This document shows positions 1-59,155 of a stretch of DNA of 59,155 bases, piece after piece. The notes under the pieces were generated by a model, which made no database searches, was not told the origin of the DNA, and saw nothing but the letters and a program-made list of their open reading frames with translations. The position numbers and the translations under genes are program-made. Source of the DNA: Candidatus Omnitrophota bacterium (GTDB lineage: Bacteria > Omnitrophota > Gorgyraeia > B26-G9). The stretch spans positions 1 through 59,155 of the forward strand of contig JAHITY010000005.1 in NCBI GenBank assembly GCA_018817165.1, in the 5' to 3' direction. How positions within the stretch are numbered: position 1 is the first letter of the stretch; each line of letters starts with the position of its first letter.

Positions 1-133
1 GCCAAGTGTAAGAAGAATTTCACAATCAAAGCAGAAGTCTTTGGTTAGTATTTAAAAACCATAAAACCGGACATTTCTACTTTGGTAAAAAGCGGACATT
101 CTTACTTTGGCTTGACAGCTATGAAGGCTATGG

Positions 134-162
134 TTGACATTTCCTAAGCCCAGTCTTACAAT
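134..162 (+). promoter_or_regulatory. sigma70-type promoter upstream of patatin-like gene
   Basis: TTGACA at 134-139, 17-nt spacer, TACAAT at 157-162, 45 nt upstream of ATG 208. Confidence 0.5.
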
Positions 163-207
163 GGTGTTAATTCATTTATAAAATCAATCAATAAACCAGG
201 GGAGCGA

Positions 208-1134
208 ATGAATAAAAATAAACTGAAAATCGGGCTGGCACTTGGCGGCGGTGGGGTAAGAGGCCTGGCTCATATTGGAGTAATTAAAGCATTAGAGAAA
301 CATATTTCTATTGATATTATTGCCGGAACAAGCATGGGGGCAATGGTTGGCGCTCAATACGCGCTTAATCCTGATAGTCAGGCAATTGAAGAAAGAATGT
401 TAAGTCTGGTTGATCATAAGGAAATAAAAGAAATTGAAAAAATGATCGGCGGCTATTCTCCGGAAGAGGAGAAAAAGGTAATTGTCAAAGAGCTGTTTAC
501 CTTTGTTAAAAGAATGCTATTGTTTAATATCCGAGCGATCAAACGCTGGGTATTCAGCGGTAAAGAAATCGATTGGATATTTGAATATCTGGGTATTGAG
601 CATGATTTTAGTCAGCTAAAAATCCCGTTTTGCTGTACGAGCATGGATTTACGTACTGGCGATGAAATCATATCGCAAGGCGGGAGTATAAAGCAGGCAG
701 TGTTGGCTTCGGTTTCTTTGCCCGGTGTTTTTCCTCCGGTAAAAGTCGGCGAAAGGCTGCTGGTGGATGGGGGAATAATCGGCAGTGTCCCGGTTGACGC
801 GGTAAAAGCCATGGGAGCTGATATTGTGATTGCCGTAGGCGTAGAAGCGCAGGTGGATTATAATAAAAAACTGGGCAATGGGATGGATATAATGTTTCAG
901 GCTGACGCGATCAGAGCTTATTGGCTGAGTGATTTAAGAATAAAAGGCGCGGATATCGCAATCTATCCGGATGTGGGAAAAATCAGCTGGGCCGCTTTTT
1001 CTCGAGGTGAGGAATGTATAAAAGCCGGGGAAGATATCGCGGAGAAAATGCTGCCGCAGATTCTGGAAATAATTAAACGCAAAAAACGGGATAAATTCTG
1101 GAAGAACTTTTTACCTTTTTCTAAACAGAAATAA
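208..1134 (+). CDS. patatin-like phospholipase
   Basis: Oxyanion motif GGGGVRG, nucleophile elbow GTSMG and DGG catalytic-Asp motif in the translated ORF. Confidence 0.85.
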   Translation: MNKNKLKIGLALGGGGVRGLAHIGVIKALEKHISIDIIAGTSMGAMVGAQYALNPDSQAIEERMLSLVDHKEIKEIEKMIGGYSPEEEKKVIVKELFTFVKRMLLFNIRAIKRWVFSGKEIDWIFEYLGIEHDFSQLKIPFCCTSMDLRTGDEIISQGGSIKQAVLASVSLPGVFPPVKVGERLLVDGGIIGSVPVDAVKAMGADIVIAVGVEAQVDYNKKLGNGMDIMFQADAIRAYWLSDLRIKGADIAIYPDVGKISWAAFSRGEECIKAGEDIAEKMLPQILEIIKRKKRDKFWKNFLPFSKQK

Positions 1135-1174
1135 AATTCTTAAACTCTATTTTTTGATATAAATCGGAGGGTAA

Positions 1175-2812
1175 ATGTTTAAAAAACTAATAATTGTAAG
1201 TATTGTGGTTTTTATCGGAATTATTGGCTTGGGTTCTATATATCTTAATAATGTATACATTCCCAAACATTTAAAGCCTTTGGTCATTGATCTTATCAAA
1301 CAGAATTTAAATAAAGATGTTAATATTGATAAAGCGTTCTATTTTCCGTTTAAAGGTGTCCTTTTTTCCGGAATACATGTGCAGAACACTGATGGATCAC
1401 AATACTTAGAAGTAGATAATCTTGATTTAAGTCTTAAATCATTTCCTAAAATAAGAACAAATAAAGTTAGTCTTAAGGCCCGGCTTATTGTCAAAGGCGT
1501 AGATTTAAATCAGCAGGGTTTAATTGTTAATGGAAATACGGTTGCTGATCTCGTGCTGGAGATTGTTAAGAACAAAGCTCCTGTTTTTAGAGCAAATATC
1601 AAATTAGATGATCTGCAGATTAAGGGAATAAATAATATCGCGGATATTGAAAAAATAAACGGAGAAATTATTTGCGACCAAGAATCATTCAGCAGTACGC
1701 GAATAAACGCTATAATCAGTAAACAGCCGCTTAATTTAATTTTTGATGGCAAATACAGTCAAACGGATTTCGTGCTTAATCAGCTGAAAATAAATTATGG
1801 GCAGACCAGTTTAGAAATAAAAGCAAAAGCTGAAGATTTTGAAAAATTAAACATCGCAACTACTGCTACGGGATTGATTGATCTGGGAGATATTAGTAAA
1901 ATTTTAGCAATTGATTCATTGCCGCTTTTAACTGGCGTGTGTAGTTTTACAGCCGATGCTAATGGACCAGTTATTGATTTGGCTAAATTTAAAGCAACCG
2001 CTCAGGCCGCAATCAGCCTGGGAGCAGTGGATAAAATAAAATTCTCAGATTTAAAAGCAAATATTCGCTTTGAGCAGGCAGCGCTTAACCTTGCTCCTTT
2101 GACCTGTGTTTTTTATAATGGAAAAATTAGCGCGGCTTTAAAAGCAGAAATAAAAGATATTATTCCGATCCAGGGTTCGCTGGAAATAGAACAGGTCAAT
2201 CTTCAGCCATTGATTAAGGATATTATTGGTCAAGACATGGGTACGGGTCAGTTTAATGCCCATGCTGGTGTTTCCGGCAATGCCATAGATATTAATAATC
2301 TTACTGGATCGGGCTGGTTTAAAATTGAACAAGCATCTTTAAAGCCGCCGCCTAATTTTAAAAAAGTGGCTAATTCAATAAATCTTCCTGAGCTGTCAGA
2401 TATGCGTATTGAACAATCCAACGCGACTTTTTCTTTGATCGATGGCAAAGCTAAGACCGAAGATTTTATTGCTATTTCTGATTATGCGACGCTATATGGC
2501 AAAGGATATATTGATTTCGAGCAATATGTTGATTTTGAAGTAAAATTTAAGCTCTCTGATGAATTTGCCGCGCGTTCGGGTAAGTCGGGCCAGTATACTA
2601 ATATTGCCGCGGGTGGCGTTAAGGTTAAACTTTTTGGTAAAATTCCGCATGTCCAATATAAACCTGATTTTTCTGTGGAAGATATGTTCAAAAATCAAGG
2701 CGATGAAATACTCAAAGCCTTGTTTGATCCAGATGATGCTCAGCAAAACGATTCAGAGAAAGTTGATCTGCAAAAGCAGCTAAAACAAGGATTGAAAAAT
2801 CTGTTTAAATAA
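1175..2812 (+). CDS. AsmA-family outer-membrane biogenesis protein (putative)
   Basis: N-terminal TM anchor (LIIVSIVVFIGIIGLGSIY), long beta-rich body, C-terminal segment ending VKLFGKIPHVQYKPD typical of the AsmA/DUF748 type. Confidence 0.5.
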   Translation: MFKKLIIVSIVVFIGIIGLGSIYLNNVYIPKHLKPLVIDLIKQNLNKDVNIDKAFYFPFKGVLFSGIHVQNTDGSQYLEVDNLDLSLKSFPKIRTNKVSLKARLIVKGVDLNQQGLIVNGNTVADLVLEIVKNKAPVFRANIKLDDLQIKGINNIADIEKINGEIICDQESFSSTRINAIISKQPLNLIFDGKYSQTDFVLNQLKINYGQTSLEIKAKAEDFEKLNIATTATGLIDLGDISKILAIDSLPLLTGVCSFTADANGPVIDLAKFKATAQAAISLGAVDKIKFSDLKANIRFEQAALNLAPLTCVFYNGKISAALKAEIKDIIPIQGSLEIEQVNLQPLIKDIIGQDMGTGQFNAHAGVSGNAIDINNLTGSGWFKIEQASLKPPPNFKKVANSINLPELSDMRIEQSNATFSLIDGKAKTEDFIAISDYATLYGKGYIDFEQYVDFEVKFKLSDEFAARSGKSGQYTNIAAGGVKVKLFGKIPHVQYKPDFSVEDMFKNQGDEILKALFDPDDAQQNDSEKVDLQKQLKQGLKNLFK

Positions 2813-2828
2813 AAGGCAGAATACTATA

Positions 2829-3965
2829 ATGCTTAAAAAATCCATACAATCAATAATCATTGATAATGCTAAAATTATTCTGGATGACAATATTCTTAAC
2901 AAAGCATGGTTACTGATTGAAAATAATAAGATAAAAAGTTTTGGCAAAGGAGCAAAGCCAAAAGTTTCCAATCATAAAATAATTAATGTTCAAGGCGGTT
3001 ATTTGAGTCCGGGGTTTATTGATCTGCATATTCATGGAAAGATAGAGAAAATATCGAATATGCAGGTAAAGACCGGCACAACCGGTTTTTTAATGACTTT
3101 GCATGCTGGTGATTTTAAGCGTTTTGCTCAAAAAATTAAAACAGCTAAAAAAACTGATTTGTCGGGAGCAGCTTGTTTGGGTTTTAATTTGGAAGGTCCT
3201 TTTATAAATAAAGATATGGCTGGCGCTCAGCCTAAGAATTTTATTCAAGCCCCGGATATTCCGGCAATGCAGGTTCTTATTAAGCAAACTAATAATTATA
3301 TTAAAATAATTACTTTTGCTTGTGAATTAAAAGGCGCAGATAAATTTATAAAATTACTTAAAAAACACGCTATTGTCCCGGCTTTAGGGCATTCTCAGGC
3401 AACTTATGAGCAAGCCCAAAAAGCAATTGATTTGGGAGCTTATTATGCAACGCATAGTTTTAATCGGATGAGCGGTATTTCGGCGCGTAATCCGGGATTG
3501 TCTACTCAAGTTCTTTTAAATAATAAGCTTAGCGCTGAAATTATTGCTGATGGACATCATGTGCATCCGGCTTTGCTCAAACTTTTAGTTCAAAACAAGT
3601 CTGTAGATAAAATAGTATTAGTTACTGATTCCGTGGCTGCTATGGATGATAAAACATTAAAAATGATTGCCGGAGTTTATCGGATGGAAGATTCTGCCCT
3701 GAACCGAGCTTGCTCTGGTGCAGGGTATACAATTGCCGGCAGTAAATTGACTATGTTGCAGGCTGTTAAAAATATGGTATACTTAACAGATGTGAAATTG
3801 GAGTCTGTGGTTAAAATGGCCAGCGCAAATCCAGCTGGGATTCTCGGGCTAGATAAGCGCAAAGGTAAAATAGCTAAAGGTTTTGATGCTGATCTGGTGA
3901 TTTTTGATCAGGATTTTAAATGCAAAATGACGATTGTTTGCGGGAAAGTGGTTTTTAATAGATAA
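2829..3965 (+). CDS. nagA: N-acetylglucosamine-6-phosphate deacetylase
   Basis: Amidohydrolase metal motifs GFIDLHIHG, EGPFIN, ATHSFNRMSG, DGHHVHP; located directly upstream of glmS. Confidence 0.85.
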   Translation: MLKKSIQSIIIDNAKIILDDNILNKAWLLIENNKIKSFGKGAKPKVSNHKIINVQGGYLSPGFIDLHIHGKIEKISNMQVKTGTTGFLMTLHAGDFKRFAQKIKTAKKTDLSGAACLGFNLEGPFINKDMAGAQPKNFIQAPDIPAMQVLIKQTNNYIKIITFACELKGADKFIKLLKKHAIVPALGHSQATYEQAQKAIDLGAYYATHSFNRMSGISARNPGLSTQVLLNNKLSAEIIADGHHVHPALLKLLVQNKSVDKIVLVTDSVAAMDDKTLKMIAGVYRMEDSALNRACSGAGYTIAGSKLTMLQAVKNMVYLTDVKLESVVKMASANPAGILGLDKRKGKIAKGFDADLVIFDQDFKCKMTIVCGKVVFNR

Positions 3966-3967
3966 AT

Positions 3968-4035
3968 GCTACAAGCTACAATCCCCAGGCTGCAGGAAAA
4001 AGTTGAAGCTTGAAGTATGTAGCCTGAAGCAATAA
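3968..4035. repeat. inverted heptamer-word array (GCTACAA x2 / TTGAAGC-like x5) between nagA and glmS
   Basis: gctacaa gctacaa ... ttgaagc ttgaagt atgtagc ctgaagc aataagc; the arms are reverse complements except for a regular A/T difference in each heptamer. Confidence 0.55.
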
Positions 4036-4051
4036 GCTAAAGGAAATTTTT

Positions 4052-6025
4052 ATGTGTGGAATTGTTGGATATATTGGCACTAAAAACGCGGCAAATGTTC
4101 TGATTGACGGACTGCGTTGTTTGGAATATCGGGGTTATGATTCAGCGGGGATTGCGGTTATTGATCAAAGTAAAAAGCTGTTTTTGGTTAAACGCGCCGG
4201 CAAGCTTAAACAGCTGGTGGATTGTCTGGCTCAGCAACCTGTTTGCGGGCATGTAGGCATTGGCCATACGCGCTGGGCAACACATGGTGAACCTAATGAA
4301 ATCAATGCCCATCCGCATTATGGCAATACATTAGAATTTATGGTTGTGCATAATGGAATTATTGAAAACTATCAGGAATTAAAGCTGAATCTTAAAAAAC
4401 AAGGGCATAAATTTACTTCTGAAACTGATACGGAAGTTATTGCGCATTTAATTGAGAAATTTTACAAAGGCGATTTGCAGAAAACTGTTTGCAAGATAAT
4501 AAAACTTTTAAAAGGCAGTTTTGCTCTGGGAGTAATAAGCTCAAAAGAGCCAGATGTTTTAATTGTCGCGCGCAAAGACAGTCCTTTGATTATAGGCTTA
4601 GGTAAGAATGAGAATTTTGTTGCTTCTGATGTGCCGGCAATCCTTTCTAAAACCCGGGAAATTATTTATCTTGATAATGATGAGGTAGCAAAAATAACCA
4701 GTGAAAGTGTGGTTATTTGGAATAGTAAAGAAGCGATAATCAAAAAGAAAAAAGTCTTAATTGATTGGGATACTGCCAGCGCAGAGCGGGCGGGTTTTCC
4801 TCATTTCATGATCAAAGAAATTAATGAACAGCCGAGTGTAATCAAGCAAATCTTAGATCATAGAATAAAGAATAATAAGATAATTTTTGAGAATATTGGT
4901 TTATCAGAATCAAAGCTTAAGCATATTAATAATATTCAGATCGTGGCTTGCGGAACAGCCTATCATGCTGGAATGTGCGGTAAGTATATTTTGGAAAAAC
5001 TATTAAAGCTGCCGATTAATGTCGATACATCCAGTGAATTTCGCTATCGCGACCAGATTATTGTAAAAGATAAAACTCTGATTATTCCGGTCAGTCAATC
5101 CGGGGAGACAGCGGATACTTTGGCTAGTTTACGCACAGCAAAGGATAAAGGAGCAAAAATAATTTCAATTTGCAATGTTCTGGGTAGTTCAATTGCCCGA
5201 GAATCAGATGGCGTGATCTACACTTTAGCCGGCCCGGAAATCGCAGTTGCTTCTACTAAGGCCTATACAGCGCAGCTGGCAACTTTTTATCTTTTAGCAA
5301 TTTATTTGGGAGCTTTAAAAGGAGTTATTTCTCCGAAAAAGCAAAAACAACTGATCAATCAGATGAAGCAGATCCCAGATTTAATGCAGCAGGTGCTTAA
5401 AGATAAGCATAAAGTGCAAAAAATTTCTGCTGAATATGTGCAACGCTATCATCATCGACTTGCTGATCAGTTTAAATTTCTTGAAGATGATATTGTTGAA
5501 TTTAAGGATCCTAAAAAAGCGCTTCTATTGGCTGAAAAATGGGCAAAAAGGTCGCATTCAACATATGGCCGGAGGTTTGGCGATTTTCCATTTTTGTATT
5601 TAGGTCGTAATGTTAATTACCCCAGTGCTTTAGAAGGTGCCTTAAAATTAAAAGAAATAACATATATTAGTGCTGAGGGTTATGCTGCTGGGGAAATGAA
5701 GCATGGGCCAATAGCTTTGATTGATGAATTTCCTTTGGTTGTCTGTATCAGCCCGCAGTCCAGTGTGTATGATAAGATGCTTTCCAATATCCGGGAAATA
5801 AAAGCTCGTAAAGGAACTGTTCTTAGCATTGCTACAAAGGGCGATAAAGAAATTGTTAAAAAAGACTATTCTGATTATGTTTTATATATACCGCAGGTTG
5901 ATGAATTTTTCTCGCCATTGCTGGTGGCATTACCGCTACAGTTATTGGCCTATTATATTGCCGTAGAATTGGGTTGTGATGTGGATCAGCCGCGAAATCT
6001 GGCAAAAAGTGTTACTGTTGAATAA
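4052..6025 (+). CDS. glmS: glutamine--fructose-6-phosphate aminotransferase (with extra ~45-aa insert)
   Basis: Starts MCGIVGY (Ntn Cys2), two SIS domains, ends [13 protein letters not shown]; 657 aa against the usual ~610. Confidence 0.93.
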   Translation: [657 protein letters not shown]

Positions 6026-6054
6026 TTTTGAATCATTAAAGCAATAATATTTAG

Positions 6055-6083
6055 TTGACAAGTTAAGCGAAATAAGGTATATT
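6055..6083 (+). promoter_or_regulatory. sigma70-type promoter for the tRNA-Val/tRNA-Asp pair
   Basis: TTGACA 6055-6060, 17-nt spacer, TATATT 6078-6083, about 15 nt upstream of tRNA 5' end. Confidence 0.6.
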
Positions 6084-6098
6084 ACAAAATCTAAACAT

Positions 6099-6175
6099 GG
6101 GCGCGTAGCTCAGCTGGTTAGAGCACCTCCCTTACAAGGAGGGGGTCGTAGGTTCGAATCCTACCGCGCCCACCA
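6099..6175 (+). tRNA. tRNA-Val (anticodon TAC), CCA encoded
   Basis: Acceptor gggcgcg/cgcgccc, D arm gctc-agctggttaga-gagc, anticodon loop cttacaa, T arm gtagg-ttcgaat-cctac, 3' acca. Confidence 0.93.
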
Positions 6176-6276
6176 TAAACCATTAGCTTGACTCAGGTTT
6201 ATGGCGCAGCCACAGTCCTGTACCGGAGGAGAGTAGCGACGACTGGTTCAGGGCAAGTCATAGATAAAAAAATTCC

Positions 6277-6353
6277 GGAGCTGTAGTTCAGCTGGTTAGA
6301 ACGTCGGATTGTCGATCCGAAGGTCGCGGGTTCGATCCCCGTCAGCTCCGCCA
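6277..6353 (+). tRNA. tRNA-Asp (anticodon GTC), CCA encoded
   Basis: Acceptor ggagctg/cagctcc, anticodon stem-loop tcgga-ttgtcga-tccga, T arm gcggg-ttcgatc-cccgt, 3' gcca. Confidence 0.93.
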
Positions 6354-6360
6354 TTAATAA

Positions 6361-6392
6361 AGAGCCTAGTTTAAAACTAAGCTCTTTTTTTT
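6361..6392 (+). terminator. intrinsic terminator after tRNA-Asp
   Basis: Stem agagcctagt/actaagctct followed by a T8 run. Confidence 0.7.
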
Positions 6393-6592
6393 ATAATAAA
6401 GTTTCGAGATGAGAACCCGAAAAAAGGGTTATAGGGAAAAAGCGGGTTTTTCCTTATAACCCTTTGCTAAAGCTTCGGAGGACAAGTCGGCGTTTGTTTA
6501 TCTATTCTAATTATACCCCCTTGATGTGTGTGTGCTTATCTTCGGTAAAACCGTTTCTCATGCTTAAAAGAGTAACTGTTTTTACCCCCCTA

Positions 6593-6621
6593 TTGATATT
6601 TATGCTGGTATTTGCTATAAT
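6593..6621 (+). promoter_or_regulatory. sigma70-type promoter for PEPCK gene
   Basis: TTGATA 6593-6598, 17-nt spacer, TATAAT 6616-6621; SD aaggag just upstream of ATG 6654. Confidence 0.6.
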
Positions 6622-6653
6622 AATTAACTAATATAAAAAAGGAGAAAATTATA

Positions 6654-8525
6654 ATGAATGATAAGCTAAAAAGCTGTTTAGAGAAAAAATGCGTAGCGAA
6701 AAGCTATGAAAAGCTTACTGCTTTAAAAAATCAGAGTATAATTGATTTTATATCTGAATACGTGGAATTATGCAATCCTGATTCTGTGTTTGTCCGAACC
6801 GATGCGCAGGAAGACATTGATTATATCCGGGCCAAAGCACTTGAAATGGGGGAAGAGATTGCTTTAAATAAAAAAGGGCATACGATTCATTTTGACAGCA
6901 TGAAGGACCAAGCCAGAGATAAAGCCAATACTAAGTTCCTGATTACGCCGGAAATGAAATTTGGCGCGCATATTAATACTGTTGAGCGTTATAGCGGACT
7001 TAAAGAAGTCCGGGGCTTTCTTAAGAATATTATGGTTGGCAGACAAATGTATGTAATGTTCATGTGTCTGGGGCCGGTCAATTCGGATTTTTCCATATAT
7101 GCGATTCAGATAACTGATTCCGCGTATGTTTCCCACTCAGAGGATATTCTTTATCGTCCGGCATATGAGGCTTTTAAGGCCAAAGCTGCGAATATTGAAT
7201 TTTTTAAATACGTACATTCTGCTGGAGAACTGGAAAAAAATGTGAGTAAAAATGTTGATAAACGCCGAATTTATATGGATTTAGTCGATGGGATTGTGTT
7301 TACTGCCAATACTCAGTATGCAGGCAATACTGTCGGCCTTAAAAAACTTTCTTTGCGCATGGCAATTAATAAAGCGGATAAAGAAGGCTGGCTGGCAGAA
7401 CATATGTTCTTAATGGGAGTTAAAGGTCCGAATAATCGCAAATCCTATTTTACCGGTGCTTATCCGAGTGCTTGCGGAAAAACTTCGACTTGCATGGTTG
7501 AGGGAGAAAGCATTGTTGGTGACGATATTGCTTATTTGCGTAAAAAAGACGGTAATGTTTACGCGGTTAATGTTGAGCGGGGAATATTCGGGATAATAAA
7601 TGATGTAAAGCTAAAAGATGATCCTAAAATTTGGGATGTGTTAACTTCAGAAGGAGAGGTTATTTTCTCTAATGTGCTGAATGTTGATGGCGTGCCTTAT
7701 TGGCAGGGAGACGGCCGGGCAATTCCGGAAGCTGGAGTGAATTATTCCGGAGCTTGGACAAAAGTTAAAAAAGACGCTTCAGGAAAAGAAATTGCGCATT
7801 CACATAATAATGCTCGATATACAATTCCGATAAAAACCTTAAAGAATTGTGATGCGAAATTGGAAGATCCGCAGGGCGCTAAAATCGAAGGGATCATTTA
7901 CGGAGGAAGAGATTCTGATACCTGGGTTCCTGTATTCCAGAGTTTTGATTGGGATCATGGAGTTGTTTGTCTTGCCAGTTCATTGGAATCAGAGACAACT
8001 GCCGCTACTTTGGGCAGAGAAGGTGTGCGTAAATTCTGCTTGATGGCAAATCTTGATTTTCTTTCAATTCCCTTAGGGAAATATATTCAAAATCATCTTG
8101 ATTTTACCAAGGGATTAGATAAAGTCCCGGTAATATTTGGAGCAAATTATTTTCTTAAAGACAAAAAAGGTAAATATCTAAGCGGTTTGCAGGATAAGCG
8201 AGTCTGGCTTAAATGGATGGAATTACGCGTGCACAATGATGTCGGTGCGATTACTACTCCGATTGGGATGATCCCGCGTTATGAAAATTTGAAAAAGCTG
8301 TTCAAAGACGTATTAGATACTGATTATTCTGAAAGTTTATATAATGAACAGTTTAAGATCCGGATTCCTGAGAATTTGGAAAAAATCGAGCGAATCTTCG
8401 AAGTATATGAGACTAATGCTATAGATATTCCTCAAATGGTTTTTGCTAAGCTTGATGGACAGCGCAAGCGTTTGCTGGCTTTACAGTCTAAGCTCGGCGA
8501 TTATGTGATTCCGGATCAATTATAA
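6654..8525 (+). CDS. pckG: phosphoenolpyruvate carboxykinase (GTP-dependent)
   Basis: GTP-PEPCK kinase-1a motif YPSACGKTS, GDDIAY, NARYT; ~620 aa, the length typical of the GTP class. Confidence 0.88.
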   Translation: MNDKLKSCLEKKCVAKSYEKLTALKNQSIIDFISEYVELCNPDSVFVRTDAQEDIDYIRAKALEMGEEIALNKKGHTIHFDSMKDQARDKANTKFLITPEMKFGAHINTVERYSGLKEVRGFLKNIMVGRQMYVMFMCLGPVNSDFSIYAIQITDSAYVSHSEDILYRPAYEAFKAKAANIEFFKYVHSAGELEKNVSKNVDKRRIYMDLVDGIVFTANTQYAGNTVGLKKLSLRMAINKADKEGWLAEHMFLMGVKGPNNRKSYFTGAYPSACGKTSTCMVEGESIVGDDIAYLRKKDGNVYAVNVERGIFGIINDVKLKDDPKIWDVLTSEGEVIFSNVLNVDGVPYWQGDGRAIPEAGVNYSGAWTKVKKDASGKEIAHSHNNARYTIPIKTLKNCDAKLEDPQGAKIEGIIYGGRDSDTWVPVFQSFDWDHGVVCLASSLESETTAATLGREGVRKFCLMANLDFLSIPLGKYIQNHLDFTKGLDKVPVIFGANYFLKDKKGKYLSGLQDKRVWLKWMELRVHNDVGAITTPIGMIPRYENLKKLFKDVLDTDYSESLYNEQFKIRIPENLEKIERIFEVYETNAIDIPQMVFAKLDGQRKRLLALQSKLGDYVIPDQL

Positions 8526-8640
8526 TAAGGATTCCGAAAGTGCCTGCTTGGCCGCAGTCATTTCGGACTAAATTTACGCTGGCTGACTTGATGTCGCTTA
8601 CGCTCCATAAGCCAGGCGTTCATTTAAGGAGGTAAGAATA

Positions 8641-9522
8641 ATGAGCAAGGCATTATCATCTATTGAATTAAAAAATGTTAAGTTTTTTAGAAGAGGAAAA
8701 GTAAGAGAAGTATACGATCTTGGCGATAATCTATTGATAATATCTACGGATCGAGTTTCCTGTTTTGATGTTATATTGCCAACGGCAATTCCGGAAAAAG
8801 GCAGGTTGCTTACTGAAATTTCTAAATTCTGGTTTGAGTTTACCCGAGATATTGTGTCTAATCATTTGGTCAGCACTGATGTCAATGATTATCCCCAAGA
8901 ATTAGCTGAATATAAAGATCTGCTTGCGGGAAGAAGTATGCTGGTAAAAAAAGCCAAGCCTTTGCCGGTTGAATGTATTGTCCGAGGGTATATTTCCGGG
9001 TCAGGATGGAAAGATTATCAGAAAACTGGCTCAATTTGCGGAATAAAACTGCCGCAAGGATTGCGGGAATCAGATAAGTTGCCGGAAGTTATTTTTACTC
9101 CTTCGACAAAAGCCGAAGTCGGACATGATGAAAATGTTTCTCAGGATTATATAGAGCAGCTGATCGGTAAAGAAATTACTGATATAATAAAAGAGTTGAG
9201 TATTGCGGTTTATACCAAGGCGCGTGATTATGCGGAAAAAAGAGGTATTATTATTGCTGATACTAAATTTGAATTTGGGGTTATTGATAATAAAATTATT
9301 CTTATAGATGAAGTGCTTACTCCTGATTCATCCCGCTTCTGGCCAAAAGATAAATATCAGCCAGGAAAATCACAGCCAAGTTTTGATAAGCAGTTTGTTA
9401 GAGATTATTTAGAGACTCTTGAATGGGATAAAACTCCTCCCGGGCCTCAATTGCCGGATGAGATTGTTGAAAAGACAACAGAAAAATATCAGCAGGCAGT
9501 AAATATTTTGATTGAAAAATGA
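8641..9522 (+). CDS. purC: phosphoribosylaminoimidazole-succinocarboxamide (SAICAR) synthase
   Basis: [36 protein letters not shown] motifs. Confidence 0.92.
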
Positions 9523-9544
9523 TTTTGTTATAGGGCGCTTTTAA

Positions 9545-9880
9545 ATGAGAAGACATATTGATCGATGTTGGGAAGTAATGCGCTGTGATGAAGCACAGAC
9601 TTGTCCGGTTTATCCTGACAAAGGAGAAATATGTTGGGAAATAGCGGGAACAATGCGTAATAATGAGGCGCAGAAAAGGCTGGAAAAGCAAGCAATGCTT
9701 GCTAGACAAGAAGGCCGTGATATCACAGAACAACAACTTATTTTAAATAGCGCGGCAAAACCCGGAAAATTGTGTAAGTTTATTGAACGTTATGGTAGTT
9801 GTAAATGTTGTCCATATTACTTATACGCGGAAAAAGAACGCAAAAATATGCAGAGTCCTAAAAAATACGACGCTTTCTAA
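9545..9880 (+). CDS. small Cys-rich protein with paired CW motifs (unknown function)
   Basis: 111 aa with 9 Cys: RCWEVMRCDEAQTCPVYPDKGEICWEIAG plus C-terminal CKFIERYGSCKCCPYY. Confidence 0.55.
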   Translation: MRRHIDRCWEVMRCDEAQTCPVYPDKGEICWEIAGTMRNNEAQKRLEKQAMLARQEGRDITEQQLILNSAAKPGKLCKFIERYGSCKCCPYYLYAEKERKNMQSPKKYDAF

Positions 9881-9881
9881 A

Positions 9882-10469
9882 TTAAGTGAAAGGGTTTATA
9901 TTTATCTTAATCGAAAAAATCTTCAGAATGCTTGCTACTCTTTTTATCGGTAATCCAACCACATTGTAATAATCACCGATCATTTCTTTTACTAGAATAT
10001 CTGAATCTTTCTGAATAGCATAAGCTCCGGCTTTATCATGATTTAATTTAGATAGTTTTTTGATTTGGGTATTTGATAGTTTTCGGGTTTTTATCGTAGT
10101 TTTTTCGATATCAATAATTCTGCGGCCTGTTTTAATATCAATTATCGCAATTGCTGTATAAACAAATTGAGTTGTTCCGCTAAGTGCAGCTAATATCTGC
10201 TGAGCATGTTTTTGATTCTTTGGTTTTCCAAATATTTTATTATTTACGACTACAATTGTATCCGCGCCAATAACTAACCCTGCTTTAAATCTTCGGGCGA
10301 CACTTTCTGCCTTTGCCAAAGCCAAAAGTAGGGCATAAGTAACCGGATCCTGCTTGGGTTTTATTGGGTTTTCCCTGAGCATACTTGGGCTAATAACAAT
10401 TTTAAGCCCTGCTTGTTTGAGTAGCTGTTTGCGTCGCGGTGAACAAGAAGCCAGGATTATTTTTTTCAT
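9882..10469 (-). CDS. maf: Maf-like nucleoside triphosphate pyrophosphatase
   Basis: MKKIILASCSPRRKQLL ... GADTIVV ... KAGAYAIQ; start moved to the internal Met so that it follows the upstream gene's stop. Confidence 0.85.
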   Translation of the reverse strand: MKKIILASCSPRRKQLLKQAGLKIVISPSMLRENPIKPKQDPVTYALLLALAKAESVARRFKAGLVIGADTIVVVNNKIFGKPKNQKHAQQILAALSGTTQFVYTAIAIIDIKTGRRIIDIEKTTIKTRKLSNTQIKKLSKLNHDKAGAYAIQKDSDILVKEMIGDYYNVVGLPIKRVASILKIFSIKININPFT

Positions 10470-10474
10470 TAAAC

Positions 10475-12070
10475 CTAGTTTTCTTGGGTATAACTCTGAG
10501 GATTGGCTGCTTCTTTGACTTTGGAAAACCAATCGTTTAAAAACATATTTTTCTTTTGTGCTAAAACCTTATTGCTATAATTGCCTTTTTCCTGATCAAA
10601 CTTTTCTTGATCAAAATTAATTATCTGATCGAGTGTGGCTATGCATAAACCGCTGGGAGTGCTTAACAATCCGGTTACTTCATTTTGCTGTAAATCAAAC
10701 ACCGCATTGGTAAAATCTTGAGAATAACCAAGCTCAGCAATATATCCGCCATGAGTAATTGCTTTAACGGATTTAGTTTTTATTCCCAGCTTTTCTGCTG
10801 CGGCAGTGAAATTAATGCCATCATTTTTCATTAATTCAATGATTTGACTGCGAATTTTCATTCCATGCTCTTTAGCCAGTTTTTTTGCTTCGTTTTTTTT
10901 GTAAGCTAGGATAACCTCTTCTGAAATATTCTCGTATGAAGGAATATATGGAGGTAATTTTTTTATTGGTTTTAAAATATAAAATGCTGTGGGGGTTTGA
11001 ATGATTTCACTTACTTCGCCGATGCTTAATGAAAAGGCAGCCTTCAGAAAAGGAAAACTTAAACCCACATTTGGAATTTCTTCCAACATTGAAAATGGTC
11101 CAGTTTGTTTTGCTTCTAAATTAAATTCAGACGCAATTGTCTTCATTTCCACATCAGCGTAAAGCTTGTTAACTATTTGTCTGGCCAAGTCAAAAGCTCG
11201 GGTATTCATTTCTTTTTCGATTAAAATTTGCTTAATATTACTGCTTTCATTTTTTAAGGTTTTGTATTTTGGATTTTTATCATCTGTTTTTTCGGTAATC
11301 AAAAAGGTTTCTTTATTATCTTCATAATATTTTTTTATATCATCATCAGTTATTTCAATTTGGGGTTTAAAACTCTCAAGAGAAATTTCTATGTACTGCA
11401 CATCGACCTGTTCAGGTTTCTTAAAACTTTCTTTAGTCTCTTCATAATAAAGCTCAAGAGCTTTTTCATTATTATCTAAAGAAACTGATTCAACAAAATC
11501 AGCGGGATCAATTAAAGTATAAGTTATATCGGCTTGAACAAATTCTTTGGCATACGCGTCTTTTACTTCCTGTTCGTTAACGCTTATATCTTTAACTAGC
11601 TGGGCCATGAATTTTGAGATGATCAGAGAATTTCGCATTCCGCTTTCGAATTCCGCGGGAGTTTGTTGGAAAATCCGGCCAATAATCATATTGTAATTTT
11701 CCGGAGTAAGTTCAGCAAAACGGAAAGCCGGCAAACTCTGGATATAATCAAGCAGCTCTTTATTGCTTACAGATATTTTTGCCTGTTTGGCTTTATTTAA
11801 AAGAATTAATCGCGTCCATGTTTGATCATCAAGATCAAGGGCTTCTTCATTTTGGTCGCCGTATTTTAGCCAAGCCTCATTGCGGGCTGCCCGTTTTTCA
11901 ATCACAAAATCTTTCCAGGTGACTTTTTTATCAAATATTTTTCCGGCAAATCCGGAGCTGCGTTTACTTACAGCGCTTCCAATGTTCCAAAGCACAAAAG
12001 CCGGAACTATTATTATCGCAATTGACCAAACAATTGTTTTTGTGTGTTTACGTAAATTAGTGAAAAGCAT
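10475..12070 (-). CDS. PpiD-like membrane-anchored periplasmic chaperone / parvulin-type PPIase
   Basis: N-terminal TM anchor (IVWSIAIIIVPAFVLW), SurA-N-like region, parvulin-like segment; 531 aa. Confidence 0.6.
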   Translation of the reverse strand: MLFTNLRKHTKTIVWSIAIIIVPAFVLWNIGSAVSKRSSGFAGKIFDKKVTWKDFVIEKRAARNEAWLKYGDQNEEALDLDDQTWTRLILLNKAKQAKISVSNKELLDYIQSLPAFRFAELTPENYNMIIGRIFQQTPAEFESGMRNSLIISKFMAQLVKDISVNEQEVKDAYAKEFVQADITYTLIDPADFVESVSLDNNEKALELYYEETKESFKKPEQVDVQYIEISLESFKPQIEITDDDIKKYYEDNKETFLITEKTDDKNPKYKTLKNESSNIKQILIEKEMNTRAFDLARQIVNKLYADVEMKTIASEFNLEAKQTGPFSMLEEIPNVGLSFPFLKAAFSLSIGEVSEIIQTPTAFYILKPIKKLPPYIPSYENISEEVILAYKKNEAKKLAKEHGMKIRSQIIELMKNDGINFTAAAEKLGIKTKSVKAITHGGYIAELGYSQDFTNAVFDLQQNEVTGLLSTPSGLCIATLDQIINFDQEKFDQEKGNYSNKVLAQKKNMFLNDWFSKVKEAANPQSYTQEN

Positions 12071-12227
12071 GTTAACCCCCTGTATATTTTTAATGTTAAG
12101 ATAAATAAAGCTACAATATTTTATGCCAGAATAGACAATTTTAAATGTTAACTTAGTATATAGTAAAATAGTTGATTTTGCAAATTTTTTGACAAAAACT
12201 TACTTATATGATAAAGTTCAAAACAGG

Positions 12228-12857
12228 ATGAAAGATGCAATTAATCAATTAATACAATACTCACACAGTATAGCAGCGCGGGACCTGGTCCTAGGCTCAT
12301 CGGGTAATATTAGCTTAAAGTCTGGAACGGATATGCTGATTAAGGCCAGCGGCGTGTGTATGTCCGAATCGCAGAGTTCTGATTTTATAAGAGTGGATTT
12401 AAAAAATCTCTCTTATAAAAATAAAAAGCTCAAGCCCAGCTGTGAATCAAAGATGCATGCAATATGTTATGCCATGCGTCCGGAGATTAATTGCGTGATT
12501 CATACCCATCCTTTATACGCAACTACTTTGGTTAGCTGCTCAATTAATCCTCGTTTAATTTCTCCGGAATTCATTCTTTCAATCGGCTCTGAGATGAAGG
12601 TGGTTGAATATGCTTGTCCTGGGACAGAGGAATTAGCGGAAAGAGTGGGCCAAGCAGTAAAAAGTTCGAATATTGTTTATCTGAAAAACCACGGGCTTTT
12701 AGTTGTGGGAAAAACTTTGCAGCAGGCTTATACCAGGACATTGCTTGCCGAACAGATGGCTAAAATGCAAATTATCGGGCAGCTTTTAGGTAAAAAGCTT
12801 AAAGGCTTAAGTTCTGCTCAGGCTAAAAAATTATTAGCCCATCTGCAGGTTAAATAA
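12228..12857 (+). CDS. class II aldolase/adducin-family protein
   Basis: GSSGNISLK, metal-binding HTHP, NHGLLVVGKT; ATG 12228 preferred over the track's TTG 12189. Confidence 0.75.
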   Translation: MKDAINQLIQYSHSIAARDLVLGSSGNISLKSGTDMLIKASGVCMSESQSSDFIRVDLKNLSYKNKKLKPSCESKMHAICYAMRPEINCVIHTHPLYATTLVSCSINPRLISPEFILSIGSEMKVVEYACPGTEELAERVGQAVKSSNIVYLKNHGLLVVGKTLQQAYTRTLLAEQMAKMQIIGQLLGKKLKGLSSAQAKKLLAHLQVK

Positions 12858-12891
12858 TTTTGCAGCCTAAACAGGGAAGGCATTAAATTGC

Positions 12892-13872
12892 ATGCTTGAT
12901 GAAAAAGTTGCTCAAAGAATAAGCCTTGCCTTGAATTTTAAACAATCTGACCGCATTCCGATTTGTGAGTTTATCGATAATCCAAAAGTATTTGAATATT
13001 TTTGTCATGACTCTAATCCTTCGATTGAAGATAAGGTAAAGGCATACCATCAGTTGGGCATTGATATTTGCTGGCGCTTTGAAAGACGGCAAAGCTTGCG
13101 TTATCAAGGCATTTTAGAAAAACTGCAAAGATTTGCTTTACGCCAAAAAAAAATTAATGCTTTAAGTCCGTTCGAATTAAGTGAAGAAATTGATGATTTT
13201 AAGCAGCAGCAAAAATTATTTTATCCCTTTACTTGTTTGGCTATGTCGGTTGAGGGGTGTTTGAGTATTGCCTATAAAACTTTTGGATTTGAGGCGTTTT
13301 GTAAGAAAATGTATGTAGATTTGCTTGAAATAGAGAAGCTTATTGATATTTGTGCTGATAATCTTTATCAAAGAGCTCTGCGTTTTGCTGATGAGGAGCT
13401 TGGGCAACTTTTTTTTATAAAAGACCATATTGCTTATGATAAGGGTTTGCTGTTTTCAAAAAATTTTTTGTTGCGGCATTGGATCCCTAAAATTAAACAA
13501 GCAATAGCGCCTTTAAAAGAAAAAAATATAAAAGTAATTCTTCATTCTCGAGGAAATTTTACGCAAGTAATCGATGATTTACAGCAAGCTGGTTTTGATG
13601 GGATTCATCCGATTGATTCCCAATCAGGGATGAATATTGGATTAATAAAGAAACAGTATGCTAAAAACTTGCTTTTATTTGGGAATGTTGATCTTAAAGC
13701 CAGTCAAAGTTCCGGCCCTGATCAAATAAACGCGCTTACTCGAGAATGCATTAAAAAGGCATCATATGACGGAGGGCATTTTATTGGCACTGTTCATGGA
13801 ATTAATCGAGATTTAAAGCTGCAGCAAGTCCTTTCTTTTTTTTCCGCAGTACGAGATTTGAGCGCAATCTGA
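12892..13872 (+). CDS. uroporphyrinogen-decarboxylase (URO-D)-family protein, function unclear
   Basis: Length and C-terminal LLFGNVD..., GGHFIG pattern resemble URO-D/MtaA-like TIM-barrel enzymes; weak by-eye assignment. Confidence 0.45.
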   Translation: MLDEKVAQRISLALNFKQSDRIPICEFIDNPKVFEYFCHDSNPSIEDKVKAYHQLGIDICWRFERRQSLRYQGILEKLQRFALRQKKINALSPFELSEEIDDFKQQQKLFYPFTCLAMSVEGCLSIAYKTFGFEAFCKKMYVDLLEIEKLIDICADNLYQRALRFADEELGQLFFIKDHIAYDKGLLFSKNFLLRHWIPKIKQAIAPLKEKNIKVILHSRGNFTQVIDDLQQAGFDGIHPIDSQSGMNIGLIKKQYAKNLLLFGNVDLKASQSSGPDQINALTRECIKKASYDGGHFIGTVHGINRDLKLQQVLSFFSAVRDLSAI

Positions 13873-14020
13873 TCTCAATTTTTTAACCGCAAAAAATAAT
13901 ACTATAAGTTATTGTTAACAGTAATGTTAAATTATTTGTAAAAACTTTTAATATGTGTTATACTATATATGGTAGTCAGAGATGTGATTAACGCCATATG
14001 TGGGATAGGGGGTCGGAGTA

Positions 14021-14590
14021 ATGCTTTTTTTTAGTGAACTTATTAAACATATTATAAAACTAAATAAAATATGCTTAATAAGTTTGATTGTTTTGGCCTG
14101 TATTTTCTCTCGGACAAGTCAAAACCTAATAAAAGCGGATACTTTAACTGATGTTGTTGCAATTGTTTCAGATGAATATGATATTCCGGAAGAATTAATA
14201 AGGCATATTATTCAAGCTGAAAGCAGTTTTAATGAAAAAGCTGTCAGCTACTGTGATGCAAGAGGTTTAATGCAGATTACTCGTCCTACTTGGGAGTGGA
14301 TAACTCAGCAGTATCTGGAAGTTGACTGGGATTTTGATCAATGCGCTTTTGACCCAGAGAAGAACATTAGGGTAGGAACTCGTTTCTTGAGATGGATTAA
14401 TGATTATCTAGATCAAAAACAGGAATTGCTGAATGGCCCAAAGCAAGATCTTGTTTTAGCTTGTTATAATGCTGGTCCGGGAAATGTCAGAAAATATAAT
14501 TATTCAGTGCCTCCATTCAAGGAGACCGAGGATTATATTAAAAAAATTAACAATATGTCTAAAACTGCATATTTATTTGCTCGCAGATGA
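14021..14590 (+). CDS. lytic transglycosylase (SLT domain), membrane-anchored
   Basis: Catalytic-Glu motif AESSFNEKAVSYCDARGLMQIT and AYNAGPGNV; N-terminal hydrophobic anchor. Confidence 0.8.
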   Translation: MLFFSELIKHIIKLNKICLISLIVLACIFSRTSQNLIKADTLTDVVAIVSDEYDIPEELIRHIIQAESSFNEKAVSYCDARGLMQITRPTWEWITQQYLEVDWDFDQCAFDPEKNIRVGTRFLRWINDYLDQKQELLNGPKQDLVLACYNAGPGNVRKYNYSVPPFKETEDYIKKINNMSKTAYLFARR

Positions 14591-14651
14591 TCCCGTTAAT
14601 TAAGTTTCCATTAAACTTTTATTAATCTGTCTTGTCCTAATATAGTTGCTT

Positions 14652-14686
14652 GTCCCGCCTTTGTGTGGCGGGGACACTATTTTTTA
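14652..14686 (+). terminator. intrinsic terminator after the transglycosylase gene
   Basis: GC-rich stem gtcccgcc/ggcgggac with loop tttgtgt, then actattttt T-run. Confidence 0.7.
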
Positions 14687-14911
14687 ATATTGCGTCCTAG
14701 CGTAGTAATCGTCCATCTGTCCTCCATAGCCTTGGCGAAGGAGGATCATCCTTCGGTTTTCTGTAAACCTATTTCAGGATTAACAATCCTAACGATAAGC
14801 AGTTGTAATTGCCTTTCCTTTATGTTAGAATAATTTAAATCAAAAACCTTTAAGCCATAAATTTCTGCTATGGCTATGTTATATTAAAATAAAATTTGAG
14901 TTTTGCATTGT

Positions 14912-15589
14912 ATGGTATATAATATAATTCCTGGAACATTATATGTTGTATCAACGCCGATAGGGAATCTTCAGGATATAACTTATCGGGCAGTTGATGT
15001 TTTATCATTAGTTGATTTAATTGCCTGCGAAGATACAAGACGAACGAAAATCTTATTAGATCATTATCAAATAAAAAAACAATTAATCAGTTACTATGAA
15101 TATAATAAGCTTAAAAGAACAGATCAGATATTGGCTTATTTAAAACAAGGTAAATCAGTGGCTTTAGTCAGTGATGCTGGTACTCCTGGAATTTCTGATC
15201 CGGGGTATAGTTTAATTAAAAAAGTTATTGAGGAAAATATTTTATTGGAAGCAATTCCCGGAGTTTCGGCTTTGCTTACTGCCTTGGTGGTTTCAGGGAT
15301 GCCGATGCATCGGTTTTGTTTTGAAGGATTTTTGCCTGTTAAATCCGGAGCGCGTAGGAAAATTTTAGAAAATATAAAATTAGAAAAAAAGACAACTGTG
15401 CTCTATGAATCACCGCATCGGTTGCTTAAAACGCTTAACGCGATTAGAGATGTTTTTGGTAATAAGGATATTGTTATTGGCAGGGAGCTTACTAAAAAAT
15501 TTGAGGAAATGCTTCGACTTCCAGTGGCGGAGGCTATTACTTATTTTGAAAATAAAAATCCTAAAGGTGAATTTGTAATTATCGTTTAA
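14912..15589 (+). CDS. rsmI: 16S rRNA (cytidine1402-2'-O)-methyltransferase
   Basis: GTLYVVSTPIGNLQDIT, ACEDTR, SDAGTPGISDPG tetrapyrrole-methylase-fold motifs. Confidence 0.88.
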   Translation: MVYNIIPGTLYVVSTPIGNLQDITYRAVDVLSLVDLIACEDTRRTKILLDHYQIKKQLISYYEYNKLKRTDQILAYLKQGKSVALVSDAGTPGISDPGYSLIKKVIEENILLEAIPGVSALLTALVVSGMPMHRFCFEGFLPVKSGARRKILENIKLEKKTTVLYESPHRLLKTLNAIRDVFGNKDIVIGRELTKKFEEMLRLPVAEAITYFENKNPKGEFVIIV

Positions 15590-15609
15590 TTTTAACAGGG
15601 AGCGATTTT

Positions 15610-16014
15610 ATGGCTGAGAGTCTCAAGCATGTAATTTTATTAATGGAAGATGATGAGGTATTGCGGAGATATCTAGCAAAACTTTTAAGAGCGGATAATT
15701 TTGATGTTCTTGAGGCGGGAAGTGTGGAAGAAGCTATTGGCATTGCCAAAAGGCCGAATTTAAACTTGGTTATTGCTGATTTAAAAATGCCGGATGATAC
15801 AGCAATTGGTTTGATGAAAAAATTGGCTGAACTGCATATAGACATTCCGGTAATTATAATCACCGGGTTTGGCGAATGGGAAACCTATTTAGAAGCTTTG
15901 GATTTAGGGGTTTGTGATTATCTTAATAAACCGATTGAATATGCTGAGTTTAAAGATAAAATAAGTGCGATTATGTCAAAAGGTGGTAAAGCAAAAAAAA
16001 CTAAAAATAAATAG
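15610..16014 (+). CDS. single-domain response regulator (CheY-like receiver)
   Basis: Acidic pocket MEDDE, phospho-acceptor in VIADLKMPD, ITGFG, NKP; no output domain. Confidence 0.8.
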   Translation: MAESLKHVILLMEDDEVLRRYLAKLLRADNFDVLEAGSVEEAIGIAKRPNLNLVIADLKMPDDTAIGLMKKLAELHIDIPVIIITGFGEWETYLEALDLGVCDYLNKPIEYAEFKDKISAIMSKGGKAKKTKNK

Positions 16015-16090
16015 TATTTAATATGTTTAATATAAAATAAATGATTAATTAACTTTTACCAGAAATAGAGATAATTATAATCCCTTTAAA

Positions 16091-16702
16091 ATGAAAAATC
16101 TTGCAATTCTCTGCTCAGGGTTTGGATCCAATCTTCAAGCCATTATAAATTCAGTTAAAAAAGGTAAGCTAAAGGCAAATATTGCTTTAGTGCTTAGCGA
16201 TAAGGTTGATTCTTATGCATTAGTAAGGGCTAAAAAAGCGGGTTTGCTTTTTGTTTTTGCTAGTCCTGATGCCTTTCCGGATAGAGAAAGCTATGACAAA
16301 TATTTAGTAAAAAAGCTTAAGGTCAGTAAAATAGATTATGTGCTTCTTGCTGGTTTTATGCGGATTGTCAGCCCTTATTTCATTGATAATTTTAAAAACA
16401 AAATCATTAATATCCATCCGTCATTATTGCCGGCGTTTAAAGGCACAAAAGGAATAGTTGATGCGTTAAATTACGGAGTGAAAGTCACCGGAGTAAGTGT
16501 GCATTTTGTTAATGAGCAGCTTGATGGTGGTCCGATTATATTGCAAGAATCAATAAAAGTTAAGGATGATGACACTGCTGAGACTCTATCTGTACGGGTT
16601 CATAAGCTGGAACATAAATTATATCCGCAAGCTCTTAAATTATTGGTTGCTGGTAATCTAACTATAAAAAATAGAAAGGTTTTAATTAAAACAGAAAAAT
16701 GA
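16091..16702 (+). CDS. purN: phosphoribosylglycinamide formyltransferase
   Basis: SGFGSNLQAII, LAGFMRI, NIHPSLLPAFKG, VHFV...LDGGPII. Confidence 0.9.
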   Translation: MKNLAILCSGFGSNLQAIINSVKKGKLKANIALVLSDKVDSYALVRAKKAGLLFVFASPDAFPDRESYDKYLVKKLKVSKIDYVLLAGFMRIVSPYFIDNFKNKIINIHPSLLPAFKGTKGIVDALNYGVKVTGVSVHFVNEQLDGGPIILQESIKVKDDDTAETLSVRVHKLEHKLYPQALKLLVAGNLTIKNRKVLIKTEK

Positions 16703-18120
16703 AAGATCCAGTAAATATTAAGTTTGGCACTTCAGGGTGGAGAGCGATAATAGCTGATGATTTTACATTTGAAAACGTAAGATTAGTCAGTCAGGCAATG
16801 GCAGATTATTTAAAAGCGCACAAGCAGAATAAAAAGGTTTTAATTGGTTATGATACGCGTTTTTTATCTGGGCATTTTGCGCGAATCTGTGCAGAGGTTT
16901 TCGCTTCTAATAAAATAGAAGTATTGCTGTCTGATAGAGATGTGCCGACTCCGGCAATTGCTTTTAATATTATTGATCAAAAGCTGGGAGGCGGGATAAA
17001 CTTTACTGCTAGTCATAATCCCCCGGAATACAATGGAATAAAATTTTCGCCTTCCCATGGCGGTCCCGCGCAGCGTGAGGTAACTCAGGCCATTGAACAA
17101 AGAATTAGCCAGTTGCAGCAAAGCAATCAAAGTCCTAAATTGTGTTCAGATTGCGATAAGCATATAAAAAGCTTTGATCCAAAACAGGCATACTTAAAAA
17201 GATTAAATCAAATAGTTGATTTTTCCTGTATTAAAAAAGCAAAATTAAAGATTGCTGTGGACTGTATGTATGGTACAAGCAGAGGCTATATTGATCAACT
17301 GCTTAACCCAAATGTTAAAGAATTATTCATGTTTCATGATTATCTTAATCCGCTTTTTGGCGGAATGCCGCCTGAACCGGACAAGCCCTATATTCTGGAT
17401 ATGATTAATCATGTTAAAAAAAATAAATATGATTTAGGTTTGGGCTGCGATGGGGATGCCGATAGATTTGGGATTGTTGATCAAGGCGGAGAATTTTTTT
17501 ATCCCAATGAAATAATTACTTTACTATTTCATTATCTTTTGCAAACCAGACCCAAAGCCGCTAAAGTTGCCCGGACGCTTTCGACTACTCATATGATTGA
17601 TGCGATCGCCGCGGCGCATGGTATCGAGGTAATTGAAACCTCGGTTGGTTTTAAATATATAGGTGAAGCTTTAAACAAAGGTGATTGTATTATTGGCGGT
17701 GAAGAATCAGGCGGGCTTTCGATTCAGGGCCATGTGCCGGAAAAAGACGGGATTTTGGCGTGTTTATTAGTTGCTGAAATGGTAGCGCACGAGAAAAAGT
17801 CGCTGGGTCAGATGATCACAGAGCTGCGCAAAAAATATGGAAGTTTTTATTCCGGCAGAAAGAATATGCATCTTGGGCAAAAACAAAAAGAAATTTTGTT
17901 AGAAAAATTAAAAAAACTTTCCAAACAGCAATCATTTGGGGATATGCAGATAAAAAGCCGAAATCTTACAGATGGTTTTAAACTAATTTTCGATAATAAT
18001 TGTTGGGTGATGTTTCGTCCATCCGGCACAGAACCGGTTATGCGTTGTTATTTTGAAGCAAACAGCAAAAAAAAATTAGCTTATCTTCAGCAGCTTATTG
18101 ATAAATTTGTAAACGTTTAA
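16699..18120 (+). CDS. phosphoglucomutase/phosphomannomutase family protein
   Basis: Active-site TASHNPPEYNG, metal loop GCDGDADR, GGEESGG; ATGA overlap with purN. Confidence 0.87.
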   Translation: MKDPVNIKFGTSGWRAIIADDFTFENVRLVSQAMADYLKAHKQNKKVLIGYDTRFLSGHFARICAEVFASNKIEVLLSDRDVPTPAIAFNIIDQKLGGGINFTASHNPPEYNGIKFSPSHGGPAQREVTQAIEQRISQLQQSNQSPKLCSDCDKHIKSFDPKQAYLKRLNQIVDFSCIKKAKLKIAVDCMYGTSRGYIDQLLNPNVKELFMFHDYLNPLFGGMPPEPDKPYILDMINHVKKNKYDLGLGCDGDADRFGIVDQGGEFFYPNEIITLLFHYLLQTRPKAAKVARTLSTTHMIDAIAAAHGIEVIETSVGFKYIGEALNKGDCIIGGEESGGLSIQGHVPEKDGILACLLVAEMVAHEKKSLGQMITELRKKYGSFYSGRKNMHLGQKQKEILLEKLKKLSKQQSFGDMQIKSRNLTDGFKLIFDNNCWVMFRPSGTEPVMRCYFEANSKKKLAYLQQLIDKFVNV

Positions 18121-18203
18121 GTGCGCAAGTAATTTATTAGTTGACTTTTAAAAATTTTAGTTGTACACTTAACCTTAAGTCAAAACTACCAAAGGGTTAT
18201 TTT

Positions 18204-19079
18204 GTGAAAAAATTTCCAACTATATTTTTAATCTTTACTTGTGTGTTTTGCTGTGTGAATACATTGCGGGCAGAAGATAAAGTAAAATTAAAATATGATT
18301 TTCAGGTTGGCGCGAAATTGAAATATAATATGAAAATTGACGGGGATGTAAATATCCTAGTCAAGCAAAACGGGATTAACGCGGCGCCAAAGAATACTGC
18401 GAAAATGGAAGGTAATTTTAGTTATACTCATGAAATTACTGAAAACAGAGTAGCTGATCAAACCGCGAAAATAAATGTTATTTACGGCCAATCAGAGATG
18501 AATACGATTGTTAATGGCCAGAAAATTCCGAATAGCGATATTCCTTTGCTTAATGGCAAAATTGCGGTTATTGATGTTGGCTACAATGGGCAAGTGAAAG
18601 AATATAAATTGCCAGATAATTTGCCGGCATCTTTGCAAAATGCGGATTTTAAAAATATGTTTACAATTTTCCCGAATCGGACATTGAGTGTCGGGGAAAG
18701 CTGGATGGAAAATTCAGAGATTGTAAATGATGATAATGAAAATTATACGGTTACTAATACTGTTTATTTAACTAGAACTTTGCTCGGGATTGAACAAAAA
18801 AAATCAATTGAGTGCGCCAAAGTAAAATTAGTCGGGAATACTATTACGATTACAAAATCAAAAAAACCTGAGCTGAAACTTGATGGAAAAGTTGAGGCAA
18901 GAATAGATGGAATCGTATATTATGATCTGAACAGGGGCTATATTGTATATTCCTCAATTAAGAATACAATAAACAATGTAGTTACTACTGGTCAGATCAG
19001 CGGAGACGCGCAACAAGATTCAAAAGAAATAACTACGATTTTAGATACTGATTTAAATACTGTTGTTGAATTACTCTGA
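18204..19079 (+). CDS. secreted protein of unknown function
   Basis: GTG 18204 preceded by aaaggg; signal peptide KKFPTIFLIFTCVFCCVNTLRA. The track's TTG 18141 lies in a TTGACT-17-TACACT promoter-like motif. Confidence 0.45.
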   Translation: MKKFPTIFLIFTCVFCCVNTLRAEDKVKLKYDFQVGAKLKYNMKIDGDVNILVKQNGINAAPKNTAKMEGNFSYTHEITENRVADQTAKINVIYGQSEMNTIVNGQKIPNSDIPLLNGKIAVIDVGYNGQVKEYKLPDNLPASLQNADFKNMFTIFPNRTLSVGESWMENSEIVNDDNENYTVTNTVYLTRTLLGIEQKKSIECAKVKLVGNTITITKSKKPELKLDGKVEARIDGIVYYDLNRGYIVYSSIKNTINNVVTTGQISGDAQQDSKEITTILDTDLNTVVELL

Positions 19080-19095
19080 ACTAAGGAGAAAATAA

Positions 19096-20394
<1,299 letters not shown>

Positions 20395-20403
20395 AAAAAA
20401 GAT

Positions 20404-20673
20404 ATGAAGCTGAAGCTGGGAATAATAATAGCGATTATAATTTTAGGTATATTATTTTTTCCGGCATATTCAAAAATGCAAAAATTAACATTGAGAGATG
20501 AAGCTCTTTCTCGAAAAGTTGAAGAATTAAAGCTTGAAAATGAACAATTAGTGCAGGAAAATGAATTGCTGACCAATGATCTTGTATATATTGAAGAAGT
20601 GGCCAGAGAAAAATTGAAAATGGCGCGAGAAAATGAAGTAGTTTTTAGAATTGTTAATCAAGGTGAAGAATAG
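20404..20673 (+). CDS. ftsB: septum formation initiator (FtsB/DivIC family)
   Basis: 89 aa, N-terminal TM helix then a leucine-zipper coiled coil, ending YIEEVAREKLKM; located after eno, as in many bacteria. Confidence 0.7.
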   Translation: MKLKLGIIIAIIILGILFFPAYSKMQKLTLRDEALSRKVEELKLENEQLVQENELLTNDLVYIEEVAREKLKMARENEVVFRIVNQGEE

Positions 20674-20675
20674 AT

Positions 20676-21047
20676 ATGCAGGAAGATCAATTTAAAATCG
20701 GCGATACCCTAGAAGTAGAGGTTATTAAAATCCATAATTTTGGTGCTGTTGTAAAACTTTCCCAGAATGTGCGGGGATTGATTCATATTTCCCAGGTTTC
20801 TGATAGTTTTGTTAAAAATATAAACGAATTTTTAAAGATCGGTGATAAAGTTAATGCGCGGATAAAAAAAATCAGTGCTGATGGTAAAATCGATCTTACT
20901 TTAAAGAAAAATATTAAAACGGTTGCCCCTAATCCTAAACCAAAAGAAAAAGATAAACCTAAGGAACCGGCATTTGGGTTTTTTGGTCTGGGAGAAAAAA
21001 TGGAAGAGTTTTTAAAACGCGCGGAAGAAGAAAATATTGGCAGTTAA
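20676..21047 (+). CDS. S1 RNA-binding domain protein
   Basis: GDTLEVEVIKIHNFGAVVKL...GLIHISQVSDSFVKNI...GDKVNARI S1 OB-fold pattern with a Lys/Pro-rich tail. Confidence 0.75.
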   Translation: MQEDQFKIGDTLEVEVIKIHNFGAVVKLSQNVRGLIHISQVSDSFVKNINEFLKIGDKVNARIKKISADGKIDLTLKKNIKTVAPNPKPKEKDKPKEPAFGFFGLGEKMEEFLKRAEEENIGS

Positions 21048-21065
21048 TGCCTAATTAAAATATAT

Positions 21066-21142
<77 letters not shown>

Positions 21143-21340
21143 ATTTTCGTAAGTAGCTACCAAAAATCCAGGCAAAGAGGTACTTAATAACAACCTCGAG
21201 AATAATCATTTCTAGAATCTAAACATAGATCTTTTTAAAGTATCTGTTTGTTTAGATTTTTTTGCAAAATATTTAAAATGTGATATAACTTAAATACAAA
21301 TATTTGATTTTTAATTAGATTAAGCTTATCGAGGAATAAA

Positions 21341-22315
21341 ATGAAATTTGATGAAATAATTGATGTGAAGCACTGGCAGAATATCCAGGATGCATTCTCT
21401 TCGATTATTGGTATTTCCCTAAGAACAATTGATTCTAATGGAGAAATCATTGTTAGACCGTCTAATCCGGCTTTAATTTGTCAGGAAGCAGTTTCTGAAT
21501 CTCCGATAGCCCGCAAAAAATGCTGGCAATGGTATCCTAATTTGGTGAAAAATATTGATCAGACAAAGACAAATGGTTTTTATGAAAATGTTTGTCCTCT
21601 GGGGCTGGTTAATTTTGCTATGCCGATAAGTTTAAACGATACGGAAACAGTTTTTCTTATGGTCGGCCCTTTGGTTTATGAGGATTCTAAAAAAGATACG
21701 CATCTTACTCAGCGGCTAAGTGAGGCCGGAGTTGATGAGGAAAAATTTTTTGAGTGTTTTAATAAGTTGCCGACAATTTCTCTGAGTAAAATTAATAATA
21801 TTGTTGAGTTTTTAAGCGCGATTACGGCGTTTATGGCAAAGCTTAAGGATTTTGATAAAAGGGCAAGCAGCAAAGGATTCGTATTTGATAATGATCAAGT
21901 GGGGTTTCTGCTTAAAACTTTTTTAGAGTTGGCAATGAAAATATGTGCCGCGGAAAGAGGATCGGTAATGGTCTTTGAAAAACAATCCCAGCAATTATCA
22001 ATCAAAGAAGCAACGGGATTAAGCCAGGAAATAATTTCTAATACAAAAATTAAGCCAGGGCAGGGACTGGCCGGAATGACCATTGAACGTAAAAAAGCGC
22101 TTTTTATAAATGACAAGTTGTCTGATCGAAATATTAAGGTTCATATGCATACGCCTACTTTAAAATCAGCGTTTGTAATTCCGATTTTTCAAAAAGATAA
22201 AATTCTCGGAGTAATCAGCGTGGGCACAGCAAAAAATCCCAATAGATTTTCCGATAAATTGATGGAGCTTTTAAATTTGCTTGTCGGTATGGCCTTGGAA
22301 AAAGTTGATTTATAA
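21341..22315 (+). CDS. PocR-like sensor domain plus GAF domain protein, no output domain
   Basis: N-terminal WQNIQDAFSSIIGISLRTIDSNGE...CPLGLVNFAMPI (PocR-type). C-terminal ERGSVMVF...GLAGMTIERKKALFIND...VIPIF...LGVISVG (GAF-type). Confidence 0.6.
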   Translation: MKFDEIIDVKHWQNIQDAFSSIIGISLRTIDSNGEIIVRPSNPALICQEAVSESPIARKKCWQWYPNLVKNIDQTKTNGFYENVCPLGLVNFAMPISLNDTETVFLMVGPLVYEDSKKDTHLTQRLSEAGVDEEKFFECFNKLPTISLSKINNIVEFLSAITAFMAKLKDFDKRASSKGFVFDNDQVGFLLKTFLELAMKICAAERGSVMVFEKQSQQLSIKEATGLSQEIISNTKIKPGQGLAGMTIERKKALFINDKLSDRNIKVHMHTPTLKSAFVIPIFQKDKILGVISVGTAKNPNRFSDKLMELLNLLVGMALEKVDL

Positions 22316-22513
22316 TAGAAAAAAAGATTAAAACTTGATTTTTTGTAAAACCTGACTTAGAATATAGAAACAATTTTTTAGATTTAAAGTATTGAAAATT
22401 TTAAAGATTAATGTGACGGCCCTAAACCAGAGCTCATGAAATCGCTCGGTTCAGGGTAAACTCCTCTCAGCCCGGGAGTTTGGTTTTAACTTTTAACTTT
22501 TTACTTTTATTGT

Positions 22514-22591
22514 GACGGCGTATCTCAGCCCGGTTAGAGAGAACGGCTCATACCCGTTATGTCGGTGGTTCAACTCCACCCGCCGTCACCA
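22514..22591 (+). tRNA. tRNA with CAT anticodon (elongator Met or lysidine-modified Ile2)
   Basis: Acceptor gacggcg/cgccgtc, anticodon stem-loop aacgg-ctcatac-ccgtt, T arm ggtgg-ttcaact-ccacc, 3' acca. Confidence 0.85.
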
Positions 22592-22596
22592 AAATT

Positions 22597-22622
22597 AACC
22601 ACCTTTAAAATGGTGGTTTTTT
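22597..22622 (+). terminator. intrinsic terminator after tRNA(CAT)
   Basis: Stem aaccacc/ggtggtt, loop tttaaaat, T-run. Confidence 0.7.
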
Positions 22623-22716
22623 AGTAAAGCATGGATTTGACTGTGCATTATCTTGACTTTATTGACCGATGTAGGTATTATTTAAATATATGGTTTGAAA
22701 GTTTTTAGGAGATGTT

Positions 22717-23001
22717 GTGAATTTAGGCGATATCCATAAATTAAGCAATAAAGAAATAGTCCAAAGCATCGCGAGAATGAATGATGCTCCGATGGAAAAA
22801 GCAATGCGGGCTGAGCTGGATGTTCGTTTCATGCAGGCAGTAACTGATTTAAGCTCAAATGTTTACAGTCTAAGGCTTAGTTTGGATAGTATTGCTAAAT
22901 CAAATAGAGCAAATAAAACACTGTTGGTATTTATTAGCTTATTTTTAATAATCATAATCGGGATTTTAGCGTATTATATTTTTCGGGCAAAGCTTCTTTA
23001 A
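22717..23001 (+). CDS. small tail-anchored membrane protein (hypothetical)
   Basis: GTG start after aggag; C-terminal TM helix LLVFISLFLIIIIGILAYYIF. Confidence 0.35.
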   Translation: MNLGDIHKLSNKEIVQSIARMNDAPMEKAMRAELDVRFMQAVTDLSSNVYSLRLSLDSIAKSNRANKTLLVFISLFLIIIIGILAYYIFRAKLL

Positions 23002-23134
23002 ATCAATGAATATAAGCGTTTAAGTAAATAGGCTTTAATCGGATAAAAACATCTAAGATTTAAATAGTTTTTGTTTGACTTTTACCTTGAAAATGATTAA
23101 ACTTAAAAATAGGGGTAAAATTAGGGGGTTTATT

Positions 23135-23476
23135 ATGAAAAAACCAGAAAATAAAAAGAGCCAAAAAAAAGATATTTGGGAAGAAGATCTGTTTGATTCA
23201 TATCTTGATGAAATGGATAGTTTGGTTAATAAATACCCTGAAGATTTGAATAAAGAAAATCTTACTGAACAAAAACTCCATGAATTAATCAAAGAACTTG
23301 ATGATAATTGGATGGAGTTTAGAAAAAAGTGGCAAATGAAACTGGATTTAGCGGAGAAGGTTTTCGGTACTGCTAAAACTGGACAAGATAAACAGGGCAT
23401 GCGCCATATAGTTATAAAAAGTGATTTTTCCGATAAAGAAATTTTAAATTTGACAGTTAAGCATCCAAAGCATTGA
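23135..23476 (+). CDS. hypothetical charged protein
   Basis: ATG 23135 preceded by tagggggt; Lys/Glu-rich, no recognisable motif. Confidence 0.35.
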   Translation: MKKPENKKSQKKDIWEEDLFDSYLDEMDSLVNKYPEDLNKENLTEQKLHELIKELDDNWMEFRKKWQMKLDLAEKVFGTAKTGQDKQGMRHIVIKSDFSDKEILNLTVKHPKH

Positions 23477-23659
23477 GATCAGTTTATTTAGCTGATTTTT
23501 AATGAATAAGCCTCTTCTGATTTATTATCAAATTTAGTCTGAAAAAAATTAATAATCTTCTTGATTTTTTCTTAAGTTATAGTAAAATAAAACTTCAATT
23601 TCTATTGCATTCAATTTCAATTAGATTAAATCTCAATTACTACCATAAGGAGGAGTTAA

Positions 23660-25762
23660 ATGAGTGATAAGTTGTTGGTACTTTTAACGTTTTTAGGATC
23701 ATCCGCGGCCTTGGTTTTCGCCGGCTTTCTTACTGCTTTTATTATGAAGCAGAACGAAGGTAATGATACTATGAAAGAGATAGCGAATGCGGTTAAGGAA
23801 GGCGCGGCAGCATATCTTAAAAGACAATATACTGTAGTCGCGGGCTTCTTTGTTATAGTTGTTTTATTGTTAAGTTATTTAGTGTCTAAAGGATATTTGG
23901 CAATTTTTGTTCCTTTTGCTTTTTTAAGCGGTGGATTTTTTTCAGGATTATCCGGATTTATTGGGATGATGATCGCTACTCGGGCCAGTTCACGGACTGC
24001 GCAGGCAGCAAGTGAAAGCCTTAATAGCGGATTAAGAGTTGCTTTTTCCAGCGGAGCGGTTATGGGCTTGGTTGTTGTTGGTCTTGGTCTGCTTGATTTA
24101 AGCATTTGGTATTCTATTCTTAATTGGTATTATGCGTCACATGCTTTGCCGCAGGGTTTAGATAAGATCGGAGCAATTACTTCCACAATGCTTACTTTTG
24201 GTATGGGGGCTAGTTCAATGGCCTTATTTGCTCGAGTTGGCGGCGGAATTTTTACCAAAGGCGCTGATGTGGGAGCTGATCTTGTAGGTAAAGTTGAAGC
24301 GGGAATTCCGGAAGATGATCCGCGTAATCCAGCGGTTATCGCGGATAATGTAGGAGACAATGTTGGCGATGTTGCAGGTATGGGCGCGGATCTATATGAA
24401 TCATATGTTGGGTCAATTGTGGCGACAATGGCTTTGGCTGCGGCAGCGGGATTAGGAATCAGAGGAATTACCGTTCCATTAGTTTTGGCGACTTTAGGGG
24501 TATTAGCTTCGATTGTTGGTACTTTTTTTGTGCGCAGCGGTGAAGAAGCAAAGCAGGAAGTATTATTAAAAGCCTTACGCAGAGGAGTTTTGGTTGCCGC
24601 GGCGATTGTTTTTATCGGAGCTTATTTTATAGTCCAAAAAACTCTTCCAGCACATATGGGGATTTATTGGTCAATTGTTTCCGGGCTGATCGCGGGAATT
24701 ATAATCGGCTTTTCCACTGAATACTATACTTCGCATCAATACAAGCCTACAAAAAGTATTGCGGATAGTTCGGCTACTGGTGCGGCAACAGTTATTATTT
24801 CCGGTATGGCTGTAGGCATGTTTTCAACCGCTATTCCGGTTGTGGTTGTCGGCGCTGCGATATTAGCTAGTTTTTATTTTGCCGGCGGAGCAACTGATTA
24901 TAATATGGGTTTATATGGAATCGGTATTGCCGCGGTAGGAATGTTAAGTACCTTGGGTATTACTTTAGCAACTGATGCTTATGGCCCGGTTGCTGATAAT
25001 GCTGGAGGAAACGCCGAGATGGCTGGACTTGATCCAGAAGTTCGCAAGCGTACAGATGCCCTTGATTCCTTGGGAAATACAACTGCTGCTACTGGTAAAG
25101 GGTTTGCTATTGGTTCAGCGGCTTTAACCGCGCTTGCTTTGATCGCGGCTTATAAAGAACAATTGATTATTCTTGGAAAAGTAGATTTTGATTTGAGCTT
25201 GATGAATCCTCGGGTTATGGTGGGATTATTTATCGGAGGCATGATGCCTTTTTTATTTTCCGCATTAACCATGAAAGCTGTTGGCAATGTTGCTGAAAAA
25301 ATTGTGTTTGAAGTTAGAAGACAGTTTAAAGAAATAAAAGGATTAATGGAAGGAACAGCAAAAGCTGATTATGCTTCCTGCGTAAATATCGCGACAATCG
25401 GCGCGCAGAAAGAGATGATTCTTCCCTCAATATTAGCAATAATTACTCCCGTGGTTGTTGGGCTGTTAATGGGAGTTGAGGCTGTAGTTGGCTTGCTGGT
25501 TGGCGGAACTGTTTGCGGGTTTGTGCTTGCGGTAATGATGGCTAATTCCGGCGGTGCTTGGGACAATGCTAAGAAATATATTGAAGAAGGCAATTGCGGC
25601 GGCAAAGGCAGTGCGGCGCATAAAGCAGCGGTTGTGGGCGATACAGTGGGTGATCCGTTTAAAGATACCTCCGGGCCTTCGATCAATATCTTGATTAAAC
25701 TTATGTCCATGGTTTCAATTGTATTTGCCTCATTTGTTGTAGCGAATAGCTTGTTCAAATAA
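23660..25762 (+). CDS. hppA: membrane-bound proton/sodium-translocating pyrophosphatase
   Basis: 700 aa polytopic protein with [50 protein letters not shown]. Confidence 0.95.
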
Positions 25763-25781
25763 AAATAAAGATAATTAATGA

Positions 25782-25832
25782 TAAGGAGTAGCAGGAAAGT
25801 ATAAGTATTTACTTGCTACTCCTTATTTTTTT
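25782..25832 (+). terminator. intrinsic terminator after hppA
   Basis: 14-bp stem taaggagtagcagg/cttgctactcctta followed by a T-run. Confidence 0.75.
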
Positions 25833-25847
25833 ATATATTCTATTATT

Positions 25848-27257
25848 ATGATTATTGAAAAAATTAAATCGACAATTATCGCTAATAAGCTTTTTAAGCC
25901 AAAAGAGCGGGTATTAGTTTGCGTGTCCGGGGGACCGGACTCAGTATTTTTGCTTGATATTTTAACGCGGTTAAAAGAGCTCTATGCTTTGAGAATTAGC
26001 GTCGCTCATCTTAATCATTGCTTGAGAGGACAAGAATCAGATGCTGATGAGGTATTTGTCAGTCAGCTTGCTGATGGTTATGGCATGTCTTTTTTTCGCG
26101 CAAGGGTTGACGTGGCTAAGCTTGCCAAGCAAAAGAAAATCTCGATTGAGCAGGCAGCGAGATTTGCCCGTTACAATTTTTTTTCCAATATTTGCCAAAC
26201 GCAAAAAATAAAGAAAATTGTATTAGCCCATACAAAAGATGATCAAGTTGAGACAATTTTAATGCGGATACTCAGAGGTACCGGGATTAAGGGTCTGGGG
26301 GGGATAAAGTTCCTCAGCGAATTGGATAATATGTTGCTTGTCCGGCCTTTGCTAGATATCGAAAAACAGCAGATACTCAGCTATCTGAAGAAAAATAAAC
26401 TAAAATTTCGGGTTGATTCAAGCAATCAAGAAAAAAATTACTTTAGAAATAAAGTCCGGCTGGATGTGCTTCCTTTGCTTGAGCAATTAAGTCCGGGGTT
26501 GAAAGATAATATTGTAAGAATCGCGGATAATGCCCAAAAAACAGAAAATTTTATTCAAGCAAAATTAAATCCGATCTATCAGAGAATTATATTTTCGATA
26601 AAAAATAATGAGATTATTATTTATCGACAAAAATTTTTAAAATTGATGCCGATAATTCGTTCCGAGATTATTCGAAAAGCTATTTTTAGTCTAAGCGGAG
26701 ACATAAATGGAATTGATTATAAGCATATTAGGATTATTGATGATTTCGCTGGAATAAATGTTTTGAGCGGTCAGGGATTGGATTTACCGAAATCACTGCA
26801 GGTAGGGAGGACTAGGCAGTATCTAAAATTTTCGCTTAAAAAAAAATCAAAGATCAGCGTTTTAGAAAATCAAAAGTTTTTATTGGAGCTGAACAAAGAG
26901 CTTATAATTAAGAGCTTGGGATATTCTTTTAAGGTCATAAAGCTTAAGGGCAAGATAAACATTAAGAAAAAACTTCCGGGTATTGAATATTTAGATTTTG
27001 CTGTGGTGAAGTTTCCTTTAATTGTTCGAACTTGGCTGTCAGGAGATCGGTTTAAGCCTTTAGGTAATATTGGGTCACAGAAAATCAAAAAATTTTTAAT
27101 TGATCAAAAAATCGATAAAGATCTAAAACAGAAAATCCCCCTTGTCTTATCAGGAAATAAAATAATTCTAGTCGGCGGGATGAGGATCGCTGATGATTTT
27201 AAGGTGACTAAACAGACGAAAAATATTCTAAAAATAATAATTAAAAGAATTAAATAA
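25848..27257 (+). CDS. tilS: tRNA(Ile)-lysidine synthase
   Basis: PP-loop VCVSGGPDS, AHLNHCLRG, AHTKDDQVET. Confidence 0.85.
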   Translation: MIIEKIKSTIIANKLFKPKERVLVCVSGGPDSVFLLDILTRLKELYALRISVAHLNHCLRGQESDADEVFVSQLADGYGMSFFRARVDVAKLAKQKKISIEQAARFARYNFFSNICQTQKIKKIVLAHTKDDQVETILMRILRGTGIKGLGGIKFLSELDNMLLVRPLLDIEKQQILSYLKKNKLKFRVDSSNQEKNYFRNKVRLDVLPLLEQLSPGLKDNIVRIADNAQKTENFIQAKLNPIYQRIIFSIKNNEIIIYRQKFLKLMPIIRSEIIRKAIFSLSGDINGIDYKHIRIIDDFAGINVLSGQGLDLPKSLQVGRTRQYLKFSLKKKSKISVLENQKFLLELNKELIIKSLGYSFKVIKLKGKINIKKKLPGIEYLDFAVVKFPLIVRTWLSGDRFKPLGNIGSQKIKKFLIDQKIDKDLKQKIPLVLSGNKIILVGGMRIADDFKVTKQTKNILKIIIKRIK

Positions 27258-27281
27258 TAGCAAGGGGATGGCTTTAGAATA

Positions 27282-28178
27282 TTATTTTTTTCTTATGCCA
27301 TAGTGATTAATTCTTGGCGGAGCATCTCTGTTTTCTTCGGAGATTCTTACTTGTTTGTAATGAGGCTTATCTTTTCTTACATAACTTATTAAACATTTCA
27401 CAAATTTTTTATTTACTCTTCCTTTTCTTGATTCAGCTAAAAGTAAATCAAGGGCTGCCCTTACTGTAAATGGTTCATTCCGGTATGGGCGATGACTGGT
27501 CAGCGCGTCAAAAATATCGCAGGGAATTATTGTCTGAATATAATTATCTAATTGTTTGATCCCGCGCGGGTAGCCGCTTCCATCCAAACGCTCATGGTGG
27601 GAAAAACCAGCTAAGGCAATAAACGATTTTGGATTATTCAGATAATGCGATATCAATAGGTACTCGATCATTGGATGTTCCTGAATAACTTTAAACTCCT
27701 CATCACTTAAGGGGGAGTCTTTTTCTAAAATGCTTACTGGTAAGCGTGATTTTCCTAAATCATGGACTAAGCCAATTCGGGCAATTCTTGATGGATCGAA
27801 GGAGTGATCATTCATGTCTAAGCAAATTTTAATCGAAAGCGCGGCAACAACCAGAATGTGATCATAAGTGCTGGGCATAAGTTTTTTTATACTGTTCAGT
27901 TCTGAGAGAAGTGCCGCGCTTAGCACTGTTTGGTTTAAGATTTTAATAATTTGTTTGGAGGCATTATCTTGGGAAAAAATGGTTTGATAAATGCCGCGGT
28001 TAATTGCTAAGATAGTATCATTTCCAATCGAAGACTCAGAAATGCTGATTTCCTTGGAGTTAAAATTCCTATCTCTAACAATATGCTTGATTGTTTCGCA
28101 GGTTATTGTTTGCTTTGTTTTAAATAAAATCTCGCCATTTATATTTCTTAATATTGGAGTGAATTCTTTACGGGTCAT
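27282..28178 (-). CDS. HD-GYP domain protein (putative c-di-GMP phosphodiesterase)
   Basis: GLVHDLGK and HHERLDGSGYPRG motifs. Confidence 0.8.
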   Translation of the reverse strand: MTRKEFTPILRNINGEILFKTKQTITCETIKHIVRDRNFNSKEISISESSIGNDTILAINRGIYQTIFSQDNASKQIIKILNQTVLSAALLSELNSIKKLMPSTYDHILVVAALSIKICLDMNDHSFDPSRIARIGLVHDLGKSRLPVSILEKDSPLSDEEFKVIQEHPMIEYLLISHYLNNPKSFIALAGFSHHERLDGSGYPRGIKQLDNYIQTIIPCDIFDALTSHRPYRNEPFTVRAALDLLLAESRKGRVNKKFVKCLISYVRKDKPHYKQVRISEENRDAPPRINHYGIRKK

Positions 28179-28425
28179 ATCTTTATATTACCTTTTATAA
28201 AGGATTGAATAGATAGTTAAAAAAAATATATATATAACAATATGAATAAATTACGATTTTTCTCTCTTTTTTAAATTTTACCATAATATCTAGCTTTTTG
28301 CAAATAAATCAAGCAAGCATCGAGGCTTTGAACTGAGAAAGATCTGATAAATTTTAAGTTAAGTATTTCTTGTCTTTTTAGGTGATTTCTGACGAGTAGA
28401 ACCTTTGTTTTTCGTCCCATTTCCC

Positions 28426-28454
28426 TTGACACAATTGGCTAATAGTTATATAAT
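28426..28454 (+). promoter_or_regulatory. sigma70-type promoter upstream of lysS
   Basis: TTGACA 28426-28431, 17-nt spacer, TATAAT 28449-28454. Confidence 0.6.
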
Positions 28455-28616
28455 CAAAAAGTTAGTAGGGGGAGGGCTTAAAATGTGGCAACTTATTTAT
28501 TGGAAATATGTTAACATTTATAAATCCGGCGGTTTTAAGCGAATTTCTTTTTTTAATTTTAATCCAGATTTTAGTTAAATATAACTATGCTGTTTTAAGT
28601 AAATGAGGGCACAAAA

Positions 28617-30092
28617 ATGAGTGATGATATATTGGATTTGCGGATCAAAAAGATCGAAGATTTAAAGGCGCAGGGCGTGTGTTTGTATGGTGGCAGTTTT
28701 CCCAAGAAACATAGCGCTTTATGGATAAAAGAAAATTTCGCGGAAAATGCTCAGGTTTGTTCTGCGGGCAGAATTATGGCTTTGCGGGCGCATGGGAAAA
28801 GTATATTTGGCGATATTAAAGACATAACCGGCAGAGTTCAATTCTATATTAAAAAAGATAATGTGGGTGATGAAGTTTTTGAATTTTTGAAGAAACTGGA
28901 TATTGGCGATATCATTGGCTTGGAAGGGGAACTTTTTTTAACACATACTGAAGAACCGACGATAAAAGTAAAAAAAGTAGAAATCTTGGCCAAGGGCATG
29001 CGGCCGCTTCCGGAAAAATGGCATGGATTAAAGGCTGTTGAGGTTCGATATAGAAAGCGTTATTTAGATCTAATTTCCAATGAAAAGGTTAAAGATGTAT
29101 TTATCAAAAGAAGTAAAATTATAAAAGAAATCAGAAAATATCTTGATGCTCAGGATTATTTGGAAGTTGAAACTCCGATGATGCATTCTTTGGCTGGCGG
29201 CGCGGCGGGAAAACCATTCAAAACTCATTTGGATGCTTTGAATATGGATCTGTCTTTACGGATTGCTCCGGAACTGTATCTTAAAAAATTATTGGTTGGA
29301 GATCTTGAACGGGTTTATGAAATAAATCGCAGTTTTAGGAATGAAGGGCTTTCAACTAAGCACAATCCGGAATTTACGATGTTGGAAGTTTATACTGCTT
29401 ACGCGGATTATCGAAAAATGATGGATTTGGTTAAAGGAATTATTATGCATATCGCGGATAATGTTATTGGCACAAAGCAGCTTGCTTTTGGCGATCAGAC
29501 AATTGATCTGACTAATTGGGAAGAAGTGTCATTTGCCGTATTAATGCGCGATAATTTTGATATTAATCCTGATGATTCTGAATTTCAGTGGTTGGAGAAG
29601 CTAAAGAAGAAAAATGTGAAAGTTGAGCTAAGGGAAGGAAAAATCAGTCGGACTTTTATTCTTAATCTGATCAGTGATTTAATTGAAGAAAAATTACAGA
29701 CAAATCATCCGGTTTTTATCACCGATATTTATACCGAACTTTGTCCTTTGGCCAAAAAGAAAAAAGATGAACCTTTGCTTAGTGAGCGTTTTGAGCTTTT
29801 TATGGGCGGCATGGAAATTGCCAATGCTTATTCTGAATTAAATGATCCGATTGAACAAAGAGAGCGGTTTTTACTTCAGGCTAAAGAGGAATGTAATGCT
29901 AAAATAGATGAAGATTTTGTCGAAGCTCTGGAATATGGTATGCCTCCTGCTGGAGGGTTAGGGATTGGGATTGATCGCTTGGTTATGCTGTTTACCAATC
30001 AGACCTCGATCAAGGATGTTATCTTATTTCCTCAATTAAAACCTGAAGTCCAGATTGCTGAGGCAGAATCAGAAGCGAACGCGCAGGAATAA
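28617..30092 (+). CDS. lysS: lysine--tRNA ligase (class II)
   Basis: OB-fold N-terminus, class II motifs YEINRSFRNEG, FELFMGGMEIANAYSELNDP, GGLGIGIDRLVM. Confidence 0.95.
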   Translation: MSDDILDLRIKKIEDLKAQGVCLYGGSFPKKHSALWIKENFAENAQVCSAGRIMALRAHGKSIFGDIKDITGRVQFYIKKDNVGDEVFEFLKKLDIGDIIGLEGELFLTHTEEPTIKVKKVEILAKGMRPLPEKWHGLKAVEVRYRKRYLDLISNEKVKDVFIKRSKIIKEIRKYLDAQDYLEVETPMMHSLAGGAAGKPFKTHLDALNMDLSLRIAPELYLKKLLVGDLERVYEINRSFRNEGLSTKHNPEFTMLEVYTAYADYRKMMDLVKGIIMHIADNVIGTKQLAFGDQTIDLTNWEEVSFAVLMRDNFDINPDDSEFQWLEKLKKKNVKVELREGKISRTFILNLISDLIEEKLQTNHPVFITDIYTELCPLAKKKKDEPLLSERFELFMGGMEIANAYSELNDPIEQRERFLLQAKEECNAKIDEDFVEALEYGMPPAGGLGIGIDRLVMLFTNQTSIKDVILFPQLKPEVQIAEAESEANAQE

Positions 30093-30126
30093 TATATTCC
30101 GCAGGAAGTTTAAAGATTTTAATTAT

Positions 30127-31335
30127 ATGTCTTATGAAATAAAAATCGGGCTTAGATATATTTTTGGCAGAAGAAAAGAAAAGTTTATTTCTTTGATCAG
30201 CTGTATTTCAATTATTGGAGTTGCTACTGGAGTCTGCGCTTTGATAATTGTTATTGGCGTTATGAGCGGATTTGATACTGAATTACGCGATAAAATAATC
30301 GGTACAAGCAGTCATATTGTGGTTGATAGATTAGGCGGTCTTGATGATCCGGCTGTGGCAATGCAAACGATTAGCGATGTTGACGGGGTTATTGCCTGCG
30401 CGCCGTTTATAAATACGCAAGCTTTATTAGCTGATCATGACCGGCTTAGTTCGGTTGTTGTCCGGGGGATTGATCCAAAGCTTGAGGCGGAAGTTACTTC
30501 TGTCCGGGATTTTATTAAAAGCGGCAGCTTGGATTTAGAAGGCGGCAATAAGATAATTATTGGCAGTGGATTAGCTGAACAGTTAGCCTTAAGAGTCGGT
30601 AATCAGATCAGCTTGATTTCCGCGGCTAAACAAAAGAAAAAGACCTTGGGTAAAATGCGGGAAAATAATTATACGATTTCCGCTATCTTTACCAGCGGGA
30701 TGTATGATTATGATACTGGGGTTGTTTTTATTTCTCTAGACGATGCTAAAATATTCTTTGAAAATCCGATATTAGTCAGCGGGATAAGTGTCAAAATAAA
30801 TGATATTTATGCTGCGGATCAAATTAAAAAAAAGATTCAGGAACAGTTGGGATTTCCTTATTTTACCCGCACCTGGATGGATATGAACCGCAATTTGTTT
30901 AATGCTTTAAAGCTGGAAAAAACCGCGATGTTCATAATTCTGACATTGATTGTTTTAGTTGCGGCATTAAATATCGCGAGCACTCTGATTATGATGGTTA
31001 TGGAAAAAACCAAAGATATTGGTATTTTGAAAACCATTGGCGCGACTAATCAAAGCATTCGCGCTATTTTTACCATGGTGGGATTGTTCATTGGAATTAT
31101 CGGCACAATGCTCGGCACAGCCGCGGGTTTATTTTGCGCTTATTTGCTTAAAACCTATGAATTTATTAAACTGCCGGAAGACGTTTATTATATTAGTAAA
31201 TTACCGGTTAGAATTGAATCAACTGAAGTGATTTGGATTGTAATGGCCGCGATTTTGATTAGTTTTTGCGCGACTTTTTATCCCGCGTACCAAGCTTCCA
31301 AGCTTGATCCTGTGGAGGCATTGAGATACGAATGA
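30127..31335 (+). CDS. lolE: lipoprotein-releasing system permease (LolC/LolE family)
   Basis: MacB/FtsX topology: N-terminal TM, large periplasmic loop, C-terminal FtsX region; ATG 30127 avoids overlap with lysS. Confidence 0.8.
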   Translation: MSYEIKIGLRYIFGRRKEKFISLISCISIIGVATGVCALIIVIGVMSGFDTELRDKIIGTSSHIVVDRLGGLDDPAVAMQTISDVDGVIACAPFINTQALLADHDRLSSVVVRGIDPKLEAEVTSVRDFIKSGSLDLEGGNKIIIGSGLAEQLALRVGNQISLISAAKQKKKTLGKMRENNYTISAIFTSGMYDYDTGVVFISLDDAKIFFENPILVSGISVKINDIYAADQIKKKIQEQLGFPYFTRTWMDMNRNLFNALKLEKTAMFIILTLIVLVAALNIASTLIMMVMEKTKDIGILKTIGATNQSIRAIFTMVGLFIGIIGTMLGTAAGLFCAYLLKTYEFIKLPEDVYYISKLPVRIESTEVIWIVMAAILISFCATFYPAYQASKLDPVEALRYE

Positions 31336-31997
31336 TCCTTGAAGCAAGAAATTTACACAAGCATTATAATGCCCAGCCGGCAAAAATTCATGTGCTTAGA
31401 GGCATTGATTTAAATATTAAAAAAGGTGAGTTTGTTAGTATTTTAGGCTCTTCCGGAGCAGGGAAATCAACATTACTCCATTTCTTAGCGGGTTTAGACA
31501 AACCAAATAAAGGCGAAGTATTGCTTAATGGTCAAAATATTTATACAATAAGGGATAATCAAAGAGCCTTGTTGCGTAATCGGGATATTGGAGTTGTTTT
31601 TCAGTTTTACCATCTTTTGCCGGAATTTAGCGCGATTGATAATATAATGTTCCCGGCTTTGATTTCCGGGAAAAAAGTTAGGGATGTAAAAGCTAGGGCC
31701 GAAGAATTGATGAATGAAGTCGGACTGGCTAATAGAAAAGAACATAAGCCGTCAGCGCTTTCTGGTGGAGAGCAGCAGAGAGTTGCCATTGCCCGGGCCT
31801 TGATCAATAGTCCGCAGCTTTTACTTTGCGATGAGCCCACAGGCAATCTTGATTCGCATACAGGACAAAAGGTTTGCGACTTATTATTAAGGCTTAATAA
31901 AATATTAAATATTACAATTATTATTGCTACACATTCAAAAGTGATTGCTGATATATCATCAAGAACTCTTTTAATCAAAGACGGAAAGATTGAATAA
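31332..31997 (+). CDS. lolD: lipoprotein-releasing system ATP-binding protein
   Basis: Walker A GSSGAGKST, signature LSGGEQQR, Walker B LLLCDEPTGNLD; ATGA overlap with the permease gene. Confidence 0.85.
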   Translation: MILEARNLHKHYNAQPAKIHVLRGIDLNIKKGEFVSILGSSGAGKSTLLHFLAGLDKPNKGEVLLNGQNIYTIRDNQRALLRNRDIGVVFQFYHLLPEFSAIDNIMFPALISGKKVRDVKARAEELMNEVGLANRKEHKPSALSGGEQQRVAIARALINSPQLLLCDEPTGNLDSHTGQKVCDLLLRLNKILNITIIIATHSKVIADISSRTLLIKDGKIE

Positions 31998-32042
31998 GGC
32001 AGTGTTTGTTTTTTTGATAAAACCTTTAATCGGAGGGAGTAA

Positions 32043-32921
32043 ATGTCTTTAAAAATTTATTTAGATGGAAAGTTATTTAATAAAGAAAATGCGAAAATTT
32101 CTGTTTTTGATCATGGTTTATTATATGGTGATGGAGTTTTTGAAGGTATTCGTTCCTATGGCAGTTTAGTGTTCAAACTTAATGAACATGTTGACAGATT
32201 GTATGAAAGCGCTCATACAATTATGCTGCAAATTCCGATTAATAAAAAACAGATGATCAAAGCAATTATTGATACTTTAAAAGTAAATAAATTAAAAGAT
32301 GCTTATATCCGAGTGGTTGTAACCAGAGGCGTAGGGGATTTAGGGCTTGATCCGCGAAAATGCAAAACAGCCACGATAATTATTATTACGGATAATATTG
32401 TTTTGTATCCTAAAGAGCTTTATCAAAAAGGAATGGAGATCATTACAGTTCCTACTGTGCGCAATCTGGTTAATGCGATTGACCCGCAGGTTAAATCATT
32501 GAATTATTTAAATAATATCATGGCCAAGATCGAGGCAACTAATTCCGGATATCAGGAAGCGATAATGCTTAATTCAATGGGGCTTGTGGCTGAATGTACT
32601 GGTGATAATATATTTTTGATTAAAAATAAACAATTATATACCCCGCCGCAAAGTATGGGGACATTGCGGGGTATTACACGTGATGCGGTTATTGAAATTG
32701 CTAAAAAGTCTAAGATTAAAACCCATGAAAGTATGTTAACTCGGCATGAAGTTTTTAATGCTGATGAATTATTTTTAACCGGAACTGCCGCGGAAATTAT
32801 TCCAGTAGTAAAGGTTGATGGCCGCTTAATCGGAAATGGGAAGCCAGGAAAAATAACGTTGAGCTTATTAAATGGATTTAATAAAATAACCCGCAATGAT
32901 GGGGTTAAGTATAAAGTGTAA
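32043..32921 (+). CDS. ilvE: branched-chain amino acid aminotransferase (fold type IV)
   Basis: HGLLYGDGVFEGIR, RVVVTRG, LNYLNN, GITR, TGTAAEI. Confidence 0.87.
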   Translation: MSLKIYLDGKLFNKENAKISVFDHGLLYGDGVFEGIRSYGSLVFKLNEHVDRLYESAHTIMLQIPINKKQMIKAIIDTLKVNKLKDAYIRVVVTRGVGDLGLDPRKCKTATIIIITDNIVLYPKELYQKGMEIITVPTVRNLVNAIDPQVKSLNYLNNIMAKIEATNSGYQEAIMLNSMGLVAECTGDNIFLIKNKQLYTPPQSMGTLRGITRDAVIEIAKKSKIKTHESMLTRHEVFNADELFLTGTAAEIIPVVKVDGRLIGNGKPGKITLSLLNGFNKITRNDGVKYKV

Positions 32922-32922
32922 T

Positions 32923-32998
32923 AGCTGATAGCTTATAGCTGATGGTCAATAGTAAAAAAACTATAAGCCATTAGCCATCGACCATTAGCGATTTATCA
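32923..32998. repeat. inverted heptamer-word array after ilvE
   Basis: agctgat agcttat agctgat ggtcaat - A-rich loop - ataagcc attagcc atcgacc attagcg; an imperfect palindrome built of 7-nt words. Confidence 0.55.
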
Positions 32999-33008
32999 GG
33001 AGGTTTAT

Positions 33009-33506
33009 ATGAAATGTCAATTATGCGGAAAAGCAGCAACAGTACATTTAACGGAAATAATTAATGAGAAGATGAGTGAATTGCATCTTTGTGAAGATTG
33101 CGCAAAAGATAAAGGGATTGCTGGATTAGGTCAGCCTTTTGGCTTGCAAGATTTACTGGCCGGTCTGGTTGATTTTGGATCTACGGTTCCTGCTGATAAG
33201 AAAACCGCGCTGCAATGCTCAAATTGCAAAATGAGTTATGATGATTTTCGCAAAAGCGGCAGACTGGGCTGTAGTCAATGTTATGAAGTGTTTAAAGAAA
33301 GTTTAAGCCCTTTATTGAAAAAAGTCCATGGATCTTTGCAGCATATTGGCAAAGGCCCTTCAATTGATGGCGATGGATTTGATGCTAAAAAACAATTGCA
33401 GGAACTACATCTTAAATTACAGAACGCGATTCATGATGAAGCTTTTGAAGAAGCAGCCAGATTAAGAGATGAGATTAAAAAACTGGAAAAGGAGATTGAC
33501 GGATGA
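33009..33506 (+). CDS. mcsA: McsA-like protein (zinc-finger pairs plus UVR motif), activator of protein arginine kinase
   Basis: CQLCG...CEDC and CSNC...CSQC pairs, C-terminal UVR-type FEEAARLRDEIKKLE. Confidence 0.75.
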   Translation: MKCQLCGKAATVHLTEIINEKMSELHLCEDCAKDKGIAGLGQPFGLQDLLAGLVDFGSTVPADKKTALQCSNCKMSYDDFRKSGRLGCSQCYEVFKESLSPLLKKVHGSLQHIGKGPSIDGDGFDAKKQLQELHLKLQNAIHDEAFEEAARLRDEIKKLEKEIDG

Positions 33507-34552
33507 ATCTCGATGATTTATTAAAACAAACAAGCGGTTGGCTAAAAGGCACAGGTTCTCATTCGGAAATTATTTTTTCCAGCAGAGTACGCTTGGCTCG
33601 TAATCTAGAGAAGATCATTTTCTCAAATTTAGCCTCTAAAGCGCAGTTAATGCAGACATTGTCAATTGTTGAGCCAGCATTAAAAAGTCTGGAAGCAATA
33701 AAAAAAGATGGCTTATTTCTGAAGATGGAAGATATTTCGGAAGTAAACAGTCAATTATTAATTGAAAGACATTTAATCAGTAAGGAATTAATCAATGATA
33801 AAATCGGTCGGGCGGTTGCGATTAGTTCTGACGAAACTGTTTCAATTATGGTCAATGAGGAAGACCATTTGCGCTTGCAGGTGCTTAAACCGGGATTTTC
33901 TTTGGAAGATTGCTGGAAAGCAGCGGAAAAAATAGATTCTGCCTTGGAAAAAAAATTAAACTTTGCTTTTTCGGCAAAGTTGGGATATTTAACAGCTTGT
34001 CCGACAAATACCGGCACAGGAATGCGGGCGTCTGTAATGCTTCATCTTCCGGCTTTGGTTTTAACCAAGCAGATAAACCGGGTTATTCAGGCAATTGTTA
34101 AGCTGGGATTGACTGTGCGCGGGCTTTTTGGTGAAGGCACAGAAGCTACAGGCAATTTTTTTCAGATTTCCAATCAAGTTTCCTTGGGCAGAAGTGAAAT
34201 GGAAATAATTGATAATATAAAACGGATTATTAATCAGGTATTTGAGTATGAACAAAATGCTCGGCAGACTTTATCCACGAAAAATAAAAGTAAGCTGGAA
34301 GATCAGGTCTGGCGTTCTTATGGAATTTTAAAAAACGCTCGGATTATTACCAGCTCAGAAGCAATTGAGTTATTATCTAATGTGCGTTTAGGATTTGATC
34401 TGGGATTGCTTAAAGGTGCTAACCAGGAAACGATAAATGAATTATTTATTCTTACTCAGCCGGCACATTTGCAGAAACTAGAAGAAAAAACTCTTACCGC
34501 GAATAAACGTGATATTAAGCGAGCTGAATTAATTCGCCAGAAAATGAAATAA
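33503..34552 (+). CDS. mcsB: protein arginine kinase
   Basis: Phosphagen-kinase core SSRVRLARN, EEDHLR, LTACPTNTGTGMRASVMLHLP; ATGA overlap with mcsA. Confidence 0.85.
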   Translation: MNLDDLLKQTSGWLKGTGSHSEIIFSSRVRLARNLEKIIFSNLASKAQLMQTLSIVEPALKSLEAIKKDGLFLKMEDISEVNSQLLIERHLISKELINDKIGRAVAISSDETVSIMVNEEDHLRLQVLKPGFSLEDCWKAAEKIDSALEKKLNFAFSAKLGYLTACPTNTGTGMRASVMLHLPALVLTKQINRVIQAIVKLGLTVRGLFGEGTEATGNFFQISNQVSLGRSEMEIIDNIKRIINQVFEYEQNARQTLSTKNKSKLEDQVWRSYGILKNARIITSSEAIELLSNVRLGFDLGLLKGANQETINELFILTQPAHLQKLEEKTLTANKRDIKRAELIRQKMK

Positions 34553-34655
34553 GAAGTAATAAATAGAGAAATCAAAAACAGATAAGAATTAAAAAATAAA
34601 AGATATAATGGAATGGCTTGATTGAATAGCAGGCATATTGAAAAGGAGGCTATGA

Positions 34656-37097
34656 ATGTTTGATCGATTTACAGAGCGAGCGAGAAAAGTGATTCTTCTT
34701 GCCAAAGAAGAAGCAAAACGATTTAACCATGATTATATTGGTACTGAGCATATTTTGCTTGGTTTGATTAAAGAAGGCGAAGGGGTTGCTGCCGCGGTAT
34801 TACAAAATCTTGGGCTTAATCTGGATATGATTCGTTTGGAAGTGGAAAAACTTGTTCAGCCAGGTCCCAGTACTGTTACTTCCGGAGATATTCCGTTTAC
34901 GCCCAAAGCAAAAAAAGTAATTGAGCTGGCCATGGATGAAGCGAAAAGTTTAGGCCATAATTATATTGGCACAGAGCATTTATTGTTGGGTTTGATTCGG
35001 GAAAGCGAAGGAGTTGCTGCTCAGGTTCTAATGAATTTGGGCTTGGATTTAAATAAAGTGCGTAAAGAAATCATGGATTTGCTGGGTACAACATCAGTGA
35101 ATTATGATGGACAGCAGTCAAATCCTCAGGTTTCTAATGCCAAAGCGAAAACTCCAGCATTGGATGCTTTTGGCCGGGATTTAAACAAACTGGCCAAAGA
35201 CGGCAAGCTTGATCCGGTTATTGGCCGGGCAACTGAGATTGAAAGGGTTATCCGGATATTGAGCCGAAGAACAAAAAACAATCCAGTATTACTCGGAGAG
35301 GCAGGCGTTGGTAAAACCGCGATAGTTGAGGGTTTAGCTCAGCAGATCGTTGAAGGCAATGTTCCGGAAAGTTTGCGCAATAAGCGGGTAGTTGTTTTAG
35401 ATTTGGCTTTAATGGTTGCCGGTACAAAATACCGCGGTCAGTTTGAGGAACGGATCAAAGCAGTTATGGATGAAATTAAACGTTCGGAAAATGTAATGAT
35501 CTTTATTGATGAAATTCATACGCTAGTGGGGGCTGGCGGCGCGGAAGGCGCGATTGACGCCTCGAATATTTTAAAGCCAGCTTTAGCTCGTGGCGAGATC
35601 CAATGCATTGGCGCGACCACAATTAATGAATATAGAAAACATATTGAAAAAGATGCTGCCCTGGAAAGACGCTTTCAAACAATCATGGTTGAACCGCCGA
35701 CAGAGGCGCAGGCAATCGAGATCTTAAAAGGTTTGCGGGAAAGATATGAAATGCATCATCGAGTTAAGTACTCAGATGAGGCATTATCCGCGGCAGTTAA
35801 ATTATCTGAACGTTATATCAGTGGCAGATTTTTGCCGGACAAGGCAGTTGATATTATTGATGAAGCCGGAGCCAGAGCTCGTTTGCTGGTAATGACCGCG
35901 CCGCCGGATTTAAAAGATATGGAAAATAAAATTGAAGATTTAAGACAAAAAAAAGAATCTTCTGTTAAGAATCAGGATTTTGAAAAAGCCGCTTCTTATC
36001 GCGATCAGGAAAAAGAATCTCGCGCGGAATTAGATAAAATCCGCAGAAATTGGAATGAAAGCCGTATGGAAATGAACATTGAGGTCAAAGAAGAAGGTAT
36101 CGCCGAGATTATTTCTCAATGGACCGGAGTCCCTGTTGCCCGTTTAGAGGAAAAAGAAGGCGAAAAACTGCTTAAAATGGCAGATGAACTGCATAAAACC
36201 GTCATTGGGCAGGACGAAGCCATAACCGCGATTACCCACGCGGTCAGACGCTCTCGTGCTGGATTAAAAGATCCGAAACGGCCGATCGGTTCATTTGTTT
36301 TTCTCGGCCCTACCGGAGTGGGAAAAACCCTGCTGGGTAAAGCCTTGGCGGATTTTCTATTTGGTGATGCTGATTCGATTATTCAAATTGATATGTCTGA
36401 GTACATGGAAAAATTTAATGTCTCAAGACTTGTCGGAGCGCCTCCAGGCTATGTAGGCTATGAAGAAGGCGGACAGCTGACAGAAAAGGTTAGAAGAAAA
36501 CCGTATTCAGTTATTCTTTTAGACGAAATTGAAAAAGCGCATCCTGATGTTTTTAATCTTCTTCTTCAGGTTTTAGAAGAAGGCAGATTAACTGATAGCT
36601 TTGGTCGAAAAGTTGATTTTCGCAATACGGTTTTAATTATGACTAGTAATATCGGCGCTGATTTAATGCGCAAGCAAGGGTCAATCGGCTTTACTGCTCA
36701 GGAGGCAGAAGTTACTTATAATTCGATGAAAACTAAATTAATGGAAGAAGTTAAAAAAGCATTTAAACCAGAATTTATTAATCGAGTTGATGATTTGATT
36801 GTGTTCAGACCTTTGACTAAAGAAGACCTGTATAAAATTATTGAAATTGAAATAACCGAGGTTACCAGCCGCTTAAGTGATCAGGAGGTTACAATCGTTT
36901 TAGATAAAACCGCTAAAGATTTACTGATTGCCAAAGGTTTTGACAGCGCTTTCGGTGCTAGACCTTTAAAAAGAACGATTCAGAAATTTCTGGAAAATCC
37001 TTTAGCTGAAGAAATCTTAGCTGGTAAAGTCGATAGGAAAAAGCCGATAAACATCAGCGCGGATCTGGAAAAAGACGCATTATCGTTTATCAGCTGA
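34656..37097 (+). CDS. clpC: ATP-dependent Clp protease ATP-binding subunit ClpC
   Basis: Duplicated Clp-N repeat, two Walker A sites ([17 protein letters not shown]), internal UVR motif, 813 aa. Confidence 0.92.
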
Positions 37098-37163
37098 GAT
37101 TAAAGTCGGTAAATAATCTAGGCTGTTAAATATCAGAAGTTGATTATAAATATAGGGGTATGC

Positions 37164-37946
37164 ATGAGCGCATATTTAGGGGTATTAAAAAAAAGGCTGA
37201 GCATTAGTTTTGAATATGTCGGAGGCCTGACAATCCTATTGTTTCGGACAATTGGTTGGGTATTTGCGCCGCCGCATAAACGCTTTCAACTGTTTGACCA
37301 GATGAAAAAAAATGGAGTAGACAGTCTGGCGATTGTTACTTTGACGGCTTTTTTTGCCGGAATAGTGCTAGCTTTGCAATCTGCTTATACCATGCGTCAG
37401 ATGTCAGCGGAAATTTATATTGCAAGTCTTGTAAGTTTATCGATGACCAGAGAACTGGGGCCGGTATTTACCGCTTTGGTAGTTGCTGCCAGGGTGGGAG
37501 CATCAATAACCGCGGAAGTCGGGACAATGAAGGTTACCGAGCAGATTGATGCTTTGGAAACATTGGCAACAAATCCGATTAAATATTTAGTTGTGCCGCG
37601 ATTTTTGTCGCTGTGTATTATGCTGCCGCTGTTAACGATTATTGCTGATGCTGTGGGGATTTTGGGCGGATACATTATCGGTGTTGCTAATCTGCATATA
37701 TCACATCATTTATATCTTAAAAAGACTTTTGACGCTTTAGTGTATAAAGATGTGTTTACTGGCTTGATCAAAGCATTGGCTTTTGCCGCGGTTATTTCGA
37801 TTGTTGCCTGTTATGAGGGGATGCGGACAAAAGGCGGGGCAGAAGGCGTGGGCAAAGCAACAACTTCATCAGTGGTTATTTCCTGTATTTTAGTTATTGC
37901 TTTGGATTGTTTTTTTACCGCTTTGTTTTATTTTGTTTGGCGCTAA
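37164..37946 (+). CDS. mlaE: phospholipid ABC transporter permease MlaE
   Basis: MlaE-type polytopic protein (RELGPVFTALVVAARVGASITAEVGTMKVTEQIDAL). Confidence 0.85.
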   Translation: MSAYLGVLKKRLSISFEYVGGLTILLFRTIGWVFAPPHKRFQLFDQMKKNGVDSLAIVTLTAFFAGIVLALQSAYTMRQMSAEIYIASLVSLSMTRELGPVFTALVVAARVGASITAEVGTMKVTEQIDALETLATNPIKYLVVPRFLSLCIMLPLLTIIADAVGILGGYIIGVANLHISHHLYLKKTFDALVYKDVFTGLIKALAFAAVISIVACYEGMRTKGGAEGVGKATTSSVVISCILVIALDCFFTALFYFVWR

Positions 37947-37976
37947 TGAACCTGAGTTTTTAAAATAGGATTTTTA

Positions 37977-38765
37977 ATGATAAAAATTTCTAAGCTGTGC
38001 AAAAAATTTGAAGGCCAGGAAGTGCTTAAGGGGCTGGATTTAGAAATAAATCAAGGCGAGACTTTGGTAATCATCGGCCGCTCTGGATGTGGGAAAAGTG
38101 TATTGCTTAAACACATTATTGGGATTTTAGATCCTGACTCTGGACAGGTGTATGTTGATAATCAGCATGTCGCGGCTTTAAAAGGCAAGGATCTGGTTAA
38201 ATTGCGGATGAAATTCGGCATGCTTTTTCAAGCAGCGGCTTTATTTGATTCGCTGAATGTTTTTGAAAATGTGGGTTTTGCTTTGCTTGAGCATACAGAT
38301 TTATCTCGAGAGGAAATTCATCAAAGAGTCAAACAAGCTTTGCTTAGCGTTGATTTGCCGGATATTGAAAAGAAAAAACCCGCGGAGCTTAGCGGCGGGA
38401 TGAAAAAACGTGTGGGCCTGGCCCGGGCAATATGCAATAAGCCGGAAATAATACTTTATGATGAGCCGACAACCGGTCTTGATCCGATAATGGCGGATAT
38501 GATCAATGATTTAATAATTCGCTTAAAAGAAAAATTAAAAGTCACTTCAATTGTCGTGACCCATGATATGGTCTCAGCGTATAAGGTTGCTACGAGAATT
38601 GCCATGCTTTATGATGGTAAGATTATTGCTCAGGGTACGCCGGAAGAAATAAAAAATACGACTGATCCGTTTGTCCGGCAGTTTATAACCGGAGCAGCCC
38701 AAGGGCCAATAACTGATCGTCGAGAACAGATGGCAGAGGATATAAAAATAACAGGTAAAGGTTAA
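37977..38765 (+). CDS. mlaF: phospholipid ABC transporter ATP-binding protein MlaF
   Basis: Walker A GRSGCGKS, signature LSGGMKKR, Walker B ILYDEPTTGLDP. Confidence 0.87.
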   Translation: MIKISKLCKKFEGQEVLKGLDLEINQGETLVIIGRSGCGKSVLLKHIIGILDPDSGQVYVDNQHVAALKGKDLVKLRMKFGMLFQAAALFDSLNVFENVGFALLEHTDLSREEIHQRVKQALLSVDLPDIEKKKPAELSGGMKKRVGLARAICNKPEIILYDEPTTGLDPIMADMINDLIIRLKEKLKVTSIVVTHDMVSAYKVATRIAMLYDGKIIAQGTPEEIKNTTDPFVRQFITGAAQGPITDRREQMAEDIKITGKG

Positions 38766-38877
38766 CGGTGACGAAGCCCGTATCGGTAAGGTTTAAAGGT
38801 TTGGGCTTTAAAAATAAATTTCAATACGATAGCCGTTACCGTAAGACGAAACGGGCATCGTAACCTTAACCATAATC
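38754..38877. repeat. ~125-nt palindromic intergenic element, copy 1 (its left end supplies the last mlaF codons and stop)
   Basis: ggtaaaggttaacggtgacgaagcccgtatcgg ... AT-rich centre ... ccgttaccgtaagacgaaacgggcatcgtaacc; aligns base for base with the copies at 43065 and 47268. Confidence 0.85.
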
Positions 38878-38931
38878 TTTGTATTTATAATAAAAGCTTA
38901 TTTTGAGGTTTAAGTAAACGGGGGATAAAAA

Positions 38932-39735
38932 ATGAAAGCGCTTAGTCTTGAGTTTAAAGTTGGGGTTTTTGTGTTTGTGTCTGTTGTATTGCTTTCGATG
39001 ATTGTTTTTCAAATCGGCGGAGTCAATATTTTAGGCGCTAATATGTATAAATTAAACGTTGTCTTTGATTTTGTCGGAGGCGTTTCCAATGATGCTCCGG
39101 TGCATGTTGCCGGAGTTGCTGTGGGGGATGTAAAAGACGTAAAGATTTCTTATGATACAGTGAAAAAAAAGACCCAAGTAACACTAGTGCTGCTGATTAA
39201 TAAAAATGTTAAAATCCCCATAGACTCGACTGCTTATATTAATACCTTGGGCATTTTAGGGGAAAAATACGTGGAAATCGTTCCCGGTGAATCAAGAGAT
39301 ACGTTTTTGGAAGAAGGCGATTCTTTGAAAGGTAATAATCCGGTTCAGATGGAAAAACTTACCGAATCATTGGTTGATATAGTTGGTGATCAAACAGTGC
39401 GCGATTCTTTAAAAGAAAGTTTCTATAATCTAAGAGTTGCTACTGATAATCTGCGCCAGGCTAGTGAGCTTTTAAATGATACAATATCAGAAGTGAAAAA
39501 CGGCAAAGGCACGATCGGTAAATTATTAACTGATGATTCGATTTATAATCAAACTGAAGCAATGGTCGTGAATTTAAATACTAAACTGGATAAAACAATT
39601 ACAGATTTAAATGTTTCTTTAACCGATTTAGTCAGTGATTTAAAAACTCATCCTTGGAAATTATTTCAGAAGCCTAAGCCGGATAAGAAAACAAAAACAA
39701 GAAAAACGGATAATTCTAATTATAACTTTAATTAA
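38932..39735 (+). CDS. mlaD: MCE-domain phospholipid-binding protein MlaD
   Basis: N-terminal TM anchor followed by an MCE domain (VHVAGVAVGDVKDV..., LGILGEKYVEI). Confidence 0.75.
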   Translation: MKALSLEFKVGVFVFVSVVLLSMIVFQIGGVNILGANMYKLNVVFDFVGGVSNDAPVHVAGVAVGDVKDVKISYDTVKKKTQVTLVLLINKNVKIPIDSTAYINTLGILGEKYVEIVPGESRDTFLEEGDSLKGNNPVQMEKLTESLVDIVGDQTVRDSLKESFYNLRVATDNLRQASELLNDTISEVKNGKGTIGKLLTDDSIYNQTEAMVVNLNTKLDKTITDLNVSLTDLVSDLKTHPWKLFQKPKPDKKTKTRKTDNSNYNFN

Positions 39736-39737
39736 AT

Positions 39738-41114
39738 ATGAAAACAAAGACAAAAACAGCTTTTATCTGTCAGGAATGCGGTCATAATTCAGCCAAATGG
39801 ATTGGCCGTTGCCCGGAATGCAGCAGCTGGAATTCTTTGGTTGAAGAATTTAGCGGGGAAAAGAAACCCAGAACCAGGGGTTTTTCGTTGGATACTTTTT
39901 CTAAGCCGGAAAAATTAGCGGATGTTAAGCTGGAAAATAAATTAAGGATCCAAACTGATATTGCTGAGTTTGATCATGTCTTGGGCGGCGGAGTGGTAAT
40001 TGGTTCAGTGGTTTTGATCGGCGGCGCGCCGGGTATTGGTAAATCAACTCTACTTTTACAGGTTTGCGGGGCTTTAAATAAAAAAGGTAAAAGAATATTA
40101 TACATCAGCGCCGAAGAATCCGCACAGCAGACAAAGCTGCGCGCCGAGCGTTTGGGCAATATTGGCGATGATTTATACATTGTTTGTGAAACAAATTTAG
40201 ATGTGATTTTTGAACATATAAAAAAAATCGCGCCGGATATTATTGTAGCTGATTCAATTCAGGTCTTATATTTAGATGATATATCCAGTGCCTCAGGCAG
40301 TGTTTCTCAAGTAAGGGAATGCGCGGCAAGGCTGACAATCCTGGCGAAAAATTCCGGGATAGCTGTATTTTTGGTTGGCCATGTTACCAAAGAAGGTTCT
40401 TTGGCGGGACCTCGGGTCTTAGAGCATTTGGTTGACAGTGTATTGTATTTTGAAGGAGAAAGTCATACTGATTTTCGGATCCTAAGAGCAGTAAAAAATA
40501 GGTTTGGCCCCACTAATGAAATTGGAATCTTTGAAATGACTTCCTTAGGTTTAAAGGAAGTGCTTAATCCTTCTTCCATGTTTTTAACCGAGCGTTCGCA
40601 GGAAGTATCGGGATCAGCGGTGGTAGCGACCATGGAAGGCACACGGCCTCTACTTGTCGAGATTCAGGCATTGGTCAGTCCGACTAGTTTTGGTCTGCCT
40701 CGGCGGAGAACTACGGGTATTGATTTTAATCGCGCGGCATTACTGGTTGCGGTTTTGGAAAAACGCGGACATTATGCCCTGGCAAATCAGGATATTTTTC
40801 TTAATGTTGCCGGCGGCGTGAAAATCGTGGAACCAGCAGCTGATCTGGCGGCAATTGTCGCGGTGGCTTCGGGGTTTAGAGAAAAACCGATTTCCGCGGG
40901 TGATGTAATTTTTGGCGAAGTTGGCTTGGGCGGTGAGATCAGGGCGGTTTCTAATCCGGAATTGCGGATCAAAGAAGCAAAGAAACTAGGATTTAAAAGA
41001 GTTATTCTGCCGCAGAGTAATTTAAAAAATTTAAGTTTAAATAATAAAAAAAATGAAATAGAATTGATCGGTGTCTCTTCGGTAAAAGAAGCTTTGGATA
41101 TTATTTTTAGTTAA
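39738..41114 (+). CDS. radA: DNA repair protein RadA
   Basis: Zinc finger CQECGHNSAKWIGRCPEC, Walker A GGAPGIGKST, KNRFG motif, Lon-like C-terminal domain. Confidence 0.92.
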   Translation: MKTKTKTAFICQECGHNSAKWIGRCPECSSWNSLVEEFSGEKKPRTRGFSLDTFSKPEKLADVKLENKLRIQTDIAEFDHVLGGGVVIGSVVLIGGAPGIGKSTLLLQVCGALNKKGKRILYISAEESAQQTKLRAERLGNIGDDLYIVCETNLDVIFEHIKKIAPDIIVADSIQVLYLDDISSASGSVSQVRECAARLTILAKNSGIAVFLVGHVTKEGSLAGPRVLEHLVDSVLYFEGESHTDFRILRAVKNRFGPTNEIGIFEMTSLGLKEVLNPSSMFLTERSQEVSGSAVVATMEGTRPLLVEIQALVSPTSFGLPRRRTTGIDFNRAALLVAVLEKRGHYALANQDIFLNVAGGVKIVEPAADLAAIVAVASGFREKPISAGDVIFGEVGLGGEIRAVSNPELRIKEAKKLGFKRVILPQSNLKNLSLNNKKNEIELIGVSSVKEALDIIFS

Positions 41115-41277
41115 GCGTTTAGCAAGAAATAGATTTTAAATTAAAAATATTTTTAATCCGATTAATAAAGCAAATTTGGTTTATTGATCAATGACTAAAA
41201 CTTAGGGCAGATTGCTCTAGAAAATTATTTACGTTTTTAAAAATGTAAATAAATCGGAAAGAAAGACGGAGGCAGAT

Positions 41278-42300
41278 ATGACTATATTTTTTGTGCGCGC
41301 GATTTTTTGTCTTATAAGTATGCTGATTGGCCATCAGATTGGTTCTTTATTGGGAGGAGCTGATTCTAATACCGCGATGGTTGGCTTAGGCGTTGGCTTT
41401 ACTGTGAGTTTTATTATTATTATAGTGGAGCGCGGCTTAAGAAGAATTTCTGTACGGGGATTGTCCAGCGCGGTTTTTGGCTTGATTTTTGGTCTTTTGG
41501 CAGCAAAGTTGTTATCAGAAGCAGTGATGCTCTTACCGGTTGATGAAGCAACAGCCAGAACGACCCGGGTTGTGTTCACTTTAATTTTATGCTATCTCGG
41601 AATGATTGTCGCGATCCGCGGCCGTGATGAATTCAATTTAATTATTCCTTATGTAAAATTTACTCGGCATGATCAGGTTCAGCAGAATATTTTACTTGAT
41701 ACCAGCGTAATTATTGATGGTCGGATTATTGATTTATGTCAAACAAAATTTATTGAAGGCAGATTAGTTATTCCGCGATTTGTTTTAAAAGAGCTGCAGC
41801 AGATTGCGGATTCTTCAGACGCGCTTAAAAGAAATCGCGGCCGCCGCGGCTTGGATATATTAAATAAAATTCAGAAGCTTGACCGGATCGTGGTTAAAAT
41901 TCATGATGAAGATTTTCCCGAGATTACGGATGTTGATGCCAAGTTGGTGAAAATGGCTAAAGTTTTGGATGGAAAAATATTTACTAATGATTTTAATTTA
42001 AACAAGGTAGCGGAACTTGAAGGCGTAATTGTTCTGAATATAAATGATTTATCGAATGCTCTAAAGGCAATTGTTTTGCCTGGAGAATTAATGGAAGTTA
42101 AAATTGTTAAGGAAGGTAAAGAATTTAATCAGGGTGTTGCTTATCTTGATGATGGGACAATGGTTGTTGTCGAAGAAGCGAGAAAACTTCTGGGCCATAC
42201 TTTGAATGTCGCGGTTACCAGTGTTTTGCAGACATCAGCGGGCAGAATGATTTTTGGTAAAATTGAGGGCAGCAATCCCCAAATCAATAAGAATGTTTAA
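41278..42300 (+). CDS. membrane-anchored PIN/TRAM domain protein (YacL-like)
   Basis: Four N-terminal TM helices, a PIN domain (LLDTSVIIDGRI ... TNDFNLNKVA) and a C-terminal TRAM-like beta domain. Confidence 0.75.
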   Translation: MTIFFVRAIFCLISMLIGHQIGSLLGGADSNTAMVGLGVGFTVSFIIIIVERGLRRISVRGLSSAVFGLIFGLLAAKLLSEAVMLLPVDEATARTTRVVFTLILCYLGMIVAIRGRDEFNLIIPYVKFTRHDQVQQNILLDTSVIIDGRIIDLCQTKFIEGRLVIPRFVLKELQQIADSSDALKRNRGRRGLDILNKIQKLDRIVVKIHDEDFPEITDVDAKLVKMAKVLDGKIFTNDFNLNKVAELEGVIVLNINDLSNALKAIVLPGELMEVKIVKEGKEFNQGVAYLDDGTMVVVEEARKLLGHTLNVAVTSVLQTSAGRMIFGKIEGSNPQINKNV

Positions 42301-42311
42301 AGGTAGCTTAA

Positions 42312-43016
42312 ATGCTTAAAATCGCAGTCATAATTCCGGCAGCAGGAACTGGTCAGCGTTTAGGTTATAAAACCGGAAAACCTTATATTAAGCTGAATAA
42401 TAAAGCTTTAGTATCCTATTGTTTGGAAATGTTTGAAAAAACTCCGGCAATAACCGATATTATTATCGCGGTTGAAAAAGCACAATTAAAAAAAGCAAAC
42501 AATCTGGTTAAGCTTTTGGGATTATCAAAATTAAAAGCAGTTGTCTGCGGGGGAGTGACCCGCAGTGAATCTGTGTATAATGCGCTTAAATTCTTAGCTA
42601 AAGATACTGATTATGTGCTTATTCATGATGCGGCACGTCCGTTTGTTAATCAGGATTTGATCAATAGCTGTATTACGGCAGCAGTAAAATATAAAGCAGT
42701 TATTTGCGCGGTGCCTTGTATGGCTACGATCAAGAGCGTTGATAAAAACCGGAATGTGATCAGCACTTTAGATCGGAACAGTTTATGGCAGGTTCAGACA
42801 CCGCAGGCTTTTAGTTATAAACTGATTATGCTGGCTTATGCCAAAGCGGAAAAGAAAAAGCTGGCTTTTTTTGATGATGCATCGCTGGTGGAAAAAATCC
42901 CACATAAAGTAAAAATTGTTATGGGTTTTAATAATAATATCAAGATCACGACGAAAGAAGATTTGGAGCTGGCAAATGCAATATTAAAAGCAGGGAAGCG
43001 CTTTGCGCTTAGCTGA
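42312..43016 (+). CDS. ispD: 2-C-methyl-D-erythritol 4-phosphate cytidylyltransferase
   Basis: IIPAAGTGQRLG, VLIHDAARPF, QTPQAF. Confidence 0.87.
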   Translation: MLKIAVIIPAAGTGQRLGYKTGKPYIKLNNKALVSYCLEMFEKTPAITDIIIAVEKAQLKKANNLVKLLGLSKLKAVVCGGVTRSESVYNALKFLAKDTDYVLIHDAARPFVNQDLINSCITAAVKYKAVICAVPCMATIKSVDKNRNVISTLDRNSLWQVQTPQAFSYKLIMLAYAKAEKKKLAFFDDASLVEKIPHKVKIVMGFNNNIKITTKEDLELANAILKAGKRFALS

Positions 43017-43045
43017 TGGCTGATAGCTTATGGCTCATAGTAACA
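43011..43045. repeat. heptamer-word array overlapping the ispD stop codon
   Basis: agctgat ggctgat agcttat ggctcat agtaaca; the same word family as at 32923. Confidence 0.5.
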
Positions 43046-43064
43046 GCTGGGATATGTTGACATT

Positions 43065-43190
43065 CGGTAAGGTTTAACGGTAACGAAGCCCGTATCGGCA
43101 ACGTTTAGCGGTTTAGGATTAAAATAAAAAATTTAAAGACGACAGCCGTTACCGTAAGACGAAACGGGCATCGTAACCCTGACCGTAACC
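43065..43190. repeat. ~125-nt palindromic intergenic element, copy 2 (between ispD and ispF)
   Basis: cggtaaggtttaacggtaacgaagcccgtatcggcaacg ... ccgttaccgtaagacgaaacgggcatcgtaaccctgaccgtaacc. Confidence 0.85.
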
Positions 43191-43249
43191 TTTTTATTTA
43201 GCTGTTAGTTTTTTTACGCGATACGCGATACTATTAAATAGGAAAATAT

Positions 43250-43720
43250 ATGCGCATTGGTTATGGTTATGATATTCATCAATTAGTGGAAAATCGCAAG
43301 CTTATTTTAGGCGGAGTGGAAATTCCTTGTTCTCTTGGGCTTTTAGGTCATTCTGACGCTGATGTGCTGCTGCACGCGATCAGTGACGGGCTTTTAGGCG
43401 CGGCTGGATTAGGGGATATCGGAGAGTATTTTCCCGATACTGATCCAAAATATAAGAATAGTGATAGTGCGGAGCTTTTAGGAATTGTTCATCAAAAAAT
43501 TCAGGCAGCTGGCTATGTGATTATTAATCTTGATTGCACGATTTTTTGTCAGATTATAAAAATAAATCCAGTTAAACTTGAGATTAAAAAAAACATAAGC
43601 CGTATATTGGGAATTGATATCCAAGCAGTAAATATAAAGGCTAAGACAATGGAAAACCTTGATGCTATTGGGCAAAATAAAGCAATTGCCGCTGCCTGTG
43701 TTGTTTTAATTCAAAAGTAA
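43250..43720 (+). CDS. ispF: 2-C-methyl-D-erythritol 2,4-cyclodiphosphate synthase
   Basis: RIGYGYDIH, GHSDADVLLHAISDGLLGA, GDIGEYFPDTDP. Confidence 0.92.
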   Translation: MRIGYGYDIHQLVENRKLILGGVEIPCSLGLLGHSDADVLLHAISDGLLGAAGLGDIGEYFPDTDPKYKNSDSAELLGIVHQKIQAAGYVIINLDCTIFCQIIKINPVKLEIKKNISRILGIDIQAVNIKAKTMENLDAIGQNKAIAAACVVLIQK

Positions 43721-43741
43721 ACTATTTAACCGAGGTGAAAT

Positions 43742-44422
43742 ATGGAAGCCATAGTATTTGTTTTGATTCTGGTAGTTATTGCGATCATTTGGATAGTCAT
43801 TACCTTTAATGATGAGATAAAATCAACTAAAGAACGCGATCCGGCCGCAACCAGTACATTGGAAATATTATTAACTTACGCCGGTCTGCATGCTTTAATT
43901 CTTCATCGTATTGCCCAGGCGATTTATCGTTTGAAAGTTCCGTTTATTCCGCGTTGGTTATCTCAGTTTAATCGTTGGCTGACTGGTATTGAAATCCATC
44001 CCGCGGCGACTATTGGTATGGGATTATTTATTGATCATGGTATGGGCGTGGTAATTGGCGAAACTACGATAATTGGTGATAATGTTACTTTGTATCAAGG
44101 GGTAACTTTGGGCGGAACTGGCAAAGAAAAAGGCAAGCGTCATCCGAATATCGGTGATAATGTGGTAATCGGTGCCGGAGCCAAGGTGCTGGGTAATATT
44201 ACGATTGGTGATAATTCTTATGTCGGGGCAAACGCGGTTGTCTTAAGAAATGTTGATCCTAATTCCACTGTAGTGGGAGTTCCCGGAAGAATCACCAAAC
44301 AAGATGGAAAGAAGATTGATACTTTATTAGATCATGCTCATGTGCTTGATCCGGTCAGAGACAAAATGAATGCCTTAAAGCAAAGAATCGAAGCTTTGGA
44401 AAAAGCAATAAAAGAAAAGTAG
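43742..44422 (+). CDS. cysE: serine O-acetyltransferase with a hydrophobic N-terminal extension
   Basis: [34 protein letters not shown], left-handed beta-helix hexapeptide repeats. Confidence 0.82.
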
Positions 44423-44427
44423 AATCA

Positions 44428-45870
44428 ATGAGCCTTAAAATTTACAATTCACTGACTTCCGCTAAAGAAGAGTTTTCTCTGGTCAAGCCGGATAGCAATA
44501 AACTGAATATGTATACTTGTGGAGTTACTGTATATGATTCATGTCATATTGGCCATGGCCGTTCCTTATATCTGTTTGAAGTAATCAGAAGATATTTAAA
44601 GTTTAAGGGTTTTGATATTACCTTGGTTAGAAATATCACTGATGTTGATGATAAAATTATTAATAAGGCCAGAGACTGGGCAAAAAAAGACAATATCTCT
44701 TTAAACCAGGCTTTTGATAATGTGCGCGATTTTTTTATCGCTGATTATTATAAAGACTTGGAAAGCTTGGGATTGCCCAAAGCCGATAAAGAACCTTTGG
44801 CCACGGAAAATATTATTGAAATCCTGGAGTATATTAAAACTTTAATTGCTAAAGGTTTTGCTTATGTAAAAAATGGCAATGTTTATTTTTCTCCGCGTAA
44901 ACTTGCTGATTATGGCAGTCTTTCCGGTAATAGCTTAGATCAGGTCTTAGAAGCAGTCCGAATTGATGATGATTTGGATAAACAGGATCCAGTTGATTTC
45001 GCGCTGTGGAAAAAAGTAAAAGATGATGAGCCTTCTTGGGATAGTCCTTGGGGTAAAGGCCGGCCAGGCTGGCATATTGAATGCTCGGTGATGAGCCAAA
45101 AATATCTTAATGTGCAGACATTGGATATCCATGGAGGAGGCCGGGATTTAATCTTTCCGCATCATGAAAATGAAAAAGCTCAAGCAGAAGCATTGACGGG
45201 TAAATTATTCGCCAAATATTGGATTCATCACGGACTATTAACGATCAATGGCCAGAAAATGGCCAAGTCTTTGGGTAACTTTTTTACAATCAAAGATGTA
45301 TTGAAAAAATATTCCGCGGATATTTTGAAAATATTTTATCTTCAGGCGCATTATTCTAGTTCAATTGATTTTTCCTGGGAAAAAATGGATGAGGCGCAAA
45401 AAGCTTTGGAGCGAATTTCCCGATTAAAAGAGAAATTAGAAAAATTTTTTCAGGAAACTATTTGTAGTCAGCCTGGAAAAAAAATGCCAGAGAATATCGC
45501 TGTGTACAGAAACGCTTTTATCGCGGCGATGGATGATGATTTTAATATGCCCAAAGGCTTGGCAGTATTATTTGATCTGGTTTCTGAATGCAATAGAGTT
45601 TTTGATAGTGATAATAAAGATAAACAACTGATATTTGCTTCTGCATTGTCTGTGATCAATGAGATTTCAGGTGTTTTTTGCCTGGATTTTTTAAAACAAA
45701 AATTTAGTGGTTTGACTGATCCGCAAATACAGGAAAAAGTTGATTTGCGCATAAAATATAAAAGCGAGCGAAATTTTAAAACAGCCGATGAAATTAGAGA
45801 TGAATTATTGTCTCAGGGTATTATTTTGGAAGATTTAAAAACTGGTAAAACAGTTTGGAGAATCAGCTGA
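44428..45870 (+). CDS. cysS: cysteine--tRNA ligase
   Basis: HIGH motif (CHIGHGRS), GWHIECS zinc site, KMSKS-type KMAKSLGN. Confidence 0.92.
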   Translation: MSLKIYNSLTSAKEEFSLVKPDSNKLNMYTCGVTVYDSCHIGHGRSLYLFEVIRRYLKFKGFDITLVRNITDVDDKIINKARDWAKKDNISLNQAFDNVRDFFIADYYKDLESLGLPKADKEPLATENIIEILEYIKTLIAKGFAYVKNGNVYFSPRKLADYGSLSGNSLDQVLEAVRIDDDLDKQDPVDFALWKKVKDDEPSWDSPWGKGRPGWHIECSVMSQKYLNVQTLDIHGGGRDLIFPHHENEKAQAEALTGKLFAKYWIHHGLLTINGQKMAKSLGNFFTIKDVLKKYSADILKIFYLQAHYSSSIDFSWEKMDEAQKALERISRLKEKLEKFFQETICSQPGKKMPENIAVYRNAFIAAMDDDFNMPKGLAVLFDLVSECNRVFDSDNKDKQLIFASALSVINEISGVFCLDFLKQKFSGLTDPQIQEKVDLRIKYKSERNFKTADEIRDELLSQGIILEDLKTGKTVWRIS

Positions 45871-45891
45871 GCTTGCCGGGTCGTATTGTTC

Positions 45892-45920
45892 TTGACACTA
45901 AAATTTAAAAGTGTTATAAT
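45892..45920 (+). promoter_or_regulatory. sigma70-type promoter upstream of the ROK gene
   Basis: TTGACA 45892-45897, 17-nt spacer, TATAAT 45915-45920. Confidence 0.6.
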
Positions 45921-46046
45921 TTTTAAAGCTTTAAAAAGTATTATCTATAGTTCTTTTTAAAGTTATTAATGAAGTATAAGTTTATTCATTGCAAAACGAT
46001 AAACTGATTAAAAGCATAATTTTAATAATTAAAGGAGCGGTGAGAT

Positions 46047-47258
46047 ATGAAGGGAGCTTTATTTAAAGACCAGATTTTATCTGATAGAGAGAGGAAAAAT
46101 CTCGATATTCTTGAAGTAGTTCGCCGTTATGGACCAGTGACTCGTACAGAAATATCAAGAATTACGAAATATAATATAGTTACTGTTTCAAACTATGTTA
46201 ATAATTATATAAAGAAAGATCTTGTCGTGGAAAAGGGTTTGGATATTTCAAGCGGTGGAAGAAAGCCTACTTTAGTTGAACTTAATTCGAAAAACTGCTT
46301 TGTTATTGGAATTGATATCGGGCCGGATCATATAATTGCCACGCTTACTGATCTTTCATTAAATATGATTACCAAAGTTCATAAACAGCGCCCGGAAGAA
46401 TCAATGGAAGATGTTGTCAGCAAATCTATAGAATTGATTTATGAAATAATTGAAAAATCTCAGATTGAAGCAAAAAAAATAAAAGGTTTGGGAATTGGGA
46501 TTTCCGGGATTATTGACGCGAAAGCCGGAACAGTTAGGGATACTGATCCTGTGCGCGGGAAAACAGCGGCAAGTTATATTTCAATTAAGAATTTAATTGA
46601 AAGAGAATTTGGCATTCCGACTTTTGTCGGTAATGATGCTACTGTAGCTGCTTTTGGGGAGAAAAGAATCGGGCTTGACGCGGAAATCGAAAATGTATTA
46701 TACATGTTTTCCGACGTTGGCTGCGGAATTATTATTAAAGGTGAAATTTACGCGGGAGCTGGCGGTAGTGCTGGTGAAATGCAGCTTAATACGTCTAGTG
46801 AAGATGATGATTTCACCAAAGATCTGGGATTATTTCGCCCGGGAAGCATAAATTTAGGGATTGTAGAATCAGGTAAGGCAGTAGTTAGAGCAGGAAAGAG
46901 TGAAAAGCTTAAAGAGCTTTGCGAGGGTAATCCGGACAATATTACTTCGGCTATTCTGATTGAAGCTGCTCGTCAAAATGATCAAGAATCAATTAAAATG
47001 CTGGAAAAAGCCGGGCTTAATCTGGGAGTAAGAATTGCTTATTTGATTAATTTATTTAATCCGGAAATTGTTATATTGGGCGGGGGGATGGAGCGAGCCG
47101 GAGACTTGATTCTTGAGCCAATTAAAAGAATGGTTCGTCGACTGGCTTTTGAAGAGCCGGCCAGTATGGTCAGGATAATTCCTTCTCGATTGGGAGAAAA
47201 CGCGGTTTCTTTGGGAGCGGCAAGTTTAGTAATTCGTGAGATTTTTATTCATGCTTAG
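46047..47258 (+). CDS. ROK-family transcriptional regulator / sugar kinase
   Basis: N-terminal winged-HTH (GPVTRTEISRITKYNIVTVSNYV), then the ROK sugar-kinase fold (GIDIGPD, GNDATVAAFGE, ILGGG). Confidence 0.75.
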   Translation: MKGALFKDQILSDRERKNLDILEVVRRYGPVTRTEISRITKYNIVTVSNYVNNYIKKDLVVEKGLDISSGGRKPTLVELNSKNCFVIGIDIGPDHIIATLTDLSLNMITKVHKQRPEESMEDVVSKSIELIYEIIEKSQIEAKKIKGLGIGISGIIDAKAGTVRDTDPVRGKTAASYISIKNLIEREFGIPTFVGNDATVAAFGEKRIGLDAEIENVLYMFSDVGCGIIIKGEIYAGAGGSAGEMQLNTSSEDDDFTKDLGLFRPGSINLGIVESGKAVVRAGKSEKLKELCEGNPDNITSAILIEAARQNDQESIKMLEKAGLNLGVRIAYLINLFNPEIVILGGGMERAGDLILEPIKRMVRRLAFEEPASMVRIIPSRLGENAVSLGAASLVIREIFIHA

Positions 47259-47267
47259 TTAAAAAAT

Positions 47268-47391
47268 CGGTAAAGTTTAACGGTAAGGAAACCCGTATCG
47301 GGAGCGTTTAACGGTTTAGGCTAAAACAATAAATTTTAAGACGACAGCCGTTGCCGTAAAACGAAACGGGCATCGTAACCCTAACCGTAAC
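47268..47391. repeat. ~125-nt palindromic intergenic element, copy 3
   Basis: cggtaaagtttaacggtaaggaaacccgtatcgggagcg ... ccgttgccgtaaaacgaaacgggcatcgtaaccctaaccgtaac. Confidence 0.85.
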
Positions 47392-47415
47392 TTTTTAAAT
47401 TGGAGGTAAGGTACT

Positions 47416-47610
47416 ATGGATAAAGAACTTAAGTTTATGAAAACAGCAGCGTTGATTTTTAAGGTCTTATCCTGGTTTTTTGTTGCGTTTTTTATTTTCG
47501 TGGCGATAGTTACTTTGCTGGGATTTGCAGATAATACTCCGCGAATTGGAAGTGTTGTATTTATAATTGGAGGAGCTTGGTTTTTTCTTGTTTTTTTACA
47601 GTATCAGTAA
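47416..47610 (+). CDS. small membrane protein, apparently truncated in TM2; the -1 frame continues to 47729
   Basis: SD ggaggt before ATG 47416. The stop falls inside a hydrophobic helix right after a T7 run; the -1 frame is open for 43 more codons. Confidence 0.5.
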   Translation: MDKELKFMKTAALIFKVLSWFFVAFFIFVAIVTLLGFADNTPRIGSVVFIIGGAWFFLVFLQYQ

Positions 47611-47756
47611 GCTTGAAGCTTATCGCTGATATTTCTGAAAATTCTCAGAATCAGGAAGAATCAGTACGAAAATTAAGCATTAAGCTTGATAAATTGGTTT
47701 CCTTACTCGAAGGAAAGCCTTTGGCTTAATATATTAAAATAAAACTTGTTAAAGCC

Positions 47757-47785
47757 TTGACAAACTATTGCATGGATGCTATACT
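47757..47785 (+). promoter_or_regulatory. sigma70-type promoter of the giant-gene locus
   Basis: TTGACA 47757-47762, 17-nt spacer, TATACT 47780-47785; about 290 nt upstream of the first ORF. Confidence 0.6.
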
Positions 47786-47834
47786 TTAAACATAAGAAAA
47801 CAATTTATAAAGTTTCAAAAAGTAAATTGTTTAT

Positions 47835-48055
47835 CCGAAAAGGCAAACCTGCTGAAAAGTGGGGACGTCTCGATCCTTTAATAAATGGGTCGTGACCGTG
47901 AATCCGAACGAAGTGAGTGGTTCACGGCAAAGCTACGGGTCTAAAGCAAAAGCAAGGATCGCCGAGCGCACCGATAACTTAATGCGACGATATGAGCTAT
48001 GATAGCCGAGCTACCGGAGTGTACGAATAAGTATACTTTGAGTGCGGTTTTTTTT
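47835..48055 (+). promoter_or_regulatory. structured 5' leader, candidate c-di-GMP-I (GEMM-I)-like riboswitch with terminator-like T8 run
   Basis: ggcaaacc-tgct-gaaa-agtg-gggacg (47842-47867) resembles the GEMM-I GNRA hairpin. Also acggcaaagc (47924-47933), caccgata (47969-47976), several hairpins and a T8 run at 48048-48055. Confidence 0.35.
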
Positions 48056-48073
48056 ATGTAAAGTGAGGATCTG

Positions 48074-48550
48074 ATGAAAAAAAGTTTCTGGTTTAAGATC
48101 ATTACGATTATAATAATCCAGGCAATTTTGCTTACCCAAGTAGAATTTGCTTTGGCATCTACATTCAGTAGTAAAGATCTTTGCCGGGAAGCTGCTTTAA
48201 AATATCAGAAAATAACCAGCAGAACAATCAGTTTGATATTTGGAATTGGTTGTTTGCAATTAAATTCCAGATCACGCCAATTAGATAAGCTGTTTAGTTT
48301 ACTTACCAGTGACAGTTTTAAGCTAGCAGAAAATGTATTAGCAAGTAAATCACATAACACTAGTAAAGACATTTATAAAGTTTTTGCTTTAACTGTTTTT
48401 AATTGTAATACAGTTAATAATCAATATGTTGCTTTAATTATAAATAAAGCTCAAGCTGCTGTTTGTTGGATGTCGGGAACTCAGGAATCCAGAGGTCCTC
48501 CAATGATTACAAAAAATATTGAATCAAATTTTAATAGCCGAATTGTTTAG
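48074..48550 (+). CDS. small anchored or secreted protein sharing the N-terminal WFKII motif with the giant ORF
   Basis: SD gtgagga before ATG; N-terminus KKSFWFKIITIIIIQAILLTQVEFALA. Confidence 0.55.
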   Translation: MKKSFWFKIITIIIIQAILLTQVEFALASTFSSKDLCREAALKYQKITSRTISLIFGIGCLQLNSRSRQLDKLFSLLTSDSFKLAENVLASKSHNTSKDIYKVFALTVFNCNTVNNQYVALIINKAQAAVCWMSGTQESRGPPMITKNIESNFNSRIV

Positions 48551-48596
48551 TTTAGCAATTCGGCTTTTTCTTTTTATCTTTAAGGGAGGTGTGGTT

Positions 48597-48941
48597 ATGG
48601 ATGAGAGACGCAGGTTTGAAAGAAATGGTGTTGAGTGTCCTTTACAAATTCAGGCAGTAGAAGCAGCGCAGTACATGATTAGAAATTCATTTTGCAATAA
48701 TGTTAGTCCAGTGGGCATGTCAATAACAACTTTTGATTTTTACCCGGTTAATGGAAAAGTGCATTTGAATTTACTTTCCAATACATTGACTAGCATGGTA
48801 GAAGCAATTGGCAGGGTTGTTTGGGTAAGAGAAATGCCGCATCAGAAAAGATTTAAAGTGGGTATAGAATTTGAGGATCCTAGTGAGAGTTTAATGCAAA
48901 AAATAAAAGCATTGATTTCTAAAAAATCAGAGAGGCAGTAA
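48597..48941 (+). CDS. PilZ-domain protein (c-di-GMP receptor)
   Basis: RRRFER (RRxxxR) followed ~25 aa later by NVSPVG (D/NxSxxG); SD agggagg upstream of ATG 48597. Confidence 0.75.
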   Translation: MDERRRFERNGVECPLQIQAVEAAQYMIRNSFCNNVSPVGMSITTFDFYPVNGKVHLNLLSNTLTSMVEAIGRVVWVREMPHQKRFKVGIEFEDPSESLMQKIKALISKKSERQ

Positions 48942-48943
48942 AC

Positions 48944-49582
48944 ATGAATTATTGCAAATTACCAAGCCATATTATTAAAAGTTTTATATTGCTATTTATA
49001 TTTATATTATTTGGTTTAATTATAAACCGGCTGGGGATTTGTCAAATGGAGAAAATAGATGGTTCAAAAGACCAACAGCAGAAAGCAACATTAACCGAAA
49101 ATAGTTCCGTCAATGTAGTTCCTTATACAAAGGGTGCGGCAGCTTCACCTGCTGGATCATCAATTACTCGGGGAGCAAAACTTGAACAAACGGTTAAGGG
49201 TTTAAATGACGCGGGATATTCATTAGATGAAGTTACTGTAATTTTAAAAAATGATAAAAATGATGCTTCAACTGTAAGCATCGCATGTTTAAAACAGGGG
49301 TTTAATGGACAGCAGATTTATAAATCTTTATTAAAAGCCGGCTATTCAAAAAAAAGTGCTGACTTGGCAGTGCCTTTATCAATCAGGCCGGAGATTCAGA
49401 TTTTGGGCATATCAACAAATTATAATGAAGCGATAGATTCATCATTAGCGGGGAAAAATAATAAAGTTTCTCTATCGGTCTCGGAAAGTGTAATGCAAGT
49501 TCCGGTGTCTGTTGGAGTGACTTTTAATGGATTAAGTAATTGGAATTCATTTCAGGATAAGAGATTTTCAAGTGAAAGGTAG
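48944..49582 (+). CDS. membrane-anchored or secreted protein with 14-residue helical repeats
   Basis: N-terminal hydrophobic segment; repeats TVKGLNDAGYS / LDEVTVILKND / VSIACLKQGFN / GQQIYKSLLKAGYS. Confidence 0.6.
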   Translation: MNYCKLPSHIIKSFILLFIFILFGLIINRLGICQMEKIDGSKDQQQKATLTENSSVNVVPYTKGAAASPAGSSITRGAKLEQTVKGLNDAGYSLDEVTVILKNDKNDASTVSIACLKQGFNGQQIYKSLLKAGYSKKSADLAVPLSIRPEIQILGISTNYNEAIDSSLAGKNNKVSLSVSESVMQVPVSVGVTFNGLSNWNSFQDKRFSSER

Positions 49583-49673
49583 GTATTAAAATGGTTATTA
49601 AAACAAATATTTACGAAATTATAATTATTCTTTTTATCAGTTGATTCAATTTAAAACCTAAAAGGAGGTATTT

Positions 49674-50993
49674 GTGATGAAGAAAAAAATTTTAATAAGT
49701 ATGATAATGATGATTAGTTTTGTTTGTATTTTCTCCGGGGAGGCTAACAGCCAAATTATAGGCAGAAAAACTGATGGCTCTGAATCGGAGGGTCTCCAAA
49801 AATGGATCCTGAAATTGTCCAATAGCTTAGGGGTCAGCTCAAGGCCTAACGTTGTTGCTGTATCAAGTGATGATACCGCGGTAACTGCTGTTCAGAGCGC
49901 GAATGAAGAAACAGCGCTCACTCCTATTCAAACCGCGACATCTGTTGCTTCTGGTTTAATTGCTTCCGGGACAATTGATAAATCTGTTGTTAAAGCAACA
50001 TTGATGAGTTATGGGTATGGAGAAACTGAAGCAGAAATCGCTTTTACAAAAGCAAGTACAAATAATGTTTTAGATAATATGATGGTTGTTCCGGTTGTTG
50101 ATAAGATAACAATATCGCAGGAATCTACTATGTCAACACTTGCTCCTGGAAATAGAGTTAAGCAAGGATTAAAGCCTCAATCAAAGTTTCAAAAGGGCAG
50201 GATCGCTAATTATATGAAAGATCCTAAGCAAACTGTTAGGCAGGATGAAATCAATACAACAACTGAGATGCTGGATGAAGGATATACTGTTGTTCAGGTT
50301 GCGCAAGGTTTCGCTGCTAATGGCTATACTTCTGCTAAAACTGCCGCGATATTTCAAGCGTCGGGGATTAGCGCAAAGGATGCTTATAACGCTTTAAGCA
50401 GTATGGGGATTGGTGAGGGAAAAGGATCAATCCTAAAGTCATGGGCTGCGGTTTTTAAACGTTTTGGTAGTAATGTAATGATTAAAGACCGACAAGAAAC
50501 TCAAAAACAGGAGGCGATTAAATCAACAGTAAATGATCTTGCCTCAGCCGGCTATGATGTCACAGAAGTATTAGGTGTAGTTGTGCAGGATTTAAAAGAT
50601 ACAGGAATGACAGCACAGCAGACAAACGATTTTTTAATTGAAAAAGTAGCTGACGGTACAGGAAAGCCAATAGCTAATTTCAGGAATGCTGGCAATATTT
50701 CTTTAAGTTCAATTGTAGGCGTAATTCAAGGCAGAAAAAATGGTGGATCTGTCTCAATGACTTCTTATGGTCAGGGAGAAATAGCATTAGCATCAGCAAT
50801 GATTAAAGCCGGCTATTCAACATCAGAAGTAGCGTCTTCATTTAAAACAGGATCGTATTCCTATACTAACGCGGATACGCAAAAGATACTATCTCAAACA
50901 AATATATCCAACCCGGCAAGTCCGGATACAACAACTAATAATAATACTCAAGAAGATTTGCTTAAGCGTAATACGCAAGCATTACCGATTTAA
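49674..50993 (+). CDS. secreted protein with 14-residue helical repeats
   Basis: SD aaaggagg; Sec signal KKKILISMIMMISFVCIFSGEANS; repeats such as EMLDEGYT VVQVAQGFAANGYT SAKTAAIFQASGIS AKDAYNALSSMGIG. Confidence 0.65.
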   Translation: MMKKKILISMIMMISFVCIFSGEANSQIIGRKTDGSESEGLQKWILKLSNSLGVSSRPNVVAVSSDDTAVTAVQSANEETALTPIQTATSVASGLIASGTIDKSVVKATLMSYGYGETEAEIAFTKASTNNVLDNMMVVPVVDKITISQESTMSTLAPGNRVKQGLKPQSKFQKGRIANYMKDPKQTVRQDEINTTTEMLDEGYTVVQVAQGFAANGYTSAKTAAIFQASGISAKDAYNALSSMGIGEGKGSILKSWAAVFKRFGSNVMIKDRQETQKQEAIKSTVNDLASAGYDVTEVLGVVVQDLKDTGMTAQQTNDFLIEKVADGTGKPIANFRNAGNISLSSIVGVIQGRKNGGSVSMTSYGQGEIALASAMIKAGYSTSEVASSFKTGSYSYTNADTQKILSQTNISNPASPDTTTNNNTQEDLLKRNTQALPI

Positions 50994-51022
50994 TATATTA
51001 AATATAAGGGGGAGGTCAAATC

Positions 51023-54000
51023 ATGTATGACCAAACAGGAAAACTGTGGTTTAAAATCATCGCGTTTATTGTGCTGGAAGCATTTCTATTTACAATTGCT
51101 GATGTTTCTTGGGCAGCTAATTATCGCGATCAGCGCGGCTCGCAGCAAATGGCGCTTGATTCTCAGAAAAATAAAAAAGAGAAAGATAATGTATCGGCTG
51201 ATGCTCTGAGCAATCAGTTGGTGCTTACCCAGCCGGCAATGCCTTATATGGGTTTTGGTCAAATTACCCCTCAAGGACAACAGGGATTAGAATCAATATC
51301 TTTAATTGATACAACGATTTCTGGTCTTTCAATTGCGGGTAATGATTTATCCGATATTTTTACAACGCTTAAGAGTTCGGGATGTTCAGTCAGTGAAGCT
51401 GGCTTTGGCGCGATGCGGCAAGGTTTTGCTAAAAAAGAAATATATCATGCCTTGATCAGCGCGGGATATGATAAAGATGAAGTTAAAACATTGCTGGGCA
51501 GTTTACTGAAAATGGAATCAGAAACAAAAAAACAAGATGAAGCAGCTGTTCAAACAAAGACCGGACCTCCCCAAGAACAGTCGGAACAGGATAAGACTCA
51601 GCTTAATCAAAAAAAGGCAATATTTGAAATCCCCAGTGTAACTGACCTTCCGATTGAAAAAGATGTGACAAAAATTGTAGAAAAAACAGTTCAACAAGGC
51701 GCAGTGCTTCGCCAAACAGTTGAATTTGTTCGTTTAATGATAAATGAAGGAAAACGCGGTAAAGAGCTTATAAAAATTCTTAAAAAAGCTGGACTAAGCA
51801 ATGAAAGAATCACTACAGCGCTCTCCCAATTAGGCTTTAATCTTAAAGATATCATAACTATATTAAAAGATTCAAATATTAGCTGCACGGATATAGTGCA
51901 GGCAATATATAATTCGCAAGTTAACTACAGTGATAAAGACATTTATACCGCATTATTAAAAGCCGGATTTTCCGATCAAGAAATAATTAATGCTTTAAGA
52001 AACGTGGGGATGAATGCCGCAGATATTTTAAAACTGACAACCGAGCTTGGCCGAAGTATGACGCAAGTTGCTGACGCAATGGTAAAAGCAGGATTTAATG
52101 TCGCTGAAATTGCCACTGCCTATGTGCTTAAGGCTATGCAGTGGACATGGGATAATTCAGTTAATGTTATAAATTGCGCGGTCAAAGCTTTTGACGCTTT
52201 TCTTAACAATGTCGGAAGGAAATTCTCTTCAAAACAAGATTTAGCATATGAGCTGATAGTTGATGATATTCTAGCAACCGGAGAAGTCCTGATTCAGAAT
52301 CAAGATGTTATGACCTCAATGGTCGCGATTAAGAATGTTGCCCAGAATCATGGTATTGATTTAGAGGGATATAATCTCAGCCTTAATAGTTTGCTGGAAC
52401 TTGAGGGTGTATCAGTAGTGCATTTGGATGGAGATCACTGGGTTACTTTAGTTGGTATTGATGGTGATCAGGTTACGATTATTGATAATGGCACAGAAGA
52501 AGTTATTTCACTTAGTGAATTTCAGATTCGCTGGGATGGAAATGTTTTAGCTTTTAATCAGCAGGAAATTAGTCAGGATAAATTGATTGATCTGCAGATG
52601 CGCGAGATTCGTGGCGGCAGGGGATTGCTGAGTGTTCTTACTTTAGGTCTTAGTGATGTAGTAGAAAAAGTAGTAGACGTCGTAGTTGATGTGGTTAAGA
52701 AGGTGTGGGATGTTATTAAGGTAGTTGTCATCGTTGTTGTCGCTGCGGTATTAACTTATGTAACTGCCGGAGCTTTAGCTCCGGTTTTTGTCGCGGCTTT
52801 TGCAGCTACAACAGCTGTCGCTGTTGCTGCTTGTACTGCATTGGCAGCTGCTGTTGCCAGCTTTGCCGTAACTTTTTGTATGGGAGTACTTCAAGGACAA
52901 TCATTTGGTGAGGCATTTAAAAGCGCGCTTATTGCTGGTGTGGTTGCCGGGATTGCTTCGGGTATTAGTTCATATGCTAATTTTAGTTCACCAACAGGGA
53001 CCCCAACCACAACAGGAGGTACTTCTTTTGGTGGGTCTGAAGCAGCAGTATCTGGTACAACCGGAGGTGCAGGAGCAGGTGCAGGAGCAGGTGTGGGTGC
53101 AGCAACTGGTTCAGTAGCTAGTTCAGCTGGTGGCACAATCTTAGGTGTAAGCACGGTTTCAATTGCTAATGCAGCTATAAGCGCGGTTAAACAAACTGTT
53201 GTGAGTTATGCCTTGACTAAGTTAATGGATGCAGCAGGGATTGATAATGTTTATTTACGAGCAGGGATTGTTGGCGCGGCCGGAGCTTGGGCAGGTAGTT
53301 CTGCTGGAACACTGAGTGTTGAAAATGGCAGTTGGAGCATGGCAACTGGGGAATTAATGACCTCGGAAATTGCCAAGCAAATGCTCACCGGAGCAGCAAC
53401 TCAAATTTCCATGGAAGCAATCAAACAACAAGGTTATAAGCAGGGATGGGATCCATTACTCACTGATGGTTTATCTTTGACTGTCGGTACTTTTGCCAAT
53501 ATCGCAACCAGTTCAGCATTAGACATATATAATGGCAAAGAAATAAACACAACAAAATTTACTAATCCGGCTGGTGATCGTTTTGATACTAATTTTTCTA
53601 ATTTATTTGTACAGAACTTTAAGTCATCTGTTGGAGAACTAATGGGCGCGTTAGCATCCAAAGCAGTTGACCGGATATGCCTTCAAAATAATGTCGATCC
53701 AATATTGTCTGCCGGATTATCTTCGATGAGTACAAGTCTTTTTACCAGTTTGACCAACTTTGCAGTAAATGATAGTGATTTTGGGATGACTGATATTGGT
53801 AATGCTTTGAGAAAAGGGGCTGGCTCTGCCATGGATGCAGGGTATAAAGATTATTTGATCAGAGATTTAGGTTATACTCAAGCCGAAGCCACTCAGACGG
53901 CATATGGAACTTCTCTTGTATTCAATATGTTCAGTCAAAATTTAGAAAAGGGAACATCCCCAACTCTTGAAAGCACAATCCAGTCACTTTTCAATGATGG

Positions 54001-57000
54001 GGTCAAGAGCCTTGGTTTTACCAATGAATATAATGGTTCATCATATAATCAGACAAAGTACTTAGATACATTTGATTCAGAAATAGATACTCTGGAATAT
54101 ATGATGTATGCCAGTGATGCAGGAATTACTCTTGATGATAATGGGGTATATCGTAATTCTGATGGCAGTGAAAACACTTATATGAATCGCAATAAAGCGA
54201 GAACAGAATATAATCAGTATTGGAAAGAGAAAAACCCGGAAGTTTTTGATCGTTCCTCTGGTACTGCTACTGCATCAACCGGAAATTTAAGTTTCGCTGA
54301 TGCTTGGACAAAAACTCTGGATACGAGAAATCTGAGCAATATGGCCACTCAATCAGCGGCTAATTTTAGTTCAGGGGTAACTAATTTGCAGACTTCTCTT
54401 GATGTTATCAGTATTAATGCCGCGACGATGAACACCGGAGTAGCGGCGAGTTTTGGTTATAATGGGGTTATTCAATTATCCCTTGCACAGGGAACAAATG
54501 TAAACCCAGCACAAGCAATGCAAAATCTGCTTAATTATGGCCAAAATGCGACAAAGATATATGGCGCTAATGGTAAACAAATCGTCGGGCTTATGTTTGA
54601 AAATTCTGATGCTTTCTTTCGCAATAAGGCATCAGCTTATCAGGCTGTAGATACAAGTACTCCTTGGATTAGAAATCAAAGAGTATATACCAGTGATACA
54701 GCTTATAAAGATGTCGGAGTCCAGGCAAATAGTATTAAAGATTTAGTGTCAAATCAAAATCTTAGTCTGGTTTCCTACAGTACAAATAGTTTTCAAACTG
54801 ATTTGCTGTCCATGGCTGCAACAAGTTCATTTGCTGTTAATGGAAGTGTTGTTTATGATCAGTTAAACAATATTTTTATGCTCCAGAATGCGACATTTAC
54901 CTCAGATAGTAAACAGGAAACCGTTGATTTTTCAACTAAGCTGAGCAATGGAGATAAAGTTTATTTTAGCGTTCAAAGCGGTAATGGGTTTAATAATGCT
55001 GTATTAAAAACCAGCGCGGCAAAAGACGCCGCGGTATATACAACCCGGGTAGACGGTGTAGCCAAAGAATTAAAGATCGGCGATATTACTTCCAAGGCCA
55101 GCGATAAGGTTTCTTCATTAGAAGTCGCGCTTACTGTCAGCGCCAGTGGAAATTTGAATTTAGAAAGTGCATCATTAAAAGATGCGAATAAAATATTAGC
55201 TTCTGAAAATAAGCTTGCAGCAGAGATTATTAACTTGCCTTCAGGCTGTATTGTGGGAAATACAACCTTAGAGTTAGCAAATTCTACAAATGGCTTGGCA
55301 GTGACTGCGGTAGAAAATATTGATTCTAATCGGAGCATTAAGTATTCCGGAGAAGACGCGAAAATAACCAGTAAAGCCCAGTTTGTTTATAACCGAGATG
55401 GGAAAATAACCTCAATTGTAAATAAGGATATTTCTGGTAAGAATCTTGGTGTAGATATTCAGACTCAAAAAGGAAGTATTACCCTTTTTGATAATCAGAT
55501 TTCTTTTGCTAATCAAAATAATTCTTTATTAACAAATCTAGGTTCTTTTTTTGGTATGAGCAGCGCGGAAGAGTTTACAATAATTAAAGGAGAAGCATTA
55601 GCGGCTACTAATTATCAAATAATTAATTCTGTGGAACAACAGCAATCTGGAGCAGCCGGCGGAGCCGGAGAAGCCCCTGGTCTTAATAAAATAATCCTGA
55701 TTGGGGATGCTAATGGCAATCAATACATTCAACAAGGTTCGATGTTTACAATCGAAAATAATAATTGGGCGGTTAAAGATAATGATGTAATTCATAATAA
55801 TAGCGGTAAAACAATAACCGTTAGCGGCAAAGCATTTGAAAACGGTGAAATAGCTGCTGTTCATAAGGGTAATATTTTTAAAGCAACAGTTGCTGATGAT
55901 GTCAAGGACCGGGAAAATATTGAATATAAACTTGATGTTAGTGGTTTTAATCTTAATCCCTTGAATATTATACAAGTTGCAGATACAGTGGTTTCTCTGC
56001 CGATCGGAGTAATGAATGCAAACGATATTTATCTTACTGACTCCGGGGCATTAACAATTACTCAAAATATTGCTTTGCAGGGACCTGATGTAAAGGGATT
56101 ATACATATCAGCTGCAAATACTACTTTTACTCTTAACTCAGATGGCAATCAGGCTTTAAAAACTGAGTTCAGTCAGATTGGATTAAGCGGGACTTTGGAA
56201 AATCAAGGCGCGGCTGGTCTAAAAGTCGGCAGTAATCAGTTGATTGGGAATACCCAAGTAGTAGATAATAATCTTTCGACTACAACTGCTGAAAGTAATA
56301 AGATAAAAATCAATGTGACTGAGGATGCCTCTTATTATCAAGGCGGGCAAGTAACCCTGACCAATAGCGGCTTGGTTTATAAACCATCAGATATTCTGGA
56401 AATCACAGGATTGGGAAGCAGTGCTCCGAACTTTAATGCTAATACCGAACTTTACAGCGGATCCTTTGTCAGCGTGGGAAATCTTAAGCTCACCACAGAT
56501 GGCAGTTATAAAATAACTCAAAACAGTGTAATGACCACAAACGCAGACAGCAAAATTCTGATCACACTACTAAATCAATCTGGACAAAATGTCGATACTA
56601 TCATGAATCTCCAAGAAGTCAGCATTCCAGAAACCAATAAAACAGTAGAGTATTCTACTCCTGATTTTCAGAATTTTAGTGAAGCAACCGCGGGAATGAG
56701 TTTTAGTACACAGGGAATTGAGTTTACAATTCAGGATAAAGGATTAAATAAATTTGAAGCACGCAGTCAGCCAATATCTGCTGTTGCCGCCATTGAGTTG
56801 AAAAATAAAGATTCGATTTCCAGTAAGATTGATTTCAAAGAAAATGTCGAGTTGACAATCAGCCCATTGGGCAGCATTGTTACCGCGGATAATGTAACTT
56901 TTAATCAGGTTAATACTCTAAAATCCGGAGCAGAAGTAAAAGTTAATCAGGACAAGTCGGTTGAGATCGTTAGCGGCCAAATTAATTTGGCGAAAGCTGA

Positions 57001-59155
57001 TGCGCTTAAAGGTCAAAATAGTGTAGCCACAATCCAGCCTGATAAAAATAAAGAGCAGAATAAAAAAGATAATGATACAAAACCAGTATATGTCGGAGAA
57101 GCTAAAATTGATCTTTTAGGAAATAATAAATATGACTTATATGGAGATCTGAGTTTTAATAAAGATTCAGGGGTTTATTTAGCAGATAATACAAAAGTTA
57201 CTATTAACAATTTAGCGAAAGATGGCAAGGATTTTGTTAATATTGGTAATACTCGGGCTGTTGCAGGAACTTTTGGCGTAAGCCAGGGACAGATAACCGC
57301 GATAGCAGGCGGCGCGAAGCTTTTAGAGCATATTACCAAAAGCGGTGAATATATAACTTTAGAATATAAAGGAACAAAACAAGTATCCGGAAAATCAATA
57401 GATCAAGGCTGGAAGATCAATGCCAGTCAGGCAGCAATTGACAGCAAAGAATCCTGGTCTGGAACAATTCAAGGGCAGTCAGTAAATTATAGTTTAGCCA
57501 AAAAGAACAATGAGACAATCATCCAGATCAATAATGGCGCTGGAGTAGAATTAAAAAATCAAACCCTTATTGGGTATGGGAATCAAGAGTTAAAAAATGT
57601 AACAGTATTCGCCACTCAGAAATTAGCTAATGGAAATTTTGTTTATACGACTACAGATGAAAAAGCAATTGGCTTTCAGCAATTACAGAGTACATCAGCT
57701 GGTGGACCAGCCAGTCAGATGCTGGGCAAAACAATTGTTAGTATTTCCGATTCTTTTGATAATGGGCAGAGGATAAGAACATATGGCGCTCAGACAAATG
57801 GCGCATTTTGCTTAACTTTTACTGCTGATAAGGAACTGAAAGGAATCAATGTAGCAGAACAATTGGCCGGCAGTTCATTGGAAATAGTTGGCAGTGGAGC
57901 AAAAGTCAATGGTGAGACATTTTTAAAGGGAGCAATAAGTTATAACTGGAACGGCAAAGAGATCGCCAGCAGTTATAGCAAGGGCACAACACTATTAGAA
58001 GCAAATACGAGTTATGGTCAGGTAACTCGAGAATATTTAGGAGCAGACAGTTGGAAGTTTAATGCCAGCCAGTCGGCAATAGATAATAAAGCAGTATGGA
58101 AAGGAACATATAGAAATCAGTCTGTGGACTATAATGTAGCTGATAAAAATGGTGAGACCATAATCCAGATAAATAAAGGATTAGGCCTAAAAGTAGAGAA
58201 TCAGACTATTGTTGGTTATGGCAAACAGGAATTAAAAAATGTAGATGTAACTGTAACCCAGAAATTAGCCAATGGACAGTTTGTTTATACAACAACTGAT
58301 AAAGACGCGATTGGCTTACAGCAATTACAGAGCACATCAGCCGGCGGCGCGGCTAGTCAGATGCAAGGCCGGACAATTGCCAGTGTTTCTGATTCTTTAG
58401 TCGGTGGTAAAACAGTCAGAACCTATGGGGAGACTTCAGTAAAAAAAGATGGAATTAATTTTGCTCTGACTTTTACCGCAGATCAATATCTTAGTACTGC
58501 GGTTAATGTTTCAGAGCAATTAGCTGGAAGTTATTTAGAGATCGCGGGTAGCGGAGCAAAAATCCAAGGCAAAGATATAATCAGCGGATCAATTGATTAT
58601 GCGGCTAATGACAAGGGAGTGGTTGTCGGAACTTTTAGTCAAGGCTCTGAACAATATCAGGGGACAATAAAAGGTACTAATCTCAAGGTAATCAGTGTAT
58701 ATAATGGCACAGTCAATGGTGTGGACAAAGGTTGGACAATGCAGTATCAAGGCATTGGGGTGCTCAAAGAAGGCGCGGCTAAATTTGATGTCCAAATAAA
58801 TGGCAAAACATTTGAAGCAACTTTAGTCAGTAGTCAGGAAGGGTATTCTGCGCAGATTAATCAAAATGTTGGTATGAATAAGGATTTCGTGGATTCCGAA
58901 GGCGGCAAACATGGTGATGTAGAACTATTCGCCACCCAGCTTTTAGCCAGTGGTAATGTTGAATACATGGCAAAAGATAAGGGTAAGGGCGATTGGAAAC
59001 AGGAAATCACAGCAGGTGTTGCCGGTGCGCAGATAAAATATGAAGGTGCTAATAATCTGAGCGTTAAAGATCAGATAAATGCTGATGGCAAAACAATCAG
59101 AACATATACTGCAGCTAATGATGGTAATTTCCAAATAGTATTTGTCGCGGACAGA
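51023..59155 (+). CDS. giant surface-protein gene, 5' part only (2,711 codons, no stop before the window end)
   Basis: ATG 51023 preceded by SD aagggggagg (51006-51015). I read the frame codon by codon to base 59155 and found no stop; only short antisense or out-of-frame ORFs appear in the track here. Confidence 0.9.
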   Translation, partial: MYDQTGKLWFKIIAFIVLEAFLFTIADVSWAANYRDQRGSQQMALDSQKNKKEKDNVSADALSNQLVLTQPAMPYMGFGQITPQGQQGLESISLIDTTISGLSIAGNDLSDIFTTLKSSGCSVSEAGFGAMRQGFAKKEIYHALISAGYDKDEVKTLLGSLLKMESETKKQDEAAVQTKTGPPQEQSEQDKTQLNQKKAIFEIPSVTDLPIEKDVTKIVEKTVQQGAVLRQTVEFVRLMINEGKRGKELIKILKKAGLSNERITTALSQLGFNLKDIITILKDSNISCTDIVQAIYNSQVNYSDKDIYTALLKAGFSDQEIINALRNVGMNAADILKLTTELGRSMTQVADAMVKAGFNVAEIATAYVLKAMQWTWDNSVNVINCAVKAFDAFLNNVGRKFSSKQDLAYELIVDDILATGEVLIQNQDVMTSMVAIKNVAQNHGIDLEGYNLSLNSLLELEGVSVVHLDGDHWVTLVGIDGDQVTIIDNGTEEVISLSEFQIRWDGNVLAFNQQEISQDKLIDLQMREIRGGRGLLSVLTLGLSDVVEKVVDVVVDVVKKVWDVIKVVVIVVVAAVLTYVTAGALAPVFVAAFAATTAVAVAACTALAAAVASFAVTFCMGVLQGQSFGEAFKSALIAGVVAGIASGISSYANFSSPTGTPTTTGGTSFGGSEAAVSGTTGGAGAGAGAGVGAATGSVASSAGGTILGVSTVSIANAAISAVKQTVVSYALTKLMDAAGIDNVYLRAGIVGAAGAWAGSSAGTLSVENGSWSMATGELMTSEIAKQMLTGAATQISMEAIKQQGYKQGWDPLLTDGLSLTVGTFANIATSSALDIYNGKEINTTKFTNPAGDRFDTNFSNLFVQNFKSSVGELMGALASKAVDRICLQNNVDPILSAGLSSMSTSLFTSLTNFAVNDSDFGMTDIGNALRKGAGSAMDAGYKDYLIRDLGYTQAEATQTAYGTSLVFNMFSQNLEKGTSPTLESTIQSLFNDGVKSLGFTNEYNGSSYNQTKYLDTFDSEIDTLEYMMYASDAGITLDDNGVYRNSDGSENTYMNRNKARTEYNQYWKEKNPEVFDRSSGTATASTGNLSFADAWTKTLDTRNLSNMATQSAANFSSGVTNLQTSLDVISINAATMNTGVAASFGYNGVIQLSLAQGTNVNPAQAMQNLLNYGQNATKIYGANGKQIVGLMFENSDAFFRNKASAYQAVDTSTPWIRNQRVYTSDTAYKDVGVQANSIKDLVSNQNLSLVSYSTNSFQTDLLSMAATSSFAVNGSVVYDQLNNIFMLQNATFTSDSKQETVDFSTKLSNGDKVYFSVQSGNGFNNAVLKTSAAKDAAVYTTRVDGVAKELKIGDITSKASDKVSSLEVALTVSASGNLNLESASLKDANKILASENKLAAEIINLPSGCIVGNTTLELANSTNGLAVTAVENIDSNRSIKYSGEDAKITSKAQFVYNRDGKITSIVNKDISGKNLGVDIQTQKGSITLFDNQISFANQNNSLLTNLGSFFGMSSAEEFTIIKGEALAATNYQIINSVEQQQSGAAGGAGEAPGLNKIILIGDANGNQYIQQGSMFTIENNNWAVKDNDVIHNNSGKTITVSGKAFENGEIAAVHKGNIFKATVADDVKDRENIEYKLDVSGFNLNPLNIIQVADTVVSLPIGVMNANDIYLTDSGALTITQNIALQGPDVKGLYISAANTTFTLNSDGNQALKTEFSQIGLSGTLENQGAAGLKVGSNQLIGNTQVVDNNLSTTTAESNKIKINVTEDASYYQGGQVTLTNSGLVYKPSDILEITGLGSSAPNFNANTELYSGSFVSVGNLKLTTDGSYKITQNSVMTTNADSKILITLLNQSGQNVDTIMNLQEVSIPETNKTVEYSTPDFQNFSEATAGMSFSTQGIEFTIQDKGLNKFEARSQPISAVAAIELKNKDSISSKIDFKENVELTISPLGSIVTADNVTFNQVNTLKSGAEVKVNQDKSVEIVSGQINLAKADALKGQNSVATIQPDKNKEQNKKDNDTKPVYVGEAKIDLLGNNKYDLYGDLSFNKDSGVYLADNTKVTINNLAKDGKDFVNIGNTRAVAGTFGVSQGQITAIAGGAKLLEHITKSGEYITLEYKGTKQVSGKSIDQGWKINASQAAIDSKESWSGTIQGQSVNYSLAKKNNETIIQINNGAGVELKNQTLIGYGNQELKNVTVFATQKLANGNFVYTTTDEKAIGFQQLQSTSAGGPASQMLGKTIVSISDSFDNGQRIRTYGAQTNGAFCLTFTADKELKGINVAEQLAGSSLEIVGSGAKVNGETFLKGAISYNWNGKEIASSYSKGTTLLEANTSYGQVTREYLGADSWKFNASQSAIDNKAVWKGTYRNQSVDYNVADKNGETIIQINKGLGLKVENQTIVGYGKQELKNVDVTVTQKLANGQFVYTTTDKDAIGLQQLQSTSAGGAASQMQGRTIASVSDSLVGGKTVRTYGETSVKKDGINFALTFTADQYLSTAVNVSEQLAGSYLEIAGSGAKIQGKDIISGSIDYAANDKGVVVGTFSQGSEQYQGTIKGTNLKVISVYNGTVNGVDKGWTMQYQGIGVLKEGAAKFDVQINGKTFEATLVSSQEGYSAQINQNVGMNKDFVDSEGGKHGDVELFATQLLASGNVEYMAKDKGKGDWKQEITAGVAGAQIKYEGANNLSVKDQINADGKTIRTYTAANDGNFQIVFVADR
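51758..52132 (+). repeat. about nine contiguous 14-residue repeats within the giant ORF (aa 246-370)
   Basis: GKELIKILKKAGLS NERITTALSQLGFN LKDIITILKDSNIS ... DKDIYTALLKAGFS DQEIINALRNVGMN AADILKLTTELGRS MTQVADAMVKAGFN VAEIATAYVLKA. Confidence 0.8.
52136..52558 (+). other. C39-like papain-fold cysteine peptidase domain inside the giant ORF (aa 372-512)
   Basis: VINC(385)AVKAF ... VVHLDGDH(472)WVTLVGIDGDQVTIID(488)NG ... EFQIRWDGNVLAF. Cys-His spacing is 87 and His-Asp spacing is 16, as in bacteriocin-processing C39 domains. Confidence 0.6.
52715..52972 (+). other. cluster of ~3 predicted transmembrane helices inside the giant ORF (aa 565-650)
   Basis: IKVVVIVVVAAVLTYVTAGALAPVFVAAFAATTAVAVAACTALAAAVASFAVTFCMGVL...ALIAGVVAGIASGI. 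Confidence 0.6.
57340..59155 (+). repeat. tandem 214-227-aa repeats at the distal end of the visible giant ORF (at least 3 copies, continuing off the window)
   Basis: Equivalent Trp codons at 57410, 58052 and 58733. Shared blocks: WK(I/F)NASQ.AID, ETIIQIN, GYG.QELKNV, TQKLANG.FVYTTTD, LQQLQSTSAGG.ASQM, RTYG, LTFTAD, EQLAGS.LEI.GSGAK. Confidence 0.85.

Follow-up and report, generated by a model that had tools for sequence, protein, structure and literature searches.

A candidate c-di-GMP-responsive locus for a giant, probably self-cleaving protein in an Omnitrophota bacterium

Near the end of a 59,155-nt stretch of DNA from an Omnitrophota bacterium (the window), five co-directional genes lie 3' of a promoter and a 282-nt leader, with intergenic gaps of 46, 2, 91 and 29 nt and a strong ribosome-binding site ahead of each gene. 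The gene arrangement matches the original prediction, and every element named there was found at the position given for it. The promoter and the genes are as follows.

47757..47785, + strand: sigma-70-type promoter, TTGACA, 17-nt spacer, TGcTATACT (extended -10), 11 of 12 positions matched
48074..48550, + strand: g1, 158 aa, open reading frame, first gene after the predicted riboswitch, with N-terminal signal or anchor FWFKII...LTQxEFALA
48597..48941, + strand: stand-alone PilZ protein, 114 aa, candidate c-di-GMP receptor (Pfam PF07238)
48944..49582, + strand: g3, 212 aa, membrane-anchored by a hydrophobic segment, with 14-residue helix-turn repeats (AGYSxxEV type)
49677..50993, + strand: g4, 438 aa, signal-peptide protein with at least six of the same 14-residue repeats as g3
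51023..59155, + strand: giant open reading frame (ORF), at least 2711 aa, cut by the contig end

The annotated upstream genes are of housekeeping character, as had been described (NagA, GlmS, PEPCK, PurC, Maf, RadA, IspD/F and CysS), and Omnitrophota/PVC genomes share the order cysS, ROK, small membrane gene, leader, g1, (PilZ, g3, g4), giant. The five genes had been expected to be conserved together, which holds for g1 and the giant gene, always found together in related loci, but not for PilZ, g3 and g4, which occur in most of these loci and are missing from two of them, L008 and L009, and are therefore dispensable. Recovery of more of the contig had also been envisaged; however, the source contig (59,177 nt) hardly exceeds the window, so the giant ORF cannot be extended.

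The promoter is the top-scoring site of a 5-kb scan, and a TTGACA and TGnTATAMT pair occupies the same relative location in 9/9 orthologous leaders. Promoter-like sites as a class were not enriched in the region scanned (14 found against 15.2 expected), so that this conservation is the stronger argument; together with the 11/12 match it bears out the canonical promoter proposed earlier. The leader that follows, from about 47792 to 48073, has an MFE of -76.9 kcal/mol (z = -2.5, with 2 of 200 shuffles folding equally well), in agreement with the structured leader of about 280 nt that had been predicted, and contains the following features.

47797..47833, + strand: 5' stem-loop or inverted repeat at the transcript start, AACAATTTAT...ATAAATTGTT, in the MFE and centroid folds
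47832..48018, + strand: c-di-GMP-I (GEMM-I) riboswitch aptamer, expanded form (Rfam RF01051, 39.2 bits)
47867..47926, + strand: two-hairpin insertion lying between the P1b 3' strand (GGGGAC) and the closing G-C pairs of P1a
47956..47978, + strand: conserved motif GGATCGCCGAGCGCACCGATAAC within the extended P2 stem (7 aligned leaders)
48006..48055, + strand: terminator 1 (expression platform of the riboswitch), a stem with the aptamer 3' strand as 5' arm, followed by U8 (ligand-free MFE)

Judged by its sequence, the leader is a c-di-GMP-I (GEMM-I) riboswitch by Rfam class, where only a possible riboswitch had been proposed. The window and six orthologous loci (77.3, 74.9, 62.2, 41.9, 41 and 38.4 bits) score above the RF01051 gathering cut-off of 35 bits, and the leaders of L007 and L008 are sub-threshold yet recognisable at 28 and 24.8 bits, which gives a match in 9/9 leaders. 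The window aptamer stands only 4 bits above the cut-off because of its insertions. It has counterparts of G20, A47 and C92 (G47842, A47929 and C48014) and keeps the GAAA tetraloop and the CUAAAG/UAUGAU receptor, and the RNA core is nearly invariant although g1 drops to about 31% identity. The P1 insertion is present in 12 distinct sequences, always as exactly two adjacent hairpins (z -2.9 to -6.7), the sequences of which are unrelated among the 12 carriers. Furthermore, GGATCGCCGAGCGCACCGATAAC is near-invariant among the seven aligned leaders while g1 identity is 31-37%, and it is rare beyond the lineage, with 4 occurrences in 71 non-g1 metagenome loci; of these four, L080 begins with a divergent g1-like protein. 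An AT-rich box is also conserved among the leaders at the 5' stem-loop.

Alternatively, the expanded aptamer may no longer sense c-di-GMP, and could either bind some other molecule, for instance another cyclic dinucleotide, or persist as a degenerate relic that serves as a constitutive attenuator. The insertion adjoins the pairs that stack beneath the ligand pocket, the Rfam score of the window is marginal, the L008 leader has lost the 5' half of P2, and GEMM-I variant classes with altered specificity exist (Rfam RF03167). Nevertheless, this appears quite improbable, given that all of the key nucleotides, the tetraloop and its receptor are retained, that compact orthologues at the same locus reach 75-77 bits, that the insertion structure is conserved in its 12 carriers, unlike decay, and that a PilZ gene belongs to the same five-gene unit as the aptamer. 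With c-di-GMP as the favoured ligand, terminator 1 would provide the regulatory logic. A terminator-1 hairpin with a U-run is present in the ligand-free MFE of 9/9 leaders (the window and the 8 orthologous ones folded), its 5' arm always being (A)UAGCCGAGCUGCC, and its overlap with the 3' strand of the aptamer predicts an ON switch; that it is ON rather than OFF we infer, since MFE folds differ from co-transcriptional kinetics.

The first gene 3' of the riboswitch is g1 in every related locus, and, as anticipated, it encodes a small WFKII-anchored protein, with FWFKII at the N-terminus. Cross-hits in tblastn with the N-terminus of the giant identify g1 as paralogous to the giant protein over the latter's first ~80 residues, and an RGPP motif is conserved near its C-terminus. 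The end of the gene carries a further RNA element.

48536..48575, + strand: terminator 2 or attenuator, a 12-bp hairpin over the g1 stop codon, followed by a T-run (terminator scan)

This hairpin between g1 and PilZ was absent from the earlier description of the locus. A similar one is kept in 11/11 loci, with stems of 11-13 bp and compensatory changes, and in L013 the reading frame through its arm differs, an indication of selection on the RNA. Given such a hairpin 3' of g1 in all of these loci, the five genes could share one transcript only by read-through of terminator 2, and the single five-gene transcript of the original prediction is doubtful. An extreme form of this view is that the riboswitch controls g1 alone, with an efficient terminator 2 and independent transcription of PilZ, g3, g4 and the giant gene, so that the giant protein would have no RNA-level link to c-di-GMP. 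Terminator 2, with its canonical stem and U-run, looks strong, and a weak promoter-like site is located within the g3-g4 gap (49598-49625), whereas the promoter scan found no such site between 48300 and 48597 of the window. In L008 and L009, moreover, terminator 2 is retained with the giant gene directly after g1, and the ribosome-binding site of the giant gene is located about 30 nt past the U-run, which leaves a promoter no space, and hence giant-gene transcripts must cross terminator 2. As the tight gaps and the invariant gene order also favour co-transcription, control of g1 alone seems unlikely, and partial read-through into the downstream genes is the preferred reading.

Profile searches for each gene, an earlier suggestion, matched the PilZ protein to PF07238 (39.8 bits, cut-off 22.5, E = 5.9e-10) and the giant to PF03412 (C39), but gave no match for g1 in Pfam and NCBIfam, no family match above threshold for g3 in Pfam/NCBIfam, and no Pfam or NCBIfam match for the C-terminal passenger region of the giant, where no domain is recognisable. 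The assignment of the PilZ gene is thereby confirmed, also because its R5xxxR9 and N35xSxxG40 c-di-GMP-binding motifs are intact, and these are conserved in orthologues. The g3 protein resembles the N-terminal module of the giant protein. The g4 gene may start at GTG 49674 or ATG 49677, the ATG being used in the source-contig annotation, and its orthologues, although found in most loci, are variable, being duplicated, absent or uncalled as a separate gene. The 14-residue repeats reported earlier were recovered in g3, g4 and the N-terminal part of the giant.

The giant gene is incomplete in the window, and every checked assembly that reaches its contig end breaks within it; relatives have at least 5354 aa and 6321-7815 aa. 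The parts of the protein present here are as follows.

51035..51115, + strand: N-terminal signal or anchor, KLWFKII...ADVSWA|AN (hydrophobic segment, aa 5-32)
51368..52126, + strand: 14-residue helix-turn repeats in two blocks, aa ~116-163 and ~239-368 (period 14)
52115..52582, + strand: C39 cysteine peptidase domain, aa ~365-520, C385/H472/D488 (Pfam PF03412)
52583..52618, + strand: double-glycine motif LIDLQMREIRGG, ending in G531-G532, predicted self-cleavage site
52712..52891, + strand: hydrophobic Ala/Val/Gly-rich cluster, aa 564-623, then a Gly/Ala/Ser/Thr-rich linker (hydropathy)
52892..59155, + strand: passenger region of over 2000 aa, with much Asn, Ser, Thr and Gly and almost no Cys (composition)

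The N-terminal signal motif is conserved across the family. A charged linker with KTGPP separates the two repeat blocks, and AF2 models a helical solenoid over aa ~226-346 (pLDDT 76-93). A profile search relates the repeats weakly to the CW_7 cell-wall-binding repeats of Cpl-7 (5i8l, E = 3e-5), and a fold comparison relates them weakly to the EpsAB periplasmic domain; both matches are leads only. The hydrophobic cluster probably forms 2-3 membrane helices. The passenger beyond it shares 30-53% identity among relatives, against 60-84% for the N-terminal module, and it could be periplasmic or membrane-associated instead of on the surface.

The C39-like peptidase and the double-glycine-like motif of the giant, both part of the original prediction, could be substantiated. 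The domain matches PF03412 with 36.8 bits (cut-off 22) over profile positions 45-131 only, and Foldseek relates it to the LahT double-glycine protease (6mpz, probability 1.0); AF2 modelled the region with low confidence, pLDDT being below 50 over most of it. The choice of the catalytic Cys follows family conservation and motif similarity, not a direct alignment to a solved C39 structure. Across 178 domain hits, the triad is conserved as Cys in 101/119 covering positions (Ser in 17), His in 166/175 and Asp/Glu in 157/171. The double-glycine motif is invariant among close homologues, and conservation collapses immediately past the GG. Its family consensus, L-x-D-x-Q-M-x-x-I-R-G-[GAS], with G at -2 (57/58), G, A or S at -1, I at -4, M/L at -7 and Q/E at -8, is the classic leader consensus, situated about 40 residues past the C39 domain. 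The conserved triad, together with a motif at this distance from the domain, suggests that the giant protein probably cuts itself at LxDxQMxxIRGG.

It is conceivable, though rather unlikely, that the C39 domain spares its own chain, either cutting other double-glycine substrates (small secreted peptides, or g1, g3 and g4) or having a non-catalytic binding or chaperone role like the C39-like domain of HlyB, in which case the GG would be a linker. C39 domains usually work in trans on leader peptides. Both options were raised by West-Roberts et al. (2023, bioRxiv 10.1101/2023.11.21.568195); in addition, the replacement of Cys by Ser in some members and the low-confidence model are compatible with them. 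However, most members keep the triad, the leader-consensus motif (-1, -2, -4, -7, -8) lies at a fixed distance past the domain family-wide, the change of conservation at the GG is sharp, and no matching motif was seen in g1, g3 and g4 when these were read by eye rather than scanned systematically, all of which favours self-cleavage.

Taken as a whole, we interpret the locus as an expression unit under c-di-GMP control that encodes a giant protein of the envelope or surface, a reading drawn from sequence to which we assign a probability of roughly 0.6. The sigma-70 promoter would start a transcript that runs into the c-di-GMP-I riboswitch, and without ligand the aptamer 3' strand would pair into the intrinsic terminator and halt transcription ahead of g1, whereas bound c-di-GMP would let the aptamer keep this strand and RNA polymerase continue. 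The first and most strongly expressed product would be g1, a small exported paralogue of the giant's N-terminus, and terminator 2 may pass just a fraction of transcripts to the genes for PilZ, both repeat proteins and the giant. The giant protein, presumably exported via its N-terminal signal and bearing the helical-repeat module and an intact C39 peptidase, would then be cut at LxDxQMxxIRGG, which would free the conserved N-terminal module of ~530 residues from the membrane-anchored, fast-evolving passenger, and PilZ, where present, may add a c-di-GMP input at the protein level. A giant, probably self-cleaving surface protein typical of the phylum is here encoded behind an RNA switch from the class responding to c-di-GMP, the "settle down and attach" signal, and this arrangement offers a first testable handle on the control of such giant genes.

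Giant proteins of Omnitrophota with an N-terminal C39 domain near signal peptides in full-length members, mostly extracellular domains, neighbouring pilZ genes, a proposed cleavage and a c-di-GMP link have been reported (West-Roberts et al. 2023), and a PF03412 architecture cluster also appears among giant proteins in bioRxiv 10.64898/2026.06.07.730766. The original description of the locus as undescribed was therefore too strong, and the giant ORF of the window belongs to this 'Archaeovorin'-type family, with which it shares the phylum, an N-terminal signal followed by C39, membrane segments, a passenger that mostly defies annotation and is predicted to be extracellular, pilZ neighbours and the proposed ties to c-di-GMP and proteolytic processing. 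Unlike in that type, PilZ is encoded upstream instead of downstream, an upstream type II secretion-like locus is missing, and the first 2.7-4.3 kaa contain no SecA_DEAD or enzyme domain. A term search found the literal words riboswitch and c-di-GMP in neither preprint, and no term for a double-glycine motif or self-cleavage in West-Roberts et al. (2023). The parts of the locus are of known kinds. In the papers checked, no riboswitch link, double terminator or in-cis cleavage site was found.

Switches of the c-di-GMP-I ON type precede adhesin genes in Bacillus thuringiensis (Bc2-cap, PMC4933901), and Clostridioides difficile has riboswitch-controlled adhesins with the ZmpI protease (PMC6200980, PMC6447587, PMC6366702). 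The locus resembles both in that the 5' UTR of a gene for a large surface protein holds a GEMM-I aptamer with a terminator-based platform, and in the predicted promotion of expression by c-di-GMP, and it resembles C. difficile also in having an adhesin-trimming protease in the same regulon. It differs in phylum, in the two-hairpin insertion and conserved P2 extension of its aptamer, in the second terminator behind a small leader-paralogue gene, and in combining protease and presumed substrate in one polypeptide.

Like peptidase-containing ABC transporters (PCATs: ComA, LahT, PCAT1), the giant has a C39 fold with a Cys/His/Asp triad, and in its motif, as in the double-glycine leader peptides of PCATs, positions -4 and -7 are hydrophobic and positions -2 and -1 read G-[GAS]; unlike PCATs, it is devoid of an ABC transporter part, and about 40 residues of a single chain separate its peptidase from the motif. 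Since the domain sits behind a signal peptide, it is probably periplasmic and not cytoplasmic as in PCATs. The earlier comparison with Pseudomonas LapA/LapG/LapD holds only as an analogy, at the level of general logic, in that c-di-GMP and a cysteine protease are combined with the removal of an N-terminal module from a very large adhesin. The protease LapG is a separate protein of transglutaminase-like type with a di-alanine cleavage site, LapD is a GGDEF-EAL inner-membrane receptor, and export of LapA relies on a type I system, whereas Pfam/NCBIfam searches found neither a LapG-type protease nor a LapD-type receptor among the five genes, and no type I secretion system was seen adjoining the locus. 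In the manner predicted for the giant, MARTX toxins use an in-cis cysteine protease to cut their own very large polypeptide after export, but the protease family is unrelated and cleavage motif and biology are different, the MARTX CPD being a C80 peptidase that is activated by InsP6.

The window spans nearly all of a 59,177-nt metagenomic contig (ENA ERZ27247128 k141_517993), and the locus occupies its last part, from a promoter to a giant open reading frame (ORF) in which the contig ends. The original prediction placed a promoter, a structured leader and five tightly spaced genes here, downstream of housekeeping DNA. All of these elements were found in the window, and the annotated upstream genes (NagA, GlmS, PEPCK, PurC, Maf, RadA, IspD/F and CysS) are indeed housekeeping. 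The five genes, encoding a 158-aa protein (g1), a PilZ protein, two 14-residue-repeat proteins (g3 and g4) and the giant protein, run in the same direction, are separated by 46, 2, 91 and 29 nt and have strong ribosome-binding sites. The 282-nt leader has a more stable fold than shuffled sequences (z = -2.5), and the -35 and extended -10 elements of the promoter are kept in nine of nine leaders. The observation is confirmed and its interpretation is partly supported, and the locus is best described as known kinds of parts in a new combination.

Nucleotide features of the locus, all on the forward strand
47757-47785: promoter TTGACA-17-TGcTATACT, 11 of 12 positions matching
47797-47833: inverted repeat, or 5' stem-loop, directly after the predicted transcription start
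47832-48018: match to Rfam model RF01051 (GEMM-I, c-di-GMP-I)
47867-47926: two-hairpin insertion in the aptamer
48006-48055: terminator 1, hairpin and U-run
48536-48575: terminator 2, 12-bp hairpin and T-run, overlapping the g1 stop codon

Related loci in Omnitrophota and PVC genomes (handles beginning with L) were found via homologues of the giant protein N-terminus, and the homologues and syntenic loci belong nearly all to Omnitrophota MAGs. The possible riboswitch of the original prediction gains substance from this comparison, since the leader scores 39.2 bits on RF01051, above the gathering score of 35, and an aptamer stands at the same place in all nine loci whose leader is included. The modest score of the window copy is due to two large insertions and not to a poor core.

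Rfam scores of the leader aptamers
L015: RF01051, 77.3 bits
L014: RF01051, 74.9 bits
L009: RF03167 (sister model), 62.2 bits
L013: RF01051, 41.9 bits
L006: RF01051, 41 bits
Window: RF01051, 39.2 bits
L002: RF01051, 38.4 bits
L007: RF03167, 28 bits, below cut-off
L008: RF03167, 24.8 bits, below cut-off

Alignment to the Rfam consensus places the ligand-contact counterparts of the window at G47842, A47929 and C48014, following the numbering of G20, A47 and C92, the c-di-GMP-contacting nucleotides of the Vc2 structure. The GAAA tetraloop at 47854-47857 and the CUAAAG/UAUGAU receptor are both kept, and the P2 half is nearly invariant (77% mean column identity) in loci whose g1 proteins are only 31-37% identical. 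By its score, core nucleotides and coupled platform, the leader is thus a predicted c-di-GMP-I riboswitch. The best match of L009 to RF03167, a model of the GGC variant, does not reflect an A47G change, as L009 reads GCAAAG at this point, like the canonical class. A 21-nt aptamer core was rejected as a marker of the locus because it is a generic GEMM-I core, present in 115 metagenome stretches from many taxa 5' of pilins, PilC-like proteins and other genes, and g1 loci make up about 10 of the 80 listed among these 115.

Compact copies of the aptamer (L014, L015, L009, L020 and others) have a standard P1b hairpin. In the window and 11 other distinct sequences, an insertion of 40-77 nt separates GGGAC from the G-C pairs that close P1a, and each insertion folds into exactly two adjacent hairpins (z from -2.9 to -6.7). 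As the inserted sequences are unrelated and the two hairpins are always formed, the insertion appears to be a conserved structure rather than the result of decay. All family members also have an extended P2 with the conserved motif GATCGCCGRGCGYACCGATAAC, which is nearly invariant at 47956-47978 and occupies the same place in L002, L006, L009, L013, L014 and L015; in L007 it is itself interrupted by another hairpin. The motif is possibly a tertiary contact or a protein-binding site. RNAalifold gave no useful covariation for the P2 domain, with one compensatory pair, which is explained by the near invariance of P2. These findings indicate that a conserved insertion of two hairpins beside the ligand pocket is compatible with the GEMM-I class, which matters for riboswitch structure and also for search models, as the expanded copies score marginally with Rfam or escape it.

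A direction for the switch is suggested by the hairpin and U-run that the ligand-free minimum free energy fold contains in nine of nine leaders. The 5' arm of this terminator 1 is, in every one of them, the aptamer's own 3' strand, (A)UAGCCGAGCUGCC, so aptamer and terminator are mutually exclusive, which leads to the prediction that c-di-GMP turns transcription ON, as in the Bc2-cap riboswitch of B. thuringiensis (PMC4933901). Terminator 2 lies after g1, and its hairpin, with compensatory changes, recurs in all 11 of the 11 loci compared. L013 reads the same nucleotides in another frame, which argues for selection at the RNA level. Where the giant gene directly follows g1, in L008 and L009, the hairpin stands about 30 nt 5' of the giant's ribosome-binding site, so that any giant-gene transcript has to pass through it. 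We read terminator 2 as a putative leaky terminator, which would keep g1 high and the downstream genes low. The original prediction of one five-gene transcript agrees with the tight layout, but a simple transcript of this kind is made less plausible by a terminator after the first gene.

Gene order across the loci is cysS, ROK, small membrane gene, leader, g1, (PilZ, g3, g4) and giant. The expected co-conservation of all five genes holds for g1 and the giant gene, which form the constant pair of the locus, but not for PilZ, g3 and g4, which are absent from L008 and L009. In addition, L002 and L014 carry duplicated g3-like genes, g4 is absent from L013, and in L020 g4 is not called as a separate gene. 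No known domain was found in g1 with Pfam and NCBIfam, and its AF2 model is uninformative (mean pLDDT 40.7, 11 homologues). Over its first ~80 residues g1 is a paralogue of the giant protein's N-terminus (FWFKII...LTQAEFALA and KLWFKII...TIADVSWA, respectively). A conserved GPP motif is also common to g1 (aa ~140-143, 48491-48502) and the N-terminal linker of the giant protein (aa 180-183, 51560-51571), in the forms R-G-P-P in g1, RAPP or TGPP in its orthologues and K-T-G-P-P in the giant.

The second gene, proposed from the start as PilZ, matches PF07238 with 39.8 bits (cut-off 22.5), and both binding motifs, R5-R9 (RxxxR) and N35-V-S-P-V-G40 (NxSxxG), are intact and conserved among orthologues, which makes it a PilZ-domain candidate c-di-GMP receptor. 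The 14-residue repeats ascribed to g3 and g4 are likewise present; both proteins are membrane-anchored or secreted, and their helix-turn repeats are the same as those in the N-terminal module of the giant protein.

The giant ORF encodes at least 2711 aa in the window. The protein of one relative has at least 5354 aa and family representatives have 6321-7815 aa, the related contigs that reach their end all break inside the giant gene, and the two long contigs were covered to 10 kb beyond the match. The sequence present in the window is arranged as follows.

Features of the giant protein
aa 5-32: signal or anchor
aa ~116-163 and ~239-368: 14-residue repeats
aa ~365-520: C39 domain
aa 531-532: GG
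aa 564-623: hydrophobic cluster
beyond aa 623: passenger of more than 2000 residues, N/S/T/G-rich and almost Cys-free

In the AF2 model of the N-terminal module a helical repeat solenoid is confident and the rest is not, the C39 part being poor because the alignment has six sequences. The repeats show a weak profile match to CW_7 cell-wall-binding repeats (5i8l) and a 61-column weak fold match to the EpsAB periplasmic domain of type II secretion. Cell-wall binding by the repeats was not supported by Pfam at E <= 1, and peptidoglycan binding is a hint that serves as a lead only. The passenger of the window and the first 4.3 kaa of two relatives gave no Pfam or NCBIfam match, and self-BLAST of the giant ORF returned no matches.

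The C39-like peptidase and the double-glycine-like motif of the original prediction are both borne out. The domain matches PF03412 with 36.8 bits against 22, covering only profile positions 45-131, and Foldseek, run on a low-confidence model, matches it to LahT (6mpz; probability 1.0). The catalytic residues are C385, H472 and D488, of which C385 was assigned by motif similarity (N-C-A...G-R) and not by direct structural alignment. A word-indexed homologue search with the C39+GG alignment found no matches; an exhaustive HMMER profile search with the same region yielded 349 representative clusters, of which many are very long. Among 178 aligned domains the N-C-A cysteine is Cys in 101 of 119 and Ser in 17 of 119, the catalytic His is kept in 166 of 175, and Asp or Glu occupies the third position in 157 of 171. 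A 'TSM' motif considered as a degenerate catalytic site turned out to be the GTSxxxL motif of C39 domains.

In the same 178 domains, C39 is followed by the tail consensus L-x-D-x-Q-M-x-x-I-R-G-[GAS], which fits the double-glycine leader consensus at -1, -2, -4, -7 and -8. The motif is invariant in close homologues and similarity collapses straight after GG, with identities of 60-84% before it and 30-53% after it. The simplest reading is that the giant protein would cut itself at G532/R533, and the fixed pairing of C39 and double glycine offers a specific, testable cleavage point for a giant-protein family of 349 representative clusters. Some long relatives (P0030, P0032, P0033 and others) carry two or three C39+GG modules in one protein, which would fit polyprotein processing at several sites.

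In contrast to PCATs, in which the peptidase is fused to an ABC transporter, the giant protein has no ABC part: no ABC transmembrane or ATPase domain was found with Pfam and NCBIfam in the 2711 aa of the window or the first 4.3 kaa of two relatives. It therefore carries a C39 domain without being a PCAT. A closer likeness is offered by the Omnitrophota giants of West-Roberts et al. 2023 (bioRxiv 10.1101/2023.11.21.568195), who described N-terminal C39 domains near signal peptides, suggested that these may cut giant proteins, and noted adjoining pilZ genes as well as GGDEF domains inside giants; a 2026 preprint (bioRxiv 10.64898/2026.06.07.730766) reports a PF03412 architecture cluster. The locus matches the former in its Omnitrophota origin, the signal followed by an N-terminal C39 and the very long ORF. 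The 2023 description also includes numerous transmembrane regions, a SecA_DEAD domain and lengths above 30,000 aa. The window part has one hydrophobic cluster and its relatives have more further on; no SecA_DEAD was found in the first 4.3 kaa, and every assembly ends within the gene. The published giants follow a locus resembling type II secretion and are followed by pilZ genes, whereas in the window cysS, ROK and a small membrane gene lie immediately upstream and PilZ precedes the giant gene.

The original prediction also drew an analogy to the Lap system and proposed an undescribed solution. The broad logic is shared, but the parts that define Lap were not found: Pfam and NCBIfam searches of the five products gave neither a LapG-type transglutaminase-like protease nor a LapD GGDEF-EAL receptor, and the annotated genes adjoining the locus include no type I secretion genes. 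Undescribed goes too far, since C39, its proposed cleavage and pilZ are already in West-Roberts et al. 2023. Term searches found no mention of riboswitch or c-di-GMP in that paper or the 2026 preprint, and the former has no word for either a double-glycine motif or self-cleavage. A literature search combining Omnitrophota, c-di-GMP and riboswitch returned only papers on another topic. c-di-GMP riboswitches 5' of adhesin genes are well known (PMC4933901, PMC6200980, PMC6366702). The result is unsurprising in principle. What is new here is the conserved riboswitch link to Omnitrophota giant genes, the expanded aptamer architecture, the two serial terminators around a leader-paralogue gene (g1) and a defined, predicted in-cis cleavage motif.

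These parts may belong to one system of a single Omnitrophota lineage, combining an expanded GEMM-I master ON switch, serial terminators and C39 self-maturation, a joint reading to which we give a probability of roughly 0.35. The expansion would consist of two extra hairpins, forming a multi-way junction, and the conserved P2 loop, and the switch would target very large envelope proteins. The two serial terminators would set g1 high relative to the giant protein; the giant's own C39 would then cut the built-in double-glycine site and free the N-terminal helical-repeat module, which may bind the cell wall. Omnitrophota are uncultured and ultra-small, and giant genes have been proposed to drive their prey attachment and digestion, with neither the switching-on of these genes nor the maturation of their products described in the papers checked. 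If true, the joint reading would provide the first regulatory and maturation pathway for giants implicated in the predatory or host-attached Omnitrophota lifestyle, as well as a structurally new subclass of a well-studied riboswitch. The locus reduces giant-gene control and protein maturation to a 190-nt RNA, two terminators and a ~600-residue fragment, which permits synthetic, culture-free testing and brings an open question within direct experimental reach.

Aptamers of the expanded subtype that have the P2 motif occur only on low-GC contigs, in front of g1 loci or of genes for a second family of large signal-peptide proteins. The two-hairpin insertion, P2 motif and ON-type terminator also occur together in L047, L063, L064 and L093 (also L092). 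Proteins of the second family begin with MNKYIRxYxYLVLVCFIVN, range from 1.2 to at least 2.3 kaa and gave no Pfam domain, and some of their loci share samples with g1 loci. A second family behind the same riboswitch subtype, partly in the same samples, suggests that c-di-GMP riboswitches may control several large envelope proteins in this lineage.

Several leaders show further peculiarities. The inverted repeat after the predicted transcription start of the window reads AACAATTTAT...ATAAATTGTT, other leaders have a related AT-rich, AAGAATTTTAAAAG-like box, and the repeat could be an mRNA-stabilising hairpin or an operator. The L007 leader is ~840 nt long; its peculiarities, at L007 5640-5870 and 6040-6200, are a partly duplicated 5' half of the aptamer and tandem GC-rich units of ~45 nt (GGATGGAACAATCCCGCGTTACGAGTG...), which lie in the interval from terminator 1 to g1 and recur in the one from g1 to PilZ. 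In L008 the aptamer (9339-9429) is without the 5' half of P2 and retains P1b, the 3' strand and the terminator; PilZ, g3 and g4 are likewise missing from this locus, and its aptamer may have degenerated into a switch that is constitutively off or acts as an attenuator.

The ROK protein (46047-47258), a NagC/Mlc-like regulator with an N-terminal HTH, adjoins the giant locus in every genome checked and is 84-98% identical across loci where CysRS is only 48-87% identical, which means that it is unusually strongly conserved. NagA and GlmS are encoded on the same contig (2829-6025). ROK may regulate the giant locus; no ROK operator was identified. Between ROK and the promoter, a small 2-TM gene (47416-47729) is split into overlapping ORFs of 64 and 50 aa. 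L018 and L020 have a single 104-aa gene at this place, compared with which the window lacks 1 nt of a T-run (~47590), through a genuine frameshift or else a mistake in the assembly.

Follow-up and report, generated by a model that had tools for sequence, protein, structure and literature searches.

The 59,155-nt stretch of Candidatus Omnitrophota DNA analysed here (the window) carries a non-coding leader of about 288 nt, counted from the -10 box of its promoter to the ATG at 48074; all features described below lie on the plus strand. The promoter is of the sigma-70 type (47757-47785) and consists of TTGACA, a 17-nt spacer and the extended -10 element TGnTATACT, with 11 of 12 consensus positions matched and the TG present. 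It is also kept in the orthologous leaders. The promoter is followed by an aptamer, by a terminator with its U8 run, and by the RBS and start codon of the first gene (GAGGA and ATG, 48065-48076). The leader is more stable in folding energy than 199 of 200 dinucleotide shuffles (z = -2.8). Its 5' end is occupied by an 11-bp hairpin, called P0 (47798-47832), located directly upstream of the P1 stem of the aptamer. P0 is part of the minimum free energy (MFE) structure at every transcript length folded, and 99% of its cells are paired in nine orthologs, one pair being changed on both sides.

The first gene (48074-48550) encodes a 158-aa protein with a signal-peptide-like N-terminus. This protein matched no Pfam or NCBIfam family, its relatives are found only in Omnitrophota-type metagenome bins, and the mean pLDDT of its predicted structure (40.7) is too low for a fold search. 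The next gene (48597-48941) codes for a 114-aa PilZ-domain protein of the c-di-GMP receptor family (PF07238, 39.8 bits against a cut-off of 22.5), as a first-pass annotation made from the letters of the DNA had recognised. The operon also has a giant gene with a C39-peptidase domain. A second conserved terminator-like hairpin is located after the first gene (48536-48565), so that riboswitch control of the PilZ gene and the giant gene is not a given.

In an Infernal search against Rfam, positions 47832-48018 align with all of the c-di-GMP-I model RF01051 (positions 1-87) and score 39.2 bits, the gathering score being 35 bits. This corresponds to an E-value of 3.5e-4 when the whole 59-kb window is searched and of 2.7e-6 when only the local region is, and RF01051 is the top family within clan CL00126 for this leader. 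An intact GNRA hairpin does not contribute to the 39.2 bits, since Infernal passes over 79 nt at that place. Orthologous leaders were taken from other Omnitrophota metagenomes and share synteny (ROK gene, small ORF, leader, 158-aa gene, PilZ, etc.). Those free of the insert described below score 77.6, 77.3, 75.7, 67.0 and 64.6 bits with RF01051, and those that bear it score 41-43 bits. With respect to pairing, 95.8% of the cells of the aptamer model are paired in nine orthologs, a value reached by 0 of 500 shuffles, while slid controls give 29-46%. The first-pass annotation had suspected a GEMM-I-like leader upstream of the locus and had proposed both the Rfam search and the covariation analysis of homologous leaders; the two results bear the suspicion out, and the sequence elements that it listed all lie at or near where it had placed them.

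The leader is therefore almost certainly an aptamer of the c-di-GMP-I class, and its ligand is very probably c-di-GMP. Taken as one statement, the reading of the leader as a variant class-I c-di-GMP riboswitch that works as an ON switch is probable. The riboswitch class is known and the structural variant is new: the leader (47832-48055) is an RF01051 riboswitch with two lineage-specific elaborations, a two-hairpin insert beside the GNRA hairpin and a second 3' strand nested in the P3 loop. Literature searches on Omnitrophota together with riboswitches or c-di-GMP-I yielded no account of this variant.

All parts of the aptamer core can be identified: G20, the GNRA hairpin with AAA/GAC, the A47 linker, the P3 receptor, the AG bulge (G83), C92 and a putative P1 of 4 bp. 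In this class G20, A47 and C92 constitute the ligand pocket, with a described role for G20, and C44 and G83 form a tertiary pair that is needed for Vc2 folding (PMC11705072). The 5' strand of P1 (UCCG, 47834-47837), whose partner is CGGA (48015-48018), is followed by J1/2 (AAAA, 47838-47841) and by the G20 equivalent at 47842. J1/2 is apparently one nucleotide shorter than in Vc2. P1 appears in the MFE structure once position 48018 has been transcribed (length 228). In the family, P1 closes a three-way junction; here its 4 bp are 97% paired in the orthologs, without covariation, and an alternative P1 exists that involves the tail of the nested strand; P1 length is critical in Vc2 (PMC11705072). 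The UCCGAAAAGGC motif recurs in unrelated Omnitrophota loci.

The segment GGCAAACC-UGCU-GAAA-AGUG-GGGACG (47842-47867) contains the canonical GNRA hairpin (P2/P1b, 47843-47866), composed of G21-C22, AAA, a 6-bp stem, a GAAA loop and GAC. The stem and loop, CCUGCU-GAAA-AGUGGG, occupy 47848-47863 (GAAA at 47854-47857), and GAC occupies 47864-47866, its last base being the C44 equivalent. Five of the six stem pairs show compensatory changes in the nine orthologs. The 2-bp base of the hairpin is closed by G45-C46 at 47927-47928. These open a segment (47927-47947, defined by the Rfam alignment) that also contains J2/3 and the P3 5' strand, called X (AGCU-A-CGG-GUC), with the receptor half UAAA and GC. 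The segment is invariant in the nine orthologs, including the AAA linker (GC-AAA-GC, 47927-47933) whose first A, at 47929, is the A47 equivalent. In the family a GAAA loop goes with a tetraloop receptor in the second hairpin, and here the positions of an 11-nt-type receptor, UCUAAAGC ... GCUAUGA (47940-47947 with 47996-48003), match the RF01051 model. The best-fitting P3 3' strand, called X'2 (GC-UAU-GAU-AG-CCG-AGCU), lies at 47996-48018 together with the P1 3' strand. It holds the G83 equivalent (48005), A48013, the C92 equivalent (48014) and CGGA (48015-48018), is 100% paired in the orthologs, and was picked by Infernal in the window and in all of them. The best-fitting 3' end of the aptamer is CUACCGGA at 48011-48018. 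By alignment to the model, which speaks to presence only, the pocket and tertiary nucleotides are G47842, A47929, C48014 and C47866 with G48005.

The c-di-GMP-I family has a 2-bp basal stem and a 6-bp stem with a highly conserved 3-nt internal loop between them (PMC1950547). At this locus the loop is not contiguous: AAA, GAC and the GC/GC base are kept, and GAC and GC are 60 nt apart, since two abutting hairpins (47867-47926) are inserted between C44 and G45, directly 3' of the C44 equivalent. GGGAC ends at 47866 and GCAAAGC starts at 47927. The separation had been noticed in the first-pass annotation, where it was put at about 55 nt. Hairpin A (GUC.CGAUCC ... GGGUCG.GAC) spans 47867-47896, and hairpin B (CGUGAAUC ... 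GGUUCACG) spans 47897-47926, adjoins G45 and continues into ACGGCAAAGC (47924-47933). It is this hairpin B, and not a second GEMM hairpin, that lies at about 47907-47927, where a likeness to the GEMM hairpin had been noted. Through the insertion of A and B the conserved internal loop becomes a four-way junction. Hairpin B has two compensatory pairs and 100% pairing among the four insert-bearing orthologs, and both hairpins are missing from orthologs L024, L026, L027 and L031, which have the contiguous form. An insert placed directly after C44 could impair the aptamer.

Inserts of the same type, 41-74 nt in size, are present in 21 distinct aptamers, mostly from Omnitrophota and two from Planctomycetia. 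A search pattern that required 40-75 nt between GGGAC and GCAAAGC retrieved 11 genome loci and 8 metagenome loci, with about 0.1 expected by chance (an estimate); the blocks GGCAAACC, GGGAC, GCAAAGC and CUAA in L002-L020 are imposed by this pattern and cannot count as separate evidence of conservation. Each of the 21 distinct inserts folds into exactly two hairpins that abut. When 20 of the inserts were compared with dinucleotide shuffles, their stability z-scores lay between -1.8 and -9.0; in 15 cases none of 200 shuffles was as stable. These energy z-scores were used in place of a position-anchored test for two flush 5-bp stems, which has low power: shuffles already reach about 8 of 10 pairs, and 13 of the 21 inserts reach 10 of 10. 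The stem sequences are unrelated between loci. We infer that hairpins A and B are structural expansions rather than ligand sites, because their loops are not conserved. The MAG JAZDHZ01 carries both insert-bearing and insert-free forms.

Two other descriptions of the insert were discarded. It is not a mobile or repeated element, since the window has no other copy and the inserts of different loci have unrelated sequences. Nor do the first insert bases generally close the GNRA hairpin locally, as RNAfold predicts for the window by pairing AGGC with GUCU: only 8 of the 21 inserts start with G(U/C).

The second elaboration lies in the P3 loop, where an insert (47948-47995) holds a near-duplicate of the P3 3' strand, called X'1, with its tail and a linker. 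X'1 (GC-AAG-GAU-CG-CCG-AGCG) occupies 47952-47968 and its tail CACCGAUAAC occupies 47969-47978. Within the tail is CACCGAUA (47969-47976), which had been likened to the 3' part of the aptamer; it is indeed there, but it belongs to the nested near-duplicate and is not the best 3' end. The duplication is visible as a direct repeat, D2 (47951-67 versus 47995-48011, 82% identity). In the canonical register X pairs with X'1 at 9 of 10 positions (about 0.14 expected) and with X'2 at 10 of 10. In ortholog L024, X'1 alone supports an RF01051 match of 63.1 bits, and X'2 one of 77.6 bits despite a 36-nt loop. X'1 pairs with X in short transcripts (length 190), and the linker of the P3 loop can fold back on X'1 (AUCG/CGAU and CGCA/UGCG). 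Being transcribed first, X'1 forms a compact, high-scoring fold with its own conserved ACC, and ligand binding there would favour termination.

The two strands differ in several respects. X'2 keeps the canonical AG bulge, with just one nucleotide preceding C92, whereas X'1 has CG for the AG bulge, shows an A.G mismatch at the P3 base and carries an additional nucleotide ahead of ACC. P1 formed with X'2 has a stability of -5.8 to -8.0 kcal/mol in eight of the nine orthologs, versus -2.6 to -6.6 for P1 formed with the X'1 tail. The latter clashes with P0 (-62.9 kcal/mol), while the P1 of X'2 does not (-70.0 kcal/mol). Covariation cannot separate X:X'1 from X:X'2, both about 96-97% compatible across the nine orthologs, because the columns are nearly invariant. 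With X'1 inside the P3 loop, the single 5' domain can take either X'1 or X'2 as its 3' strand, and the two resulting aptamer folds exclude each other. This arrangement recurs in at least five non-orthologous loci beyond the ortholog group. Perhaps, although we propose it only tentatively, X'1 is a decoy partner in the OFF state.

The first-pass annotation had left the choice between a variant, a tandem arrangement and a different RNA. The variant is what the locus holds; a tandem does not fit one RF01051 match, one GNRA hairpin, one GCAAAGC junction and one 5' domain. Infernal alignments starting in hairpin A or B (L004, L010, L017, L021), which could be taken for a second aptamer, are artefacts of local alignment in which the GNRA hairpin is passed over.

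The expression platform is an intrinsic terminator (48004-48055 in the full-length MFE structure), whose stem (48004-48049) leads into U8 at 48048-48055; the stem and T8 run had already been read as terminator-like. The lower stem is AGCCG/CGGUU plus GCU/AGU, and the upper stem is of 10 bp (CGGAGUGUAC/GUAUACUUUG). A simple terminator scanner made no call at 48004-48055, because the stem has internal loops. The terminators of the orthologs have 18-23 bp, with the upper stem 100% and the lower stem 87% paired, and L022 shows a linked change (CCAG/UUGG versus CCGG in the window). The terminator 5' strand overlaps X'2, C92 and the P1 3' strand. Single-copy relatives (L004, L011, L013, L017) follow the plain design, with one strand serving the aptamer on its 3' side and the terminator on its 5' side. 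The ON fold lies 9-12 kcal/mol above the terminated folds in secondary-structure energy, so that the switch must rely on ligand energy and kinetics. The binding window is about 31 nt here, and a GEMM-I ON switch functions with one of about 25 nt (PMC9262584).

With moderate confidence we favour an ON logic that operates through X'2, in which c-di-GMP locks P1 and P3 and blocks the terminator. The 5' domain would fold first, with X transiently paired to X'1; X'2 would then displace X'1, and P1 (UCCG/CGGA) would close. On binding of c-di-GMP, C92 would pair with one guanine, G20 would contact the other and A47 would intercalate, so that P1 and P3 are locked. The locked fold would exclude invasion by the terminator and let RNA polymerase read into the 158-aa gene; putative read-through beyond it would reach PilZ and the genes further on. 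Without ligand, the 10-bp upper terminator stem would nucleate on free GGAGUGUAC and displace P1 (and X'2 in the orthologs), X would pair again with the X'1 region, and transcription would stop at U8.

The opposite sense, an OFF switch, is unlikely. Under it the compact X'1 fold would be the ligand-binding aptamer (P3 with 47952-47968, C47971 as C92, and P1 as GUU(U)AUC/GAUAAC), X:X'2 would be a mere anti-terminator, and ligand would free X'2 for the terminator. Such a course fits the earlier transcription of X'1, its pairing with X in short transcripts and its 63.1-bit match. Its tail ACCGAUAAC is highly conserved and can form a P1 of 5-6 bp in the orthologs; in L003 the second copy is without the CC of C92, and in L005 and L015 the better partner is the first copy, which is also the one chosen by Infernal. 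However, in the ligand-free state unpaired GGAGUGUAC offers the upper terminator stem a site from which to form and to drive out X:X'2; in the orthologs the terminated fold is better by about 20 kcal/mol. The ligand-free state would then terminate too, and an OFF switch would give no regulation. The defects of the X'1 fold (A.G at the P3 base, the extra nucleotide before ACC, CG for AG) are themselves conserved, and its P1 must open P0. A local hairpin (CGG/CCG plus AUCGC/GCGAU) accounts for the ACCG of the X'1 tail, L031 has AUC in place of ACC, and the GCC of X'2 is conserved despite its position in an internal loop of the terminator.

Both folds might instead bind ligand with opposite outputs, X'2 giving read-through and X'1, at very high c-di-GMP, giving termination, in a band-pass or three-state device. 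A C92-type cytosine is kept in both 3' strands at most loci, both strands give RF01051 matches far above threshold, and the arrangement recurs outside the ortholog group. This dual reading is purely inferential and very unlikely: a non-binding decoy would account for the conserved defects of X'1 just as well, and the X'1 tail is explicable by local pairing. We know of no natural precedent for a dual-fold riboswitch with opposite outputs.

The insert on the C44 side or the short J1/2 might also have shifted the specificity towards another ligand, for instance 3',3'-cGAMP or a different dinucleotide. Small pocket changes are known to switch the ligand of GEMM-I clan members and variants (PMC9481103; PMC9262584), and cGAMP-type variants carry a change at the G20 position (PMC9481103). 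Here the pocket reads G, A and C (47842, 47929, 48014), which is the c-di-GMP pattern and is shared by the insert-free orthologs, RF01051 is the best model in its clan, and the neighbouring genes code for c-di-GMP effectors and turnover (PilZ, MshEN, HD_5 domain), all of which make such a shift highly improbable. Least credible of all is a decayed riboswitch, inactivated by the insert and persisting as a constitutive attenuator or stability element: the insert does adjoin a folding-critical nucleotide and Rfam scores drop from about 77 to about 40 bits with it, but the drop is an alignment artefact in which Infernal skips an intact hairpin, all core nucleotides are kept, the core is nearly invariant at 49-82% protein identity and the leader far more conserved than the protein downstream, insert-bearing aptamers precede typical c-di-GMP-regulated genes with matched terminators at 21 distinct loci, and both forms coexist in one MAG (JAZDHZ01).

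The predicted ON switch resembles several known systems. With the Vibrio cholerae aptamer Vc2 (RF01051) it shares G20/A47/C92, the GAAA hairpin of 2-bp and 6-bp stems, the AAA/GAC loop, the AAA linker, the 11-nt-type tetraloop receptor of P3 and the AG bulge (C44-G83 equivalents), and with RF01051 members the 5' regulatory position before membrane and surface genes. Unlike Vc2 and RF01051, it has 60 nt (two hairpins) between C44 and G45, a P3 loop of 48 nt instead of about 8 that contains a second copy of the P3 3' strand, and a 4-bp P1 preceded by the extra 5' hairpin P0. The pilM-type GEMM-I ON switch of Geobacter (PMC9262584) also uses the aptamer 3' end as the terminator 5' strand and has a short co-transcriptional binding window (about 25 nt versus about 31 nt here), and its ligand-bound fold is the antiterminator, as proposed here. 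However, pilM senses cGAMP, with A as its G20-position base, and lacks both the inserted hairpins and the nested duplicate strand. The c-di-GMP-I OFF switch Cd1 of Clostridioides difficile is likewise transcriptional, with three competing folds (apo, antiterminator and terminator). Its ligand promotes termination, whereas the overlap of our terminator with the best-fitting strand argues for the opposite sense; a Cd1-like logic would fit here only if the X'1 fold were the sensor. Tandem c-di-GMP-I doublets and triplets (PMC9481103, PMC4759541) also repeat aptamer sequence in one leader, but they repeat whole aptamers, each with its own 5' domain, and here only the P3 3' strand and its tail are duplicated, nested in P3, so that the alternative folds exclude each other instead of standing in series. 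The survey of tandem riboswitches does not mention nested or shared strands (PMC9481103).

The most conserved hairpin of a textbook riboswitch thus tolerates an insert of 41-74 nt beside C44, a nucleotide essential for tertiary folding. The insert cuts scores from about 77 to about 40 bits, so that standard searches nearly miss members of the family; c-di-GMP regulons in Omnitrophota and related phyla are for this reason probably under-annotated. For instance, relatives L003 and L016 have no RF01051 match at the gathering threshold. The second, nested copy of the P3 3' strand points to an uncomplicated way in which evolution could re-wire or sharpen a riboswitch. There is a rather small chance that the two nested strands, each completing the one 5' domain in exclusive folds with opposite effects on the terminator, represent an undescribed strand-swap logic. 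If so, with both folds binding c-di-GMP or with X'1 as a purpose-built decoy exchanged co-transcriptionally, duplication of one strand would have produced a band-pass or a sharpened ON switch. In that case the two-hairpin module 3' of C44 would count as a riboswitch "expansion segment" that is confined to Omnitrophota and Planctomycetia.

The predicted riboswitch places c-di-GMP control before an operon of secreted proteins, PilZ and a giant C39-peptidase gene, in a phylum of uncultured, possibly predatory nanobacteria. A published survey of Omnitrophota giant genes noted adjacent pilZ genes and no riboswitch, and the leader would provide the first regulatory link from c-di-GMP to operons carrying such genes. 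Downstream of the expanded aptamers are genes for pilin-like N_methyl proteins, T2SSE+MshEN (PilB-like) ATPases and PilZ proteins, as well as for an HD_5/GAF/PAS (HD-GYP-type) protein and for Peptidase_C25 and FG-GAP surface proteins.

A near-consensus promoter (TTGACA, 17 nt, TGnTATACT; 47757-47785) is separated from the ATG at 48074 by about 288 nt that hold no credible ORF. The elements of this leader described in the first-pass annotation agree with the sequence, and its suspicion of a GEMM-I (c-di-GMP-I) riboswitch was borne out by an Rfam scan. RF01051 matched positions 47832-48018 of the forward strand over the full model length with 39.2 bits (gathering score 35; E-value 3.5e-4 when the whole window is searched and 2.7e-6 when only the local region is), in an alignment in which Infernal skips two stretches, of 79 and 48 nt, at places to which the model gives 19 and 8 nt, respectively. 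It is the top family within its clan at the leader, and the scan matched no other riboswitch family there. The whole-leader fold is more stable than 199 of 200 dinucleotide shuffles.

The leader was mapped onto the numbering used for Vc2, the Vibrio cholerae class-I riboswitch, the roles of G20, C92, the C44-G83 pair, the tetraloop/receptor contact and P1a being taken from PMC11705072 and the hairpin description from PMC1950547. The closing helix P1 pairs UCCG (47834-37) with CGGA (48015-18) and is followed by J1/2 (AAAA, 47838-41) and the G20 equivalent (47842). G21-C22 (47843-44) are paired to G45-C46 (47927-28), next to the A47 equivalent (47929). The internal loop is composed of AAA (47845-47) and GAC (47864-66; C44 is 47866) on either side of a 6-bp stem with a GAAA loop (CCUGCU/AGUGGG, 47848-63). 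P3 consists of a 5' strand, called X (AGCU-A-CGG-GUC-UAAA-GC, 47931-47), and a 3' strand, called X'2 (GC-UAU-GAU-AG-CCG-AGCU, 47996-48012; G83 is 48005), the C92 equivalent being 48014. All family-defining nucleotides are therefore present and, judged by score and by every sequence feature, the leader belongs to RF01051. The canonical GNRA hairpin is intact, and the first of the two skipped stretches does not represent a degenerate hairpin.

In the founding description of GEMM-I (PMC1950547) the 3-nt internal loop is contiguous and highly conserved, whereas here its nucleotides are retained but split by two hairpins directly after C44. The extra nucleotides (47867-47926) lie at the very junction of GAC and the basal GC; the separation of gggacg and gcaaagc noticed in the first-pass annotation is real, but amounts to 60 nt and not to about 55. 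Folded alone, the insert forms two abutting hairpins, A (47867-96) and B (47897-926), at -21.6 kcal/mol (z = -3.3). On these sequence grounds the leader is a new structural variant of the c-di-GMP-I riboswitch. A literature search of one library, in which absence is not proof, found no paper that describes GEMM-I in Omnitrophota, or GEMM-I with such an insert or a nested duplicate strand.

When one genome per GTDB species was scanned for the conserved blocks, GGGAC and GCAAAGC being set 40-70 nt apart, 11 loci emerged, nine in Candidatus Omnitrophota MAGs (three in one MAG) and two in Planctomycetia MAGs; a JGI metagenome scan added eight, two of them duplicates. About 0.1 chance matches are expected for the 26-base pattern. 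The blocks are conserved by construction and give no independent evidence of conservation; no such constraint applied to the hairpins, downstream strands, terminators, 5' UCCGAAAA motif or Rfam hits (RF01051 at 36.7-50 bits in 13 loci). Including orthologs, 21 distinct aptamers carry the insert, which measures 41-74 nt and forms exactly two flush hairpins in every one. Compared with dinucleotide shuffles, the 20 inserts submitted gave z from -1.8 to -9.0, and 15 were unmatched by any of 200 shuffles. The stem ends vary by locus (for instance CCUGC/GCGGG, AUCCC/GGGAU, GCAAC/GUUGC and GAUUC/GAAUC) and the loops compared between loci have nothing in common: the module combines structural conservation with sequence turnover. 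A second insertion site exists in the family: two hairpins interrupt J1/2 immediately ahead of G20, with the 5' CCGAAAA on one side and GGC of the GNRA hairpin on the other (L029 1239-1503, the same as L030; L007 about 121-181, reverse strand). L007 bears both this insert and that of the A/B type.

Behind the other expanded aptamers are found pilin-like proteins (L005, L011, L013), T2SSE+MshEN ATPases (L012, L017), PilZ (L010), a PAS-GAF-HD_5 protein (L002), and Peptidase_C25-dockerin and FG-GAP surface proteins (L004, L015), which are typical members of c-di-GMP regulons.

The window sequence is an ENA metagenome contig. Ten homologs of the first gene (49-82% identity) were found, the named ones all from Candidatus Omnitrophica/Omnitrophota. 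Contigs of sufficient reach share the order ROK-family gene, small membrane ORF, leader, 158-aa gene, PilZ, ~220-aa gene and larger genes. Nine distinct orthologous leaders, that of the window included, align cleanly. Four of them (L024, L026, L027 and L031) read GGGGC-GCAAAGC without insert and score 67-78 bits against RF01051, and L029, with no insert at the A/B site, scores 64.6 bits; the window, L021, L022 and L028 contain A/B and reach 39-43 bits. What lowers the score is therefore the handling of the insert by Infernal and not loss of the core, and the alignment indicates that the A/B module is optional among close relatives. MAG JAZDHZ01 carries the insert-free L026 and, at a different locus, the insert-bearing riboswitch L006. 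The aptamer model pairs 95.8% of cells in the nine-leader alignment (equalled by none of 500 shuffles; slid controls 29-46%). Compensatory changes affect five of the six GNRA-stem pairs and two pairs of hairpin B; hairpin A was misaligned by MAFFT and carries no information there.

The 48-nt stretch in the P3 loop contains a near-duplicate of the P3 3' strand, called X'1 (GC-AAG-GAU-CG-CCG-AGCG then CACCGAUAAC, 47952-47978). The caccgaua element of the first-pass annotation is present, but belongs to the tail of this nested copy. X'1 is a direct repeat of X'2 (82% identity over 17 nt); in canonical register X'1 makes 9 of 10 pairs with X and X'2 all 10, and about 0.14 such sites arise in shuffled sequence. 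Both copies are present in all nine orthologs and in the non-orthologous L003, L005, L006, L012 and L015, the second being weaker in L009, L010 and L016. A tandem riboswitch of the kind surveyed in PMC9481103 can be dismissed: there is one 5' domain only, with its P3 3' strand duplicated. Truncated right behind the first copy, L024 is still matched by Infernal as a compact 84-nt aptamer (63.1 bits), and in the full-length leader the second copy is picked (77.6 bits) despite a 36-nt loop; a single 5' domain can therefore complete two mutually exclusive aptamer folds. Both pairing sets, terminator included, are about 96-97% compatible across orthologs, and covariation cannot rank them because the columns are almost invariant.

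Several observations favour the X'2 fold as the sensor. With X'2 the model score is higher, P3 is complete, one nucleotide precedes C92, the bulge is the canonical AG with the G83 equivalent, and the receptor half in the window is the canonical UAU; X'1 presents an A.G mismatch at the P3 base, one extra nucleotide before C92, a CG bulge and AAG. The P1 of X'2 is worth -5.8 to -8.0 kcal/mol in eight of nine orthologs, whereas that formed with the X'1 tail reaches -2.6 to -6.6; the UCCG strand of the X'2 P1 is also kept in unrelated Omnitrophota riboswitches, single-copy ones included. In comparable terminated states, X'1-P1 and X'2-P1 folds reach -62.9 and -70.0 kcal/mol, respectively. A local hairpin (AUCGC/GCGAU + CGG/CCG) predicted in orthologs can account for the conserved ACCG in the tail of X'1; the conserved GCC after X'2 falls in a terminator internal loop, where pairing gives no explanation and ligand contact is the only one. 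The X'2 P1 is clear of P0, the conserved 5' hairpin of the leader, which the X'1 P1 must open. P0 itself (11 bp, 47798-47832) lies directly after the predicted transcription start, is kept in all orthologs, overlaps the 5' strand of the alternative P1 that the X'1 tail would form, and may serve 5' stability or offer the short P1 a platform on which to stack.

The terminator (48004-48049, then U8) has stems of 5, 3 and 10 bp; in orthologs it is an 18-23-bp hairpin that uses up X'2 and its tail entirely, with a linked change in the lower stem of L022. In minimum free energy folds of the growing transcript, X:X'1 forms first (length 190), X:X'2 takes over at 215, P1 closes at 228, and from 258 onwards the terminator is formed and P1 lost. 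The upper terminator stem could always nucleate on GGAGUGUAC unless P1 holds CGGA, so that termination would be the ligand-free default, averted only by a ligand-locked X'2 fold. A transcriptional ON switch is thus a coherent and rather probable reading of the leader. Single-copy relatives (L004, L011, L013, L017) show the same terminator/aptamer design without the putative decoy X'1, and the interval of about 31 nt between completion of aptamer and terminator is close to the 25 nt determined for the pilM GEMM-I ON switch (PMC9262584). By secondary-structure energy the terminated folds are favoured over the ON fold by 9-12 kcal/mol, which leaves the decision to ligand energy and kinetics. Once the terminator takes X'2, X'1 could re-pair X and even the pocket GGC, which would stabilise and speed the OFF state. 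Alternatively, X'1 may itself bind ligand, as the match of truncated L024 would allow, giving OFF or band-pass behaviour; this is conceivable, with the X'2 features weighing against it. The duplication may convert an ON into an OFF design at some loci, and related loci suggest that it may be used differently: L003 has a second copy without the C92 cytosines, and in L005 and L015 the first copy is better. L013 (one copy) and L015 (two) share flanking sequence; the extra L015 copy lies within a 7-bp P3 extension (GGUAAAG/CUUUACC), and of the two copies in L015 Infernal picks the first.

The product of the first gene (48074-48550) is a 158-aa protein of no known family, with a signal-peptide-like N-terminus; its predicted structure was of too low confidence to be usable (pLDDT 41). 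The PilZ gene announced in the first-pass annotation was recovered at 48597-48941 (PF07238, 39.8 bits). A 12-bp GC-rich hairpin (48536-48575; AGCCGAAUUGUU...AGCAAUUCGGCU then UUUUUCUUUUU) overlaps the first-gene stop codon, its 5' strand being formed by the SRIV* codons. It is kept in all nine orthologs and resembles an intrinsic terminator or attenuator placed between the first gene and PilZ; it has UUCGGCU and a U-run in common with the riboswitch terminators of some orthologs, for example L026. Control by the riboswitch is therefore certain for the first gene only. After PilZ come two exported proteins of unassigned family and a giant ORF (51008-59155, called start 51023) of over 2,700 codons that continues past the window end. 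A Peptidase_C39-like domain lies near its N-terminus (about residues 436-519), and the homologous product in L024 has 5,354 aa. This N-terminus resembles those of the reported Omnitrophota giant genes ('Archaeovorins'), for which a preprint describes N-terminal C39 domains and adjacent pilZ genes, a riboswitch being unmentioned.

Upstream of the leader, orthologs have a 104-aa small membrane-protein ORF. In the window copy (47416-47729) one nucleotide is missing from a T-run, which divides it into a 64-aa ORF (47416-47610) and a C-terminal part in another frame, ending at 47729; either the frameshift is genuine and the gene a pseudogene, or the homopolymer was misassembled. The Rfam scan also found four tRNA genes unrelated to the riboswitch (6099-6172, 6277-6350, 21066-21139 and 22514-22588). 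A nhaA-I (Na+) riboswitch hit (47.2 bits, L017 5395-5452) lies on the same metagenome contig as an expanded c-di-GMP-I riboswitch.

Follow-up and report, generated by a model that had tools for sequence, protein, structure and literature searches.

Very long open reading frames of the ultra-small Omnitrophota have already been published (Seymour et al. 2023, PMC10066038; West-Roberts et al. 2023, bioRxiv 10.1101/2023.11.21.568195). These giants typically begin with a signal peptide and, near it, a C39 domain, with pilZ adjoining (West-Roberts et al. 2023), and a 'PF03412-only' architecture cluster of 24 proteins has been described (2026 preprint, 10.64898/2026.06.07.730766). The giant gene examined here, at the end of a 59,155-nt stretch of DNA (the window), adds one member to the Omnitrophota giants with an N-terminal C39. 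It has in common with them the phylum, the N-terminal C39 by a signal peptide, TM helices, a domain-poor remainder, an adjacent pilZ, and genes broken up in short-read assemblies. It differs in size, since its full-length orthologues, although large (6.3-7.8 kaa), are well under the >30 kaa of published Omnitrophota giants, and also in the position of PilZ, upstream and not downstream, and in having no type II secretion-like locus upstream. The source genome, the C39 domain with an N-terminal hydrophobic segment (aa 5-32, SWA/AN), the length and the TM helices all agree with the long C39 proteins of Omnitrophota; membership in the Omnitrophota-restricted 'C39-only' class of very long proteins is the best explanation. 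Two other classes were rejected. For the Archaeovorin class, the window ORF (which lacks the C-terminal ~60%), P0009 and P0006 gave no SecA DEAD-like, GT, GH, methyltransferase or NUDIX Pfam match; for the Dockerin class, neither the window ORF nor the complete orthologues gave a dockerin, thrombospondin-3 (TSP3) or discoidin match.

The C39 peptidases of PCAT/AMS exporters (LahT150, 6mpz; ComA, 3k8u and 5xe8; PCAT1, 4ry2) share with our domain the papain-like fold (TM score 0.72-0.75), the Cys-His-Asp triad, an LSxxELxxIxGG-type motif and a GG/GA/GS scissile site. Here, in contrast, C39 stands without the TMD/NBD of an ABC transporter and is probably extracytoplasmic, and the putative substrate motif lies in cis, immediately C-terminal to the peptidase, instead of forming the N-terminal leader of a second, small peptide. 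An identity as a PCAT/AMS exporter was discarded, as no ABC_membrane or ABC_tran match was found in the ORF or orthologues. In StbD-CT, a toxin C39 of a CdiA-like protein, auto-processing in cis after Gly157-Gly158 was shown experimentally (bioRxiv 10.64898/2026.05.07.723447). The common point would be a C39 in a very large exported protein that cuts its own chain at a diglycine; however, in StbD-CT the diglycine precedes the catalytic Cys by ~25 residues and the peptidase is C-terminal toxin cargo, whereas our candidate site follows the C39 domain and the module is N-terminal.

A third comparison concerns LapA, a T1SS/RTX adhesin of Pseudomonas. In the LapA/LapG/LapD system, c-di-GMP controls proteolysis of the N-terminal retention module of the giant adhesin: the receptor LapD governs periplasmic LapG, which cuts in trans at a di-alanine. 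Similarly, we propose here a multi-thousand-residue surface protein whose display would be tied to c-di-GMP and to a single N-terminal cut, but with control by a riboswitch and PilZ, with the protease built into the substrate, and with no RTX or Ig-like repeats found. A giant repeat adhesin of the RTX/Bap/LapA/SiiE type was rejected, as Ig-like, cadherin and Big domains were not found in the window ORF or orthologues. The C-termini of the orthologues gave no RTX match; that of the window gene itself lies beyond the contig end.

The open frame and its relatives

Translation of the frame on the forward strand gave 2,711 sense codons from ATG 51023 to the last base, with zero stops, as the sequence-only reading had it; the remaining five frames carry 117-310 stops each. 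With a per-codon stop probability of 0.072 from the local base composition, the probability of such a run is about 10^-88, and chance is excluded as had been claimed. The nearest in-frame stop upstream is the TAA at 51005, ATG 51023 is the first start thereafter, and the Shine-Dalgarno sequence that had been pointed out is present and strong (Table 1). RSCU of the giant frame correlated with that of 14 housekeeping genes in the window (r=0.86), and two off-frames gave 0.34 and 0.43. Because of the absence of stops, the native codon usage and the Shine-Dalgarno sequence, this frame is a real gene. As had also been noticed, the ORF track does not show it: the track leaves out ORFs running off the source and contains here only 51027-51209 (+) and the antisense 54973-55338 and 55598-55975. 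The most unusual genes, where they run off a contig, go unseen in ORF tracks that demand a stop codon.

Table 1. Features of the giant gene and of the operon upstream, in window coordinates
Feature	Position	Strand	Basis or remark
Sigma-70-like promoter, TTGACA-17-TATACT, TG-extended	47757..47785	+	11/12 consensus matches
c-di-GMP-I (GEMM-I) riboswitch aptamer	47832..48018	+	Rfam RF01051
Intrinsic terminator (expression platform), then U8	48004..48056	+	Folding, conservation
Gene for 158-aa secreted or membrane protein	48074..48550	+	First gene past the riboswitch
Terminator-like hairpin after the 158-aa gene	48536-48565		Counts against read-through
Gene for PilZ-domain protein (c-di-GMP receptor family)	48597..48941	+	Pfam PF07238, E 1e-9
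Gene for 212-aa signal-peptide protein, 'AGYSxxEV'-type helical repeats	48944..49582	+	37% identity to L008 orthologue
Gene for 438-aa signal-peptide protein, 'AGYSxxEV'-type helical repeats	49677..50993	+	31% identity, full length, to L008 orthologue
Shine-Dalgarno sequence AAGGGGGAGG	51007..51016	+	7 nt upstream of ATG 51023
Giant gene, 5' part, 2,711 codons	51023..59155	+	Runs off contig end
Signal-peptide-like or anchor segment, aa 1-32, MYDQTGKLWFKIIAFIVLEAFLFTIADVSWA/AN	51023..51118	+	Hydropathy, conservation
Solenoid of short helices, aa 94-377, 14-residue period	51302..52153	+	AlphaFold, profile/structure matches
Predicted C39 double-glycine-type cysteine peptidase, aa 378-520	52154..52582	+	Pfam PF03412, Foldseek
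Double-glycine leader-like motif, aa 521-534, LIDLQMREIRGG/RG	52583..52624	+	Conservation
TM helix cluster (2-3), aa 553-625	52679..52897	+	Kyte-Doolittle hydropathy, composition
Family-conserved region, aa 626-1640, 30-52% identity	52898..55942	+	Orthologue comparison
Lineage-specific variable region, aa 1641-2096	55943..57310	+	Orthologue comparison
Three tandem ~220-aa repeats, aa 2097-2711	57311..59155	+	Masked tiled self-BLAST

Since the window corresponds nearly to the whole ENA contig ERZ27247128 k141_517993 (59,177 bp), it is the contig end that truncates the giant ORF. Likewise, 8 of the 10 related genome loci end inside the giant gene; the truncation is due to an assembly break within it. 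Exact-protein look-ups of the window genes, used for contig extension, gave just the 59,177-bp contig. An identical LysRS was reported on a second contig. Synteny is shared by three complete orthologues, the longest (7,815 aa) on a 708-kb contig and the others 6,321 and 7,803 aa long; their lengths indicate that ~35-43% of the giant gene is present in the window, where, as had been said, the true length cannot be read for want of a stop codon. Genes downstream in the complete loci are conserved large paralogues and not small immunity-like genes.

The titles of all 10 related loci are those of Omnitrophota or of mislabelled PVC MAGs, and the sole homologues of the giant protein are Omnitrophota/PVC MAG proteins, with which the names of P0002, P0003 and P0005 agree. 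The Omnitrophota context evoked earlier is borne out, and very long ORFs from this phylum are in the literature. The closest locus showed 89% identity in the best tblastn segment, inside the N-terminal module. In locus L014 the giant gene starts at 10541, and the match at 10001 is a small paralogous gene. Two proteins from independent assemblies are collinear with ours: P0002 over aa 1-1630 (52% identity) and P0005 over aa 1402-2353 (74% identity). This argues against a chimeric junction within aa 1-2353; outside support is absent solely for aa 2354-2711. The last 615 aa have homologues in a single fragment, P0005, and none reaches beyond the window end. Alignment of P0006 to the window protein by BLASTP appears only with composition-based statistics off.

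The N-terminal module

The informative N-terminal 840 aa had been overlooked in the sequence-only reading; they carry a signal-like start, a solenoid, C39, a double-glycine motif and TM helices. Hydropathy peaks at aa 5-32, and aa 1-32 are nearly invariant among orthologues; this N-terminal signal may be either cleaved or serve as an anchor. The solenoid has two blocks (aa 94-146 and 246-377) and matched designed helical-repeat proteins only. In the AlphaFold model (m6657debe5d7a), pLDDT was 85-95 at aa 220-370 and >85 over aa 220-530.

The PF03412 profile matched at aa 431-514 (E 4e-9), and the fold match extended over aa ~380-520. Foldseek returned LahT150 (6mpz, TM score 0.75) at the top, followed by ComA (5xe8, 0.74; 3k8u, 0.72), with a probability of 1.00; PCAT1 peptidase was also among the best PDB neighbours, and StbD-CT (8ssm) was among the structural neighbours. 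A profile search with the domain matched 7n87 and 6mpz, and a PDB sequence search with the N-terminal 540 aa gave noise only. Among 20 sequences, N384-C385-A386 is invariant, with conservation of at least 90% for H472 and D488. The model places Cys385 at a helix N-terminus and His472 at a strand start. Fold and catalytic residues thus predict in silico that aa 378-520 form a catalytic-type C39 peptidase. An extracytoplasmic location would be unusual for a C39 Cys protease. The identity of a non-catalytic C39-like domain of the HlyB type was dropped in view of the invariant Cys385 and the conserved His472 and Asp488.

The double-glycine motif, LxxLQMRxIRGG, directly follows the C39 domain and is modelled with a pLDDT of ~90 as far as aa 530. 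In the four closest orthologues L521, Q525, M526, R527, I529, R530 and G531-G534 are invariant, and in distant family members the site reads GG, GA or GS. This variation, as well as the hydrophobic residues at -4, -7 and -12, is as in known leaders. We also found L[ST]xxE[ML]xxI[RK]G[AGS] at the same place in 26 of 29 further large, unrelated C39-bearing proteins; per protein, the post-C39 site is the sole conserved strict match to the motif. From these sequence patterns we propose cleavage in cis by C39 after Gly532 (Gly532/Arg533).

The transmembrane cluster and the distal region

The TM helix cluster is followed by a G/A/S/T-rich stretch to about aa 760. Past ~aa 800 the residue counts (N 8-12%, T 7-10%, S 5-14%, G 4-13%, C ~0%) agreed with the Asn/Thr/Ser/Gly-rich, nearly Cys-free composition described from the sequence. 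The beta-strand-like character attributed to this part was recovered for aa ~1210-1500, mostly beta strands with a pLDDT of 70-88; the model of aa 1000-1640 as a whole is of moderate confidence (mean pLDDT 57.8), and Foldseek against the PDB gave nothing at E<1e-3 for it. The orthologues are conserved in the N-terminal part and divergent in the C-terminal part. Thus aa 1641-2096 showed no similarity to P0009, weak, non-collinear HSPs of ~21-23% to P0006, and 74% identity to the fragment P0005 only.

Internal repeats, which had also been announced, do exist, but they are modest: three diverged copies at the window end (aa 2097-2320, 2321-2545 and 2546-2711+, the last one cut by the contig end). 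Copies 1 and 2 share 53-59% aa and 72% nt identity, and copy 3 is 27-31% identical. They were detected by tiling and masking, as whole-protein self-BLAST hides off-diagonal repeats. The contig of fragment P0005 also ends within the repeat array, and the complete orthologues are 5-12% repetitive.

Resemblance to giant adhesins, as put forward in the sequence-only reading, was not sustained: Pfam, NCBIfam, PDB sequence search and Foldseek gave no Ig-like, cadherin, RTX or other such domain. Over aa 626-2711 Pfam and NCBIfam detected no domain, and in this region and the complete orthologues no adhesin, lectin or enzyme domain was found except in P0009, whose far C-terminal half has a helicase-type P-loop, ResIII (aa ~5175-5293, 25.5 bits against a cut-off of 22.5). 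P0009 also has additional hydrophobic segments (aa ~4005-4037 and ~6433-6491), and the complete giant protein may cross the membrane several times. An adhesin function of the distal region would be an analogy; with none of these domain types recognised there, its contact with cells of a host or prey, or with surfaces, is a conjecture.

The upstream operon and the proposed working

The giant gene is preceded by a conserved operon under a near-consensus promoter, identified as a consensus match only, the sequence of which is kept in locus L002. The window aptamer scored 39.2 bits with RF01051 (gathering score 35), and its terminator competes with the aptamer 3' strand, which forms the terminator 5' arm; both traits are common to c-di-GMP-I riboswitches. 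Orthologous aptamers scored 77 (L002), 75 (L007), 67 (L020), 62 (L014), 61 (L004), 41 (L009), 31.5 (L008) and 28 (L003) bits. The window and L009 aptamers carry a structured insertion of ~57 nt. The riboswitch is present in nine of the 10 loci that include upstream sequence, with an aptamer core conserved in the alignment, and was not detected in L019, the most divergent complete orthologue. For three orthologous aptamers the GGC-variant model RF03167 was the best match, which makes c-di-GMP less certain as the ligand of these three. The terminator hairpin (dG -19.4 kcal/mol, z -4.0) has equivalents in L002 (-28.7 kcal/mol, z -6.6) and L007 (-23.7, z -6.1), in which the stem is conserved and the loop diverged. 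From this arrangement we infer the logic of an ON switch.

The 158-aa protein resembles the giant protein in its N-terminus (FWFKII..IIQAILLTQ..ALA) and a GPP motif, and has orthologues in six other loci. PilZ orthologues occur in L002, L003, L004, L007, L008 and L020. The repeats of the 212-aa protein are like those in the N-terminal region of the giant protein. In L014 only the small gene separates the riboswitch from the giant gene. It looks, from conserved RNA structure and gene order, as if c-di-GMP would turn on the giant gene via the riboswitch; against this counts the terminator-like hairpin after the 158-aa gene, past which transcription would have to read through to reach the giant gene. 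Our literature search found no report linking c-di-GMP-I riboswitches to operons of Omnitrophota giant genes, and neither of two papers on these genes contains any mention of a c-di-GMP riboswitch or a double-glycine site.

We consider it probable, with some reserve, that the frame represents the 5' ~35-43% of a gene for a membrane-anchored, largely extracytoplasmic protein of 6,000-8,000 residues, working as follows. Transcription from the strong promoter would be gated by the riboswitch, the ligand-free state corresponding to the terminator, and high c-di-GMP would switch on the giant gene together with those for the small secreted protein, PilZ and the helical-repeat proteins. The signal-like N-terminus would then direct the pre-protein through the inner membrane. 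C39 would cut its own chain once, after Gly532, splitting the helical-repeat and peptidase module from the remainder. The large C-terminal product would be held by its TM helices and extend as a conserved stalk as far as aa ~1640, followed by a fast-diverging distal part that is rich in Asn/Thr/Ser/Gly and in beta strands, is free of Cys and carries tandem repeats; this distal part may contact host or prey cells or surfaces.

This scheme supposes an intact gene and an active peptidase. That the contig ends within a repeat array, that the nearby small gene 47416-47729 has a homopolymer-associated frameshift and that a frame change splits the L004 homologue could suggest that the assembly is chimeric or collapsed, or that the gene is a decaying pseudogene. 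We regard such an artefact as hardly credible: over 8.1 kb there is no stop and codon usage is native, aa 1-2353 are collinear with independent assemblies, and the three full-length orthologues are intact. Misassembly and pseudogene readings were dropped on these grounds. A more serious possibility, though one we doubt, is that C39 does not cut its own chain but acts in trans, as canonical C39 domains do on separate peptides, or is a binding domain without catalysis, the motif being structural. HlyB-type C39-like domains are indeed non-catalytic, one (3zua) is among the structural neighbours, Ser replaces Cys in some distant relatives, and cis cleavage is here a prediction. However, the triad is kept in the family, unlike in HlyB-type domains, the ORF has no ABC-transporter domain and the window no gene for a small GG-leader peptide; moreover, the motif fits the leader consensus at -1, -2, -4, -7 and -12 and co-occurs with C39 across very different proteins.

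As to the role of the protein, it is unlikely to be a multi-pass giant of the Archaeovorin type, which would digest prey walls with a SecA-like self-export ATPase and carbohydrate-active or modifying enzymes instead of being mainly an adhesive stalk. The N-terminal C39 near a signal peptide and the adjoining pilZ are typical of such proteins (10.1101/2023.11.21.568195), and the extra hydrophobic segments and ResIII match of P0009 would fit; but in the 2,711 aa and two complete orthologues we found no GT, GH, methyltransferase, NUDIX or SecA_DEAD Pfam match, the proteins measure 6-8 kaa and not >30 kaa, and a type II secretion-like locus is absent from the 50 kb upstream. Quite improbable, too, is a polymorphic toxin or contact-dependent effector in which the N-terminal ~1,640 aa would be a scaffold, the variable C-part the cargo and C39 the releasing peptidase. 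Polymorphic toxin systems include C39-like peptidases (PMC3482391), C39 auto-processing is known in a CdiA-like protein (10.64898/2026.05.07.723447), and the conserved-N, divergent-C pattern would be expected. Against it, peptidase and GG site are N-terminal, thousands of residues from the C-terminus, so that a cut there would free no toxin at the C-terminal end; the variable part counts thousands of residues, compared with ~100-300 aa for a toxin cassette; and no toxin/immunity domain was found, the complete loci having large paralogues downstream.

We thus return to a membrane-anchored giant with a putative self-cutting C39 module. Giant genes of Omnitrophota are recognised and functionally opaque, and the existence of one more adds little. 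The present family is small and tractable, with proteins of 6-8 kaa and three complete orthologues, and the Gly532/Arg533 candidate site of a catalytic-type C39 makes the published speculation that the peptidase cuts the giant testable with one construct. The conserved riboswitch and PilZ ahead of the gene would make deployment of the giant depend on a known lifestyle signal. Tentatively, the long C39 proteins of Omnitrophota may contain a self-contained leader-protease cassette, C39 with a double-glycine site in cis, which recurs in many multi-thousand-residue proteins and would make one cut after export; together with an ON-type c-di-GMP operon (riboswitch and PilZ), this could form a switch that lets ultra-small cells living as episymbionts or predators put a hypervariable giant protein on their surface as they commit to attachment.

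The open frame and its truncation

The frame 51023-59155 (+) translated into 2,711 codons with zero stops, as against 117-310 stops in each of the five remaining frames over those 8,133 nt. With a stop probability of 0.072 per random codon (local composition A 0.33, T 0.28, G 0.23, C 0.16), a stretch this long would stay open by chance with a probability of about 10^-88. The nearest in-frame stop upstream was TAA 51005 and the first start thereafter ATG 51023, with a Shine-Dalgarno sequence (AAGGGGGAGG) ending 7 nt 5′ of it. Relative synonymous codon usage correlated with that of 14 housekeeping genes of the window at r=0.86; in the two shifted frames the correlation was 0.34 and 0.43. These in silico results (zero stops, chance estimate and codon usage) confirmed the real giant ORF proposed by the sequence-only reading. 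That reading had also noticed that the ORF track skips the gene: ORFs running off the source are left unlisted, so that only 51027-51209 and antisense ORFs appear. The N/T/S/G-rich, almost Cys-free product that it described was found again, the composition after ~aa 800 being N/T/S/G-rich and essentially Cys-free. Its placement in Omnitrophota agreed with the titles of all genome matches, Omnitrophota or 'PVC group' / 'Planctomycetia' (two cases). The giant gene is thus real and of the Omnitrophota kind, while its reading as an 'adhesin' is conjectural.

Adjacent genes, looked up by exact sequence, identified the window as practically the whole ENA contig ERZ27247128:k141_517993 (59,177 bp), where the annotation gives the giant gene 2,711 aa and lets it touch the contig end; truncation therefore comes from assembly. 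The homologous gene is likewise broken off at a contig end in 8 of 10 related loci (GTDB species representatives). Partial homologues from independent assemblies were collinear with aa 1-1630 (P0002, 52% identity) and aa 1402-2353 (P0005, 74%), with no sign of a chimeric join within aa 1-2353; outside support is absent only for the last ~360 aa. The closest relative's fragment (L009, 10001-14284) ends at about window aa 1394 and P0005 starts at about aa 1402, and both probably belong to a single gene of a single MAG, next to each other and twice broken by the assembler. In another locus (L004, 9138-9141) the call for the homologous gene closes after 1,759 aa. The ORF that follows in a different frame shares 4 nt with it and is similar to window aa 1516-1601 (E 1e-7), and the closure is probably an assembly frameshift rather than the true gene end. 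The LysRS protein of the window (28617-30092, +) also occurs on a second 50-200-kb contig, which might reach further into the giant gene.

Family, length and architecture of the giant protein

A word-indexed search returned only three homologues, each of them partial and bearing the name of an Omnitrophota/Omnitrophica MAG protein. Exhaustive HMMER searching with a profile of the N-terminal 540 aa gave 249 matches, about a dozen of them spanning the whole N-terminal module. Three orthologues, P0009 (7,815 aa; contig of 708 kb), P0006 (6,321 aa) and P0014 (7,803 aa), are complete, with their genes inside long contigs; a truncated homologue, P0016, reaches at least 4,961 aa. Window and relatives have a common synteny: PIN, IspD, IspF, hexapeptide transferase, CysRS, ROK, small genes, PilZ, secreted proteins and the giant gene. 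By homology to the complete orthologues, the window would hold roughly 35-43% of a 19-23-kb gene. Downstream of the complete orthologues we observed conserved paralogous genes (~1,300-1,750 aa and ~530 aa), mutually 36-53% identical over their first ~510 aa and free of Pfam matches in L007, L008 and L019; their counterparts would fall past the window end.

Features of the giant gene, its upstream region and related loci (aa, giant protein; other positions, window unless a locus is named)
Feature	Position	Strand	Remarks
Near-consensus promoter	47757-47785	+	TTGACA-17-TATACT
c-di-GMP-I riboswitch	47832-48018	+	Rfam 39.2 bits (gathering score 35); 5′ of 158-aa gene
158-aa protein gene	48074-48550	+	first gene of operon
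PilZ-domain protein gene	in upstream cluster	+	PF07238
212-aa signal-peptide protein gene	48944-49582	+	
438-aa signal-peptide protein gene	49677-50993	+	
Signal-peptide-like hydrophobic segment	aa 1-32		ends at SWA/AN
Helical solenoid	aa 94-146 and 246-377		10-residue helices, 14-residue period, motif ALxxAGFSxxEI
C39 peptidase	aa ~378-520		PF03412, E 4e-9
Double-glycine motif	aa 521-534		L521-I-D-L-Q-M-R-E-I-R-G531-G532-R-G; immediately C-terminal to C39
TM helices, 2-3	aa 553-625		then G/A/S/T-rich stretch
Family-conserved region	aa ~626-1640		
Three tandem ~220-aa units	aa 2097-2711		
Downstream paralogous genes	L007 33513-41687; L008 29005-37301; L019 31732-37282		

The first 32 residues are almost invariant among orthologues and the rest of the N-terminal module ~60-84% identical; as judged from the alignments, this segment is conserved beyond the needs of an ordinary signal peptide. 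The solenoid was modelled by AlphaFold with pLDDT 85-95 and resembled only designed helical-repeat proteins in the PDB. Conservation extended through the middle region: identity was 30% to P0009 over aa 714-1633 and 35% to P0006 over aa 1-1645, and P0002 and P0003 each covered ~60% of the query, in keeping with an alignment from aa 1 to ~1630. An only moderately confident, 7-sequence AlphaFold model of aa 1000-1640 was mostly beta over aa ~1210-1500 (pLDDT 70-88) and had no structural neighbour in the PDB.

Past ~aa 1640 the complete orthologues lack collinear similarity to the window protein, and only the fragment P0005 is collinear. Tandem copies 1 and 2 are 53-59% identical in protein and 72% in DNA, copy 3 being 27-31% identical. 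Both the window contig and that of P0005 stop inside the array, a break that would fit further, more similar copies or strain variation. Internal repetitiveness of the complete orthologues is only 5-12%. P0009 (L007 gene 10001-33448) carries a helicase-type ResIII match above the Pfam cut-off (aa ~5175-5293) and, in its C-terminal half, extra hydrophobic segments (aa ~4005-4037 and ~6433-6491), features reminiscent of the SecA-like domains that other giants of the phylum are reported to have. The missing part of the giant gene could thus be more than a passive stalk.

The C39 peptidase and the adjoining double-glycine site

The C39 region as modelled resembles double-glycine protease structures (TM 0.72-0.75), its best neighbours being LahT150 with bound leader (6mpz, 0.75), ComA (0.72-0.74) and PCAT1. 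In a 20-sequence alignment N384-C385-A386 was invariant and H472 and D488 were at least 90% conserved. By its invariant C385 and conserved H472/D488 the domain is of catalytic type, unlike the degenerate HlyB-like ones.

Classical leaders of C39 substrates carry hydrophobic residues at -4, -7 and -12 and GG, GA or GS at -2/-1, a signature that the giant-protein motif shows. In the closest orthologues L521, Q525-M526-R527, I529-R530 and G531-G534 were invariant; distant members read ...QMRDIRGG, ...QMIEIRGG, ...MSNIFGA, ...MVNILGA, ...SLEIKGS and ...MLEIRGS. A strict regular expression hit this position once in the window protein and once in each of the two complete orthologues examined; elsewhere a protein gave no more than a single chance hit, which was not conserved (0.3-0.7 expected by chance). 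AlphaFold confidently modelled the chain to aa 530 as a short helix, then an extended stretch.

Neither a separate GG-leader peptide gene nor an ABC-transporter domain was present (Pfam search of the giant ORF; window genes). The motif L[ST]xxE[ML]xxI[RK]G[AGS] directly followed C39 in 26 of 29 other large proteins with C39 at various internal positions (605-3,999 aa for motif-bearing ones). In the CdiA-like StbD, an internal C39 domain was shown experimentally to auto-process in cis after Gly-Gly (10.64898/2026.05.07.723447). This recurrence and precedent support cis cleavage, experimental in StbD but only presumed, after Gly532, in the giant protein. The domain with its adjoining motif may be a widespread self-processing cassette. 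Many unrelated large proteins (P0026-P0151, alignment A7; 0.6-4 kaa) have internal C39 followed by that motif, often with G-W-W/F next; in ~13 of them Ser occupies the catalytic Cys column.

Proposed upstream control and place among Omnitrophota giants

The four genes preceding the giant gene are conserved along with it across related loci. The 212-aa and 438-aa proteins carry 14-residue AGYSxxEV helical repeats as in aa 94-377 of the giant protein; each locus has 1-3 such accessory genes. The 158-aa protein has the giant protein's unusual N-terminus, WFKII..II(Q/E)A.LLT..A(LA), and a GPP motif; this common N-terminus looks like a specialised targeting signal. Further upstream, a small membrane-protein gene (47416-47729, +), which encodes 94-104 aa in L002 and L007, is broken beside T6/T7 homopolymers into ORFs of 64 and 50 aa that lie in different frames, hence a frameshift, either a sequencing/assembly indel or a real pseudogene.

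Of 10 loci, 9 have the riboswitch ahead of the cluster with the giant gene. At equivalent positions it scored 77 bits in L002, 75 in L007, 67 in L020, 62 in L014, 61 in L004, 41 in L009, 31.5 in L008 and 28 in L003 (gathering score 35); the sole absence was in L019, the most divergent complete locus. The window aptamer has a ~57-nt structured insertion, found in L009 with other sequence and similar hairpins, and the GGC-variant model scored best for three orthologous aptamers. L014, free of accessory genes, has the order riboswitch, small gene, giant gene, which links the riboswitch with the giant gene. A hairpin and U-run downstream of the aptamer (element 47832-48056) reached -19.4 kcal/mol (z -4.0), equivalents reaching -28.7 (L002) and -23.7 kcal/mol (L007). 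Its 5′ arm GAUAGCCGAGCUNCCG is the aptamer 3′ strand, so that ligand-bound aptamer and terminator are mutually exclusive, suggesting an ON-switch architecture. Right after the 158-aa gene, a second terminator-like element (48536-48565, +; 12-bp hairpin, T-rich tail) overlaps the PilZ ORF in its longest form but spares the start that was called, and is a possible attenuator inside the operon; because it follows the first gene, read-through to the giant gene is only presumed. L014 has a comparable A/T hairpin before the giant gene (~10490-10525).

Omnitrophota giant ORFs have been published (Seymour et al. 2023; West-Roberts et al. 2023). West-Roberts et al. described C39 near the N-terminus beside signal peptides in full-length giant genes, noted pilZ genes nearby and speculated that C39 may cleave giant proteins. 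In a 2026 preprint a 24-protein 'PF03412-only' architecture cluster was the largest among 916 long Omnitrophota proteins, and the window gene fits this class. The Archaeovorin type was rejected as unsupported, its defining SecA_DEAD, GT/GH, methyltransferase and NUDIX content being absent by Pfam from the window ORF and two complete orthologues, as was the Dockerin type, whose defining domains gave no Pfam match in these sequences either. With 6-8 kaa the present family stays far below the Omnitrophota giants of >30 kaa. No type II secretion-like locus was found in 50 kb upstream. The words riboswitch and double-glycine are absent from the two papers on Omnitrophota giant genes, and no report of a c-di-GMP riboswitch in Omnitrophota was found in the searchable literature, which returned unrelated ComFB papers only.

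In the mechanism that we propose, high c-di-GMP would relieve termination and switch on the cluster, presumably co-transcribed, with PilZ adding a post-translational c-di-GMP input. The conserved N-terminal signal would direct export of the pre-protein, and the C39 domain would cleave the chain that carries it at a single point, after Gly532. The C-terminal part, kept anchored by the TM helices in the predicted topology, could display a conserved stalk and a distal region that evolves fast and would make contact with hosts, prey or surfaces. The mere existence of the giant gene is expected for the phylum; what is new and testable is the operon with its conserved c-di-GMP riboswitch and PilZ, together with a precisely placed candidate double-glycine site in cis.

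What the first reader, a model, noticed from the sequence alone, without database searches (positions are those of the whole stretch)
52136..52624. In-cis C39-like peptidase followed by a double-glycine-like motif: possible self-processing site
Residues 372-512 look like a bacteriocin-processing C39 peptidase: NC(385)AVKAF, HLDGDH(472)WVTLVGIDGDQVTIID(488)NG, EFQIRWDG. The His-Asp spacing of 16 matches known C39 triads. Twenty residues later comes KLIDLQMREIRGG|RGLL (GG at aa 531-532, nt 52613-52618). It has hydrophobic residues at -4 (I), -7 (M) and -12 (L) relative to the GG, the pattern of double-glycine leaders cleaved by C39 domains. The motif lies between the N-terminal module and the TM cluster. 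Cleavage there would separate the anchor, repeat and peptidase module from the giant C-terminal body. C39 domains normally sit on ABC exporters, not inside their potential substrate.
Basis: partly seen in the sequence, partly recalled or inferred. Interest (0 to 1): 0.75.

Follow-up and report, generated by a model that had tools for sequence, protein, structure and literature searches.

The report
Self-cleaving protease module in giant protein
A giant Omnitrophota membrane protein carries a bacteriocin-type (C39) cysteine protease followed 20 residues later by that protease's own textbook cutting signal, so the protein very probably cuts off its conserved 532-residue head from its giant body, a prediction that can be tested directly.

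Summary
Residues 360-512 of a giant ORF (start nt 51023, still open after 2711 codons at the window end) are a genuine C39 peptidase. Pfam PF03412 scores 41.8 bits against a cut-off of 22. The AlphaFold2 model has pLDDT 89.7, and its best structural matches are LahT150, PCAT1 and ComA (TM 0.74). C385, H472 and D488 are invariant in orthologues.

KLIDLQMREIRGG (aa 520-532) matches the canonical double-glycine leader. In 104 related modules from giant proteins of Omnitrophota and Elusimicrobiota, G(-2) is invariant and -1 is A, G or S. L(-12), E/Q(-8), M/L(-7) and I/L/V(-4) dominate. The spacing to the domain is fixed at 24-26 residues in 71 of 104. There is only one above-chance site per protease copy. 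Orthologue conservation drops from 0.81 to 0.26 right after GG.

The best reading is single-site intramolecular autoprocessing after G532. Cleavage itself is inferred, not shown.

Novelty is moderate. N-terminal C39 domains in these giants were reported in 2023 without a site. In-cis C39 cleavage after GG was shown in 2026 for the StbD toxin, where the GG lies upstream of the domain. I found no earlier description of a downstream, full-leader arrangement.

The parts
51023..59155 (+). 5' part of a giant ORF. It has 2711 codons with no stop and runs off the window end. The complete orthologue P0008 is 7815 aa.
   Evidence: The start is fixed by the conserved N-terminus MYDQTGKLWFK in four orthologous loci.
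51023..51115 (+). N-terminal signal-like or anchor segment (aa 1-31). It contains a hydrophobic stretch within aa 5-32 and a possible signal-peptidase site SWA|AN.
   Evidence: Kyte-Doolittle maximum is 2.17. Identity among orthologues is 0.83. Whether it is cleaved or acts as an anchor was not determined.
51305..52135 (+). N-terminal helical-repeat module (aa 95-371). It has two arrays of about 10-residue helices with a 14-residue period, split by a disordered acidic/Lys-rich linker (aa 167-212).
   Evidence: AlphaFold2 model m10d0cd468bb0 has mean pLDDT 76. Weak UBA-like Pfam hits. No natural structural match. Orthologue identity is 0.77-0.85.
52100..52558 (+). C39 (papain-fold) cysteine peptidase domain, aa 360-512. 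The catalytic residues are C385 (nt 52175-52177), H472 (52436-52438) and D488 (52484-52486).
   Evidence: Pfam PF03412 at 41.8 bits. AlphaFold2 pLDDT 89.7. Foldseek matches to LahT150, PCAT1 and ComA with TM 0.74. PDB profile hits at 1e-10. The triad is conserved.
52559..52582 (+). Short linker (aa 513-520) between the last strand of the peptidase and the leader-like helix.
   Evidence: It is placed with high confidence in the model (blocks 151-170 have pLDDT 92 and 88). The spacing from G506 to G(-2) is 24-26 aa in 71 of 104 relatives.
52583..52618 (+). Double-glycine-type leader motif in cis: L521 IDLQ M526 RE I529 R G531 G532.
   Evidence: It matches the family logo L(-12) S/T D/E x E/Q M/L x x I R/K G [AGS]. 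That logo equals the canonical leader. PSSM score is 24.1 bits. The model has a helix at aa 523-528 and pLDDT 93 up to the GG.
52616..52621 (+). Predicted scissile bond between G532 and R533.
   Evidence: This is inferred from C39 specificity, which cuts after GG, GA or GS. Orthologue identity falls from 0.66-0.81 to 0.26 at this point, and pLDDT falls to 58 and 48.
52619..52720 (+). Amphipathic Val/Asp/Lys-rich stretch directly after the site (aa 533-566), poorly conserved.
   Evidence: The model shows a helix at aa 535-547 with low confidence.
52721..52972 (+). Hydrophobic transmembrane-like cluster (aa 567-650). It has two strong segments and one weaker segment.
   Evidence: Kyte-Doolittle maxima are 2.62 and 2.23. 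Orthologue identity is 0.21.
52973..59155 (+). A Gly/Ser/Thr/Ala-rich linker followed by the fast-evolving giant body. There are no Pfam matches. The body contains tandem units of about 214 aa near nt 57230-58500.

Best explanation
The region encodes a catalytically intact C39 cysteine peptidase built into a giant membrane protein of an Omnitrophota bacterium. Its own substrate signal follows it in the same chain.

Proposed mechanism:
1. The segment L521-G532 is a canonical double-glycine leader. It folds back as a short helix into the hydrophobic substrate groove of the domain. L521, M526 and I529 serve as anchors, and G531-G532 lie in the active-site cleft.
2. C385, H472 and D488 cut once, after G532, most likely within the same molecule.
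3. This separates the conserved 532-residue head (signal-like N-terminus, helical repeats, peptidase, leader) from the giant, rapidly evolving body. The body then starts at R533 with an amphipathic stretch and a transmembrane-like cluster.

Shown here: domain identity, the fold, triad conservation, motif conservation, the fixed spacing, and one site per protease copy. Inferred: docking of the leader in the groove, the cleavage itself, cis rather than trans action, and the biological purpose. The purpose would be maturation or release of the body from its head.
For: Domain identity:
- Pfam C39 scores 41.8 bits against a cut-off of 22. 63 of 65 family modules hit PF03412, best E 5e-24.
- Relatives with a shorter Cys-His insert align to profile positions 8-131, which includes the Cys.
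- The AlphaFold2 model has pLDDT 89.7 and pTM 0.82.
- Foldseek top hits are LahT150 in complex with leader, PCAT1 and ComA, at E 2e-6 to 2e-5 and TM 0.74 over 132-145 of about 140 residues.

Triad conservation:
- The triad is invariant in close homologues.
- Over 180 domain copies the counts are C 118 plus S 26, H 165, and D 135 plus E 24.

Leader motif:
- Over 104 sites, G(-2) is 104/104. Position -1 is A 65, G 20, S 14. L(-12) is 79, E/Q(-8) 73, M/L(-7) 73, I/L/V(-4) 89.
- This is the published recognition motif for C39 domains.
- The spacing from the domain to the GG is 24-26 aa in 71 of 104 relatives, although module identity to the window is only about 20-30%.
- There is one above-chance site per protease copy and none elsewhere in proteins of 3000-7800 aa.
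- In the model, the leader segment is as confident as the domain (pLDDT 88-93) and confidence collapses right after the GG.

Conservation boundary and internal control:
- Orthologue identity is 0.81 in the domain, 0.66 in the leader and 0.26 at +1..+20.
- Five copies that lost Cys and His also have decayed downstream motifs, with T at -4 and K at -7. The two scored with the PSSM give 4.6 and 7.1 bits.

Precedent: the C39 domain of StbD-CT cleaves itself in cis after a GG.
Against: - No cleavage product was observed.
- The usual oxyanion Gln six residues before the Cys is absent (S379). A conserved Asn precedes the Cys instead.
- Topology is unresolved. If the N-terminal segment is a signal peptide, the peptidase lies outside the cytoplasm, unlike PCAT peptidases.
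- Some intact-triad copies in relatives have no cis leader. These include the C-H-E 'ERAPP' type and a 'VWGN' type. The domain can therefore exist without a downstream site.
- A strict textbook regular expression matches only 56 of 99 Cys-type copies (chance 4.8%). Many of the remainder are near-matches.
Confidence: 0.65

Rival explanations
1. Pseudo-substrate latch. The leader-like segment docks in the groove but is not cut, or is cut only slowly. It keeps the peptidase closed until a trigger frees it to cut other proteins, such as prey or partner proteins or other giant proteins.
For: - The docking evidence and the fixed spacing fit a latch as well as a substrate.
- Degenerate copies without Cys and His still keep L(-12) and G(-2).
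- Some intact copies lack any cis leader and so must have other substrates.
- The 2023 preprint also leaves other substrates open.
Against: - The P2-P1 pair G-[AGS] is kept in 99 of 104 sites. That pair makes a sequence cleavable and is not needed merely for binding.
- Conservation ends exactly at the bond.
- In the one tested C39 with a GG in the same chain, the GG is cut.
Confidence: 0.15
2. Cleavage occurs at G532 but between molecules (in trans), for example after clustering of several giant proteins in the membrane.
For: C39 domains of PCATs normally act on separate chains. In Elusimicrobiota relatives, a dead copy sits next to an active one.
Against: The tightly fixed linker length and the confident intramolecular placement are not needed for trans action. 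StbD-CT is obligately cis.
Confidence: 0.12
3. The motif is an export and cleavage signal read by a separate peptidase-containing ABC transporter (PCAT) encoded elsewhere. The in-chain C39 domain would then have another role.
For: The motif is indistinguishable from PCAT leader peptides.
Against: - PCAT leaders are N-terminal, whereas this one is 520 residues in.
- The motif always sits 24-26 residues behind its own C39 domain.
- There is no other C39 domain and no PCAT in the 59 kb window. Neither the visible ORF nor the complete 7815-aa orthologue has an ABC domain.
- The upstream synteny in four genomes holds only housekeeping, PilZ and unknown genes.
Confidence: 0.05
4. Chance resemblance: a degenerate C39-like fold plus a fortuitous GG.
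For: Pfam aligns only the C-terminal two thirds of the profile in the window protein.
Against: All the conservation, structure and uniqueness tests argue against chance.
Confidence: 0.01

Closest known systems
C39 peptidase domains of PCAT/AMS ABC exporters and their double-glycine leader peptides (LahT, ComA, PCAT1)
   Same: - They share the fold and the Cys-His-Asp triad, with the same His-Asp spacing of 16.
- They share the recognition motif: L(-12), E(-8), L/M(-7), I/V(-4) and G-[GAS], with the leader as a short helix.
   Different: - Here there is no ABC membrane or ATPase domain.
- The leader is not at the N-terminus of a small separate peptide. It lies 20 residues behind the peptidase in the same giant chain.
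- The domain has an extra N-terminal helix and an insertion of about 13 residues (Cys-His spacing 87 against 74).
- The canonical Gln before the Cys is absent.
StbD-CT (and, according to its authors, Cpe1) C39 peptidase toxins that auto-process in cis after a diglycine (bioRxiv 10.64898/2026.05.07.723447)
   Same: A C39 domain embedded in a large effector cuts its own chain after GG, intramolecularly. The structures are related: Foldseek hits 8ssm and 9l5u, and PDB profile hits at 1e-6 to 2e-7.
   Different: - In StbD-CT the GG lies about 25 residues upstream of the catalytic Cys, in the linker, and cleavage frees the peptidase as a toxin.
- Here the GG lies downstream and carries a full canonical leader. 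Cleavage would free everything C-terminal to the peptidase.
- The domain here sits near the N-terminus of a membrane protein, not at the C-terminus of a polymorphic toxin with an immunity gene.
N-terminal C39 domains of Omnitrophota giant proteins (West-Roberts et al. 2023, bioRxiv 10.1101/2023.11.21.568195; PF03412 architecture cluster in bioRxiv 10.64898/2026.06.07.730766)
   Same: This is that kind of protein: a giant ORF in Omnitrophota with a C39 domain near a signal-like N-terminus and transmembrane segments. The complete orthologue has an SF2 ATPase domain, which I take to be the 'SecA-like' domain those authors describe. They already proposed that the domain may cut the giant protein.
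   Different: Neither paper mentions a double-glycine motif (zero occurrences of that term). The first preprint suggests cutting 'into multiple smaller polypeptides'. The scan here finds a single site per protease copy.
C39-like domain (CLD) of HlyB-type RTX exporters
   Same: Same fold (Foldseek 3zua, 7sgr). It also binds its substrate.
   Different: By definition the CLD lacks the catalytic Cys and does not cut. Here the Cys is conserved.
Viral papain-like leader proteases (potyvirus HC-Pro, arterivirus nsp1, FMDV Lpro) and toxin cysteine protease domains (MARTX/TcdB CPD). This comparison is from my own knowledge and was not tested here.
   Same: The logic is the same: a cysteine protease near the start of a very long chain cuts once at its own C-terminal side, often at a Gly-Gly or Gly-Ala pair.
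   Different: These are different families. No meaningful match was found in the viral structure library. Several of them cut between the two glycines rather than after them.

Membership tests
Peptidase family C39 (Pfam PF03412 / MEROPS C39) | Profile match above the curated threshold | tested here: met
   41.8 bits against 22, E 1.2e-10. 63 of 65 related modules match.
Peptidase family C39 (Pfam PF03412 / MEROPS C39) | Papain-like fold that superposes on solved C39 domains | tested here: met
   AlphaFold2 pLDDT 89.7. Foldseek matches to 6mpz, 4ry2, 3k8u and 5xe8 with TM 0.74 and 132-145 aligned columns.
Peptidase family C39 (Pfam PF03412 / MEROPS C39) | Cys-His-Asp triad, with Cys on the first core helix and Asp 16 residues after His | tested here: met
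   C385, H472 and D488 are invariant in orthologues and conserved family-wide. The Cys column aligns with LahT Cys27, and Pfam covers that region in relatives (profile positions 8-131). Geometry in the model could not be measured.
Peptidase family C39 (Pfam PF03412 / MEROPS C39) | Gln about 6 residues before the Cys (proposed oxyanion-hole residue) | tested here: not met
   Position -6 is S, G or T, and a conserved Asn sits at -1. The role of this Gln is itself doubted for LahT, so this weighs little.
Peptidase family C39 (Pfam PF03412 / MEROPS C39) | Cuts after GG, GA or GS of a leader with hydrophobic -4, -7 and -12 | not testable with these tools
   A perfectly matching sequence is present and conserved. 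Proteolysis needs an experiment.
PCAT/AMS bifunctional ABC exporter | C39 domain fused to an ABC transmembrane domain and an ABC ATPase | tested here: not met
   No ABC_membrane or ABC_tran hit in aa 1-2711 or in the complete 7815-aa orthologue.
PCAT/AMS bifunctional ABC exporter | Substrate is a separate peptide with an N-terminal leader | tested here: not met
   The leader is internal (aa 521-532) and in the same chain. No other leader-like site exists in the window.
C39-like domain (CLD) of RTX exporters | Catalytic Cys lost, so the domain is non-proteolytic | tested here: not met
   Cys385 is invariant in orthologues.
C39 peptidase toxins of polymorphic toxin systems (Tox-PL-C39, StbD-CT, Cpe1) | C-terminal toxin domain of a delivery protein, followed by an immunity gene | tested here: not met
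   The domain lies at aa 360-512 of a protein of about 7800 aa. The gene end is outside the window, so the downstream gene was not seen.
C39 peptidase toxins of polymorphic toxin systems (Tox-PL-C39, StbD-CT, Cpe1) | Self-cleavage site is a GG in the linker upstream of the domain | tested here: not met
   Here the conserved G-[AGS] is 44 residues downstream of the catalytic Asp.
Omnitrophota giant proteins with an N-terminal C39 domain | Giant ORF in an Omnitrophota genome, with C39 near a signal-like N-terminus, transmembrane segments and an SF2/SecA-like ATPase further on | tested here: met
   Orthologous loci are all Omnitrophota or PVC MAGs with conserved synteny. Hydrophobic segments are present. 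ResIII/SF2 domain in the 7815-aa orthologue. Published description.

The most novel reading that the evidence does not exclude
The module is a built-in, single-turnover 'leader peptidase' checkpoint. It follows the logic of a PCAT exporter (bind leader, cut after GG, release cargo into the membrane pathway) but without the ABC transporter. It would couple membrane insertion or export of a body of 7000 or more residues, driven by the protein's own SF2 ATPase, to removal of the head. It may leave the two pieces non-covalently joined as a releasable joint. A sister branch would run the same reaction with a Ser nucleophile on a papain fold.
Probability: 0.15. Interest if true: 0.8.

Novelty: new variant of a known kind. 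Interest (0 to 1): 0.55.

Why it matters
Giant proteins of Omnitrophota reach tens of thousands of residues and are linked to a predatory or episymbiotic lifestyle. How they are matured, inserted and exported is unknown, and so is whether they act as one chain.

This finding turns the vague published idea that the C39 domain might cut the giant protein into an exact, testable prediction. The predicted event is one cut after G532, by C385, H472 and D488, guided by L521, M526 and I529. The prediction carries over to more than 100 sequence clusters in at least two phyla.

It also shows that the double-glycine leader and C39 pair, known from bacteriocin and quorum-peptide export, has been reused as an intramolecular processing module with the leader downstream of the enzyme. 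The Ser-for-Cys branch is a natural experiment on nucleophile exchange in a papain fold. For annotation, the motif marks where mature chains begin.

Tried and rejected
- **Polyprotein idea (many GG sites along the giant protein): rejected.** A leader PSSM finds only the site(s) directly behind each C39 copy in 15 proteins of 2700-7800 aa. All other scores are below the shuffle maxima. Caveat: the PSSM was trained on those same sites.
- **A separate PCAT or second C39 domain in the window: not found**. Only a LolCDE/MacB-like ABC system and housekeeping genes are present.
- **Function of the N-terminal helical repeats: led nowhere.** AlphaFold2 plus Foldseek returned only designed helical repeats, with TM below 0.2. 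I treat the UBA-like Pfam hits as generic helical similarity.
- **Resemblance of IRGG to the ubiquitin tail LRGG together with the UBA-like hits:** considered a coincidence and not pursued. USP matches were weak (E > 0.02).
- **Viral structure library:** no meaningful match.
- **Pfam on the body (aa 701-2711):** no hits.
- **Topology of the head (cytoplasmic or periplasmic):** could not be settled from hydropathy and charge alone.
Full report
**1. What is there**

The finding lies in a single open reading frame that starts at nt 51023 on the + strand. The frame is still open after 2711 codons at the window end. A hydrophobic N-terminal segment falls within aa 5-32, and a strongly hydrophobic cluster at aa 553-625 follows the GG.

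The window has about 37% G+C and carries housekeeping genes, including IspD/IspF, CysS, ClpC-like, H+-PPase, TilS and a LolCDE-like ABC system. Four orthologous loci with the same upstream gene order (IspD-IspF-hexapeptide transferase-CysS-ROK-unknown-PilZ-unknown-unknown-giant gene) come from Omnitrophota or PVC-group MAGs. One orthologue is complete at 7815 aa.

**2. Is it a C39 peptidase?**

Yes. Pfam PF03412 matches at E 1.2e-10 and 41.8 bits, against a gathering score of 22. It covers only profile positions 45-131, the half with His and Asp.

The missing N-terminal part is explained by an insertion. The Cys-His distance is 87 residues here, against 74 in LahT147. In relatives with a shorter insert, Pfam covers positions 8-131, which includes the Cys. 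The family profile aligns its Cys column with Cys27 of LahT.

An AlphaFold2 model of aa 355-548, built on 64 diverse relatives, has mean pLDDT 89.7 and pTM 0.82. Its best matches in the PDB are the double-glycine protease LahT150 in complex with its leader, then PCAT1 and the ComA peptidase domain. E-values are 2e-6 to 2e-5, TM is 0.74 normalised on the target, and 132-145 columns of about 140-residue domains align. A profile of the family finds the same proteins by sequence, at 1e-10 to 4e-9.

The triad is invariant in close homologues. Over 180 domain copies in 149 cluster representatives, the Cys column holds C 118 times and S 26 times. The His column holds H 165 times. The Asp column holds D 135 times and E 24 times. 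The canonical Gln before the Cys is not present, and a conserved Asn directly precedes the Cys instead. The LahT structure paper itself doubts the role of that Gln.

**3. Is the GG motif real?**

Yes, and this is the strongest result. A full HMMER scan of 1.84 billion representatives with aa 360-545 gave 181 hits. Nearly all are internal domains of very long or truncated proteins, and many alignments end at query positions 172-176, which is the GG.

In 104 sites aligned to the window's G531:
- G(-2) is present in 104 of 104.
- Position -1 is A (65), G (20) or S (14).
- L(-12) occurs 79 times, and that position is hydrophobic in 97%.
- S/T dominates at -11.
- E/Q(-8) occurs 73 times.
- M/L(-7) occurs 73 times.
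- I/L/V(-4) occurs 89 times.
- R/K(-3) occurs 69 times.

This is the published recognition signal of C39 domains: Leu(-12)-X3-Glu(-8)-Leu(-7), hydrophobic -4, -7 and -12, and a GG, GA or GS end.

A PSSM of the motif scores 24.1 bits at the window site. The 95th percentile of shuffle maxima is 13.0, and the next-best site in the 2711 visible residues scores 3.8. It is the only hit above 13 bits in all six frames of the window. A strict textbook regular expression matches 56 of 99 Cys-type copies and 14 of 23 Ser-type copies, against 4.8% of random 50-residue windows.

**4. Evidence that enzyme and motif belong together**

- The distance from the conserved Gly of the W-x-G motif to G(-2) is 24-26 residues in 71 of 104 modules, with a range of 20-37. 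Module identity to the window is only about 20-30%.
- Each protease copy has one site directly behind it. In the proteins of 2700-7800 aa that were scanned, no other position exceeds the shuffle maxima. This argues for a single cut, not polyprotein processing. The PSSM was trained on these same sites.
- In the model, the linker and leader are placed as confidently as the domain itself (pLDDT 88 and 93 for model residues 161-180). There is a short helix at aa 523-528 and a strand-like contact just before the GG. Confidence drops to 58 and 48 immediately after the GG. In the LahT complex, too, part of the leader forms a short two-turn helix that places the -4, -7 and -12 side chains in a hydrophobic groove.
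- Among five orthologues, mean identity is 0.81 in the peptidase, 0.66 in the leader, 0.26 in the next 20 residues, 0.21 in the hydrophobic cluster and about 0.4 in the body.
- Five Elusimicrobiota-type copies that have lost Cys and His also carry a decayed motif (LDxETKKNTKGT), with T at -4 and K at -7. The two that were scored give 4.6 and 7.1 bits. They are followed by an intact copy with an intact leader.

**5. Mechanism**

The best-supported reading is that the leader folds back into the substrate groove of its own peptidase. C385, H472 and D488 then cut once after G532. The head (signal-like N-terminus, two arrays of short helices, peptidase, leader) is thereby separated from the body. 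The body would begin with an amphipathic stretch and a transmembrane-like cluster.

The steps shown here are the domain identity, the conservation and the architecture. Docking, cleavage, cis action and purpose are inferred.

An experimental precedent exists. The C39 toxin domain of StbD-CT cuts its own chain after G157-G158, strictly in cis and only under reducing conditions. In that protein the GG lies upstream of the domain.

The rivals are a non-cleaved pseudo-substrate latch, cleavage in trans, and recognition by a separate PCAT. No PCAT or second C39 domain is found in the window. No ABC domain is found in the visible ORF or in the complete orthologue, whose only other Pfam hit is an SF2/ResIII ATPase near aa 5175-5293.

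Topology remains open. The N-terminal segment could be a cleaved signal peptide (SWA|AN) or an anchor. I could not decide on which side of the membrane the peptidase sits.

**6. Comparison with what is known**

The domain is a member of family C39. The protein is not a PCAT, not a C39-like domain of an RTX exporter, and not a C-terminal polymorphic toxin.

West-Roberts et al. (2023) reported C39 domains near the N-terminus and signal peptides of Omnitrophota giant proteins. [quoted passage not shown] A 2026 preprint lists a 24-protein PF03412 architecture cluster. Neither text contains the term 'double-glycine', and literature searches found no description of a C39 domain followed by its own leader.

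The presence of the domain is therefore known, and in-cis C39 cleavage after GG is known in principle. I found no earlier description of three things: the conserved, canonical, downstream leader; the exact predicted bond; and the single-site architecture across Omnitrophota and Elusimicrobiota.

**7. Verdict**

The arrangement is a new variant of a known kind. Interest is moderate to fairly high, mainly because it makes the processing of giant proteins directly testable.

Noticed in passing
related proteins P0070, P0076, P0083, P0108, P0126, P0073, P0140, P0116, P0114 and others (not in the window): A sub-family of the same module has Ser in place of the catalytic Cys (motif HFGQSAF). It keeps His, Asp and the R-G-A motif. 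In 17 of 22 cases a transmembrane-like stretch follows the motif within 120 residues. This is either a Ser nucleophile on a papain fold or an inactive binder.
   Followed up: partly
related proteins P0021, P0040, P0050, P0081, P0094 (P0050 and P0081 are named Elusimicrobiota; P0021 is an unnamed JGI/IMG protein; P0040 and P0094 were not looked up): These proteins have tandem copies. The first copy has lost Cys and His (V/I/G and L/M/V/D in their place), and its downstream motif has also decayed (LDxETKKNTKGT|FF). The second copy is intact and has an intact leader.
   Followed up: partly
related proteins P0018, P0020, P0024-P0027 (multi-copy; P0018 is named Omnitrophota): The second and third C39 copies have a Cys-His-Glu triad and a Pro-rich tail ('ERAPP...'). 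They have no downstream leader motif, so they presumably have other substrates.
   Followed up: no
window 51305-52135 (aa 95-371): The head contains two arrays of about 10-residue helices with a 14-residue period (consensus roughly xxEIxxALxxAGFS). A disordered acidic/Lys-rich linker separates them. Pfam UBA_DHX29 scores 33 bits, above its cut-off. AlphaFold2 pLDDT is 76. There is no natural structural match.
   Followed up: partly
window 51023-51130 (aa 1-36): The N-terminal sequence KLWFK...ADISWAANYR is unusually well conserved for a signal peptide (0.83 identity among orthologues). It contains Glu and Asp inside the hydrophobic stretch, which suggests a specific sorting or anchoring role.
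   Followed up: no
window 48074-50993 and loci L001-L004: Four genes directly upstream are syntenic with the giant gene in all four orthologous genomes: an unknown 158 aa, a PilZ domain protein, an unknown 212 aa, and an unknown 439 aa with a weak HTH hit. They may be functionally linked to the giant gene.
   Followed up: partly
orthologue P0008 (7815 aa; contig JAAEQR010000072, locus L004): Apart from C39, the only Pfam hit in the complete orthologue is a ResIII/SF2 ATPase (motif PTGTGKT) at about aa 5175-5293. My reading of the printed sequence suggests further hydrophobic, possibly transmembrane, stretches near aa 4000-4050 and 6390-6450; I did not compute these.
   Followed up: partly
window about 57230-58500 (aa about 2070-2497): The body contains tandem units of about 214 residues. 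Two adjacent copies are 58% identical, and a third may begin near aa 2510.
   Followed up: partly
window 52619-52972 compared with L001-L004: The stretch right after the GG differs in kind from the orthologues. The window has a Val-rich low-complexity hydrophobic run. The orthologues share a motif DWERFKxGFWxxTMGTxQxLxAPxVxLY that the window lacks.
   Followed up: no
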